Positions 1 to 64,000 of a DNA stretch of 64,000 nt are shown here, one piece after another (positions within the stretch are counted from its first letter, which is position 1; the number at the start of each line of letters is the position of its first letter). Origin of the DNA: Eledone cirrhosa. Lineage: Eukaryota. Below the pieces are notes generated by a model. That model was given only the letters and a program-made list of their open reading frames with translations, was not told the origin of the DNA and ran no database searches. The translations under genes and the position numbers were made by a program. The DNA lies in NCBI GenBank assembly GCA_964016885.1, contig OZ024752.1, positions 35,526,001-35,590,000 of the forward strand. Direction: 5' to 3'.

Positions 1-548
1 TTCAAGTTTAAATCTCACCTGGTTTGACTTTTTCCCCTTTTTTTCTTTGTTAAATATCCAGCATCGATAGATCGATATTTCGTGAACTTGTTTGTGCCTT
101 CTTAGCTATAAACAGGATGTGAGCGAGGATCAAGGTAGGAGTGTCCACGCTACGTTCCCTATGAGTATCGACAAGATCAACTAGATTTTTGCTACTCCTA
201 TCACCACTTCAAGCAACAGTTATAAGCTACAAAACAGCCAAAAGCAACGCTGAAAGCTACAAGCCGTGAACACAAGAAGAAGCTATAAACCATTAATTAA
301 TATATATTTATATGCTAATAATATTTATACTAATATGCGAGTTATATATAATTATAAATATGAAAGGGTAGCATTAAGCACTACCCAATTACCAGTAAGA
401 GAAAAAGCTCAATGTAAATTATCAGATGCATCAGATGTATTACTGAGCAGAGATACAAAATATAAAACAATCAAATTTTTGCTTAATACATTTTTATAAT
501 TATATGTTAATAATTAGTATCATTACGAAAGCTATATTATACATAGGT

Positions 549-740
549 ACCCAATTTTTAACCCCTGTTAATAAATTACCTATAATTATTCAGTCGGTGC
601 TCCACTTATCTAAACAGCTAGTTTCTGTCACAGGTGCGAGCTGTATAACAACTTACGCAAAGAGTATAAGAAAGAATTACGAATATTTGTTGTGGCAATA
701 AATTTTGGATCGGTGTATTTTAATTTGAAATATCTGTGTT

Positions 741-836
<96 letters not shown>

Positions 837-963
837 TTTCTTATACTCTTTGCGTAAGTTATTATACAGCTCGCACCTGTAACGGAAACATAAGTAGCTG
901 TTTAGTTAAGTGGAGCACTGACTAAATAATTAGTGGTAATTTATTAACGGGTTAAAAAATAGG

Positions 964-965
<2 letters not shown>
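549..965. repeat. Imperfect inverted repeat (arms ~549-677 and ~833-965) around a (TA)n tract
   Basis: cagtcggtgctccacttatctaaacagcta...gcaaagagtataagaaagaat is the reverse complement of attctttcttatactctttgcg...agctgtttagttaagtggagcactgac. Confidence 0.85.
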
Positions 966-996
<31 letters not shown>

Positions 997-1254
997 ATGT
1001 GTGTGTATGTATGTATGTGTGTGTGTATGTATATATGTGTGTGTGTATGTATATATATGTGTATGTATGTATATATGTATGTGTGTGTATTATATATGTA
1101 TGTGTGTATATGTATATATATATATGTGTGTGTGTGTGTATGTATATATATATGCGTGTGTATGTATATATATATGCGTGTGTGTATATGTATATATTTG
1201 TGTGTGTGTGTATGTATATATATATGTGTGTGTGTGTGTATATATATGTGTGTG

Positions 1255-1500
1255 AACGCCAGCACCAACAGTTTTGCAAGAGATGTCAACATGAATGGAC
1301 CTGTTATTTTTATCTAAAGGAATCTTTACCAATTCCAACCCGCCCGTCCCCTCAATCTATCTTATTTCTCATTCTTTCTTCTGATGAAGGACTAGCGTCC
1401 GACACGTTAAGACCCTCTTCCTGCTATATCAAGCGTTAACCTAATATATACCTTCCATATACTGTACCGATTGTGTTGTTATTTCTGTTTACTTTTTACA
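1255..1500 (+). mobile_element. Penelope-like element 3' UTR fragment with a degenerate minimal hammerhead (1377-1412)
   Basis: tctt-CTGATGA-aggac tagc gtcc-GACAC-gtt-aaga (GAAA mutated to GACA). The same 3' tail recurs at ~9910-10000 and ~18783-18860, each next to (TA)n or (CA)n. Confidence 0.65.
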
Positions 1501-1526
1501 TACATATATATATATATATATATATA

Positions 1527-1697
1527 ACGAAGGAATTGTGGTAAGGAACCAGATGAACCATAACGCACCAGAGTACTCAATACTTAGGATAGTAGAGTGG
1601 GTAATGGGAAAAGGTATGACCCCGACGGCAGAGCTCTAGCCGTTTCGACGGCTATTTTGGACGAATGTGAATGTGAGAGTTGGGGGAAGAACGCGGT

Positions 1698-1700
<3 letters not shown>
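1527..1700 (-). mobile_element. Unfolded copy of the repeat family that forms palindromes at 35974, 36211, 58023 and 58275
   Basis: Shares aacgaagga...aacgcacc...gtagagtgggtaat...gaccccgacggcagagctc...gccgtttcgacggcta with those loci; flanked by (TA)n on both sides. Confidence 0.75.
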
Positions 1701-1732
<32 letters not shown>

Positions 1733-1736
1733 TAAT

Positions 1737-1955
1737 GAAGGCGTGTGGCTGAGTGGTTAGAGAATTGGATTCACAATCTTGAGGTTGTGAGTGCGATTCC
1801 TGGACCGGGCAATGCTTTATGTCCTTGAGCAAGACACTTTATTTCACGTTGCTCCTTCTACCTGGAGTTGCGACCGATAGATAGTATTAGCAACTGGAAA
1901 GACCAACGGAAACATTGTTTCCTCGGTCCGATTTGACGAAAGTCGATCGATATAC
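1737..1955 (+). mobile_element. tRNA-derived SINE with CORE-like central segment (second copy ~19003-19215)
   Basis: A-box-like tggctgagtggtt and B-box-like g(t/g)cgattcc, followed by gtccttgagcaagacactttatttcac; near-identical copy at 19003. Confidence 0.8.
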
Positions 1956-2039
1956 CATGTATATATATGTATATATAATTACTCTAGTAGCACACCTCCT
2001 CCCCCATCTAATCCGTCTAGCACGGGCCTACCGTTTAGG

Positions 2040-2507
2040 TTAAGCAACCCTACTCTCACTAACCGCAGAAGCTATTGCAACTGCCGTTACCCCAATGCAT
2101 GCCCATTAAATGAACACTGCCTGACACCCAACATAGTCTATAGGCGCACGGTTAAGACTGCTTCGAATACCAACTCTTATATCGGGTCTACCTCTAACCC
2201 TTTTAAGGTACGCTATAACGCGCACTCTTATTCCTTCCGAGACCCTAGCAACAGATGTTCGAAATCGCTAGCTAGGCTCATTAAAAACCTTAAATTAAAC
2301 AACGTTCAACACTCACTAAAATGGGATATCGTGGCTAGGGCCCAACCGTTCAATGGACGAAGAAAATCTTGTGATCTCTGTATTACGGAAGCATATTACA
2401 TAACTCTATCACGACCTCTACCGATTAACGATAGAACGGAGTTAACTATTAGCTGTCAACATCGAAGGGCTAATTCCTTTGCCAATAGAATTTTTGACCC
2501 AACTTAG
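2040..2507 (+). pseudogene. 5'-truncated Penelope-like element GIY-YIG endonuclease domain (absent from the ORF track, no start codon)
   Basis: Hand translation is stop-free: CNCRYPNACPLNEHCLTPNIVYRRTV...SYIGSTSNPFKVRYNAH...LKWDIVARA...CDLCITEAYYI...INDRTELTISCQH...FDPT*. It shows the VY-YIG motif and the Cys/His pattern of PLE endonucleases. Confidence 0.85.
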
Positions 2508-2869
2508 TCATGTAGCCCCATTTTTATTTGTAGCTAATAAGTTAAATTGCGATGAACAACTCGATAATTATAAGTTACCTCCCCTACATTGTCTCTCAAT
2601 TAAAAAAAAATTAAAAATTAGCACTTAACTATAAACACCCACAATTTCTAATCTCTCGAGAAGTTACTTCCCCTCAAACCACCCTCTAATTAGTAAGGTA
2701 AATATGCCCTTTGGCAGCCATCTTGTTACCCATAGGCAGATCTCACACAATGCAGCCTCGACAGATGAATACTGCTTGATTATGGCTGACAACTGATGCA
2801 ACCAAGATACCATAGTAAAAACCAATATATGGAACATTATCACATTATTTTAATTTATATTCCTTTGAA

Positions 2870-2989
2870 GTTCCGATGAGCCGCTCTGTCTTTTAAATAT
2901 GTTAATTATTTTCAACTGAACCAGATCAATTATGATATATAGTCATCTGATCCAGAAATATTATATGGAGTAGCGAAACAATTGTAAAC
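2870..2989 (+). ncRNA. Degenerate type I hammerhead ribozyme with long stem II, downstream of the GIY-YIG fragment
   Basis: gtt-CCGATGA-gccgctct...ggagtagc-GAAAC-aatt-GTA-aac; core U4 is changed to C. Confidence 0.6.
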
Positions 2990-3017
2990 GGACATTATTA
3001 TTATTAATATTATTATA

Positions 3018-3207
3018 GGGCGGTAGATTGGGAGTATCAGTAGAGGGTCGGACGCCATGCTTTCCAGCATAGTTACGTCCCTTTACGATCTGAGTTCAAA
3101 TCCCGCCGAGGTTGACTTTGCCTTTCATCCTTACGGGGTCGATAAAATAAAGTACCAGTAATGCACTGGGTAATTGCTGGCCCTGTGCCTAAAGTAGAAA
3201 CAATTAT
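3018..3207 (+). mobile_element. tRNA-derived SINE with Nin/Deu-like central domain (most abundant family in the window)
   Basis: gggcggtagattgg...gagttcaaatcccgccgaggttgactttgcctttcatccttacggggtcgataaaataaagtaccag...gtagaaacaattatt; many further copies on both strands. Confidence 0.85.
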
Positions 3208-3506
3208 TATTAATATTATTATTATTATTATTCTCTACATTCCTCACATCAAACTAAAATATGTTGACAATCTTTTAATAATGTCTTCCTTGTGAAATTT
3301 GTGGTCTTGTTTTGCTTAACTAATGAATATTTCCAGCTCTGCGCACCTAACTTCTGCATGAACCCAGCCACCTAGCTGCTTTCTACTGCATATTGCACAT
3401 TGAGCACATGCCTTTATGCTTTGGCTTCTAACTAATTCACCAATCTCTCCTCCCATATCCCCTCTCCTATCTCCATCTCTCTCTTTAAGATTGGTTACTC
3501 TTGAAC

Positions 3507-3537
<31 letters not shown>

Positions 3538-3539
3538 GC

Positions 3540-3822
3540 AGAAGTTTATTTAATTTGTTGGGATTCCAACAAGCTTAAAAGTTTATAACTGATATAAAGC
3601 ACTCAACAGATTTACTGGAGTAAATATTCAATATATTAATAAATGGAACTATCCAGTGAACTTTCAACCGTCAAGGTTGTTTTTCCACGGTTATGTCAAT
3701 ATTTATAAAACAAATCTTGTATTTTATCTGATGAAAGCGCACCAAGAATGCCTTGGTTGCCCTTGAAATATATATAATAAAATAATTATGGTTTTATAAA
3801 TATAGTTTCCATTTATTAATAT

Positions 3823-3826
<4 letters not shown>
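3540..3826. mobile_element. Non-coding PLE-like fold-back insertion in (TA)n (same family as 60630 and 62947)
   Basis: caatatattaataaatggaactat pairs with atagtttccatttattaatatattg; shares gcactcaaca...ggagtaaata with ~60690; (TA)n on both sides. Confidence 0.75.
3722..3782 (+). ncRNA. Type I hammerhead ribozyme
   Basis: Stem I ttttat/ataaaa, CTGATGA at 3728, stem II aagcgcaccaag/cttggttgccctt, GAAA at 3765, palindromic stem III tatata, ATA cleavage triplet. Confidence 0.85.
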
Positions 3827-3871
<45 letters not shown>

Positions 3872-4063
3872 GTAATAAACAACATAAGGCAATTATTCCA
3901 TTTACCAGTGGTTTCTTAAAAGCAAAAAATGTTGCTTTCAATCATCAGAATGAAAAAAATCATGGTCTGTTTATTGAATGGTTTTTTAAAATCCAAATTC
4001 AATAAACAGACCGTGATTTCTTAATTGTGGTCACCTCCCAATATACATTATAAATCCACCTAT

Positions 4064-4110
<47 letters not shown>

Positions 4111-4316
4111 TTGAATGTGTATAGTTCATTTTACTGGTTTCAGTCCTTCAAAGATTTTAATTGATCTTATTGCCCTCCGTACTTATTTTATCAATCTTCA
4201 TTTGTTGAACTGTAAACAAACGCAACATAAAACAGCAACTCAGATTTTTTTTAGACTAGTGTAAAACGTACACACACCCCATAAGTCTGTCTTATCAAAG
4301 CTCACGTAGTCTTTAA

Positions 4317-4512
4317 CCCTTTACCATTTACATTACTCTATATATACTATTGTATTTTTGTGGTAAACACTTTACCCCGCATAATTATCTCACATAATAT
4401 TGAATCTACAAGATTTTGATGTTATTTATTTTGAGAACAATACCTTAATATCAGTATGAGTGGCCAGTTTGAACAGAAAGAGGTGAAAGAATTCTAGCCA
4501 GAAACAGTCAGG
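4317..4512. mobile_element. piggyBac-like MITE (TTAA-flanked), opposite orientation to the copy at 25053
   Basis: ttaa-CCCTTTA...cagg-ttaa; internal sequence is a diverged reverse complement of 25053-25262. Confidence 0.55.
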
Positions 4513-4576
4513 TTAAAAAAACCTCAACCCCCAAGTTCTCAACACTTAGTTCATTAGGTATTCCTCTTCTTGCCAA

Positions 4577-4900
4577 TCTATATACTACTAAAACTCTGCG
4601 ATTGCTTGATTGATTGCTTGTCTGTGATGTAATACAGTCAAAAGGGCGCATAATGGGAAAATACTTTGAAAGGAAGTTGACTCTGAAATGGGAATACAAA
4701 TGGAATAAAACAAGTTTCGTGTAAATTGGAGCACAGGTTCCTGAGATATGGGGTTTTTCCGGGTACCTTCATAAAGAAAGAGAGAGAGAAAGAGATAGTG
4801 GTTGTGAGAGAGTAGATTGAGAGAGAGAGAGAGACATAAAGAGAGGAAGAGGAGGCAGAGAAGGAGAATGGAAGTGAAAGAGAGAGCTGGTGGTGTTGTG
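4577..4900 (+). mobile_element. Non-autonomous Helitron-like element, 5' part (second copy 43608-43952 on the minus strand)
   Basis: Starts a^TCTATATACTACTAAAA followed by a gatt/gctt microsatellite; clear reverse-complement homologue at 43608-43952. Confidence 0.55.
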
Positions 4901-5003
4901 TATATATGAGTGTATGTGTGTGTGTATATATATATATGTATACACACACACATATATATATATATATGGCCCTTCCAGCTTCATTTCATATTATATACAT
5001 GTC

Positions 5004-6570
5004 TCATCATCATCATCATCATCATCACCGTTTTACGTCCGTTCTTCCACGCTAGCATGGGTTAGACGGGTTGTCCTGTTGTGGGCAGTGTCTGGTCGGC
5101 TGACCATGCCTTGCTCATACAGGAACTGATCTGGCTTGATTTCTACAGCTGGATGCCCTTCCTAACACCAACCTCATTTACAGTGAGTGCTGGGTGCTTT
5201 TTCGTGGCGCCTACACGTCTACTTTACAGTGTGGGCTGGGTGCTTTTTTGCCGTGGCACCTCAACGACCACCTTGCGGTGGGGGGTGTGGGGGCATATTG
5301 TCTATATGCTTCAGCATGTACCCATGGGAGGTCGGGTACTCTGTATTACTGCGTGACGCCAGAAGTCACGGTCGTGTGTCATTGTCTTTGAGAGGTGCAA
5401 TTGGGTAAGGTCGGCTTTTATCACCTCATCCCAGGTCATCTTGGGTCTCCCCACTCCGCGGTTTTCATCAACTTCTAGTGCTCTGCACCTTTTTATGCAG
5501 CTGTCATCCTTCATACGCATCACATGTCCATACCAGCGCTACCGCCTCTCCTGCACACAGCATTTGATTCCTCTTATGCTCAGTCTCTCTCTCAATTCAT
5601 TTATGCTTTGTCATTCACGTATATTACTGTTACACATCCATCGGAGCATGCAGGCTTCGTTTCTCTCTAATCTACGTAAGTCTTTCACCTTCAGCGCCCA
5701 GGTCTCACTACCATGCAACATCGCTGTTCGGATACACGCATCATACAGTCTGCCTTTCATTCTGAGGGAGAAGCCTTTTGCAGTTAGCAGTGGTAGTAGT
5801 TCCCTAAACTTCTTCCATCCCGTTCTTACCCTAGTTATTGTACTTTCTGAACACCCACCTCCGCTGCTAATTCGGTCACCTAGGTAGCAGAAGCTGTCTA
5901 CTGTTTCTACAGGGCCCTCCCAGAGATTGGTGGTACTTGTTTCCTGTGACTGTTTGCTGCTTGCTGTCTCAGCACAGCTGCTGCAAGTGAATCCTACATT
6001 CTTAATTAAGCTTCCTGAGATCCCGCTACATCTCTTGTGTACCCATTGTTTGCATTTGGGGCAGAGAATGGAGTTCTTACCTACACCTTTCCTACATACT
6101 GAGCAAGGCCATTTCCCTGAGGGGATCTGGGTTCTGTTTTCTCGTCTACTTACAAGGACCTTAGTCTTTGCCATCTTGACTTTGAGACCCTTTCTTTCTA
6201 GTCCCTGCTTCCAAGTTTGGAATTTATTCTCTAGTTCTACCATAGATTCAGCTATGAGTGCGAGGTCATCAGCATACAGGAGTTCCCATGGGCATCCGGT
6301 CTTAAACTCCTCCGTTATTGCCTGCAGGACTATGATGAACAGGAGAGGGCTAAGAACAGAGCCCTGGTGGACCCCAACCTGTACGCTAAATTCCTCGCTA
6401 TACTCATTGCTAATCCTAACTTTGCTGACTGCTCCCCTATACATGGCTTGTACCGCTTTCACAAGCCATTCATCTACTCCTAGTTTTCTAAGAGCCCACC
6501 AGATTACAGCACGTGGAACTCTGTCAAAGGCTTTCTCAAGGTCGACAAATGCCAAGTAGAGTGGCTTACT
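5004..6570 (-). mobile_element. 5'-truncated RTE-clade LINE (RT, Cys-rich insert, C-terminal domain, 3' UTR, (TGA)n tail)
   Basis: ORF 5611-6555 has FVDLEKAFDRV, GVHQGSVLSPLLF, LLYADD and MLHGSETW; it continues past premature stops into RGVGRPKMTW; the tail ends in gatgatgat. Confidence 0.95.
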
Positions 6571-6865
6571 GTATATTTTAATTATTTAAAAATTATTTTT
6601 AAGTGAACATGATTTTTTTTAAATATTTTGAAGTGAACGTAACTCAACGGGTCGCGGGTGATACAGTCTTTCTTAAATCTCACTATACAAATATCATACA
6701 TATACCTTACATATACTTTCTACTCCAGAGGAACGACATTTTGGGTCCTCTGTTTTTTCTACAACACAGTGGATAGTCATTAAAGACAATAGACTGATGG
6801 TAAGACTGGAAAGAGATAATGATAATAATGATGATGATGATTTTTTTCTTGTCTAAATCACATAC

Positions 6866-6920
6866 CTTGTCCGATGCCTTCTACTCCAGAACCACATCTT
6901 TTGCAGTTGTCTGTTCTTGT
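6866..6920 (-). CDS. Possible isolated 55-bp internal exon (TRTDNCKRCGSGVEGIGQ), gene unknown
   Basis: The minus strand reads ttgcatttag|ACAAGA...GGACAAG|gtatgt: canonical acceptor and strong donor, open frame, non-repetitive sequence. Confidence 0.3.
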
Positions 6921-7075
6921 CTAAATGCAACAATTCACAGAAAATAGCTAGTCATCTCATTTCATACCCGCCTTGGTCTAGTAGGAACTACTTAAACTTC
7001 AGGTACCATCTTTCCATTTCTCGCTGTCATCAAATAAAAAAAAAAAAAGATTTAAACAGCATTATTAAATTCAAA

Positions 7076-7388
7076 GGATGGTGGATTGGCAGTAGCGGTA
7101 GAGGGTCGTACGCCATGCTGTTCAGCATAGAGTTACGACCCTTTACGGTCTGAGTTCAAATCCTGCCACGGTTATCTTTGCCTTGCATCCTTACAGGGGT
7201 CGATAAAATAAAGTACCAGTAATGTATTGGGATAATTGCTGGCCTTGTGCCAAAAGAAGAAACCATTATTAAATTCAAATTGAATTGTCAACAATAATTG
7301 TTTCTACTTTAGGCACAAGGCCAGCAATTACCCAGTGCATTACTGGTACTTTATTTTATCGACCCCGTAAGGATGAAAGGCAAAGTCA
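7076..7388. mobile_element. Nin/Deu-like SINE (+, 7076-7270) and inverted partial copy (-, 7293-7388)
   Basis: Same consensus as the copy at 3018. Confidence 0.8.
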
Positions 7389-7551
7389 ATAATGAACAAT
7401 GATCTTTATAATCGTCATCATCATCATCATCATGTAGGTATCACAACAAAAAACACCCAAAAGACAACTCATCTATTAATTTGTTGCATCATCATTTACC
7501 AACCCGATCCACCAGTTCCACCCTTTGGTAAACATCCTAACATAAATGAAA

Positions 7552-8257
7552 TCATCATCATCATCATCATCATCATTTTACGTCTGCTTTTCCCTGCTTG
7601 CAAGGGTGGGACGGGAACTGATTCTGGTTTGATTTCTACAGATGGATGCCCTTCCTAACACCAACCTCATTTACAGTGAGTGCTGGGTGCTTTTCTTCTG
7701 GGGCGCCTACACGTCCACTTTACAGTGTGGGCTGGGTGCTTTTTTGCCGTGGCACCTCCACGACCACTTTACAGTGGGAGGGTGTGGGGGCATATTGTCC
7801 ATATGCTTCAGCTACGGCTTGTACCCGTGGGGGGGGGGTCGGGTCTTCTGTATTACTGCGTGACGCCAGAGGTCACGGTTGTGTGTCATCGCCTTTGAGA
7901 GGTGTAATTGGGTAAGGTTGGCTTTTATCACCTCATCCCAGGTCTTCTTGGGTCTCCCCACTCTGCGGCTTCAATCGACTTCTAGTGCTCTGCACCTTTT
8001 TATGCAGCTGTCATCCTTCATACGCATCACAAAGTGGTCGTGGAGGTGCCACGGCAAAAAAAAAGCACCCAGCACTCACTGTAAATGAGGTTGGTGTTAG
8101 GAAGGGCATCCAGCTGTAGAAATCAAACCAGAATCAGTTCCCATATGAGCAAGACAAGGTCAGCCGACTGTCTACTGCCCACAACAGGACAACCCGTCCA
8201 ACCCATGCTAGTGTGGAAGAACGGACGTAAAATGGTGATGATGATGATGATGATGAT
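7552..8257. mobile_element. RTE 3' end (minus strand, 7552-8030) fused head-to-head with an RTE-type tail on the plus strand (8030-8257)
   Basis: 7640-8030 is near-identical to 5140-5523; 8030-8257 is the reverse complement of the same tail and ends in (TGA)n. Confidence 0.8.
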
Positions 8258-8307
8258 ACACACTCACACACATATGACAATGATCAATTTATTTTCTTTT
8301 ATTCCAG

Positions 8308-8447
8308 CAACTGATGAGAAATGTAAGCCAGGTTTTCTGACAGTTACATTACAAATCAAAGGACTGAAAATAGGCAATTCAAAGCAGGATTCAAATACTG
8401 AAATCAAGGCTCAAAATGCTCATGTAACTGCTGATTTCCAGAAAAGG
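8308..8447 (+). CDS. Possible exon (TDEKCKPGFLTVTLQIKGLKIGNSKQDSNTEIKAQNAHVTADFQK), gene unknown
   Basis: Good acceptor tttattttcttttattccag and an open non-repetitive frame; the donor (gttgtc) is weak. Confidence 0.25.
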
Positions 8448-8760
8448 TTGTCTTATAAGTTGATTTATAAACTTTTTTATGTTACTCTCATATATCATGT
8501 ATATATTTAAATATATTCATATATTTAAGTATGTTCATATTCCATAAAAGTTTATTTATATATATTTTACGTTCCTCTTATTATCCTTCGTAGCATCTGT
8601 GTGTAGTTACCTCCTAAAGCTTGGTTTATAGATTTTGTCACTGACCGTGATTCCACTGAAGCTTTTAATAATCTAACTTTTGTTTGTGAACATGACAGAA
8701 TCTTTAAGATGTTTGTTGTAAATTACAAGCTGTATTACTCAAACAGATGGGTCATTATCT

Positions 8761-9377
8761 AGAACAACTGTAACTTGAGCTCCAGATTCAACCTGAAGAT
8801 GAACATCTGGAAGAACTGTAACTTGAGCTCCAGATTCAACCTGAAGATGAACATCTGGAAGAACTGTAACTTGAGCTCCAGATTCAAACTGAAGATGAAC
8901 ATCTGGAAGAACTGTAACTTGAGCTCCAGATTCAACCTGAAGATGAACATCTGGAAGAACTGTAACTTGAGCTCCAGATTCAAACTGAAGATGAACATCT
9001 GGAAGAACTGTAACTTGAGCTCCAGATTCAAACTGAAGATGAGCATCTGGAAGAACTGTAACTTGAGCACCAGATCCAAACTGAAGATGAACATCTGGAA
9101 GAACTGTAACATGAGCTCCAAATCCAAACTGAAGATGAACCTCTGAAAGAACTGTAACTTGAGCTCCAGATCCAAACCGAAGATGAACATTTGGAAGAAC
9201 TGTAACTTGAGCTACAGATCCAAACTGAGGATGAACTTCTGGAATAACTGTAACTTGAGCTCCAGATCCAAACTGAGGATGAACCTCTCGAAGAACTGTA
9301 ACTTGAGCTCCAGATCCAAACAGACTGAACAACATATGAAAGAACTATAACTTGAGCTTCAAATCTAAACTGAAGAT
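8761..9377 (+). repeat. 48-bp minisatellite (~13 units) derived from RTE coding sequence
   Basis: Unit gaactgtaacttgagctccagattcaaactgaagatgaacatctggaa; the plus frame reads (NIWKNCNLSSRFKLKM)n and runs into the RTE fragment below. Confidence 0.9.
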
Positions 9378-9630
9378 TTTGAAATCAATAGGGATATAGT
9401 GTTACTATACAGATGTGAAAGTTGGACATACAATGAGGAAGTCAACCAGAGGATTAATGCATCTGAGATGAAACGCTATCGGAAATTGCTTAGGGTGAAA
9501 TTGTAGGACAAACGCCAAAGAATGGATTCAGAAAAAAAGTGGAGGAAAAAACTGGTGCAGCACAGAAACCCCTGTTAAAGATAGCACAAGATCACAAGCT
9601 GAAGTATTTTGGACGTGTAGTGAGATACCC
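9378..9630 (+). pseudogene. Degraded RTE LINE C-terminal fragment
   Basis: LLYRCESWTYNEEVNQRINASEMKRYRKLL...HKLKYFGRVVR with stops and frameshifts. Confidence 0.8.
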
Positions 9631-10002
9631 CAAGGATTCGAGACTAGTAAATACTGTAATACATCGATGTGTGCCAGGCAGCAGGAGTAGAAGGACCCCA
9701 AGGATTTGAGACTGGCAAGCACTGTAACCCTTCAAGTATGTTGTGTTGATCTGTATCAAACGATATTCTATGCATAGCCAGAATTCAGTAGATAGTGGAA
9801 GCAATAAATGAAACTCTGAGGGAGAGTGAGGTATATATTTTGTTGACAGCCACATTCAAGACAACAGTTACAACAGCAAACACCAACCAACGTCGCCTAC
9901 ACTAGCCCTCTTAAGACTCTCTTCTTGCTATTTCAAGCGTTAACCTAATATATTCCTTCCATATACTGTACCGATTGTGTTGTTATTTCTGTTTACCTTT
10001 TT

Positions 10003-10043
<41 letters not shown>

Positions 10044-10599
10044 TATACACACACACATTCATTTTCAGTGCTTAAAAGCCGAAAATTAGGCTTCATACAT
10101 TGTTTGATATAAATATATTTAATATTCAACTAGTTTAGAAACTCATATGTGGTTTAAAGAGCATATGTAAATGAATGTTAGTAAAATCTAATGCATTTAA
10201 AGGGAGATAACCTCTTATAACTCTTCTTTAAAAAGAAATCAATATTTTGGGGGTAGATCATTGTGTTATACAGGCAGCAAATTAAGAGAGGCGTTAGAAT
10301 GTTGGATAGAATGCTTTGTGGTATTCAAAACCAAGGTCAACTTTGACGTTCATCAATTCAAGGTCGATAAAAAAAAGTACCAGTCAAGTACTGGGGTCGA
10401 TTCTTCCTCTATATCTCTTTCTCACTTCCTTTCTCTCACTCTCTCTATTCTTCTCTGGAAGAAATCTGCTGTATTCAGACCTGGAGAGAAGATGGGTTCC
10501 ACCAAGTTTTAAAATACCCTAGAAATGCTGTATGTCAATATGGAGCCCCTACAATTCCCTCAGGAATTATAGGACCATGAGATCAGATGAGATTGTGTT

Positions 10600-11458
10600 A
10601 TCATCATCATCATCATCATTTCATTTTACGTCCGCTTTTCCCTGCTTGCAAGGGTGGGACGGGAACTGATTCTGGCTTGATTTCTACAGCTGGATGCCCT
10701 TCCTAACACCAACCTCAATTACAGTGAGTGGTGGGTGCTCTTTTGCCGTGGCACCTCCACGACCACTTTGCAGTGGAATGATAGGGACCCTAGTCCCTAT
10801 CATCTCATTTCTACAGCTGAGTAAACTGGAGCAATGTGAAATAAAGTGTCTTGCTCAAGGAAACAACACATCACCCGGTCTGAGAATTGAACTCACAACC
10901 TTTCGATTGCAAGGCCAATGTTATATGTATGTATGAACCCATGACTCCTAGTGGAGTCGGTGAGGACGCCGTAGTGACATATGGCATTTCTTTGGCACTT
11001 TTTTTTTTACCTGGCAGAGCCAATCTCTTCTTCAAGACTGAACACACACTTGATTTCTGCCAAATAAGGAGAAAGTGCAAAATAGATTTAGAGGAACAAT
11101 TAATCCCAGTACTGGACTGATACTTATTTTTATTGAGAGCATTGGCCTTGCAATCGAAAGGTTGTGAGTTCAATTCTCAGGCCAGGTGGTGTGTTGTTTC
11201 CTTGAGCAAGACACTTTATTTCACATTGCTCCAGTTTACTCAGCTGTAGAAATGAGATGATAGGGACTGGGGTCCCTATCATTCCACTGCAAAGTGGTCG
11301 TGGAGGTGCCACGGCAAAAAAGCAACCAGCACTCACTGTAAATGAGGTTGGTGTTAGGAAGGGCATCCAGCTGTAGAAATCAAGCCAGAATCAGTTCCCG
11401 TCCCACCCTTGCAAGCAGGGAAAAACGGACGTAAAATGATGATGATGATGATGATGAT
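10600..11458. mobile_element. Two CORE-like SINEs with RTE-type tails in inverted, head-to-head arrangement (10600-10920 on -, 11140-11458 on +)
   Basis: ORFs 10694(+) and 11366(-) give the same pseudo-peptide; both copies end in (TGA)n. Confidence 0.85.
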
Positions 11459-11806
11459 TGAACTCGAAAAGATGAAAAGCAAAGTTGACCTCGCAGGATG
11501 TGAACTCAGAGAGCCAGAATGAAGAATACCATGAAGTATTCTATCCAATATTCTAAGGACTAAAACAATCCAAGCAAAGTATAGCAGTAATAAAACTAAT
11601 CACTGGTATTAATTACTCAGGGACATCTTCTGCATAAAAAAACAATGAAGTTATTGTTAGCATAATGTTTCATAGCAAAAATATATTCAGCGGTGTTGTC
11701 TCCCAAATTTGTCAAAATGATTAAAGTAATATTATATCCACACCTGTACACATACATATGTATGTATATATACATATGACATATCTTCTGCCATATATAT
11801 TCTATT

Positions 11807-12230
11807 CTAAGGCGGGTAAAATTCCCGAGATCCATTGACGAGTTCTCTCCAGCGGTCTCTGTCCCTCATTATCGCTGCCATGTCCTGCGTCTCCAACAGA
11901 CCAGTGTCTGTCCTTAGGGCATCAACATACGTTAACCTTGGTCTTCCTCTTCTAGTGTGTCCATGTAGGGGCTCCCACACGAGCACTGAGTGCAATGTCA
12001 ACTCTGGATTTCGGTGAGCATGTCCAGCTAACCTCAGTCTCCTCTGTGTCACTTTTGAGCTGACTTTTGGGATGCTCCCATACAGCTCTGAGTTTTTCAT
12101 CCTCAGTGTATAATGATTAATGTTCAGAGTCATCCTCAGCATTCTTGTGTAGCACCCATCCACCATCTGAGTGAGTTTCTTGTTCAGTGTCCAAGACTCA
12201 GACCCATACAGCAGCACAGACTCCACTACA
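11807..12230 (-). pseudogene. RTE-like LINE 3' fragment (family ending EFYPP*)
   Basis: VVESVLLYGSESWTL...GCYTRMLR...[10 protein letters not shown]...[11 protein letters not shown]; sister copies at 18205, 26695 and 63427. Confidence 0.9.
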
Positions 12231-12839
12231 TATATATAAAGGTGCATGGCTTTGTGGTTAGGGTATTCAGCTTATGGTGTCACGACAAAAAGCACCCAGT
12301 ACACACTATAAAGTGGTTGTGTTGGATAAATGGCAAAAAGCATCCAGCACACACTGTAAATGTGGTTGGCGTTAGGAAGGGCATCCAGCCATAGAAAACC
12401 AGCCAGAAACAGTCCTATATGAGCGAGACACAGTCACCCTACCCAACTTGCCTTTAATGGGACAAACCCGTCTAACCCATGCTAGCGTGGAAAATAGATG
12501 TTAAACGATGATGATGGTAACTTAACTATGGAATAATAGTTCCCCTTCTCGTCCTCCTCACATACAGATATATATATACACACATAGATACATATACTCA
12601 CAGATATACATATACACACATACATTTTCTTAATCGATTTATTGATATATTTTGATTATAAAATATATTCCCGCAGATCAATGAAAATCACAGTTATAGG
12701 TCAGAAAAATATAACAAAAAATTACCAACTTGACATTAAAAAGCTCCCTGGTGATATAGTAGAAGGAAGTTCTTTTATTAAGGTAAATATATTTATTATT
12801 TAAAGATGGTGAATTGGCAAGAGTTGTTAAAACGTCTCA

Positions 12840-13190
12840 GTGACTTGAGACCAGTTCCCAGGTCTACCTCTACCCTGGTCTACCTCTACTCTGATTTCTT
12901 AACACTGGCATTTCTTCACCCAGCGATCATCATTCATGCACATCACATGTCCATGCCAATGCAATCTTTTCTCTTGTACACCACTTCTGATTCCTCTTAA
13001 ACCCATTTCATCCTTTAGTTCATCCAAGCTCCGCCTTTCTCTCACATTTACATTGCACATCCATTGAAGCGTGGCTGCTACGCATGTCCCTTACAGTCAC
13101 TGCCCATGTTTTTTACCATGCATCATCACACTCCAAACATGGGCATCATACAGCTGACCTTTTGTTTGTGGGAGAAACCTTTTGTTGCTC
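12840..13190 (-). pseudogene. Degraded RTE 3' fragment
   Basis: Diverged match to 5440-5780 (catcacatgtccatgcca...ctgattcctctt...catcatacagctg). Confidence 0.6.
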
Positions 13191-13886
13191 TAGAAAAATC
13201 TAGATATGTTGAGAAAGGATTGCATAAAATATTTAGGTAGCTAGTTTGACTAGTGATTGAAATGAGGGGAGACTTATACAGAAAAATGGCACACCCCTAC
13301 GTTTTAGTTTTCAGGAGAGGATAGGGAGAAAGCATCTACCTCCTCACCTTTTCTTAATCTCAGCTACACATACCTTAGCATACTCCTATTTTTTTAAAGC
13401 TTACCACTGGTTGTAACCCCTAAGGAAGTTCAGAGATTAGACTATTATATTGGTAATAACAATAAGAGGGAGAAGAATGAGACAGAAATTGTAGATAGTT
13501 GATTTTTAGTTTACTTACATATAGAATATGATCGATAATGTGCTGTGTGGCAGTACTGGAATTTTGTGTAGAGTTTTCAGATTTTTAGGGCCAAAATATT
13601 TTTTGATATTTTTTGTTCTGAAAAAGAGAAGCAACATTTTGTAAAGTTGTAAAGAAAATATACTTACCCCCGCCCCCCTCCCCAAATAAAGAGGAAAAAA
13701 AGATGGCTGTATGGTTAAGGAGTTTTCTAAAGAACCACGTGGTTTCAGGTTTGGTTCTACTATGCAGCACATTGTCAAGTGTCATATATTATAGTCTTAC
13801 TTAAACCTTTGTGGGTGAAATTTTAAAAGACTGTCAACACACACATTTATAGGAAAAGTAGCCATTAAATGATGATATATATATAT

Positions 13887-13921
13887 TTTCGATCTTACTC
13901 ATACGTGTATGTGAGTGTGTA

Positions 13922-13978
<57 letters not shown>

Positions 13979-14011
13979 ACACTCACATACACGTATGAGT
14001 AAGATCGAAAA
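13887..14011. repeat. Perfect inverted repeat centred on a (TA)n tract
   Basis: tttcgatcttactcatacgtgtatgtgagtgtgt pairs with acacactcacatacacgtatgagtaagatcgaaa. Confidence 0.9.
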
Positions 14012-14326
14012 TTTAACTAGTCAAATAAAAATACTTTGTTTGGCTGTTATACCATTGTTATGTCCCTTTTAGCCCAAGACTGCTGTATTTATTTCCCCTT
14101 ACATGGATGGCTGATAATTAAGTAATGGTGTTAATATAATTAATTAAATCCCTTAAATATAGTACCCCACCATACTGTTGTTGTTCAACGAATAAAGAAT
14201 AAAGGCATCCACCGAAACCTTGAGATAAAAAGCAATGAAGATGCGCCAATGTGATAGATTGCACCTACATATTGTCTTTTATTTTTTTTAAACGTTTATA
14301 TGTACATGATATTACAATCATTATAT

Positions 14327-14806
14327 TGGCAAGAGTTACGGTCCTTGCCATTCTGAGTTCAAATCCCGCCGAGGTTAAATTTGCCTTTCATCCTTACGGG
14401 GTCGATAAAATAAAGTACCAGTAATGCACTGGGTGATTGTTGGCCTTGTGCCAAAAGAAGAAACAATTATATTGGCAGTATCGGTAGAGGGTCGGACGTC
14501 ATGCTTTGACGCATAGAGTTACGGCCCTTTCCATTCTGAGTTCAAATCCCGCCGAGGTCAACTTTGCCTTTCATCCTTACGGGGTCGATAAAATAAAGTA
14601 CCAGTAATGCACTGGGTAATTGCTGGCCTTGTGCCAAAAGTAGAAACAGTTATCTACCCTCTGTTACAATTCTAACTACAACTACTATATTTCTGTTTAA
14701 AGGCCTTGAATTGGCAGAGTCGTTAGAACGATAGAATGCCTTGCAGTATTCATTTTGCCTTCCATCCAATCGAGATTGATAAAGTACCAGTCAAGTACCA
14801 GGGTTC

Positions 14807-14858
<52 letters not shown>

Positions 14859-15176
14859 AAGAAATCTACTGTATTCAGACCTGGAGAGGAGATGGGTTCC
14901 GCCAGGTTTAAAGATACTCTAGAAATAATGTAGGTCATTATGGTGCTCCTACAATTCCCTCAGGAATTAGGGGTCCATGAGACCAGATGAGTTTGTGTTA
15001 TATCTCTCTCTCTATGGGCGGTGGATTGGCAGTATCGGGAGAGGGTCGGACACCATGCTTTCCAGCATAGTTACGTCCCTTTACGATCTGAGTTCAAATC
15101 CCGCCGAGGTTGACTTTGCCTTTCATCCTTACCGGGTCGATAAAATCAAGTACCAGTAATGTACTGGGTAATTGCT
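14327..15176 (+). mobile_element. Cluster of Nin/Deu-like SINE copies (14327-14470, 14471-14652, 15016-15176) plus a related older SINE at ~14705-15000
   Basis: Repeated gagttcaaatcccgccgaggt...gtcgataaaataaagtacc consensus. Confidence 0.8.
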
Positions 15177-15289
15177 CAGGGGACCCTCAGTTTGACATGC
15201 CTACTCTAAGGGAGCCAGGTCCACTTAGGTGATGACTCCTAGGCGACCTCCTGCTGTTTTTTCTCCTCCTCCAGCACGTGATATATAAT

Positions 15290-15935
15290 AATAATAATGA
15301 AAATATTGTGTACAGTGCTCAGGTGCACTACAACTCATCAAAGGTGCATGTATAGTACATAGAATAATGTACAAATGTCAGGAAAATAAACAGTGTATGA
15401 GTCATGATATAATAACAATAACAATAATGAAATATTGTGTACAGTGCCCAGGTGCACCACAACTCATCAAAAAAGTGCATGTACAGTACATAGGGCAATG
15501 CACAAACATCAGTAAAATGAACAGTGCATGAGTCATGATACACACATGTGTGCATGTGTATGGAAGGGGTACATCAGGTGTAGTTTTGGCGTATTTCGGG
15601 AAGCATGAGTGTCTTAAAGGATGCAGTGTCTCGGCAGCTAACAATTGACGCAGGCAGTTTGTTCCATGCTTCAGCAACTCTGAGCGTGAAAAAATGTCTG
15701 CGAAAGTCATGGGAGCTGTGCTGTTTTCTTATCTTGTAGGCATGTCCACGTGTGTTAGACACATGGAGATCAAAGAGGCGCTCAGGGTTGCAGTTGGCGA
15801 GATGGTTAAAAACTTTGTGGGTATTCACCAAGTCCATTGCCAGACGTCGGAGCTTCAATGAATCCATGCCCAGGGAAGCAAGGCGTTCAGAGTATGGTAG
15901 GTGTCTGATGGAGGGTATGCGCTTGATCTTCTTTC
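15290..15935 (-). mobile_element. CR1-clade LINE 3' end with a duplicated 3' UTR segment
   Basis: LPYSERLASLGMDSLKLRR...NTRGHAYKI...RRHFFTLRVAEAWNKLP; tail segment ~15290-15410 is repeated at ~15420-15540. Confidence 0.9.
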
Positions 15936-16161
15936 CGAAGTTCCACTCCACTCATTGTTAATATCTTGCATTTTTTTTTTTTCCTTTTACAATTCTATTT
16001 TCAGGTAAAAAAAGACCGTTGTCTAGTGTATCTATTAAAAGCTCAGGATAGATCATGGGAGTCAATATTACAAAATGGTTTGGAGACATATGATGAAGAG
16101 GCAGATGAAGATAACGCTGGATAAATGGAGCCATAGAACGTGACTGTCTCTTTTGCCTTAT

Positions 16162-16186
<25 letters not shown>

Positions 16187-16194
<8 letters not shown>

Positions 16195-16401
16195 AGATCA
16201 AAAGATGGTTAAAGGAGTTCCATGTATTTTATTATGCGCATTTCAAAAACAAACATCATCATGCAATAATATTTGTGTTTTCATCAGATAAATGTTTTAT
16301 CTGATGAAAACACAAATATTATTGCATGATGATGTTTGTTTTTGAAATGCGCATAATAAAATACATGGAACTCCTTTAACCATCTTTTGATTTTATATTA
16401 T
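16187..16401. repeat. Near-perfect palindrome in (TA)n with a hammerhead in each arm
   Basis: Arms ~16187-16292 and ~16297-16401 are reverse complements; apex near 16294. Confidence 0.95.
16295..16361 (+). ncRNA. Type I hammerhead ribozyme (mirror copy 16227-16292 on the minus strand)
   Basis: ttttat-CTGATGA-aaacacaaatattatt/gatgatgtttgttttt-GAAA-tgcgca-TA-ataaaa; palindromic stem III TGCGCA. Confidence 0.9.
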
Positions 16402-16487
16402 GTATACTCCAGTCCTACAAACTGTAGAGTGCTTCTTATCCGATATCTGCATTGCTTTATTGTACTACAATAAAACTCACCTCCTAC

Positions 16488-16536
<49 letters not shown>

Positions 16537-16577
16537 CTATATCATGACTATATCATAATTATTATATATCAAGACTA

Positions 16578-17032
16578 GGGCAGTGGATTGGCAGTATCGA
16601 TAGAGCGTTAGATAACCATGCTTTGCAGCATAGAGTTACAACCCTTTATGATCTGAGTTCAAATCCCACCGAGGTTAACTTTGCCTTTCATCCTTACGGG
16701 GGTCGATAAAATAAAGTACCAGTCACACACTCGGGTCGATTTAATTGACGTTCCCTTCCCCCAAAATTGCTGGCCTTGTGCCTATATAAGAAACCATTAT
16801 ATATCATGACTTATATGTAACTATATAAGGACTTATATACATAATTGTTTCTACTTTAAGCACACGGCCAGCAATTACCCAGTGCATTACTGGTACTTTT
16901 ATTTTATCGACCCCCGTAAGGATGAAAGGCAAAGTTAACCTCGGCGGGATTTGAACTCAGATCGTAAAGGGACGTAACTATCCTGGAAAGCATGGCGTCC
17001 CACCCTCTACCGATACTGCCAATCCACCGCCC
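16578..17032. mobile_element. Tail-to-tail pair of Nin/Deu-like SINEs (16578-16800 on +, 16842-17032 on -)
   Basis: Same consensus as 3018, in opposite orientations. Confidence 0.85.
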
Positions 17033-17055
17033 TTCTATACCTTATATACATAATG

Positions 17056-17087
<32 letters not shown>

Positions 17088-17677
17088 TTATGATATCATC
17101 ATCATCATCATCATCATCATCATCTTCGATTAAAGGACTTATATACAATGACATTTATATATAATTATATAAGGACTTATGGTGTGCTATTTTAAGAAAC
17201 CTGTTGTTTCTTAACGCTTTGTTTATAAATCCGATACTCACGGCTTATTCAGAGTTAATAACGCTGCATGTTTTATAAATGAACATATAAATAGTTCAAG
17301 GAGACAACAAACTGAGGTACAAAAAGTATTATTAGTTTCACGCTTTATATTGGAAAGAGGAAAGAAAGTTTGATGTTTTGGGCTTAAGTCCTTCTTCATG
17401 AGTACAAAATAGAGACAGGATCACAATGGAGAAATACAATGTCCAATAAAGACACAAAAAAAAAATGAAAATGAAATGGGAAAACAAGAAAGCCGTTGGG
17501 TAGTCTTGGTAATGATGAGGAACACGGGTGGAGTGTGTGTGTATTAGTACCATTATATGTGTGAGTGTGAGTGTAACAAACTTTCTGCCTTGATCACTGG
17601 CCACGTGATGATTCTTAGCCATTTTGAATTCGTTTCTGGCGGGGATCATGGTGGAAAAATCTTTGTCCAATTGAGTT

Positions 17678-17761
17678 ATCTCCTGATGATTTCCAAACCT
17701 CGTTGATTTATCCAAGATCGGATATATCCAAAAATGGAATGAAACCACCGGGGGTAGAGAT
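17678..17761 (+). ncRNA. Type I hammerhead ribozyme
   Basis: Stem I atctc/gagat, CTGATGA at 17683, stem II ttcca/tggaa with a large loop, GAAACC...GGTA stem III; predicted cleavage after 17756. Confidence 0.85.
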
Positions 17762-18012
17762 GTTTTGATGATTTTGGTAAGGTTTATGTACATTTTTTTC
17801 TTCTAACTTTGATTTAGTACCTAATTATGTATGGTTAACTATATGTCTAGTCAATTTCTACAGGCTATCAGAAATACTGGGTAAATTTTCTGTGACTGTG
17901 AGTTGCGGATAAAAAGCTATATCATTTATCTATTGTTTCTTCATAAGTATATTTTAAACTTATAGCCTCGTTTAAATGATTTTTTGTGTGGTTGATTTGA
18001 ATTTTTCTCATG

Positions 18013-18062
18013 ACAGGCTGAAGAAATTGGGGCCCAGAACCCAACGAAACTTGAGTACCTGT
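18013..18062 (+). ncRNA. Type I hammerhead ribozyme
   Basis: Stem I acagg/cctgt, CTGAAGA at 18018, stem II ttggg/cccaa, GAAAC-ttga-GTA; predicted cleavage after 18057. Confidence 0.85.
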
Positions 18063-18156
18063 TTATGTCACTGTTGTAATTATTTATATATATATATAGA
18101 TATAGATATATGTATATATATATATGTATGTATATATATATATGTATATATATATG

Positions 18157-18202
<46 letters not shown>

Positions 18203-18203
<1 letters not shown>

Positions 18204-18468
18204 CCCAAAAGTCAGCTCAAAAGTGACATAGAGGAGACTGAGGTTAGCTGGACATGCTCACCGACATCCAGAGTTGACATTGCACTCAGTGCTCCTTTGG
18301 GCGCCCCTACATGGACACACTAGAAGAGGAAGACCAAGGTTAACGTATGTTGATGCCCTAAGGACAGACACTGGTCTGTTGGAGATGCAGGACATGGCAG
18401 CGATAATGAGGGACAGAGACCGCTGGAGAGAACTCGTCCATGGATCTCGGGAATTTTACCCGCCTTAG
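18203..18468 (+). pseudogene. RTE-like LINE 3' fragment (EFYPP* family)
   Basis: Near-identical to the reverse complement of 11807-12072. Confidence 0.9.
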
Positions 18469-18509
18469 ATAGAGAGAGAGATATATATGTATATATATAT
18501 ATGTATATA

Positions 18510-18554
<45 letters not shown>

Positions 18555-18584
18555 GTATATATATATGTATATGTATATATAATG

Positions 18585-18617
<33 letters not shown>

Positions 18618-18738
18618 GTATATATGTATCTATATATGTATATATGTATCTATATATATGTATATATATATGTATATATATATATATGTGTATATATATA
18701 TATGTATATATGTATCTATATATATGTATATATATATG

Positions 18739-18771
<33 letters not shown>

Positions 18772-18936
18772 GTATATATATTCTTTCTGCTATATCAAGC
18801 GTTAAACTAATATATCCCTTCCATATACTGTACCGATTGTGTTGTTATTTCTGTTTACCTTTATTAATATTATATATATATATACACATATATATACATA
18901 TATTCATATATATATACACATACACACACATATATA

Positions 18937-18976
<40 letters not shown>

Positions 18977-19210
18977 CACACACATATACATATATTGAAG
19001 TGAAGGCGTGTGGCTGAGTGGTTAGAGAATTGGATTCACAATCTTGAGGTTGTGAGTTCGATTCCTGGACCAGGCGATGCGTTATGTCCTTGAGCAAGAC
19101 ACTTTATTTCACGTTGCTCCTTCTACCTGGAGTTGCGGCCGATAGATAGTACTAGCAATTGGAAAGACCAACGGAAACATTGTTCCCTCGGTCCGATTCG
19201 ACGAAAGTCG

Positions 19211-19215
<5 letters not shown>

Positions 19216-19261
<46 letters not shown>

Positions 19262-19276
19262 CATATATATATATAC

Positions 19277-19325
<49 letters not shown>

Positions 19326-19332
19326 CATATAC

Positions 19333-19379
<47 letters not shown>

Positions 19380-19942
19380 CATATACATATATATATATAT
19401 ACATATATATATATACATATATATACATATACATATATATACATATACATATATATACATATATATATATAAACATATATATATATATACACATATATAT
19501 ATATATACACATGTATATATATATACACATGTATATATATATACACACATACATATATATACACACATACATATATATACACACATACATATATATACAC
19601 ACATACATATATATACACATATACATATATATACACACATACATATATATACACACATACATATATATACACACATACATATATATACACATATACATAT
19701 ATATACACACATACATATATATACACACATACATATATATACACACATACATATATATACACACATACATATATATACACACATACATATATATACACAT
19801 ATACATATATATACACATATACATATATATACACATATACATATATATACACACATACATATATATATACACATACATATATATATACACATACATATAT
19901 ATATACACATACACATATATATATATACACACATATATATAT

Positions 19943-19985
<43 letters not shown>
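19216..19985. repeat. Compound (TA)/(CA) microsatellite with an 18-bp period in the central part
   Basis: acacacatacatatatat repeated; source of several spurious ~300-aa ORFs. Confidence 0.95.
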
Positions 19986-20298
19986 CACGACATCCCTCAG
20001 GTACAAGCTGAAGCTGATGCATATAGACAATATGCCCCCACCCCTACGGCAAAAAAGCACTCAGCTCACACCGTAAAGTGGACGTGTAGGCGCCACAGAA
20101 AAAAAGCACCCAGCATTCACTGTAAATGAGGTTGGAGTTAGGAAGGGCATCCAGCTGTAGAAATCAAGCCAGAATCAGTTCCTGTATGAGCAAGACAAGG
20201 TCAGCCGACTGGGTGCTGCCCACAACAGGACAACCCGTCTAACCCATGCTAGTGTGGAAGAACGGACATAAAACAGTCATGATGATGATACATATATA

Positions 20299-20474
20299 CG
20301 AGGGCAATCCCAAAGGTAAGATCTCCTTCCGATATTGCAACTTTTCCGTTAAAATCCTGTGGATGGTGCTTCGGAAAACCTCAGGAACCAAAATGCAGAG
20401 AGCATCCAGAGTGATCCGCCGATCTTTACACATATTTTCCTCGGAAGGAGACCTTACCTTTGGGATTGCCCTCG
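20299..20474. mobile_element. Tc1/mariner-type MITE
   Basis: TIRs CGAGGGCAATCCCAAAGGTAAGaTCTCCTTCCG and CGGAAGGAGAcCTTACCTTTGGGATTGCCCTCG, TA on both sides; a further TIR remnant lies near 20652-20672. Confidence 0.85.
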
Positions 20475-20674
20475 TATATAATAACTGCGCGAAATTCACA
20501 CTTGGCGCTAGCTTTCAACGCGAGCTCCATTCTCAACGGCTGACAAGCCAAGATTAAGCATCGCAGCGAAGCGCGCGCATGTTTGTTTGGGAGTGAAGGA
20601 AGCACAACAGTGTTGCCAACAGCCGTATGAACAGTTTCTCTCCATCCCTTTGGAGACCTTACTTTTGGGATTCA

Positions 20675-20991
20675 TTTCATCCGCTTTTCCCTGCTTGAAA
20701 GGGTGGGACGGGAACTGATTCTGGCTTGATTTCTACAGCTGGATGCCCTTCCTAACACCAACCTCATTTACAGTGAGTGTTGGGTGCTTTTTTGCCGTGG
20801 CGCCTCCACGACCACTTTGCAGTGGAATGATAGGGGCCCCAGTCCCTATCTTCTCATTTCTACAGCTGAGTAAACTGGAGCAATGTGAAATAAAGTGTCT
20901 TGCTCAAGGAAACAACACATCACCCAGTCTGAGAATTGAACTCACAACCTTTCGATTGCAAGGCCAATGCTCTAACCACTAAGCCATGTGC

Positions 20992-20993
<2 letters not shown>
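20675..20993 (-). mobile_element. CORE-like SINE with RTE-type tail (further copy ~25676-26117)
   Basis: Near-identical to 10630-10920. Confidence 0.85.
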
Positions 20994-21081
<88 letters not shown>

Positions 21082-21231
21082 TGTATGTATGTATATATAT
21101 TTTTTTTTCATTTCATTTCATTTTTACGTCCGCTTTTTCCCTGCTTGCAAGGGTGGGACGGGAACTGATTCTGGCTTGATTTCTACAGCTGGATGCCCTT
21201 CCTAACACCAACCTCATTTACAGTGAGTATA

Positions 21232-21595
<364 letters not shown>

Positions 21596-22064
21596 TTCAA
21601 CCCTCGTAATTTTAGACACACAATTTACTGTCTTTATTTCTACATATATTATTATATAATGCAGAGGCGGTGGATTGGCAGTATCGGTAGAGGGTTGGAC
21701 GCCATGCTTTACAGCAAAGAGTTACAGCCCTTTATGGTCTGAGTTCATATCTCGCATATACTTTTGGCACAAGGCCAGCAATAATTCAGTGTATTACTGG
21801 TACTTTATTTTATCGACCCCATAAGGATGAAAAGCAAAGTTAACCTTGGCGGGATTTGAACTCAGAATGGCAAGGGCCGTAACTCTATGCATCAAAGCAT
21901 GGCGTCCGACCCTCTACCGATACTGCCAATCCACCGCCCTTTAAAAAACAATTATTATATAATGCTCAGTATTTATACTTTGAGCTTGTTAATTACAGGG
22001 TATCAGGGTATCAATATTAGTTAGTAACTCTGTATTTTATTTGTATGTATATATATATATATGT

Positions 22065-22096
<32 letters not shown>

Positions 22097-22228
22097 GTCT
22101 TTAAATGTATACTGCCACACTAAATGTTATAATGGATGTCGACCCACCAAGCAACAATATATGCATATGTTTCTGTATGTCTCTTGGGTTGAAAAGGAAG
22201 TCATATATGTGATCATTCATTAATAAAT

Positions 22229-22275
22229 TGCTCTGAAGAATCCAAACCTCGGTTTGGAGGAAACAATTGTAAGCA
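22229..22275 (+). ncRNA. Type I hammerhead ribozyme
   Basis: tgct-CTGAAGA-atccaaacc tc ggtttggag-GAAAC-aatt-GTA-agca; palindromic stem III ACAATTGT. Confidence 0.9.
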
Positions 22276-22312
22276 TATAAATGATTTGAACAGAACTTTG
22301 TTTCATATAACT

Positions 22313-22351
<39 letters not shown>

Positions 22352-22430
22352 TTAATGGTAGCTATGGTGCTTCCATAGTCGGTATGCCAGTTGAGCACTC
22401 TATGTTCTTACAGAGCAGAGTGTGATATAA

Positions 22431-22581
22431 TATAAAACGAAAAATCAGAGATGCTTCTAGACTCAGTTTATTGTGTGTTACATTTGTTTCGTTGGCATTG
22501 TGTCTCGAGCTATCTGCCGGCGAAACACTTGTAACACACAATAAACTGAGTCTTGATGCATCACTGATTTTTCGTTTTATA
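22431..22581. repeat. Imperfect fold-back insertion retaining only a hammerhead-like 3' half
   Basis: tataaaacgaaaaatcag...gtttcg pairs with cgaaacacttgtaacacac...ctgatttttcgttttata; GAAAC-actt-GTA lies next to the apex. Confidence 0.8.
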
Positions 22582-22993
22582 CTATATATATATATAAAAA
22601 CAAAATTTTCCTCTATTCCCATATGTTTCTGTTACCTTCAAAAATAATCACTTGATGGATTTGTATATCTAACATAAAGCAACCTTTATCATAAAATACT
22701 TTTATAATACTTTATATATTATCTAACATTTTACTTCCAGTTATATTCCATCATATATGCTGGATAATGTTTTGGTTTTCTTAATTCTTTAAGGGTTAGT
22801 CAGAGGAGAAAAGAGCAGAACATATGACCTTTACAGGGGTTCTAAGACTGGGAGGATTCTGAGTCGGTCAGGAGTGGGTGCTATGTGAGAGAAGTACTGT
22901 TTCGTAACAAAAAAGAACAAGATAGAATCTACATATGAATTAGCTGTACAAAATGAAGCAATTAGCTACCATTATTAGAGAGATCAAGATCAA

Positions 22994-23418
22994 GGCGGTG
23001 GATTGGGAGTATCGGTAGAGGGTCGGACGCCATGCTTTCCAGCATAGTTACGTCCCTTTATGATCTGAGTTCAAATCCCGCCGAGGTTGACTTTGCCTTT
23101 CATCCTTACGGGGTCGATAAAATAAAGTACCAGTAATGCACTGGGTGATTGCAGGCCTTGTGCCTAAAGTAGAAACAATTATTAGAGAGATCGAAAGGGC
23201 GGTGGATTGGCAGTGTTGGTAGAGGGTCGGACGCCATGCTTTGCAGCAAAGAGTTACGTCCCTTTATGGTCTGAGTTCAAATCCCGCCGAGGTTAACTTT
23301 GCCTTTCATCCTTACGGGGTCGATAAAATGAAGTACCAGTCACGCACTGGGGTCGATTTAATCGACTTTCCCTTCCCCCAAAATTGCTGGCCTTGTGCCT
23401 ATATAAGAAACCATTATT
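22994..23418 (+). mobile_element. Two tandem Nin/Deu-like SINEs
   Basis: Full-length consensus at 22994-23183 and 23197-23418. Confidence 0.85.
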
Positions 23419-23558
23419 ACTGAGGTATCTTTCTACCTGCAGTTGCGACTGGTAGGGTCAGCAATGGAAAGACCATTCGAAACATTGTTTCCTTGGTCTC
23501 ATTTGATGAGTTCCACCCCACTTGGTAAGCGAATGAGGTCTGGGATCTTGACACTTGA

Positions 23559-24230
23559 TATATATATATATATATATTAATATATATATCATCATATATA
23601 TATAAATAAATATATATATGAATATATACATCATCATATATATATAAATATATATATCATCATATATATATAAATATATATATCATCATATATATATATA
23701 TATAAATATATATATGAATATATACATCATCATATATATGGATATATACATCATCATATATATATAAATATATATATCATCATATATATATAAATATATA
23801 CATCATCATATATATATAAATAAATATATATATGAATATATACATCATCATATATATATAAATATATATATAAATATATATATCATCATATATATATAAA
23901 TATATATATCATCATATATATAAATATATATATAAATATATATATAAATATATATATGAATATATACATCATCATATATATACAAATATATATATCATCA
24001 TATATATATAAATATATATATCATCATATATATACAAATATATATACAAATATATATATCATCATATATATATAAATATATATATCATCATATATATATA
24101 AATATATATATGAATATATACATCATTATATATATATAAATATATATATCATCATATATATCATCATATATATATGAATATATACATCATCATATATATA
24201 TAAATATATATATCATCATATATATATATG
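23559..24230. repeat. Complex (TA)n array punctuated by CATCAT/AAAT/GAAT
   Basis: Direct reading. Confidence 0.95.
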
Positions 24231-24388
24231 TGATGATGATGATATATTAATTCGAGTATTTGTTAGTTAATTACCGTTGCCTTGAGAAAACAACAAATTT
24301 CAGCACTGAGCATATAAAAAAATTGAAATAACAGAAGTAAGCTTATTCCATCGTTATGTTTTTCTGTTTTTTCTTTTCAAATTCTAGC

Positions 24389-24443
24389 TGTCTGATGAGG
24401 TCATATTTATTGCATAATGGTTATCATTGAAATATATGTAACA
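24389..24443 (+). ncRNA. Probable degenerate type I hammerhead ribozyme
   Basis: tgt-CTGATGA-(imperfect stem II)-GAAAT-atat-GTA-aca. Confidence 0.5.
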
Positions 24444-25052
24444 ATGATTCTGAATAAACAAAGTTAATTTTAACCTGTCGACTTACACTTCTTATTCCAT
24501 ACGCACGCACACACACATATATATATATATATATAATCATCATCATCATCATTTAATGTCAATCTTCCATGCTAGCATGGGTTAGATGGGAGTTGTCCTA
24601 CTTGAGGCAAGATTGATCGGGTGACCATGTCTCGCTCATATAGGACTATCTGGCAGGTTTTCTATGGCCGGATGCCCTGCCTAACACCAACTACATTTAC
24701 AGTGGTAAATATATATATATATTATACATTTATATATATACATTTACAGTGGTATATGTGTATATATTAGAGAGTTGGATCCTGACAGCTGAGCTCATAC
24801 CATTTTGACAGCAAATTCCAAATTCAGAGTCTTCAATTTGCTGTTGAAATGGCTCTCAAATATATTTACTACCCCAATATCAAGTATCCTACTGGTTGAG
24901 GGTTTTACTATCTTAAAACTGATAAAATCCTGATATATATACACAAAATATATGTGTATATATATATATTCCGAATTTTTAAACCATTCTACGCAGTAAC
25001 TTATTACACTTTATTATATTCTTGAATATCATTATAAATCTTTTAACATTAA

Positions 25053-25262
25053 CCCTTTAATGTTCAAACCGGCCAGAATTCTCTACCTTTTTCTGTTGAA
25101 ACTGGCTGTAACTGGTCACTCAAACTGATGTTAAGGTATTGTTCTCAAAATAAATATTTTCAAAATCTCATAATTTCAATATTATGTGAGATAATTATGT
25201 GAGTTAAAGCATTTACCATGAAAATACAATAGTATATATAGAGTAATATGAATGCTAAAGGG
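25053..25262. mobile_element. piggyBac-like MITE
   Basis: TTAA-CCCTTTA...TAAAGGG-TTAA; related copies at 4317 and ~26510-26685. Confidence 0.75.
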
Positions 25263-26694
25263 TTAACACGTGTGTTTTAAGGTCATTTTCCCTGCTAAAG
25301 ACATGATTAGCCTTGTGATCCCCGTAACATGAAATTTACAGTTAGATGTCACTGGCACCAATCCTTTTAATTGCCTCTTATGACAGATAGGTTACTGTGT
25401 AATGTTAGTGTAATACATGAATGTCAGCATGTGGATGAGCTGAAAGAAAAACTGGGTATAAGAGGAACCACATTTTGATCTCACAAATCTCAAAAGGCCT
25501 ACGAAGGCTATGGGGCACAGTTTCTTCTTCCAGATCAAACTATAATTGCAGTGTGCAAGAGAGAAGACTGTTGAACCTGACAGAGATGACATGAAAGGAC
25601 CTGCCCTGCCCAGGTGGTGATGATATATGTTAGTGATCTAATATACATTTGGTGTATAAACACACTCACACATATCATCATCATCATCATCATCATCATC
25701 ACCGTTCTACGTTCGTTCTTCCATGCTAGCATGGGTTAGACGGGTTGTCCTGTTGTGGGCAGTGTCTGGTCGGCTGAACTTGTCTTGCTCATACAGGAAC
25801 TGATTCTGGCTTGATTTCTACAGCTGGATGCCCTTCCTAACACCAACCTCATTTACAGTGAGTGCTGGGTGCTTTTTTGCCGTGGCACCTCCACATCCAC
25901 TTTACAGTGTGGGCTGGGTGCTTTTTTGCCATGGCACCTCCACGTCCACTTTACAGTGGAATGATAGGCACCCCAGTCCCTATCATCTCATTTCTACAGC
26001 TGAGTAAACTGGAGCAATGTGTCTTGCTCAAGGAAACAACACATCACCCGGTCCGAGAATTGAACTCACAACCTTTTGATTGCAAGGCCAATGCTCTAAC
26101 CACTAAGTCACGTGCCTTATATACATGTATACGCCCACGTATACACACAGTCAATAATTTTGTTGCTACTGCTCACAAACATAATATAAATATAGATTTT
26201 ATTTAATGGTGAGCTTATTATGCTGGCCTATTGTTCATATGATCATGTGTTCAAATCTAATTATTATAGTTATTATGTTGTGTCCTTTTTAAAAGAATAT
26301 AAATCCTCTTGCCTCAGTTTGCTTGTTTGACAGCAGGTTCCACTCTTATACAATAGTATAATGGTTTACCATCCAGTTATAATAGCAATAAAGAACAGTG
26401 GGAATATATGGAATTTCAAAAATCCTATGTATTTAGCACACAAGAATATATATATATAATATATATATATAAGGTATTAACATTAATTATAATTAATAAA
26501 ATTAATTAACACTTTAGCATTTAAACCGACCATATTCTGCCAGAATTCTATCACCTCTTTCTATTCAAACCTGCTGTAACCGACCGTTCATATAGATGTT
26601 CTCAAAATAAATAACATCATCAAAATCTCATAACTTCGATATTATGTGAGATAAAGCCTTTATCTCGAAAATACAGTAGTAAATATCTATCTAT

Positions 26695-27160
26695 CTAGGG
26701 CGGGTAAAATTCCCGAGATCCATGGACGAGTTCTCTCCAGCAGTCTCTGTCCCTCATCATCGCTGCCATGCCCTGTGTCTCCAAGAGACCAGTGTCTGCC
26801 CTTAGGGCATCAACATATGTCAACCTTGGTCTCCCTCTTCTAGTGTGTCCTTGCAGGGGCTCCCACAGGAGTACTGAGTGTAATGTCAACTCTGGATGTC
26901 GGTTGCATGTACAGCTAAACTCAGTCTCTTCTGTGCTACTTTTGAGCAGACTTTTGGGAGGCTCCCGTACAGCTCTGAGTTCTTTAACCTCAGTGTATAC
27001 TGGTTAATGTTCAGAGCCATCCTCAGCATTCTCGTGTAGCACCCATTCACCATCTGAGTGAGTTTCTTGGTCAGTGTTCTAGTCTCAGACCTGTACAGCA
27101 GCACAGACTCCACTACAGCAATGAAGAGACAGATCTTCGTAAAGACCTGAAGATCCATCT
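26695..27160 (-). pseudogene. RTE-like LINE 3' fragment (EFYPP* family), frameshifted
   Basis: AVVESVLLYRSETRTLTKKL...GCYTRMLR, then [11 protein letters not shown]...EFYPP in another frame. Confidence 0.9.
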
Positions 27161-27166
27161 CTTCGT

Positions 27167-27886
27167 TGCTACATATAGACTAAATACTAAAGAGTTAAAC
27201 AATTACTAATATATTGCTACATATAGACTAAATACTAAAGAGTTAAACAATTACTAATATATTACTACATATAGACTAAATACTAAAGAGTTAAACAATT
27301 ACTAATATATTGCTACATATAGACTAAATACTAAAGAGTTAAACAATTACTAATATATTGCTACATATAGACTAAATACTAAAGAGTTAAACAATTACTA
27401 ATATATTGCTACATATAGACTAAATACTAAAGAGTTAAACAATTACTAATATATTGCTACATATAGACTAAATACTAAAGAGTTAAACAATTACTAATAT
27501 ATTGCTACATATAGACTAAATACTAAAGAGTTAAACAATTACTAATATATTGCTACATATAGACTAAATACTAAAGAGTTAAACAATTACTAATATATTG
27601 CTACATATAGACTAAATACTAAAGAGTTAAACAATTACTAATATATTGCTACATATAGACTAAATACTAAAGAGTTAAACAATTACTAATATATTGCTAC
27701 ATATAGACTAAATACTAAAGAGTTAAACAATTACTAATATATTACTACATATAGACTAAATACTAAAGAGTTAAACAATTACTAATATATTGCTACATAT
27801 AGACTAAATACTAAAGAGTTAAACAATTACTAATATATTGCTACATATAGACTAAATACTAAAGAGTTAAACAATTACTAATATAT
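27167..27886. repeat. 48-bp tandem repeat, 15 near-identical units
   Basis: Unit tgctacatatagactaaatactaaagagttaaacaattactaatatat; abuts the truncated 5' end of the LINE fragment. Confidence 0.97.
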
Positions 27887-28478
27887 CATTAATTAGTACC
27901 ATTATTTTGTTAAAATATTGCTGTTATGTTTTAAGAATGATGTTTGATTTGAAGAATAAAATTTTGAAAACGCTGAAAATCTTTTTTTATTATTATGCAG
28001 TATTTTAGGGCAGTGGTTTGGCAGTATCGGTAGAGGGTCGGACGCCGTGCTCTGCAGCATAGAGCTACGGCCCTTTATGATTTGAGTACAAATCCCACTG
28101 AGCTTAACTTTGCCTTTCATCCTTACAGGGTCGATTTAACCGACTTTCCCTTCCACCCAAAATTACTGGCCTTGTGCCTATACTAGAAATCATTGCCTTT
28201 CATCCTTATGAGGTCGATAAAATAAAGTACCAGTAATACACTGGGATAATTGCTGGCCTTGTGCCAAAAGTAGAAACAATTATTATGCAGTATTTTCCTT
28301 TCATATGAATTTCCTAATTTTTCTGAAAATTCTCAAAGCTTATTATTTTTCTTTATTGATCTATGTTACTTGAATTATTAACTCTTTTGGTAACCAAACC
28401 ACTTGAAATTGACACAAGTTCTGTATATCAAAGCTGTTTGGTTTAAAGTGTTTATATTTGAAATTAAACTTTCTACCT

Positions 28479-29152
28479 TAACCCATTCATGACCGCATTT
28501 CTAATGAAATACACTCTATTTTTAATAATTAATTAAGAATTTCAAGGGATTTACTAAAATTATTATTTATTTCATTAGTAAGGTAATAACTTAACGTAAG
28601 GTTCTTATATAAAATTATATTGGAAGACTTTAATTTAAATTAGAAACCTTTAAAATGGGTGGCTTTATTTCATAGAACCAGAAGCAGTTTTGCTGGGGTT
28701 AGAAACTAAAGGGTTAATTTTATATTAGAAAATGTTGTCATGTTTCAAACACCAGCTTAATAATAAACGAGTAGTTATTTTAAATTCATGATTATTTCCA
28801 AAATTAATTAAAGATGACAAGCTGTCTGTCATTATAAATATGGTAACAAAATTAATTTTATATTAGAAGATGTTGTCATGTTTCAACCACCAACTTAATA
28901 ATAAACGAGTAGCTATTTTAAATTCATGTGTATTTCCAAAATTAATCAAAGATCATAGGCTGTCTGTCATTACAAATATGATAACAAAATTAATATTATA
29001 TTAGAAAATTTTGTCATGTTTCAAACACTAACATAATAATAAATGAGTTGTTATTTTACTAAACCCCTCAAAATTCATGATTATTTCCAAAAGTAGTTGA
29101 AGATTAGAGGTATTGTCTTCTATCATTACAAATATGGTAACAAAAGGGTTAA
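28479..29152. mobile_element. TTAA/CCC-terminated MITE remnants, including three diverged ~140-bp tandem units
   Basis: ttaaccc...aaagggttaa (28479-28716), then ttttatattagaaa.tgttgtcatgtttcaa repeated three times, ending caaaagggttaa. Confidence 0.5.
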
Positions 29153-29234
29153 TATTGATGAAATGCTTTCTGTCAGACTGTTAAACTCATCACTTAAGAT
29201 TTTTTAAATGCTAATTTTAAGGCATTAAATTGTC

Positions 29235-32200
29235 ACAGTCATTAGGGCAAATAGGCACAGTCATTAGAAGATAGGACATATTGACAGTCATTAGAACAGG
29301 ATATATTGACAATCATTAGAACATAGGACATATTGACAGAGTCATTAGAACAGGATATATTGACAATCATTAGAACATAGGACATATTGACAGAGTCATT
29401 AGAACATGGGACATATTGACAATCATTAGAAGACAGGACATATTGACAGAGTCATTAGAAGATAGGACAAATTGACAGTCATTAGAACATAAGACATATT
29501 GACAGTCATTAGAAAAGAGGACATATTGCCAGTCATTAGAATATCGGACATATTGACAGTCATTAGAACATAGGACAAATTGACAGTCATTAGAATATCG
29601 GACATATTGACAGTCATTAGAACATAGGACAAATTGACAGTCATTAGAACATAGGACAAATTGACAGTCATTAGAACATAGGACAAATTGACAGTCATTA
29701 GAAGATAGGACATATTGACAGTCATTAGAAGATAGGACATATTGACAGTGTCAGTAGAACATAGGACATATTGACAGTCATTAGAATATAGGACATATTG
29801 ACAGTCATTAGAAGATAGGACATATTGACAGTCATTAGAACATAGGACATATTGACAGTCATTAGAAGATAGGACATATTGACAGTCATTAGAATATAGG
29901 ACATATTGACAGTCATTAGAACATAGGACATATTGACAGTGTCATTAGAATATAGGACAAATTGACAGTCATTAGAACATAGGACATATTGACAGTGTCA
30001 TTAGAATATAGGACATATTGACAGTCATTAGAACATAGCACATATTGACAGTGTCATTAGAATATAGGACATATTGACAGTCATTAGAACATAGGACATA
30101 TTGACAGTGTCATTAGAATATAGGACATATTGACAGTGTCATAAGAATATAGGACATATTGACAGTCATTAGAATATGGGACATATTGACAGTCATTAGA
30201 ATATAGGACATATTGACAGTCATTAGAACTTAGGACATATTGACAGTGTCATTAGAATATAGGACATATTGACAGTGTCATTAGAATATAGGACATATTG
30301 ACAGTGTCATTAGAATATAGGACATATTGACAGTCATTAGAAGATAGGACATATTGACAGTCATTAGAATATAGGACATATTGACAGTCATTAGAACAAA
30401 GGACATATTGACAGTGTCATTAGGACATATTGACAGTCATTAGAACATAAGACATATTGACAGTGTCATTAGAATATAGGACATATTGTCAGTCATTAGA
30501 AGATAGGACATATTGACAGTCATTAGAAGATAGGACATATTGACAGTTATTAGAACATAGGACATATTGACAGTGTCATTAGAAGATAGGACATATTGAC
30601 AGTCATTAGAACATAGGACATATTGACAGTGTCATTAGAACATAGGACATATTGACAGTCATTAGAAGATAGGACATATTGACAGTCATTAGAAGATAGG
30701 ACATATTGACAGTCATTAGAAGATAGGACATATTGACAGTCATTAGAATATAGGACATATTGACAGTCATTAGAAGATAGGACATATTGACAGTCATTAG
30801 AACAAAGGACATATTGACAGTGTCATTAGAATATAGGACATATTGACAGTCATTAGAACATAGGACATATTGACAGTCATTAGAACATAGGACAAATTGA
30901 CAGTGTCATTAGAACATAGGACATATTGACAGTCATTAGAACATAGGACATATTGACAGTGTCATTAGAATATAGGACATATTGACAGTCATTAGAACAT
31001 AGGACATATTGACAGTCATTAGAACATAGGACAAATTGACAGTGTCATTAGAATATAGGACATATTGACAGTCATTAGAACATAGGACATATTGACAGTC
31101 ATTAGAACATAGGACATATTGACAGTGTCATTAGAATATAGGACATATTGACAGTCATTAGAATTAAGGACATATTGACAGTGTCATTAGAATATAGGAC
31201 ATATTGACAGTGTCATTAGAATATGGGACATATTGACAGTGTCATTAGAACATAGGACATATTGACAGTGTCATTAAAATATAGGACATATTGACAGTCA
31301 TTAGAACATAGGACATATTGACAGAGTCATTAGAATATAGGACATATTGACAGTCATTAGAAGATAGGACATATTGACAGTCATTAGAAGATAGGACATA
31401 TTGACAGTCATTAGAACAAAGGACATATTGACAGTGTCATTAGAATATAGGACAAATTGAGAGTCATTAGAAGATAGGACATATTGACAGTCATTAGAAG
31501 ATAGGACATATTGACAGTCATTAGAACAAAGGACATATTGACAGTGTCATTAGAATATAGGACAAATTGACAGTCATTAGAAGATAGGACATATTGACAG
31601 TCATTAGAAGATAGGACATATTGACAGTCATTAGAACAAAGGACATATTGACAGTGTCATTAGAATATAGGACAAATTGACAGTCATTAGAAGATAGGAC
31701 ATATTGACAGTCATTAGAACACAGGACATATTGTCAGTGTCATTAGAATATAGGACATATTGACAGTCATTAGAATATAGGACATATTGACAGTCATTAG
31801 AATATAGGACATATTGACAGTCATTAGAATATAGGACATATTGACAGTCATTAGAATATAGGACAAATTGACAGTCATTAGAAGATCGGACATATTGACA
31901 GTCATTAGAACACAGGACATATTGTCAGTGTCATTAGAATATAGGACAAATTGACAGTCATTAGAAGATAGGACATATTGACAGAGTCATTAGAATATAG
32001 GACATATTGACAGTCATTAGAAGATAGGACAAATTGACAGTCATTAGAAGATCGGACATATTGACAGTCATTAGAACATAGGACAAATTGACAGTCATTA
32101 GAATATAGGACATATTGACAGTCATTAGAAGATAGGACATATTGACAGTCATTAGAAGATAGGACATATTGACAGTCATTAGAACACAGGACATATTGAC

Positions 32201-35200
32201 AGTCATTAGAATATAGCACATATTGACAGTGTCATTAGAATATAGGACATATTGACAGTGTCATTAGAATATAGGACATATTGACAGTGTCATTAGAATA
32301 TAGGACATATTGACAGAGTCATTAGAACATAGGACATATTGACATTCATTAGAAGATAGGACATATTGACAGTCATTAGAAGATAGGACATATTGACAGT
32401 CATTAGAACATAGGACATATTGACAGTCATTAGAACATAGGACATATTGACAGTCATTAGAATATAGGACATATTGACAGTCATTAGAAGATAGGACATA
32501 TTGACAGTCATTAGAAGATAGGACAAATTGACAGTCATTAGAATATAGGACATATTGACAGTCATTAGAATATAGGACATATTGACAGTCATTAGAATAT
32601 AGGACATATTGACAGTCATTAGAAGATAGGACATATTGACAGTCATTAGAATATAGGACATATTGTCAGCCATTAGAACATAGGACATATTGACAGTATC
32701 ATTAGAATATAGGACATATTGACAGTCATTAGAACATAGGACATATTGCCAGTGTCATTAGAATATAGGACATATTGACAGTCATTAGAACTTAGGACAT
32801 ATTGACAGTGTCATTAGAATATGGGACATATTGACAGTCATTAGAATATAGGACATATTGACAGTCATTAGAACTTAGGACATATTGACAGTGTCATTAG
32901 AACATAGGACATATTGACAGTGTCATTAGAATATAGGACATATTGACAGTGTCATTAGAATATAGGACATATTGACAGTCATTAGAACTTAGGACATATT
33001 GACAGTGTCATTAGAATATAGGACATATTGTCAGTCATTAGAAGATAGGACATATTGACAGTCATTAGAAGATAGGACATATTGACAGTCATTAGAACAT
33101 AGGACATATTGACAGTGTCATTAGAATATAGGACATATTGACAGTCATTAGAAGATAGGACATATTGAGAGTCATTAGAAGATAGGACATATTGACAGTC
33201 ATTAGAACAAAGGACATATTGACAGTGTCATTAGGACATATTGACAGTCATTAGAACATAAGACATATTGACAGTGTCATTAGAATATAGGACATATTGA
33301 CAGTCATTAGAACATAGGACATATTGACAGTCATTAGAAGATAGGACATATTGACAGTCATTAGAACATAGGACATATTGACAGTCATTAGAACATAGGA
33401 CATATTGACAGTGTCATTAGAATATAGGACATATTGACAGTCATTAGAAGATAGGACATATTGACAGTCATTAGAAGATAGGACATATTGACAGTCATTA
33501 GAACATAGGACATATTGACAGTGTCATTAGAATATAGGACATATTGACAGTCATTAGAAGATAGGACATATTGACAGTCATTAGAAGATAGGACATATTG
33601 ACAGTCATTAGAACAAAGGACATATTGACAGTGTCATTAGGACATATTGACAGTCATTAGAACATAGGACATATTGACAGAGTCATTAAAACATAGGACA
33701 AATTGAGAGTCATTAGAAGATAGGACATATTGACAGTCATTAGAAGATAGGACATATTGACAGTGTCATTAGAATATAGGACATATTGACAGTGTCATTA
33801 GAATATAGGACATATTGACAGTCATTAGAAGATAGGACATATTGACAGTCATTAGAACAAAGGACATATTGACAGTGTCATTAGGACATATTGACAGTCA
33901 TTAGAACATAGGACATATTGACAGAGTCATTAGAAAATAGGACAAATTGAGAGTCATTAGAAGATAGGACATATTGACAGTCATTAGAAGATAGGACATA
34001 TTGACAGTCATTAGAATATAGGACATATTGACAGTGTCATTAGAATATAGGACATATTGACAGTGTCATTAGAATATAGGACATATTGACAGTGTCATTA
34101 GAATATAGGACAAATTGACAGTCATTAGAAGATAGGACAAATTGACAGTCATTAGAACATAGGACAAATTGACAGTCATTAGAATATAGGACATATTGAC
34201 AGTCATTAGAAGATAGGACATATTGACAGTCATTAGAAGATAGGACATATTGACAGAGTCATTAGAACATAGGACATATTGACAGTCATTAGAATATAGG
34301 ACATATTGACAGTATCATTAGAATATAGGACATATTGACAGAGTCATTAGAACATAGGACAAATTGACAGTGTCATTAGAACATAGGACATATTGACAGT
34401 CATTAGAAGATAGGACAAATTGACAGTGTCATTAGAACATAGGACATATTGACAGTCATTAGAACATAGGACATATTGACAGTCATTAGAATATAGGACA
34501 TATTGACAGTCATTAGAAGATAGGACATATTGACAGTCATTAGAAGATAGGACATATTGACAGTCATTAGAACATAGGACATATTGACAGTCATTAGAAT
34601 ATAGGACATATTGACAGTCATTAGAAGATAGGACAAATTGACAGTGTCATTAGAACATAGGACATATTGACAGTCATTAGAACATAGGACATATTGACAG
34701 TCATTAGAATATAGGACATATTGACAGTCATTAGAAGATAGGACATATTGACAGTCATTAGAAGATAGGATATATTGACAGTCATTAGAACATAGGACAT
34801 ATTGACAGTCATTAGAAGATAGGACATATTGACAGTCATTAGAACATAGGACATATTGACAGTCATTAGAAGATAAGACATATTGACAGTCATTAGAAGA
34901 TAGGACATATTGACAGTCATTAGAATATAGGACATATTGACAGTCATTAGAAGATAGGACATATTGACAGTCATTAGAACACAGGACATATTGACAGTCA
35001 TTAGAACATAGGACATATTGACAGTCATTAGAACATAGGACATATTGACAGTGTCATTAGAATATAGGACAAATTGACAGTGTCACTAGAATATAGGACA
35101 TATTGACAGTGTCATTAGAACATAGGACATATTGACAGTGTCATTAGAATATAGGACATATTGACAGTGTCATTAGAATATAGGACATATTGACAGTCAT

Positions 35201-35217
35201 TAGAAGATAGGACAAAT
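29235..35217. repeat. ~6-kb satellite of 27-bp units with 29-bp variants (roughly 215 units)
   Basis: Unit gacag(tg)tcattagaa[cat/tat/gat/caa]aggacatatt. Confidence 0.98.
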
Positions 35218-35496
35218 AACCTTGTAGTATTTGTTTGTTATGTATTACCGGTACTTTATTTTATCGACCCCAGTGTGTTACTGGTACTTTATTTTATCGA
35301 CCTCAGTGCGTTACTGGTACTTGATTTTGTTGACTTCATAGGGTCGAAAGCATCAGTAATGCCCTGGGCTTGATTTAATCGACCCCACCTTCGAATTGTT
35401 GGACTTGTGACTAAAGTAGAAACAATTATTAGTCTGTTCTGCGTTAGACGCTCACATTTCAAAACTTCCCAAAATTTCGTATTATAGCTTTAGTTA

Positions 35497-35554
<58 letters not shown>

Positions 35555-35651
35555 GTTAAAATACTGGAGCGTGTTGGAGTTAAACACCCTCTTCGTATTA
35601 TAGAAATGACAGTAAAAGGTATAGCTCAATGTAGTTAAACAGAGCCGAAGA

Positions 35652-35896
35652 ATTTTGAAAGTAAAACAAAGAAGCCTTCAATACATCAAAAGTCTTTATT
35701 AGCCAACAATGTTTCGTCCTATTAAGGACTCATCAGGGCAATTAAAACAACAAGAAGTATTATCGGCCAATACAAGGCTTGTATTGGCCGATAATACTTC
35801 TTGTTGTTTTAATTGCCCTGATGAGTCCTTAATAGGACGAAACATTGTTGGCTAATAAAGACTTTTGATGTATTGAAGGCTTCTTTGTTTTACTTT

Positions 35897-35902
<6 letters not shown>
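35652..35902. repeat. Perfect ~250-bp palindrome in (TA)n with a hammerhead in each arm
   Basis: Centre at 35777 (acaag-g-cttgt); the arms read as exact reverse complements. Confidence 0.95.
35815..35852 (+). ncRNA. Minimal type I hammerhead ribozyme (mirror copy 35702-35739 on the minus strand)
   Basis: gcc-CTGATGA-gtcct taat aggac-GAAAC-att-GTT-ggc. Confidence 0.9.
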
Positions 35903-35947
<45 letters not shown>

Positions 35948-35973
35948 CATATATATATATATATATATATATA

Positions 35974-36156
35974 GGAAAAGAGTCAGAACCACGACGGTTG
36001 AGCTCCGGCCGTTTCGACAGCTAGATCTAGCTGTCGAAACGGCCGGAGCTCAGCCGTTGGAGTCCTGACTCTTTTCCCATTACCCACTCTACTACCCTAA
36101 GTATCGAGTACTCTGGTGCATTAGGGTCCACCTGGTTTCATACCACAATTCCTTCG

Positions 36157-36212
<56 letters not shown>

Positions 36213-36399
36213 CGAAGGAAATGTGGTAAGGAAGCAGGTGGACCATAACGCACCAAAGTACTCAATACTTAGGGTAGTAGAGTGGGTAATAGGAACGAGT
36301 AGGACCCCGACGGCTGAGCTCAAGCCGTTACGACGGCTAATTCAGTCCAGAATTAGCCGTCGAAACGGCTTGAGCTCAGCCGTCGGGGTCCTACTCCTT

Positions 36400-36403
<4 letters not shown>
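35974..36403. repeat. Two fold-back copies of one repeat family, tail-to-tail across (TA)n
   Basis: Hairpin apices at 36025/36026 (agatct) and ~36346; unpaired tails ~36078-36160 and ~36211-36289 are mutually inverted. Confidence 0.9.
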
Positions 36404-36439
<36 letters not shown>

Positions 36440-36444
36440 TAGTT

Positions 36445-36486
36445 CCGAGAACAATTTGTTTCACCTTAGACGGATCATCAGTTCGG
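36445..36486 (-). ncRNA. Probable type I hammerhead ribozyme
   Basis: Minus strand ccgaa-CTGATGA-tccgtctaaggt-GAAAC-aaatt-GTT-ctcgg; weak stem II and one stem I mismatch. Confidence 0.55.
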
Positions 36487-37006
36487 TTTAAATGAAACGG
36501 AAACGGAAACAATTATACGAGTACACATGCGCATGTGTATTTGTATAATTGTTTGCCTTGTGAGAAGTTGTGACCGGTAGATCGTATCAACAATGGAAAG
36601 CCCATAGGAAACATTGTTTTCTTTGGTCTGATTTAACAAGTTCCACCCTACATGGTAAATGCTTGAACTTTATCTATGTTATAAGTTTTAAAATGCTGTG
36701 TTCTTGTGTAATCTTTTATGTCTTTTCACTACGATACAGATGTGGTAACAGCAACATACTTCATAAATGAATGACTAATGACACTAATTTTATATTAAAA
36801 TTATTTCAACACTGTTTAAAGTGTAGTAGCACTAACATAACGTGGTTCATAATAGAGATGTATATGGAGGCTTCAGGCAGATTTTAACTCTGCGATGGAC
36901 TGGTGTCCTGTCCAGGGGAAGTCTTGTTTTGTTATTCACATAACGTCACGGGAAACCGGTGATAAGCATCGGGCTTGAAACAATCTTTAGACTTTTAGAC
37001 AATATA

Positions 37007-37206
37007 CAGGGTGGGCCTGAATTCGCGCATCAAAAGTGTGAGCTGTCCTGAAAAATATCAACTCTTGGACACACTCAGTACTTTAAAACCACAGATGATA
37101 GGATGATAAAAATGATACCTTTCTTATTTCAATATAGTTTTTGTTATTAATTCAGTACAATATATATGTATACTAAATTGTTTTTAATGCTTTGGTGCCC
37201 ACCCTG
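37007..37206. mobile_element. Tc1/mariner-type MITE (200 bp)
   Basis: TA-CAGGGTGGGC ... GCCCACCCTG-TA. Confidence 0.7.
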
Positions 37207-37818
37207 TAGTGGGTGGATGTAAAATACCTAAGCGTCGTTAGGTAAGTTCCAAATTTGGGATGGAGGATATGAATTTCAGAGATGAAGTAGACCATTCGAT
37301 ACAACCTCAGCCGACCGAAAAAAAATGAAATGCGTCCCCTTGTACCCATGTTAGAAATTTAGATTGGCAGATTTCTTTACGTGTTTAACAAACGCTTACA
37401 GGCTTTGTTCCGACACTTCACATTCTGAGTTCAAACCCTGCCGAAGTCAACTTTACCTTTCAGCCTTCCGTGGTCGATAAAATAAAGAACCAATCAAATC
37501 CTGGGGTCGATATAATTGACTTTCCCCTTCGTTCAAAATTGCTGTCTTTGCACCAAAATTATCATTTTTGGCACAAGGCCAACATTCTCTTTTTTTTGTG
37601 ACCCTAGTACATTACTGGTACTTTATTTATCGACTATGTAAGGATGAAAGGCAAAGTTAACCTCGGCGGGATTTGAACTCAGGATGTAAAGAGCCGTAAC
37701 TGTGTGCTGCAAAGCATGTTGTCCGACGCTCTACCGTTTACTGCCAATCCTCTACCCTTATTTTGATGAAAATAATGAAAATAAAAACAGATTATAAAAA
37801 CAAATACGACACAAAAAG

Positions 37819-38245
37819 GATGTCACTCAAGCAGACACAGTTACAATGATGTCACACAAGCAGACACAGTTACAGATGATGGCACACAAACAGAGAGTTA
37901 CATATAATGTCACACAAGCAGACACAGTCACACAAGCAGACACAGTTACAGATGATGGCACACAAACAGAGAGTTACATATAATGTCACACAAGCAGACA
38001 CAATTACAAATGATGTCACACAAGCAGACACAGTTACAATGATGTCACACAAGCAGACACAGTTACAGATGATGGCACACAAACAGAGAGTTACATATAA
38101 TGTCACACAAGCAGACACAGTTACAATGATGTCACACAAGCAGTCAAAGTTACAGATGATGGCACACAAGCAGACACAGTTACAATGATGTCACACAAGC
38201 AGACACAGTTACAGATGATGGCACACAAACAAACACAGTTACATA
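37819..38245. repeat. 29-30-bp minisatellite interrupted by a SINE (38247-38430 on the minus strand)
   Basis: Units gtcacacaagcagacacagttaca(g)atgat; a degenerate unit resumes at 38431. Confidence 0.9.
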
Positions 38246-39643
38246 TAATTGTTTCTACGTTAGGCACAAGGCCAGCAATTACCCAGTGTATTACTGGTAC
38301 TTTATTTTATCGACCCCGTAAGGATGAAAGGCAAAGTTAACCTCGGCGGGATTTGAACTCAGAATGGCAAGGGCCGTAACTCTATGCGGCAAAGCATGGC
38401 GTCCGACCCTCTACCAATACTGCCAATCCACACAAAAGCAGACACAGCTACAAACACAGACACACTACTTTGGTAAATACACAGACAAGTAAATGAAAAT
38501 ATTAATATTTCTAATGCAAACATGGTCGCTGGTAGTTGTCGAAATGTGTACAATGTACAACACAGACAATTTAAAGATGTTATGTGCGAGGAAGGAGTTT
38601 GAATAAGGGACATCATGTCTTTTTGATTGAATTTTATCAAATAAATGACTAAGAAGAAAACAACAAAACCCTATCTCTCGAAAACCAGAGGAGCATTCGG
38701 TGTTCCTTCAAGGGAACAATCAAAGGAAGTGTCGTCGTCGGCAGCTCTTCATTGATTCCGAGTATGTATTTCCTTCGGTTGCAAAAAAAGTTACCATCTG
38801 CCGCTAGGAGGAATTGAAACTCGTATCTCCCAGATACCAGCTTGCCGCTTTGAACCAATTATATTGTATTTGTATTTTATATAATCATCTAATTATTTTT
38901 GTGTAATTACTTTTAAAAAATTGTCTTTATATATTATGTAGATTGGCTGGGAGGGGTTTTTGGGTAGAGGGTCAGACGCCATGGTTTCCAACATAGAGTT
39001 ACGTCCCTTTACGGTCTGAGTTCAAATCCCGCCGAGGTTAACTTTGCCTTTCATCCTTACAGGGTCGATAAAATAAAGCACCAGTAATGTACTGGGGTAA
39101 TTGCTGGCCTTGTGCCAAAAGTAGAAACAAATTATTATACAAGACCATCCGTGATTTATTATACTAGACCATTCGTGATTTATTATACTAGACCATCCGT
39201 GATTTATTATACTAGACCTATCTACTCCGTAACTTCTATAAATTTTGAACGCCGTGCACTTTGTTATATAGCTGTCCTCTTTCATGTGCATCACATGACC
39301 ATACCAACGTAGTCTTCTCTCAAGTAAACAGCATCTGATTCCTCTAATCCTAATTTCTCACTTAGTTCGTTTATGTTTTACCGTTCATGTGTATTACTAT
39401 TACACTTCCAACGGAGCATGCATGCTTCGTTCCTTTCCAACCTGCGCATATCCTCTGCAGACAATGCCCATGTCTCTATAGAACCATCTACATTCTTAGA
39501 TAGTTTGCCTGTGATCCCACATCGTTGGGTCACGTTCACTTCAAATTAATTTTTAAATAAATTAAAATATACTCAGACATGTATATAAAGTGAAATAAAA
39601 GTGGATGGCCCATATAAATACGTGTGTGTATGTATATATATAA

Positions 39644-39744
<101 letters not shown>

Positions 39745-40461
39745 GTTTTGCGAGGTTTTTTATATGAAATCGTGTGTCGAAACAGATATTGTTATATTTG
39801 GGGAGGGTCATATTTGCGTAATATTGCCAGAATTAATAACAGAACACACTCACTGTTTGGTTGGTTTTCGCTTCTCGCTGTCTTTTATATATATGTATCT
39901 GCGATCTAACTTACTCGGTCCTCAATGTTGCCATTGACTGACCGGCGGTCAAAAATAATACAGATACAATATAGACAAACACATATATATATAGTTTACA
40001 TAAATCTTTCGTTGCACATCTGCAACATCGTCAGTGGTGTTATATTCATTGTTCCTCCTGTTGTGTTGTATGTCTACGCCATTTTTTTTTTGTTCAGTCT
40101 GTCTATATATTTATTTATTTATTTGCTTGTTTGTTTATCTTATTTTATTTTGTCTTCTTTGCGCATGCGTTTGCGTGTGTGTATAGTGTTATGTGTGATG
40201 TGTGACTAGTGTGTATAGTGTTGTGTCTGCTGGGTGACTAGTGTGTGTTTATGTGCTTGTGTATGTATTTATTTATCTTATTTTATTTAATTTAATTTAC
40301 TTATTTATTTATACTTCTCTTAGGTCAGTGTTGTTTGTTTGGGTGTTGTTGTTGTTCCACTCATTCTTTCTGTTTAGCTTTGGTCTTCTAATTTCTATTT
40401 CACTGGCCTCTCTGATTTGCCTATCTGCTGGGTCATTCCTATGTTTAGATATTATTCTAAT

Positions 40462-42760
40462 AGATGACGAGACGGAGGCACAGTTCACCATAGCTAGAAA
40501 TAAGATTAGACAAGTAGTAGACAGGTACACTATGAGACAGAGCAGACCAGAGGCCCAACAACTTGGGATAAAACCTGTAGAAGGCTTGGTTAGCCTCAAG
40601 CAGCGCACAAGGGATGGTGAGGTAGTGTGTCTACCCACAGATAAGTCTGGTAGGATGTCAATAGATAGCATGCCGAACTACATCGAGGCAATGCAACCCC
40701 ACATCACCAACACGAGCGAAGTTGCACAACTAACACACGATGGGAGAGAAAAAATCCTCAACGCTCACATGATGATGTGGACTGACATCCTAAAGCCAAG
40801 CAGACGCACTGCCAACAACTTCCAGGCGTCTAACAATGGCATACCACCCTTGTATGGGCTCCGCAAAGACCACAAGACAGTCGACGACCCGACAATAGGA
40901 CCACCAACAAGACCTGTATGCGGAGCTAATATAGCTAGCAACTACAGGATCTCCTACTTCCTCTCAATGGTTATACGCCCCATAATCAAGATGTCCCCAG
41001 ATGTATGTGAAAGTACAGAGGACCTCCTCAGCAGAATCAGTGAGTGCAACAAAAACAGGAGCCTATCCAACTGCATAATAGGCAGCATGGATGTGGTGTC
41101 ACTGTACCCATCCATTAACATTGATTTTGCTGTGAAAAGATGTGTGGAGATGATCATTGAGAGTGAGGTGGAGTTCTGCGACGTCGACACAGACGAACTG
41201 GGCCTCCTACTTAGACTTACCTACGACACTGACTACCTAGACAGCCATGACCTTAGATGTTTCTGCCCTAGTAGACCTATAAGAGGTAGACCCCCCACCA
41301 TAACCTCAATGGCTAAAAAGACTCCCATAGGAAGGTGGATTGGGTGGACCAAAGCTATACGGACCCCCCAAAACACTGATCAGGTAAGAAAAATGGTCGC
41401 ACATGCAATAGGGGCTAGTATCAAAACTACCCTAAAGGGCCACATATTTAAGTTCAATGAGAAAATCTACACCCAAAATGAGGGAGCAGCCATCGGCGTC
41501 AGCATAGCTGGCGATGTTGCCAACCTTTTCATGGTATGGTGGGAAAGGAGACTTAAAGATCTCCTTAATAATAGCTCCATAGACCTCATCATGTACTCTC
41601 GTTATGTAGACGATATCAATATAGTTATAAGAACACCCCCACTAGAGAGCACTAACAAGTTTGATTTAGAACGTAGCACGATGGAAAGCATCCAGCAGAT
41701 AGCTAATTCCATACACCAGAGTATAACTGTAACTATAGACTTCCCTTCCAAACACCCTAACAATAGACTACCTGTATTAGACACAGAACTCTGGATTAAC
41801 ACTATAGACGAGAGAGCCCAAATTCTCCACTCACACTATGCTAAACCCATGGCCTCCAAATACCTGATACTCAAAAACTCAGCAATGTCCAGTAGTGCTA
41901 AGTTTAATATTCTGATCGCAGATTTGGTACGAGTGATGAAGAATGTGTCCAGCATGTGCGACCCAACAGAAATGGAAGGACACATCCAACACTTCATCAA
42001 CCGCATGCAGTTCTCTGGCTACAACCAAAGAGACAGAGTCAGAGTATACGAAGGAGCCATGGAAAAGTATAAGACCCTCATAGAACTGGACATGAAAGGA
42101 ATTTGCCCACTATACAGGAGCAAATCATGGAATAGCTTAGATAGGGCTAGACATAAGATAGGGAAGGCCACATCATGGTACGACAACCAGAGATATCAGA
42201 GTGTCATGTTTGTGGACGCCACCCCTGGAGGGAAATTAGCTAACCAGTGTAGAAAGGCCCTGAGAAAGACCCACTTAAAAATAAAGGTGGTAGAAAAGCC
42301 AGGAACCACCATAAAATCCCTGATCAGCAAAACCTACCCTTTTAAGAAAACCCACTGTACCAATAGGAAATGTATCATATGTAAGGTGAACCCCCGGATA
42401 AACTGTAAAACTAGAAACGTAGTCTATAGCATAAGATGTACAGAGGGTACTTGCAGAAACACGACAACAACATACATAGGTGAGACAGCTCGTAGCATAG
42501 GTGAAAGGATAGACCAACACTGGGGGGAACTAAAAGGACGAAAAAACGGGTCAGTACTATACGAACATGCTAGACAACATCATGACGGTAACATAGACAA
42601 CATAGAAATTAGAATAATATCTAAACATAGGAATGACCCAGCAGATAGGCAAATCAGAGAGGCCAGTGAAATAGAAATTAGAAGACCAAAGCTAAACAGA
42701 AAGAATGAGTGGAACAACAACAACACCCAAACAAACAACACTGACCTAAGAGAAGTATAA
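40462..42760 (+). CDS. PLE polyprotein: reverse transcriptase plus GIY-YIG endonuclease (N-terminus missing; the first ~74 aa of the track ORF are antisense pLTR)
   Basis: TDKSG, LYGLRKDHK, RPVCG, SMDVVSLYPSI, QNEGAAIG, RYVDD, LPVLD, then C..CIIC...CKTRNVVYSIRC...YIGETARSIGERIDQH...H...REASEI...PKLN; no internal stops. Confidence 0.95.
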
Positions 42761-43034
42761 ATAAATAAGTAAATTAAATTAAATAAAATAAGATAAATAA
42801 ATACATACACAAGCACATAAACACACACTAGTCACCCAGCAGACACAACACTATACACACTAGTCACACATCACACATAACACTATACACACACGCAAAC
42901 GCATGCGCAAAGAAGACAAAATAAAATAAGATAAACAAACAAGCAAATAAATAAATAAATATATAGACAGACTGAACAAAAAAAAAATGGCGTAGACATA
43001 CAACACAACAGGAGGAACAATGAATATAACACCA

Positions 43035-43080
43035 CTGACGATGTTGCAGATGTGCAACGAAAGATTTATGTAAACTATAT
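43035..43080 (+). ncRNA. Hammerhead core in the PLE 3' UTR (mirror copy ~39990-40034 on the minus strand)
   Basis: CTGACGA-t-gttgca gatg tgcaac-GAAA; stems I and III are not clearly resolved. Confidence 0.65.
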
Positions 43081-43453
43081 ATATATGTGTTTGTCTATAT
43101 TGTATCTGTATTATTTTTGACCGCCGGTCAGTCAATGGCAACATTGAGGACCGAGTAAGTTAGATCGCAGATACATATATATAAAAGACAGCGAGAAGCG
43201 AAAACCAACCAAACAGTGAGTGTGTTCTGTTATTAATTCTGGCAATATTACGCAAATATGACCCTCCCCAAATATAACCATATATATATATATATATATT
43301 AATATTTGATGAACATTTACATGTATTAGTTGCAATTGACTAATAAAATCGCTAGAATGAAATATCTTAATTCAACAACATAGAGTCTAAACTCTAAGCT
43401 ATTTATATATATATATATATATGTATGTGTGTATATATATATATATATATATG

Positions 43454-43510
<57 letters not shown>

Positions 43511-43574
43511 GTGTCTGTGATCTATATTCACTGGTCATAGACACACACACACATATATATATGTACACACACAC

Positions 43575-43606
<32 letters not shown>

Positions 43607-43607
43607 A

Positions 43608-43700
43608 ACAACACCACCAGCTCTCTCTCTTCCCCTTCTTTGTCCCCTCTCCCTCTCTCTATGTCTCTCTTTCAATCTACTATCTCACAACCAGTATCTC

Positions 43701-43761
<61 letters not shown>

Positions 43762-43952
43762 ATGAAGGTACCCAGAAAACCCCATATCTCGGGAACCCGT
43801 CCTCCGATTTACGCGAAACTTGTTTTATTCCATTTGTATTTCCATTTCAGGCTCAACTTCCTTTCAAAGTATTTTTCCATTATGCGTCATTTTGGCTCTA
43901 TTACATTACAGACAAGCAAGCAATCAATCACAGAGTTTTAGTAGTATATAGA
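43608..43952 (-). mobile_element. Helitron-like fragment, sister of 4577-4900
   Basis: Reverse-complement homology including the TCTATATACTACTAAAA terminus. Confidence 0.55.
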
Positions 43953-44014
43953 TAGATAACGTCCCTGTTCCTCCTTTTAGTTAATATAACTTTGTTGTAC
44001 ATCCGTGGTCGATT

Positions 44015-44066
<52 letters not shown>

Positions 44067-44080
44067 ATAATAATAAAATT

Positions 44081-44610
44081 GAAGACTAAAATCCAAAGAG
44101 GGCTCGATAAGGAAAATATATATCAAATATATAAGAACCGTAGAGCAAATATTTATTAGAATAACAGATTAAAGTTTAAGCAAAGAATCGCTGCTTTCAC
44201 CCTTAACGGGATCTTCTGAAACTAACAAAGTCAATCTGTAAACGCAGAACTGGATATTTCAAAAAACGTTGCAACCGGAGGAAGACAGGAAGACGATACT
44301 TTGGTTCGTGATAACGTTCGCTGGCAAAGAAGGGGAAAAAACGAATAATACGTCATTAATAGGAGCGGTGAAAAACAATTACGCGCAAAGACAAAACCAC
44401 GTTTATGGTATAAAAGAGGTCGTAGACTAATGTTCTCTTAAGTGGTGCACCACTTAAGAGAACATTAGTTTACCTCCTGTCTTCCTCCGGTTGCAACGTT
44501 TTTTGAAATATCCAGTTCTGCGTTTACAGATTGACTTTGTTAGTTTCAGAAAGATCCCGTTAAGGGTGAAAGCAGCGATTCTTTGCTTAAACTTCAATCT
44601 GTTATTTTAA
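44081..44610. repeat. Asymmetric fold-back insertion (same family as 57272-57467)
   Basis: ~44160-44290 pairs with ~44474-44606, and 44426-44447 pairs with 44448-44469 (apex gtgcac); the right arm lacks ~135 bp. Confidence 0.9.
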
Positions 44611-44699
44611 CATGTAGATATCACATGTAGATTGTGCATCTACATGTGATATCTCTCTCCAGAAAGTTCGATCTCCAGCAGTAGAGTTCAAAGAGTAAA

Positions 44700-44925
44700 G
44701 ATCAAGTCCAGTCCATAAGTTGACATTATCAAGCCATCGTTTTGGTAGCCGGCCTCTGCTTCTCTTACAAGCCTACCTTCCTTCCAGGCATAACCTACTC
44801 ACACCACGAGTTGATCTTTTTATATGGCCGTATAGTTTGAGTACTCTTGACTTGACAATTGATGTAATTGGTCTAAGTTTGGTAATGTTGAGCAGCTCAC
44901 TGATACAGATACGATCTTGCCATTC
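44700..44925 (-). pseudogene. Degraded RTE 3' fragment
   Basis: WQDRICISELL...LKLYGHIKR...LCLEGR*..RSRGRLPKRWLDNV. Confidence 0.75.
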
Positions 44926-45589
44926 ATGAGCTGCTTGCCATTCATAAGTCTCATGATGTGGTTCAGAAATGTAGAGAGCTTCTGAAGTGACCTTGTCGTC
45001 CAATTCCTTCATCAGAAACCATTAATTATTATGATAGAGAATCTTGTTTGTTTTTCCGTTGACATTCATATATTACCATCATGGCTTCTTCGTAATTTTA
45101 GGCAACTTTGGCGTCCAAAATTGTTGCCATTTCAGAATTTGTGGGAGGACTTGACCAGTCGTTTATAGAAGACTAAGTCGAGTCATGAAATAAAATTTAT
45201 GAAAGGTGGTCCAGAGTGAAAAATTAGGTATTGATGGATGAGTATATCCTTTAGTTTCACCCAAAAGTTTGTGCTGAAAGAGGGCATATACTCCAAGCGG
45301 AGTTTTAGGGAACACAGACTCTCACAGTGCTACCGTGATACCAGTTTGAATAAGATGTGAGGTTTATTGCCTAATTGGAACCTACAATGTATTTTTGATT
45401 GATTAGTTACCAATATGAAAGTAAAATGGACATTGATTGTCACCACCTAAATAAACTTAATCTAATTTAATCTGGCCGCCAGGGCCGCCCCTAGGGGCAG
45501 TGGATTTGGTGTACTTCACATTTGTTTCGGTTGCTGAATACAATCAGGGGTCGCTGCTTCTCCTGAAAGTCAATAGTTCTCTTCTAGAT

Positions 45590-45802
45590 CTGTCGGCCAG
45601 CTACATTTTTCAGCCTGTGGCTTTCAAGACGTTTGGGGGAGTCGGGCCGCTGACTGCGAGGTTCCTCTCTTCACTGGCGGCGGCTCGCCTAATAGAGGTA
45701 ACTGGCGAATTTCGCAAGGGCGCTTGGTTGTTCCAGCGCATTAGCCTCGCCATCACCCGAGGCAACATTGCTAGTGTGCTGGCTTGCCTCAAAAATCATT
45801 AG
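45590..45802 (+). pseudogene. C-terminal restriction-like endonuclease fragment of a CRE-like non-LTR retrotransposon
   Basis: FQPVAFKTFGGVG...WLFQRISLAITRGNIASVL matches the P.a.Et.G...QR.S.a.qRGNa motif. Confidence 0.75.
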
Positions 45803-46789
45803 AGAGGTTGCCCAGTACCCCTCGCTGCTGTCTTTTGCTCTGGTGTTGGCTCGGTTGTTCACCCCTTCCTTTACATTTTCTTTAATATTGCAACATTAAA
45901 AGAATATATCTTTCTGAAAGAATCGCGAGCAATTTATAATATTATCTAAGCATTTGTAATGTTATTTATGTATATATTTAAAACATATTTGTTATGCTAT
46001 TCTACTGTAAATTTATTTATATGCTCTTCTAACTCGAGCGGGAGTACCTTCCCATTGTCAATTTGCATTGATCATCTGCAAAGCCGCATTGTTCTCAGAA
46101 CCACTACACCAGTCTTTCGATGCGTGCATAGAGTGTCTTGTTCAAGGACACAATACATCACTCGGTCCAAGAATCGAACTCACAACCTTTCCATTGCAAG
46201 CCCAATGCTGTAACCACTAAGCCTTCAACATAAACTTAAGGTCAGTTTTAATTAAATGTATGGAATGTTGACGATTGGTATAAAGATTTAAATATTCACG
46301 ATGGAATGAGTGTGAAAAATAATAAATAATTAATAAATTTACTATTTATATTATGCATTCCATTACAAATTGCTTCAAACAATTTTCATACACCGATGGC
46401 GGTTTTATGTTCAATAACATGATTTTTTTTTTCAGTGTGGATGTTTACAAATTAGAAATCAATAAATTTCTCGAATAGATCTATGATCAAAGGCATTCCG
46501 AGAACTAAATGTCTCATTATTTAAGACTGTAGGGTGTGATTTGCTACTGAAAATTTGGCTGTTATTTCTAGCAGATCAAGAATGAGAACGTAGAAACTCC
46601 CTCGCTGGTTTGTGATTCGATGTTTATCTAATGTAGATGAAATATATTTCATCTAAGTTTATTTTATTTTTTTTCTTCTTCGTTAATCACAGAAACATTA
46701 ATGAATACGTTGTGACAGTTATAAAGCTTTAATCAAATATTTTGAATTTTGAGTTTAATAAAATCACCACCGCTCACCGGATGTGTAAC

Positions 46790-47253
46790 TGTAACGAAGG
46801 ATAAAAGGAGGCGGTTGTTAGATGAAATAACAAGAATGGCTGATTTACTTTATATATGAAAAGGTTTTCTTCACTTTAGTCAAAATGAACAATAAACAAG
46901 TTACCACGAGTCGCGAAGGTTGACGATGTTATTTTGTTGTTGGTTCATGAGGCTGGTGTAGTCTGAGACCAGGAGATAGAGAGAGAGAGAGAGTAATGAT
47001 CTGTGGTTGTCTGTAGAGCTCAGCGGCTTGTAGGTAGAGGTGAATCTTTACATAGTTTGTCTATAGCGTACTGGCTCAGATCTCTCTGTGTGTTAGACGT
47101 GGGATGATACAGGCTTTATATACCTGTCGCTTTCTGTCTCCCGCCTCGAGGGATCGCCCACGCATGAACCTGTCCACGCCGAAAAGGATGGTGACCGAGA
47201 ATTTGACTTTTAGGTGTCACCCAGGGTCCAAGGCGTGGACAGATTTCGCTACA
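46790..47253 (-). mobile_element. Probable solo LTR (464 bp)
   Basis: Termini TGTAACGAA...TTCGCTACA, flanks taac/taat (3 of 4 match), TATA-like ggtatataaagcc on the minus strand near 47113-47124. Confidence 0.6.
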
Positions 47254-47334
47254 TAATTAGGATATGGCAAGCTTGGCACGTGCCATGGGCGTCACTTGGA
47301 TTAGGAGCATGTTCTATTAAAGTCAGATAAGTTT

Positions 47335-48440
47335 TCGCGGTCGTGCCCTTGGCACTAGAGACTTCTGATGTCCTTGCTCCTAGGGCTACCTCCCTACTCA
47401 CCACCATAGGCGCTGAGCTGGATAGCCGTAGTAGTGGAGACTTCTGATGTCCTTGCCCCTAGGGCTACCTCCCTACTCACCACCATAGGCGCTGAGCTGG
47501 ATAGCCGTAGTAGTGGAGACTTCTGGTGTCCTTGGCCCTAGGGCTACCTCCCTACTCACCACCATAGGCGCTGAGCTGGCTAGCCGTAGTAGTGGAGACT
47601 TCTGGTGTCCTTGGCCCTAGGGCTACCTCCCTACTCACCACCATAGGCGCTGAGCTGGCTAGCCGTAGTAGTGGAGACTTCTGGTGTCCTTGGCCCTAGG
47701 GCTACCTCCCTACTCACCACCATAGGCGCTGAGCTGGCTAGCCGTAGTAGTGGAGACTCCTGATGTCCTTGCCCCTAGGGCTACCTCCCTACTCACCACT
47801 ATAGGCACTGAGCTGGCTAGCCGTAGTAGTGGAGACTTCTGGTGTCCTTGGCCCTAGGGCTACCTCCCTACTCACCACCATAGGCGCTGAGCTGGCTAGC
47901 CGTAGTAGTGGAGACTCCTGATGTCCTTGCCCCTAGGGCTACCTCCCTACTCACCACTATAGGCGCTGAGCTGGCTAGCCGTAGTAGTGGAGACTTCTGG
48001 TGTCCTTGGCCCTAGGGCTACCTCCCTACTCACCACCATAGGCGCTGAGCTGGCTAGCCGTAGTAGTGGAGACTCCTGATGTCCTTGCCCCTAGGGCTAC
48101 CTCCCTACTCACCACCATAGGCGCTGAGCTGGCTAGCCGTAGTAGTGGAGACTTCTGGTGTCCTTGGCCCTAGGGCTACCTCCCTACTCACCACGATAGG
48201 CGCTGAGCCGCAGGTGCGAACCTCGCGAGTTGGAATGGCTCTTCCAGCGCATCTTCCTTACCACCCACCAGGGAAACGCCTTCTCCATTCTGTCCGCCGG
48301 GGCTGTGGGGAGGCCAGCAAGTGGGACCCCATTTGCTCGCCATTACGGAGAGATGGGGAGGCCGAGAGAGATAGAGGCGATGACAGTGGGAGTTCGGCTC
48401 TACCACGTTCGGACCATATCCTTGTGGTTGTTCATCATGC
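47335..48440 (+). mobile_element. CRE-like non-LTR 3' fragment whose endonuclease segment is amplified into a 79-bp tandem array (~11 units, 47355-48208)
   Basis: Unit gtggagacttctggtgtccttggccctaggg...gccgtagta (ETSGVLGPRATSLLTTIGAELAS), followed by EWLFQRI...QGNAFSIL. Confidence 0.85.
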
Positions 48441-48626
48441 AGTTAATGAATCCGTTTATGAGACATAGTTATCGTCGGAGAGTGAAAAGAGAAACTTCTT
48501 CGTATGTATGATCTGTCTTTCATTATCATAGTTGAGAAGCACAAAAGTGTCGGACAAATGATTTGCAGTATTTGTTCCTGCTCCAATATATGTTTTCTTG
48601 AGACCTAGTTCTTCTTTATTCACTTA

Positions 48627-49850
48627 TTGGCAGTATCGGTAGAGGGTTGGATGCCATGCTTTGATGCATAGAGTTACGGCCCTTGCCATTCTGAGTTCAA
48701 ATCCCGCCTAGGTTAACTTTGCCTTTCATCCTTACGGGGTCGATAAAATAAAGTACCAGTAATGCACTGGGTAATTGCTGGCCTTGTGCCAAAAGTAGAA
48801 ACAATTATCATAATTCCATTTAGTAGGCGATGGGTTGACAGAATCGTTAGAGCGTCCGACAAATTAAAGTACCAGTAATGCACTGGTGTTGATTTAATCG
48901 ACTTTCTCCTCCCTTAAAATTGTTGGCCTTGTGCCTAAATCAGAAACCATTTACTACAATTCATTTAGAGGGCGGTGGATTAGTGGAATCGTTAGAACAT
49001 CTGACAAATGATTAGGAGTCTTTGTTTATTTTCTGAGTTGAGTTCAAATCCCACTGAGTTCAACTTTGCTTTTCATTCTTCCGAAGTCGATAAAATAAAA
49101 TACCAGTAACGTACTGGGGTTGATATAATCGATTTTCCCTTTCCCCGCCTTTCCAAATTGTTGGCCGTGTGCTTAAATTATAACCCATTACTCATCATTA
49201 AAAACATGAAATTGGAAAGCAAGCTGAACAAATATGTCCAAGCTTATATTTCTGGTCTACAACAAATACAAATCGAAGGTGTTCAATAATTTTCACAATA
49301 ATGGAAAACGTATCTCTGTGAAATTTCATTAAAAAATATGCATTTGTTCCAGTTCTTTAGCTTCTGAGTTCAAATCCCATTGAGGTCGACTTTGCTTATC
49401 ATCCTTTCGAAGTCGATAAAATAAAGAACCAGTCAAGCACTGAGATCGATTTAATTGACTTTCCTACTCTCCCTTATGAGGGAACCAAGTCGAGTGGGGA
49501 GACACTAAATGTTAGTTATGCCTTAGATGAGTCGTTAGAATGTCGGATAGAATGGTTTGTGGTTTTCGTTCCGGCTCTCTGCTCTCCGAGTTCAAATCCC
49601 ACCGAGGTCAACTTTGCCTTTCATCCATTTGAGGCCGATAAAAAAAGTACCAGTCTAATACTGGGGGTCAATTCTTCCTCTATATCTCTTTCTCACTTCT
49701 TTTTCCTCTCACTCTTTCTAGCCTTCTCTGGAAGAAATCTGCTGTATTCGAACCTAAAGAGGAGATGGGTTCAGACAGTATTAATGAATACCCTAGAAAT
49801 GCCATATGTTAAAACGGCGCCCTTATGAATCCCTCAGGAGTTACGGGTCT
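48627..49850 (+). mobile_element. Cluster of young and degraded Nin/Deu-like SINE copies
   Basis: Repeated gagttcaaatccc...tttgc.tttcatcc...gtcgataaaataaa at ~48695, ~49040, ~49366 and ~49588. Confidence 0.75.
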
Positions 49851-50241
49851 ATGCATGCATGCAGATGTTTTTACATGTGAGAATATAAACTCTCTTTAGA
49901 TTTCTACCTGTGTATAAAAATTAATATATTTTTTATTTTAAGTTTCATAAAATTTGACACATAAATATTTCTCTGCTATTCTTTATTATAAACCTGTTAA
50001 CATTTAGAATACATTATAAGAAGTCGACCACGAAAGAATTTGAACTCAGATTATTATCGACCGCAGCTAAATACCCATTTTCTTCCGATGTAGTCCGAGT
50101 TACTAAGCTGGAGCAAGGTAAAATGAAGTCTTTGATCAAGGGGACAACGTGCCACTCGTTCCAAGAATCGAACACACGACACCAACTCCAACAATCTAGC
50201 CAATTAACCACGCACTTTCACTATTTAAAACATTTTATTAA

Positions 50242-50458
50242 TGGTATGGTATGGTATGGTATGGTATGGTATGGTATGGTATGGAATGGTATGGTATGGT
50301 ATGGTATGGTATGGTATGGTATGGAATGGTATGGTATGGTATGGTATGGTATGGTATGGTATGGTATGGTATGGTATGGAATGGTATGGTATGGTATGGA
50401 ATGGTATGGTATGGTATGGTATGGTATGGTATGGTATGGTATGGTATGGTATGGTATG
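50242..50458. repeat. (ATGGT)n pentanucleotide microsatellite with occasional ATGGA
   Basis: Direct reading. Confidence 0.98.
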
Positions 50459-50982
50459 AACCCGTGCCTCGTAGACACCGTATTAACATGTAGCGTTTCT
50501 AGGGGTTTTTTTTTTTAACCTGGAGGAACCCATCTTTTCTCCAGGCCTGAACACAACAAATTTCTTCAAGAGAAAGAGAGAGAATGAAAGAATGAAAATG
50601 AGAAAGCGATATAGAGAAATAATCGACCCCATTACTAAACTGGTACTTTTTTATCCACCTTAAATGGATGAAAGTCAAAGTTGACCGCGGTACGAATACT
50701 GCAAAGCGATAACCGACGTTCTAACGACTCTGTCAATTCATCCCTTTCATTAAAATCTATTGGGTAGTCAGTCATAAAGCAAGTTTCCTTTAAAGTGAAG
50801 GTATTTCCTTCCCTATAAGGGTTTATCTATCTGACGTTCTGAAGCAGGGGCTTGCAACAGGCGGCCCGTGGGCCACAATCCGGCCCGCCAGACCAGTCAG
50901 AGTGGCCCGCAGTGACGGTTTGTAATTTTTACCTTTTAGGCTTATTTAGAAATTTTTCGTAACCGTAATACAATGTTCTGTT

Positions 50983-53076
50983 AGTTGACCTATACTAAAG
51001 GGCTTCACTGATAGGGTTATGTGTGTTATAATTTCCCAGTTGACCTATACTAAAGGGCTTCACTGATAGGGTTGTGTGTGTTATAATTTCCCAGTTGACC
51101 TATACTAAAGGGCTTCACTGATAGGATTGTGTGTGTTATAATTTCCCAGTTGACCTATACTAAAGGGCTTCACTGATAGGATTGTGTGTGTTATAATTTC
51201 CCAGTTGACCTATACTAAAGGGCTTCACTGATAGGATTGTGTGTGTTATAATTTCCCAGTTGACCTATACTAAAGGGCTTCACTGATAGGATTGAGTGTG
51301 TTATAATTTCCCAGTTGACCTATACTAAAGGGCTTCACTGATAGGATTGTGTGTGTTATAATTTCCCAGTTGACCTATACTAAAGGGCTTCACTGATAGG
51401 ATTGTGTGTGTTATAATTTCCCAGTTGACCTATACTAAAGGGCTTCACTGATAGGATTGTGTGTGTTATAATTTCCCAGTTGACCTATACTAAAGGGCTT
51501 CACTGATAGGATTGAGTGTGTTATAATTTCCCAGTTGACCTATACTAAAGGGCTTCACTGATAGGATTGTGTGTGTTATAATTTCCCAGTTGACCTATAC
51601 TAAAGGGCTTCACTGATAGGATTGTGTGTGTTATAATTTCCCAGTTGACCTATACTAAAGGGCTTCACTGATAGGATTACGTGTGTTATAATTTCCCAGT
51701 TGACCTATACTAAAGGGCTTCACTGATAGGATTGAGTGTGTTATAATTTCCCAGTTGACCTATACTAAAGGGTTTCACTGATAGGGTTTCGTGTGTTATA
51801 ATTTCCCAGTTGACCTATACTAAAGGGCTTCACTGATAGGATTGTGTGTGTTATAATTTCCCAGTTGACCTATACTAAAGGGTTTCACTGATAGGGTTTC
51901 GTGTGTTATAATTTCCCAGTTGACCTATACTAAAGGGTTTCACTGATAGGGTTTCGTGTGTTATAATTTCCCAGTTGACCTATACTAAAGGGCTTCCCTG
52001 ATAGGATTGAGTGTGTTATAATTTCCCAGTTGACCTATACTAAAGGGCTTCACTGATAGGATTGTGTGTGTTATAATTTCCCAGTTGACCTATACTAAAG
52101 GGCTTCACTGATAGGATTGTGTGTGTTATAATTTCCCAGTTGACCTATACTAAAGGGCTTCACTGATAGGATTACGTGTGTTATAATTTCCCAGTTGACC
52201 TATACTAAAGGGCTTCACTGATAGGATTGTGTGTGTTATAATTTCCCAGTTGACCTATACTAAAGGGTTTCACTGATAGGGTTTCGTGTGTTATAATTTC
52301 CCAGTTGACCTATACTAAAGGGCTTCACTGATAGGATTGTGTGTGTTATAATTTCCCAGTTGACCTATACTAAAGGGCTTCACTGATAGGATTGTGTGTG
52401 TTATAATTTCCCAGTTGACCTATACTAAAGGGTTTCACTGATAGGGTTTCGTGTGTTATAATTTCCCAGTTGACCTATACTAAAGGGCTTCACTGATAGG
52501 ATTGTGTGTGTTATAATTTCCAAGTTGACCTATACTAAAGGGTTTCACTGATAGGGTTTCGTGTGTTATAATTTCCAAGTTGACCTATACTAAAGGGCTT
52601 CACTGATAGGATTGTGTGTGTTATAATTTCCCAGTTGACCTATACTAAAGGGTTTCACTGATAGGGTTTCGTGTGTTATAATTTCCCAGTTGACCTATAC
52701 TAAAGGGTTTCACTGATAGGATTGTGTGTGTTATAATTTCCCAGTTGACCTATACTAAAGGGTTTCACTGATAGGGTTTCGTGTGTTATAATTTCCCAGT
52801 TGACCTATACTAAAGGGCTTCACTGATAGGATTGTGTGTGTTATAATTTTCCAGTTGACCTATACTAAAGGGTTTCACTGATAGGGTTTCGTGTGTTATA
52901 ATTTCCCAGTTGACCTATACTAAAGGGCTTCACTGATAGGATTGTGTGTGTTATAATTTCCCAGTTGACCTATACTAAAGGGCTTCACTGATAGGATTGT
53001 GTGTGTTATAATTTCCCAGTTGACCTATAATAAAGGGCTTCACTGATAGGATTACGTGTGTTATAATTTCCCAGTT
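50983..53076. repeat. 55-bp tandem array, 38 units
   Basis: Unit agttgacctatactaaagggcttcactgataggattgtgtgtgttataatttccc. Confidence 0.98.
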
Positions 53077-53129
53077 CCATGGAAAGAAGTTGTGGTTAAT
53101 CTTTGGAATAGTGCTTAATAAATATTAAT

Positions 53130-53315
53130 TGTTTCTACTTTAGGCACAAGGCCAGCAAATACCTAGTGCATTACTGGTACTTTATTTTATCGACCCCGTA
53201 AGGATGAAAGGCAAAGTCAACCTCGGCGGGATTTGAACTCAGATCGTAAAGGGACGTAACTATGCGGCAAAGCATGGCGTCCGACTCTCTACCGATACTG
53301 CCAATCCACCACCCT
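53130..53315 (-). mobile_element. Full-length Nin/Deu-like SINE with an 18-bp target-site duplication
   Basis: TSD tgcttaataaatattaat at 53112-53129 and 53317-53334. Confidence 0.9.
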
Positions 53316-53431
53316 ATGCTTAATAAATATTAATGGCCCTAATAGTCGTTCCAATGTGCAAGAGTGGCCCGCCAATGGAATATGTTGCACACCCTTATTC
53401 TAACGACTCTGACAATTAGCCGCCTTTCAGT

Positions 53432-53918
53432 ATTCGTGGTCGTGCCCTTGACAGTAGAGTCTTCTGGTGTCCTTGGCCCTAGGGCTACCTCCCTACTCAC
53501 CACCATAGGTGCTGAGCTGGCCAGCCGTAGTAGTGGAGACTTCTGGTGTCCTTGGCCCTAGGGCTACCTCCCTACTCACCACCATAGGCGCTGAGCTGGC
53601 TAGCCGTAGTAGTGGAGACTTCTGGTGTCCTTGGCCCTAGGGCTACCTCCCTACTCACCACCATAGGTGCTGAGCTGGCCAGCCGCAGGTATGAGCGGTG
53701 TGAGTTAGAATGGCTCTTCCAGCGCATCTCCCTTACCATCCTCCGGGGAAAACGCCTTCTGTCTCCATTCTGTCCGCCGGGTATGTGGGGAGGCCAGCAC
53801 GTGGGACCCCATTTGCTCACCATCACGGAGAGATGGGGAGGGCGAAAGAGATGGAGGCGATGACAGTGGGAGTTCGGCTCTTCCACGTTCGGACCATATC
53901 CTTGTGGTTGTGTTCATT
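53432..53918 (+). mobile_element. Second copy of the CRE-like fragment, with three 79-bp units
   Basis: VVVPLTVESSGVLGPRATSLLTTIGAELASR...EWLFQRISLTILRG; homologous to 47335-48440 including the 3' flank. Confidence 0.85.
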
Positions 53919-54114
53919 AAGGGAGCATACAATACCTTACAAGGGATCTAATCTTGCCAAAAATTCAGTAGTCGATCCCAGCATGTTTAATATCCCATGT
54001 ATTTGTTTCAACATTTTAATGTTTCTCATCAAACTATTTATGTCTGAATTATTCATCTCGCTAAGATAAAGTTTCTTCCAATGATATTATTAGCAAGACT
54101 AACATATATACTCT

Positions 54115-54420
54115 TTTACTCTTTTACCTGTTCCAGCCATCCGGCTGAGGCCATGCTGGGGCACCGCCCTTGTTGCTACACATTTTTATCTCCAGCCTGT
54201 ATTGGTTGGCCACTGGTGCAAGAGGGAGTTTGTTGGTTTGTTGCTGCTGCTCTTTTAGGTTTCCCTCGTGCCTTGCTGTGGGCTCATCCGGGATCCTGAA
54301 TAGCAAGGTGTCGAGATGTTTCTTGAAGACATCCCCCACATCAACACCATGCAGATCTCTCAGATCCCTCGGCAGCTTGTTGAAGAGTTGAGGGCCCTTG
54401 AAACCCAGGCTATTGCAATA
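54115..54420 (-). pseudogene. CR1/L2-group LINE 3' fragment
   Basis: NSLGFKGPQLFNKLPRDLRDLHGVDVGDVFKKHLDTLLFRIPDEP; the tail is repeated at ~54977-55024. Confidence 0.75.
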
Positions 54421-54428
54421 TCAGCTCC

Positions 54429-54460
<32 letters not shown>

Positions 54461-54807
54461 TTTTTCTTTTTTGGCATTAAAAAGAAATAATCTCTTTTTA
54501 TAGAAAAGATCTATAAATAAATCTGATGAGAGACAGAACATCTTTAAGATGGATATAATTCCTGGTCTCTGCTTTATATTTTATATTTATGTCATTCTAT
54601 ATTTCTTCCTTCTATACAACCCCCTCTCCCACCACTCCCCCATCTCCCTTTTCCCATATGAATACATACATATATGTATACACACACACACACACACACA
54701 TATATATAATCAGTTAACGACTGTTATATATATATATATAAGATTACCCCGGGTTCAATCGGGGGTAACCACAGTAAGTAAGGTACTCAATACATGGCAG
54801 AGTATAA

Positions 54808-54930
54808 ATATTTAATATAGAAATGGCTTCTACAGGACTAGAACTGTTTAATTCGGGAGAAATCATCAGGGCTTCCTCATGATTTCTCCAGAATTAAACA
54901 GTTCTACTCCTGTAGAAGCCATTTCTATAT

Positions 54931-54937
<7 letters not shown>
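54808..54937. repeat. Fold-back insertion in (TA)n
   Basis: atatttaatatagaaatggcttctacagga...gaaatcat pairs with atgatttctcc...tcctgtagaagccatttctatattaaatat. Confidence 0.9.
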
Positions 54938-54979
<42 letters not shown>

Positions 54980-55055
54980 TCTTTTACCTGTGCCAGCCAC
55001 CCGGCTGAGGCCATGCTGGGGCACACATACATATATATATATGTACATATATGTG

Positions 55056-55120
<65 letters not shown>

Positions 55121-55123
<3 letters not shown>

Positions 55124-55726
55124 AGGTCACCAGTTGGTGCTACTGGTAACATGTATCCCAGTACAACCTGTCTCATGGTCGGGTCGTTGGCGACTAAACT
55201 AGCAACCCCACCAAGGTTTCTTGGTGAGGAGGGTGACTTTGGACATCCTACAGGACTAAAAACAAAACCTGTCAAAGGGCAAAGGAGCTCTTAAGAGTCA
55301 ATGGCCATCCAAAATCACCGGGAGAGATGACCCCTTAGCCTTTGTCAAGGCAGAATTCTAGGAGAAGGAAAACTCTGATATAACACCTGCAACCCTGATG
55401 GTATCCAATGATGTTGACTTGTTCTTCTTTTTGGTAAATATCATCTTGGTTAAGAGAGTGGGACTGGCTTTGTGCAGTGCCTTTGCTCACTATAAAAGCT
55501 TCACGGCACAGGCATTGCTTTATATCTGGAGATCTCTCTGCACTTGTCGTCACATGGTACCATGGGCCCAGCACTATGTGTCAGTAATTGTCACAAGAGT
55601 AGTATTTGTACCAGAGTTTTCAAGTCGCTGGCTGGACTAAAAAGTCACACTTGTTCAGCGCATCAGTAGGGGTTCTCCTACATGGACATAAAGTAGTGGC
55701 CGTACTCGAAAACGAGTTGGCAGCCA
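55121..55726 (+). mobile_element. Probable RTE 5' UTR fragment between (TA)n tracts
   Basis: GC-richer structured segment containing ctaggagaaggaaaactctga, a motif seen in RTE 5' UTRs. Confidence 0.45.
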
Positions 55727-55743
55727 CTATATATATATATACA

Positions 55744-55794
<51 letters not shown>

Positions 55795-56183
55795 GTATGT
55801 GTGTGTGTCTGTGTGCATGTTTGTGTGTGTGTGTGTATTCTCTACACAGTTCCTGCTTATTTCACTTATAGGTGACTCATACATATTAATCATGTAAAAC
55901 AGACTGCCTTTTTTTCTCAGCCTTGTCCAACTCCCAGTGTTAAAACTCAACTACATATTTTCAACAATCAATATTCTAGCTTCTCGGCTTTATATAAGAA
56001 AACTAAAAAAAAAAACAAATTGAACTCATTATAAATGCTAACTTCTCTCTCTCTCTCTTGTTGACCTCTGTTCTCCTCCCTCTCCCCTGCCCCTCTCTCT
56101 CTCTCTCTCTCTCTTTCTCTCTAAGTATCTATCTATCTCTATAGAAACTATAGACAGATACATAAATTCCAGACGGCGGTGCC

Positions 56184-56215
<32 letters not shown>

Positions 56216-56238
56216 TATATATATGTATATAATCATAA

Positions 56239-56869
56239 TCTCTGTACATAAATGGAAATTTCTGTCTGTTTGTTTGTTTGTGACTCTAAAACTCAAAAAC
56301 CACCAAACCCATCTTGATGAAACTTGACACATGTGTGGGGCTCATGCCCATTTGATTTCTTACCTATATTTCATTTTAATCAAAAGGTTCTCCGGGGGCT
56401 CAAACCCCCGCTGAAAACCCCCGCAGAAAATGTTTTCCCTTCGATTTATATGAAATTTAAACCATAGATAAATGACAAAATATGATCCCTATTCACAAAA
56501 TTTCAATAATATTAAGACACCCTAATAAGGGTTCTATTTCTTTCCTTATAGCAACACTCAACTAATCTGACAAACATTTTTGCGCCTGACCAATGCAATC
56601 AACAATATTTGGTTGTATTATTGGCCGAGGTTAACTTTGCCTTTCATCCTTACGGGGTCGATAAAATAAAGTACCAGTAATGCACTGGGATAATTGCTGG
56701 CCTGGTGCCAAAAGTAGAAACAATTATTGTTTTGTAAATGATGAATTTGTCTTCGCTTTTGATTATCTGTCCAATATTTTGATTTCATTTTTGGTCTGAG
56801 AGGCATTGGGCATTTTAATGGGAACTGGGAATACCCCTGCTTCCGGGTATTACCGGGTACCTCAGCTAG
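56239..56869 (+). mobile_element. Non-autonomous Helitron with a SINE fragment inserted
   Basis: 5' a^TC followed by (tgtt)n; 3' GC-rich ccgggtattaccgggt followed by CTAG^t; no TSD. Confidence 0.75.
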
Positions 56870-57166
56870 TATATAATATATATGTATATAAATTTATATG
56901 TGTATATTTATATACATATATATTATATACAAAACAATAATTGTACAAAACAATAATCATTTACAAAACAATAATTGTTTCTACTTTTGGCACCAGGCCA
57001 GCAATTATCTCAGTGCATTACTGGTACTTTATTTTATCGACCCCGTAAGGATGAAAGGCAAAGTTAACCTCGGCCAATAATACAACCAAATATTGTTCAT
57101 TGCATTGGTCAGGCGCAAAAATGTTTGTCAGATTAGTTGAGTGTTGCTATAAGGAAAGAAATAGAA
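56532..57166. repeat. 211-bp inverted duplication (56532-56742 and 56956-57166) of a Helitron/SINE junction
   Basis: The arms are near-exact reverse complements; SINE sequence resumes at 57167. Confidence 0.9.
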
Positions 57167-57271
57167 TGAAAGGCAAAGTTAACCTTGGCGGGATTTGAAC
57201 TCAGAATGGCAAGGGTTGTAACTCTATGCGTCAAAGCATGGCGCCCGGCCCTCTACTGATACTGCCAATGT

Positions 57272-57467
57272 GAAGACTAAAATCCAAAGAGGGCTCGATA
57301 AGGATAAATATATATCAGATATGTAAGAACCCTAGAGCAAATATTTATTAAAATAACAGATTAAAGTTTAAGCAAAGAATCGTTGCTTTCACCCTTAACG
57401 GGATCCCGTTAAGGGTGAAAGCAGCGATTCTTTGCTTAGACTTTAATCTGTTATTTTAATAAATATA
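57272..57467. repeat. Fold-back insertion with apex GGATCC at 57403/57404
   Basis: Arms 57340-57403 and 57404-57467; the unpaired tail matches 44081-44150. Confidence 0.9.
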
Positions 57468-57468
57468 T

Positions 57469-57524
<56 letters not shown>

Positions 57525-57779
57525 TAGATGAGAAGACAGATAGATTCACAGATGAATATATATATATATAAAATATATCTATATATATATATATATATTT
57601 TATATATATATATATATATATAAAATATATATATATATATATAATATATATATATAATATATATATATAGATATATAATATATATATATATATATATATA
57701 ATATATATATATATAGATATATATATATATATATAATATATATATATATAGATATATAATATATATATATATATATAAT

Positions 57780-57811
<32 letters not shown>

Positions 57812-57851
57812 ATATATATGTATATAATATAAATATATATATATAATATAT

Positions 57852-57931
<80 letters not shown>

Positions 57932-58022
57932 CGTATATGCGATCGCACGTACATATATATATATATATATATACATACGTATATGCGATCGCACGTACAT
58001 ATATATATATATATATATATAT

Positions 58023-58402
58023 AACGAAGGAAATGTGGTAAGGAACCAGGTGGACCATAACGCACCAAAGTACTCAATACTTAGGGTAGTAGAGTGGGTA
58101 ATAGGAACAAGTATGACCCCGACGGCAGAGCTCAAGCCGTTTCGACGGCTAATTCTGGACTCCAGAATTAGCCGTCTGGACTCCAGAATTAGCCGTCTGG
58201 ACTCCAGAATTAGCCGTCGAAACGGCTTGAGCTCTGCCGTCGGGGTCATACTTGTTCCTATATATATATATATAGTATGACCCCGACGGCAGAGCTCAAG
58301 CCGTTTCGACGGCTAATTCTGGAGTCCAGACGGCTAATTCTGGACTCCAGAATTAGCCGTCGAAACGGCTTGAGCTCTGCCGTCGGGGTCATACTTATTC
58401 CT
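58023..58402. repeat. Two adjacent palindromic copies of the 1527/36211 family, with a 21-bp unit reiterated at the apex
   Basis: ctggactccagaattagccgt three times at ~58156-58218; second hairpin at 58275-58402. Confidence 0.9.
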
Positions 58403-58572
58403 ATATATATATATATATATAAATGGAATAGAATGAAACGAAATTTCATTTCTCACTCTTAGTACGGCACTTACATACATACTTACATTTATATATATAT
58501 ATATTTATATATATATATATTTATATATATATATATTTATATATATATATATATACATTTATATATATATAC

Positions 58573-58638
<66 letters not shown>

Positions 58639-58650
58639 TTATATATATAC

Positions 58651-58740
<90 letters not shown>

Positions 58741-58875
58741 TTATATATATATATATATATACATTTATATATATATATATACATTTATATATATATATAT
58801 ACATTTATATATATATATATACATTTATATATATATATATACATTTATATATATATATTTATATATATATACATT

Positions 58876-58914
<39 letters not shown>

Positions 58915-59291
58915 ATATATATACATTTATATATATATATATATATACATTTATATATATATATATATATATATAGATTTATATATATATATATATATGT
59001 GCGTGCGTGCGTGCGCGCGCGCGCGTGTGTGTGTGTGTCTGTGTGTCAATCTAGCTGTCTAGTCATCTAGTTTTTTCTTTTATTGCGAAGGCCAGAAACT
59101 TTGCTCCTTATCGCCCACATGAACCGCATTCCTTGCATCAAGGCCAACTATTTTTGTTAAATGTAGACATGAAGCTAAACATACCAGCAACACCTTATGT
59201 ATTTATATAGTTTTCTTTCTCCATACAGTACTATAATGGCACTCTGTTATTACTCAAGTTTCCCACATATGTCTGTGACTATATATATATA

Positions 59292-59665
59292 TATTGTTAT
59301 ACTTTGGGAGGGTCATGTTGCCAATAAGAAACACACGCACCAGTTGCTTTCACTTCAATTTATTATATATTTATAAATTTATAAATTTACAAATCTACAA
59401 ACTTATAAATTTCTGGTTGGTTGGTTGGTTCCACAACCAGATAGTTGTTTATATATAGTCATAGTCCTTTCGTCACACAACCAACCAACCAAGCAGCCAA
59501 CCAGAAATTTATAAGTTTGTAGATTTGTAAATTTATAAATTTATAAATATATAATAAATTGAAGTGAAAGCAACTGGTGCGTGTGTTTCTTATTGGCAAC
59601 ATATCCCTCCCAAAGTATAACAATATCGGTTTCAACACACGATTTCAGATAAAGAATCTTGCTAA
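59292..59665. repeat. Fold-back insertion related to the terminus of the 39745-43278 PLE
   Basis: Arms ~59292-59430 and ~59490-59626; the tail aacacacgatttcagataaa resembles the reverse complement of 39750-39810. Confidence 0.8.
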
Positions 59666-59699
59666 ACAAATTCAGAAACGAAATATATATATATATATA

Positions 59700-60616
59700 T
59701 AATGGAAAAATTTGAACAGGGACAAAACAGAGAGGCAGTACAATAAATGTTTATTAATTTCACGTTCAGGAGAGTGGGGGGGGGGGGGGGGGACGTTTCG
59801 GGCATAAGCCCTTCCTCAGGTGAGAAGTGTGTGGGAACAGAGTTCAAAAGGTGTGTGGGGGAGTGGTGGAGAGATATATAGCGAAAGTAAACGGTGCCAA
59901 TGAAAAATTAACAAATAAAGATAAAAAATAAAAATAAAGCATGATCAAAATACAAGGAATGAGAAAATTTTAAAATAAAGGCATGATCAAAATAAACTGA
60001 AATTAAAAGGGGGGTAAACAGGTGGTGGAAGGGTGTGGGGTGAGTAGGGGGTGGCGGGTGGAGTGGGGAGAGGGAGACGGGGTGTCCGAGCGGGGAGGGC
60101 TGAAGGTGGTGTGTGTGTGTAGGTGTGCGTGTGTGTGTGTGTGTGTGTGTATGTCAAAGTAAGGGTTGGGGGAAGAACGGGGTTGCATGTTCAGGAAGAG
60201 GTGTGTGTGTGTGGGGGGTGTTTTTGTGGGTCGGAGTGTCTGTGCGTGTGTGGATAGGGGGGTGGGGGGAGAGGAATCAGGAGGCTGAGGGTGTAAATAT
60301 GTGGTGGGAAGCACGTGTGTGTGGGGTTGAAAGCGTTTTGTGGGTGTGGGTGGCGTGTGGAGAAAAAAAAATTTTGGGGGGTGTGTGTATGGGTGAGTTA
60401 TACAGGTGATGACGTAAGAGGATGGTTGAAAAGTTGGTAAGTTCCAAGGATTTTGGAGGATTGGTTATAAGTCAATTTCAGCGTGTGGGTAATCCATGAA
60501 GCGGTGGTCGGAAGAGGAGAGATGTGGGGTGCGCGCGCAACAGGAAGTGGTCAGCAGTGGGAGTGCTGTGGTCTGTTGGTGCTGGGAGGTGGTCAGAAGG
60601 GCATAGCAGCAGTCGA
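59700..60616 (-). mobile_element. Degraded PLE 3' end (endonuclease remnant, purine/GT-rich UTR, minimal hammerhead core at 59792-59819)
   Basis: The minus strand gives DHL...STPTADHF....H...LGTYQ and CTGAGGA-agggc ttat gccc-GAAAC-GTC. Confidence 0.55.
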
Positions 60617-60629
60617 TATATATATATAT

Positions 60630-61027
60630 GTAGAAGTTCTATTTAAATTGTTGGGATACAACAAGCAAATATTTTTATAACTATTATAAAGCACTCAACA
60701 AATTATTGGAGTAAATATACGATATATTAACAAATGGAAACTGTATTTATAAAACCATATTTATTTCATTATTCACATTTCAAGGACACCAAGTTAAATT
60801 ATGGTGTGCTTTCATCAGATAAAATATAATATAGATTAGTTTTATAAATAAATATTGACATACCCTTAAAGAATGCGACCATTTCTGTTGGAAGCTCCCG
60901 GGAGCTTCCAAGAGAAATGGTTGCATTTTTTAAGGGTATGTCAATATTTATTTATAAAACTGCTCTATATTATATTTTATCTGATGAAAGTACACCATAA
61001 TTTAACTTGGTGTTCTTGAAATATGTA
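60630..61027. repeat. Fold-back insertion (apex cccggg at 60899/60900) with hammerheads at 60764-60824 (-) and 60975-61030 (+)
   Basis: ttttat-CTGATGA-aag(c/t)acacca...tggtgt(c/t)ctt-GAAAT in both arms; same family as 3540 and 62947. Confidence 0.9.
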
Positions 61028-62555
61028 TAAATATGATAATAAGGGCGCTGCGGAGTTGCAAATGGGTTACATATGAAAAAAGTTTGTCCTTCATCAGTGA
61101 TCTTCCAACTATCATAGGCATTTCATCGCTTTAAAGACCATATACCTCCGGTTGGTGCGAGCAACGGCTAAAAAAAGTCGTTGGGACACGTAAATAAAGG
61201 GGACGCGAGGGTAAACAAACAAAATGGTGAGGCAACAGAAAGTGAGGAAGGAGGAAACAAGTCCCAGATTGCTATGAATTTAAGTTCGGTGAAATCGTGA
61301 ACGAGAGAATAAAGACTATCAAACCTGGTTGAAATGTGAGCAAGGAAGGAATTTCGCCCAGGTCTAACGGGAGGAAGAAGGGGTCTGGTCTGCGAATTCG
61401 GTAAACATAAGTTCTGTGAAATCGTAGACGAGAGAGAAAAAATTCGGACCAGCTTAGTCGAGAATGTGAGAGAAAAGAATTACTCACAGGTCAAACGGGA
61501 AGAAAGAGGAGGAGGAGAGGTAGTGACAGAGAATGAGTGAGTGAAGGGTGAGGAAGAGGCTAACAGAGAGAGAGACTGCTAGAAAGGGTAAAGATACATA
61601 GAACGAAAAAGACGGTGTAGCAGCAGAGGAAAAAATATGTGTAAATATGATAATAAGGGCGCTGCGGAGTTGTAAATGGGTTACATATGAAAAAAGTTTT
61701 CCTTCATCAGTGATCTTCCAACTATCATAGGCATTTCATCGCTTTAAAGACCATATACCTCCGGTTGGTGCGAGCAACGGCTAAAAAAAAGTCGTTGGGA
61801 CACGTAAATAAAGGGGACGCGAGGGTAAACAAACAAAATGGTGAAGCAACAGAAAGTGAGGAAGAAGGAGACAAGTCCCAGATTTCTATGAATTTAAGTT
61901 CGGTGAAATCGTGAACGAGAGAATAAAGACCATCAAACCTGGTTGAAATGTGAGCAAGGAAGGAATTTCGCACAGGTCTAACGGGAGGAAGAAGGGGTCT
62001 GGTCTGCGAATTCGGTAAACATAAGTTCTGTGAAATCGTAGACGCGAGAGAAAAAATTCCGACCAGCTTGGCCGAGAATGTGAGAGAAAAGAGTTACTCA
62101 CAGGTCAAACGGGAAGAAAGAGGAGGAGGAGAGGTAGTGACAGAGAATGAGTGAGTGAAGGGTGAGGAAGTGGCTAACAGAGAGAGAGACTGCTAGAAAG
62201 GGTAAAGATACATAGAACGAAAAAGACGGTGTAGCAGCAGAGGAAAAAATATGTGTGGTCTTTATTCTCTCGTTCACGATTTCACCGAACTTAAATTCAT
62301 AGAAATCTGGGACTTGTCTCCTTCTTCCTTACTTTCTGTTGCTTCACCATTTTGTTTGTTTACCCTCGCGTCCCCTTTATTTACGTGTCCCAACGACTTT
62401 TTTTAGCCGTTGCTCGCACCAACCGGAGGTATATGGTCGTTAAAGCGATGAAATGCCTATGATAGTTGGAAGATCACTGATGAAGGACAAACTTTTTTCA
62501 TATGTAACCCATTTGCAACTCCGCAGCGCCCTTATTATCATATTTACACATATTT
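61028..62555. repeat. Non-coding 614-bp tandem dimer followed by an inverted partial copy
   Basis: 61028-61641 matches 61642-62256; 62256-62555 is the reverse complement of ~61633-61932. Confidence 0.92.
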
Positions 62556-62561
62556 ATATAT

Positions 62562-62725
62562 ATATTGTTATACTTGGGGAGGGTCATATTTGCGTAATAT
62601 TGCCAGAATTAATAACAGAACACACTCACTGTTTGGTTGGTTTTCGCTTCTCGCTGTCTTTTATATCTGCGATCTAACTTACTCGGTCCTCAATGTTGCC
62701 ATTGACTGACCGACGGTCAAAAATA

Positions 62726-62730
<5 letters not shown>
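62562..62730 (-). mobile_element. Short terminal fragment of the 39745-43278 PLE family
   Basis: Near-identical to 39787-39962; flanked by TA repeats. Confidence 0.9.
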
Positions 62731-62786
<56 letters not shown>

Positions 62787-62894
62787 AAATCTGCGGGGAG
62801 ACCACAAATCGGAGGAGTACTCTATGCATGGAAAGAAGCAGAGAGGGTGGAGAGGAAGGTAAAAACCTGAGAAGGTCTGCAGCCAGCTCCCCCT

Positions 62895-62946
<52 letters not shown>

Positions 62947-62949
<3 letters not shown>

Positions 62950-63402
62950 GATATTAAATAAATGGAAACTATATTTATAAAACCATATTTATTTCGTTAT
63001 ATATATTTCAGGGATATCATATTAACAATATGTTATGCCTTCTTCAGACAAAATACAATATAAACAGTCTTATAAATAAATAGATACGACATACCTTTCA
63101 ATCACCTTGCATTTGGGAGGTTGATTTGGCAGTCAAATCAACCTCCCAAATGCAAGGTGATTGAAAGGTATGTCGTATCTATTTATTTATAAGACTGTTT
63201 ATATTGTATTTTGTCTGAAGAAGGCATAACATATTGTTAATATGATATCCCTGAAATATATATAACGAAATAAATATGGTTTTATAAATATAGTTTCCAT
63301 TTATTTAATATCATAAATATATTCCAAATACTTGTTGAGTGCTTTTATATCAGTTATAAATATTTACTCGTTGTTAACCCAACAATTTAAATATAACTTT
63401 CC
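62947..63402. repeat. 369-bp palindrome (centre 63131) plus unpaired tail, with hammerheads at 63209-63270 (+) and 62992-63053 (-)
   Basis: ttttgt-CTGAAGA-aggcataacatatt/aatatgatatccct-GAAA-tatata-TA-acgaaa. Confidence 0.92.
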
Positions 63403-63426
63403 ATATATATATATATATATATTTAT

Positions 63427-63870
63427 TAAGGCGAGTAGAATTCCCGCGATCCATGGATGAGTTCTCTCCAGTGGTCTCTACCCTTCATCATCGACGCTAT
63501 GTCCCGTTCTTCCCCGAGACCAGTGTCTGTCCTTGGGGTATCAACATATGCCACCCCTGCTCTGCTTCTTCCAGTGTGTCCTTGTAGGGGCTCCTACAGG
63601 ATCAACAAGTACAGTGTCAGCCCTGAATGTCGCTGAGCATGTCCAACTGACCTCAGTCTCCTCTGTGTCATTTGCGAGCTGACGTTTGGAAGGCTTCTGT
63701 ACAGCACTGAGTTCTTCATCCTCAGTGCGTACTGGTTAATGTTCAGAACCCTCTTCAGTATTCTTATGTAGCACCCATCCACCATCTGAGTGAGTCTCTT
63801 AGTCAGTGTTCAAATCCCAGGCCTGTACAGCAACACAAATTCCACTGTAGCAACGAAGGGACAAATCTGA
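63427..63870 (-). pseudogene. RTE-like LINE 3' fragment (diverged EFYPP* family)
   Basis: MVDGCYIRILKRVLNINQYALRMKNS...RRLRSVGHAQRH. Confidence 0.85.
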
Positions 63871-64000
63871 AGCTCTAATATATTTGCACTATACTATCCC
63901 AAGTATCCGGTATTCTGCTGAATAATAGCCTTACTAATTTAAAACTGGTTTAATCCTGATCTCTCTCTCTCTCTATATATATATATATAGAGAGAGAGAG

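What the first reader, a model, noticed from the sequence alone, without database searches (positions are those of the whole stretch)
16187..16401. Palindromic mini-insertion folding back immediately upstream of a hammerhead
Seen: a ~215-bp near-perfect palindrome in (TA)n whose apex (~16294) lies at the first bases of stem I, so each strand carries one HHR plus its exact antisense. An unpaired tail continues to ~16490. Inference: reverse transcription of a PLE-type RNA stopped at the ribozyme edge and the cDNA snapped back. In a transcript the long hairpin would compete with ribozyme folding, giving either dsRNA (siRNA or ADAR substrate) or cleavage.
Basis: partly seen in the sequence, partly recalled or inferred. 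Interest (0 to 1): 0.7.

Follow-up and report, generated by a model that had tools for sequence, protein, structure and literature searches.

The report
Penelope retroelement stub with mirrored arms
This hairpin-shaped repeat is one of thousands of short footprints of a Penelope-type jumping gene, likely made when both ends of a cut in TA-repeat DNA each copied the element's RNA, and its fold point at the ribozyme edge is a rare outlier, not the rule.

Summary
The palindrome, its hammerhead and its one-sided tail are real. It is a 303-bp, 5'-truncated, head-to-head insertion of a high-copy Penelope-like element whose full-length copies encode an RT plus C-terminal GIY-YIG protein with Hydra-clade motifs. 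Of 3,626 genome-wide palindromes counted, 73 fold within about 15 nt of the ribozyme core, and 2,326 fall in the bin where both arms end 69 nt upstream. That site often carries an extra G, the expected mark of a capped RNA 5' end. All 99 classifiable copies have one long and one short 3' end, and the short-end arm often reaches further 5' than the tailed arm, which snap-back of one cDNA cannot produce. Best reading: two target-primed cDNAs from two internal start sites, joined end to end; this copy lost about 60 nt per arm. Snap-back is not excluded for this one copy, and arm ends do cluster at the stem I edge within the rare class. No RNA data were available. The architecture is published; the scan's earlier notes reached the two-ended reading on other DNA of this genome.

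The parts
16163..16186 (.). Left remnant of the (TA)n target
16187..16292 (-). Inverted short-end arm: element positions -5 to +100 (0 = first C of the hammerhead core)
16293..16295 (.). Apex: 3 unpaired nt belonging to the long arm; blunt junction, no microhomology, no added bases
16293..16489 (+). Long-end arm: element positions -8 to +188; 2 differences in 197 nt from the ORF-bearing copy L031
16293..16363 (+). Minimal type I hammerhead: stem I 8 bp, core 16301-16307, long AU-rich stem II, GAA 16344-16346, palindromic stem III 16347-16354, predicted cut 16355/16356
16228..16292 (-). Mirror hammerhead with only 5 bp of stem I
16402..16489 (+). One-sided 88-nt tail between the two fixed 3' ends (+100 and +188); in tandem copies it leads straight into the 5' UTR of the ORF
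16490..16519 (.). Right remnant of the (TA)n target

Best explanation
This is a short head-to-head insertion of a Hydra-like Penelope element into (TA)n, likely written by two reverse transcriptions, one primed from each end of the cut target. Shown: every classifiable copy has one arm ending at +188 and one near +100; the two 5' ends vary separately; most arms end at -69; both arms nearly always come from one source copy. Inferred: the element's RNA starts capped at -69 in the pseudo-LTR; the RT starts internally at the first copy of the two start sites, only 170 and 260 nt from the cap, runs off the 5' end, and the two cDNA ends are joined by microhomology end joining. This makes mini-palindromes the main by-product. 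Inferred for this copy: about 60 nt of each arm were lost, by trimming at joining or by later deletion of the palindrome centre, leaving the apex at -8/-5. The ribozyme is a passenger in setting the apex and is predicted not to fold in a read-through transcript.
For: One long plus one short end in 99 of 99 classifiable copies. Short-end arm further 5' than the tailed arm in 14 of 32, 13 of 19 and 8 of 48 and 14 of 23. 374 genome-wide junctions join an inverted arm reaching -69 to a forward arm that starts only at about +78 to +108 and carries the tail. Apex histogram 73, 87, 313, 605, 2,326, 222. Extra sense-strand G at -70 in 24 of 43 non-overlapping arms and, counted by eye, 54 of 100 listed arm ends of 513 junctions, where the genome has C. 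Microhomology at 22 of 32 edge junctions. Arms concordant at 17 diagnostic sites in 48 of 55 loci against 9.7% of random pairs. In vitro, a PLE protein cuts and extends both strands and starts at two internal sites that bound the tail (PMC11167929); PLE transcription starts in the pLTR (PMC2377424).
Against: No RNA evidence for the start site or for expression. Edge-class copies are about ten times more common than independent arm truncation predicts (73 seen, about 6 expected by hand arithmetic), so a coupled process that I did not identify is needed. Arm ends are enriched at -8 in that class (20 of 64, null 6.0). Near-identical arms are also what snap-back or gene conversion would give. How one RNA region is copied twice (two sibling RNAs or strand displacement) is unresolved. 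This copy's junction is blunt, the minority type (3 of 32).
Confidence: 0.7

Rival explanations
1. One reading: one cDNA primed at +188 stopped at the stem I edge, folded back over a 3-nt loop and copied itself up to a second nick at +100.
For: Long arm (-8) contains the short arm (-5); -8 enriched in the edge class; excess of near-symmetric apices; arms near-identical.
Against: No pairing is available to prime at the apex (blunt junction). In the same class the short-end arm is the longer one in 14 of 32 and the tailed arm in 10 of 32, so there is no excess in the direction snap-back needs. When the partner arm reaches -69, the other arm ends at -8 in only 2 of 35 such rows of 50 listed (by eye), so -8 is not a general RT stop. 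An RT moving 3' to 5' has already opened stem I when it reaches its 5' strand (reasoning).
Confidence: 0.15
2. Self-priming on an antisense template, the model proposed for head-to-head PLE junctions by Arkhipova et al. 2013.
For: Published reading of palindromic PLE junctions (PMC3846280, passages); modal junction here is a short palindrome.
Against: Does not explain arms that do not overlap, nor a sense-strand extra G at a fixed site, nor two fixed 3' ends.
Confidence: 0.08
3. A MITE-like or master palindromic element amplified as a unit.
For: Near-perfect palindrome, TA context, thousands of copies.
Against: One-sided tail in 99 of 99; many different junctions and subfamilies; parent encodes RT-EN, not a transposase.
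Confidence: 0.05
4. Assembly or library fold-back artefact.
For: No read or contig bridged this apex by the tool's 31-letter rule.
Against: Ends match the family's two fixed ends, the arms differ at one site, 3,626 comparable palindromes have varied junctions, and short-read contigs X1-X3 show inverted -69 arms joined next to this position as loose ends.
Confidence: 0.02

Closest known systems
Insertions of EN+ Penelope-like elements: inverted 5'-truncated copy plus one-sided tail (PMC8557442; PMC3846280; PMC2377424)
   Same: Head-to-head inverted pLTR, tail on one side only, partial tandems, hammerhead in the pLTR, microsatellite target.
   Different: Tail is 88 nt, not 30-40; ORF-less mini-palindromes dominate; a sharp 5' hot spot with an extra G; published explanations invoke EN resolution or self-priming.
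Hydra clade of C-terminal EN+ PLEs, e.g. Hydra-1_Obim (PMC8557442)
   Same: DKT, CxCX5C linker, no CCHH, CxxC and CxH, (TA)n target, hammerhead; RT motifs resemble the Hydra alignment by eye.
   Different: RWT or RWI instead of RWK; 3.7-kb unit with a 1-kb 3' UTR; hammerhead sequence differs from the one listed for Hydra-1_Obim; no tree was built.
Poseidon_Ac in vitro mechanism (PMC11167929)
   Same: Two internal RT start sites bounding the tail; both strands cut and extended; hammerhead cleavage dispensable.
   Different: That paper does not derive the inverted structure from two cDNAs in the parts read; here the genomic record gives the pairing rule.
LINE-1 twin priming and untemplated 5' G (review PMC4859970, passages)
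   Same: Two primers from one target give an inversion; extra G read as a copy of the cap.
   Different: No poly(A) priming; the two arms usually duplicate the same RNA segment instead of splitting it (L1 detail recalled).
Non-LTR retrozymes (bioRxiv 10.64898/2026.07.22.740005)
   Same: Non-coding, type I hammerhead, PLE-related.
   Different: No head-to-tail array; ends do not follow the cleavage site.

Membership tests
EN+ Penelope-like element | Single ORF with RT and GIY-YIG endonuclease in full-length copies | tested here: met
   821-aa frame in L031 with QFD, YRDD and LIY...YFG motifs, conserved in 10 aligned homologs. Pfam gave no relevant hit for the protein itself; 1 of 11 aligned members hit RVT_1, E 3e-4. 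The window copy has no ORF.
EN+ Penelope-like element | Hammerhead motif in the pseudo-LTR | tested here: met
   cleavage itself not tested
EN+ Penelope-like element | Partial tandem forming a pLTR upstream of the ORF | tested here: met
   L042; also L013, L036, L041, L043
EN+ Penelope-like element | Inverted 5'-truncated copy and one-sided tail | tested here: met
   99 of 99 classifiable copies; tail 88 nt
EN+ Penelope-like element | Target-site duplication | tested here: inconclusive
   Both flanks are (TA)n
Hydra clade | DKG modified to DKT | tested here: met
   residue 144
Hydra clade | CxCX5C linker instead of CX2-5CxxC | tested here: met
   residue 680; no CX2-5CxxC match
Hydra clade | CCHH absent; CxxC and CxH near the C terminus | tested here: met
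   one Cys between the GIY and YIG positions; CxxC 780, CxH 808
Hydra clade | N-terminal RWK motif | tested here: inconclusive
   RWT in L031, RWI in L042 and L043; RWK in 6 of 10 homologs
Hydra clade | Insertion into (TA)n | tested here: met
Hydra clade | Phylogenetic placement within the clade | not tested
   Only a by-eye comparison with the supplement alignment
Non-LTR retrozyme | Two or more head-to-tail units each with a hammerhead | tested here: not met
   One inverted pair only
MITE / DNA transposon | Inverted repeats at both termini and a transposase-coding parent | tested here: not met
   Tail on one side; parent encodes RT-EN

The most novel reading that the evidence does not exclude
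The palindromic stem III of the minimal hammerhead works as an RNA dimerisation signal, like a retroviral kissing loop: it pairs two sibling transcripts on a dimeric RT-endonuclease, which copies one into each end of a single break from two different start sites down to the cap. The thousands of mini-palindromes would then be footprints of a two-RNA particle, and the PLE hammerhead's main job would be pairing, not cleavage. Compatible with: stem III duplex -10.5 kcal/mol and a co-folded dimer, overlapping arms from one source locus, one complex insertion with segments of two subfamilies (L200), no major peak of arm ends at the cleavage site.
Probability: 0.15. Interest if true: 0.75.

Novelty: new member of a known kind. 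Interest (0 to 1): 0.4.

Why it matters
The locus itself is ordinary. The family is useful because how Penelope-like elements make their inverted ends is still open in the papers read. Here thousands of young copies give a rule (one long end, one short end, separate 5' ends, a capped run-off site) that favours two-ended priming over self-priming and can be tested with the existing in vitro PLE assay. At least 3,626 such hairpins are also potential dsRNA if transcribed, which I could not test.

Tried and rejected
DNA search of the own genome returned nothing because common words are skipped. No RNA holder listed, so small RNA, editing, start site and cleavage were not examined. Laying DNA runs mixed all family copies; no piece bridged this apex by the 31-letter rule; two X5 pieces cross it with shorter sides. 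Rfam gave only sub-threshold miRNA matches at the palindrome, rejected as hairpin look-alikes. Pfam and PDB sequence searches did not name the protein. My first guess, Neptune clade, failed the linker test. Hammerhead cleavage as the source of 5' ends: by eye 7 to 11 of 100 listed partner arms start at the cut site, 59 of 100 in the U-run 3' of stem II (219 matches); about 8 of 35 short palindromes fold at the cut site: at most a small effect. Collision of two RTs on one RNA: no sharp peak at +100. Paired start-site hairpins suggested by earlier notes: the same fold 3' of the short end in 4 of 4 copies, no consistent fold 3' of the long end, inconclusive. Automatic end-calling found no pair in 43 of 68 loci (strict motifs), so one search counts only 25. 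Look-ups of earlier notes by sequence and nearby place were empty. Searches that found no paper stating the two-cDNA origin of PLE inverted ends; subscription papers and bioRxiv supplements were not visible.

Full report
Observation. The palindrome is real: arms 16182-16292 and 16296-16406, 98% complementary, 3 nt apart, with a 96-bp perfect run against a null maximum of 13. A descriptor scan finds a minimal type I hammerhead on each strand, with 8 bp of stem I on + and 5 bp on -. The tail is 16402-16489 and both flanks are (TA)n. Positions below count from the first C of the core (16301 = 0).

Identity. A 26-nt ribozyme motif has 15,577 exact matches in the 3.0-Gb genome. Long copies carry an ORF: L031 has an inverted 880-bp arm, an 821-aa frame, a 1-kb 3' UTR, the ribozyme and the tail; L042 is a partial tandem in which the tail runs into the 5' UTR. 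The window's long arm differs from L031 at 2 of 197 nt. The protein has RT motifs, a C-terminal GIY-YIG-like domain, DKT, CxCX5C, CxxC and CxH and lacks CCHH, the features given for the Hydra clade in PMC8557442 (passages; section 15 whole; supplement look-ups). RWK is RWT here. 25 homologs of 32-42% identity were found among 7,990 scored candidates. An inverted truncated copy with a one-sided tail is the published PLE layout.

Test of the apex. I counted inverted-forward pairs of the core motif genome-wide by the gap between them: 0-30 nt, 73; 31-60, 87; 61-90, 313; 91-120, 605; 121-150, 2,326; 151-180, 222. The window copy (gap 13) is in the smallest bin, 73 of 3,626. These counts need exact motifs on both arms, include a few copies of related families and leave out longer gaps. 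The apex is not random, but the hot spot is at -69, not at the ribozyme.

What -69 is. Where the arms do not overlap, the base 5' of -69 is G in 24 of 43 arms (p 1.6e-5 against 0.25; some of these G could come from the partner arm), though the element has C there. Among 513 junctions with 2-12 nt between two intact ends, the 100 listed arm ends show, by eye, 54 G, 21 C, 18 T and 7 A on the sense strand; 10 of the 54 begin short duplications. Untemplated G is read as a copy of the cap in L1 and SVA (PMC4859970, passages), and Penelope is transcribed from its pLTR (PMC2377424, passages). I infer a capped start at -69. This is not shown.

Test of snap-back. I fetched 36 edge-class (window copy included), 20 next-bin and 50 hot-spot loci, and dropped 4, 1 and 2 (other families, a duplicate, complex or unclassifiable ends). 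All 99 left have one end at +188 and one near +100. A cDNA that folds back can only give a short arm contained in the tailed arm. The short-end arm reaches further 5' in 14 of 32, 13 of 19 and 8 of 48 (tailed arm further: 10, 6, 6; the rest tie). In an unselected sample of 68 loci the strict caller found 25 pairs: 23 long-short, 1 long-long, 1 poorly covered; short arm further in 14 of 23, tailed arm in 3. Genome-wide, 374 junctions join an arm reaching -69 to a partner that is little more than the tail. So each arm is copied from RNA. This fits the in vitro behaviour of Poseidon_Ac: both strands cut and extended, two internal starts bounding the tail, cleavage not needed (PMC11167929, parts 1-2 of 4). 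It does not fit the self-priming reading of PMC3846280 (passages).

One source. The two arms of a locus differ by a median of 1 against 8 between loci (48 loci), agree at all 17 diagnostic sites in 48 of 55 loci against 9.7% of random pairs, and share 10 private variants (2 loci gave no match). One complex locus, L200, mixes two subfamilies. Both arms therefore come from one source copy nearly always; whether from one RNA molecule or two is open, and gene conversion is not excluded.

Results against my reading. Within the edge class, arm ends cluster at -8, the 5' edge of stem I: 20 of 64, null mean 6.0, 0 of 5,000 simulations as high. The same null also fails at -26 and -29 in the next bin, far from stem I, so unmodelled microhomology may contribute. 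By hand, independent truncation predicts about 6 edge-class copies (35 of 50 listed rows have one arm near -69), and 73 are seen. A coupled process is needed: symmetric trimming at joining, later loss of the palindrome centre, or occasional snap-back. This copy (-8 and -5, blunt) fits any of them. When the partner is at -69, the other arm ends at -8 in only 2 of 35 rows, which argues against an intrinsic RT stop.

Ribozyme fate. The 303-nt transcript folds at -172.6 kcal/mol with stem I probability 0.0 on both strands; stem I is about 0.65 in the isolated 71 nt, 0.1 in native context and 0.0 in the right arm alone. The antisense arm precedes the ribozyme on both strands. Minimal PLE hammerheads are reported to work weakly and as dimers (PMC4209133, passages). 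Cleavage from this locus is predicted to be negligible; dsRNA would form if it is transcribed, which was not tested.

Novelty. The layout is known and the locus is one of thousands. I found no paper stating the two-cDNA origin (listings, plus the passages named above; bioRxiv 10.64898/2026.07.22.740005 part 1 of 5). Earlier notes of this scan report the same two-ended reading for other DNA of this genome; they are not independent support. Added here: the genome-wide apex histogram, the -69 site with its extra G, and a direct test of snap-back. The host looks like a cephalopod (earlier notes and recall of the SINE family, not tested). Verdict: new family member of a known kind, interest 0.4.

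Noticed in passing
window 39960-43110: A different, apparently full-length PLE: 840-residue open frame 40238-42760 with weak RVT_1 hit, Neptune-type Cys linker and C-terminal GIY-YIG-like part, an inverted copy of its 3' end upstream, and a hammerhead-like core near 43035.
   Followed up: partly
window 3540-3826, 35553-35902, 60650-61030, 62940-63404: Four more head-to-head hammerhead elements of other families; apices about 42 nt (35777), 82 nt (60899) and 84 nt (63131) upstream of the core; at 3540-3826 the tailed arm is only the tail plus about 25 nt while the other arm is long, the same rule.
   Followed up: partly
window 2052-2480: Fragment of a Hydra-like endonuclease, 37% identical to the C terminus of P0001.
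   Followed up: no
window 35974-36404, 58023-58402: GC-richer palindromic elements in (TA)n without a hammerhead match, one with 21-bp internal repeats.
   Followed up: no
window 57341-57466, 59363-59554, 3900-4030: Further short inverted elements next to TA tracts; 3900-3960 has a hammerhead motif on the minus strand.
   Followed up: no
window 14317-15205, 16578-17035, 22971-23351: Abundant SINE-like repeat family flanking the finding, some in tandem.
   Followed up: no
window 29257-35214, 50983-53076, 47358-48208, 27166-27886, 8757-9377: Satellite arrays with 27-, 55-, 79-, 48- and 48-bp units.
   Followed up: no
window 5611-6585: LINE-like RT fragment with a PHD-finger match.
   Followed up: no
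L031:2617, L013, L036, L041, L043: In L031 the forward ORF copy begins 2-3 nt after the long-end position, exactly one unit length, with no pLTR in front; the other four are tandems joined at that point.
   Followed up: partly
listing: Partner arms end mostly in the U-run just 3' of stem II (59 of 100 by eye), where an RT would meet the hairpin or a weak hybrid.
   Followed up: partly
L039, L033: Inverted pairs with two long ends; in L039 the mirror extends into flanking DNA, perhaps a later fold-back duplication.
   Followed up: no
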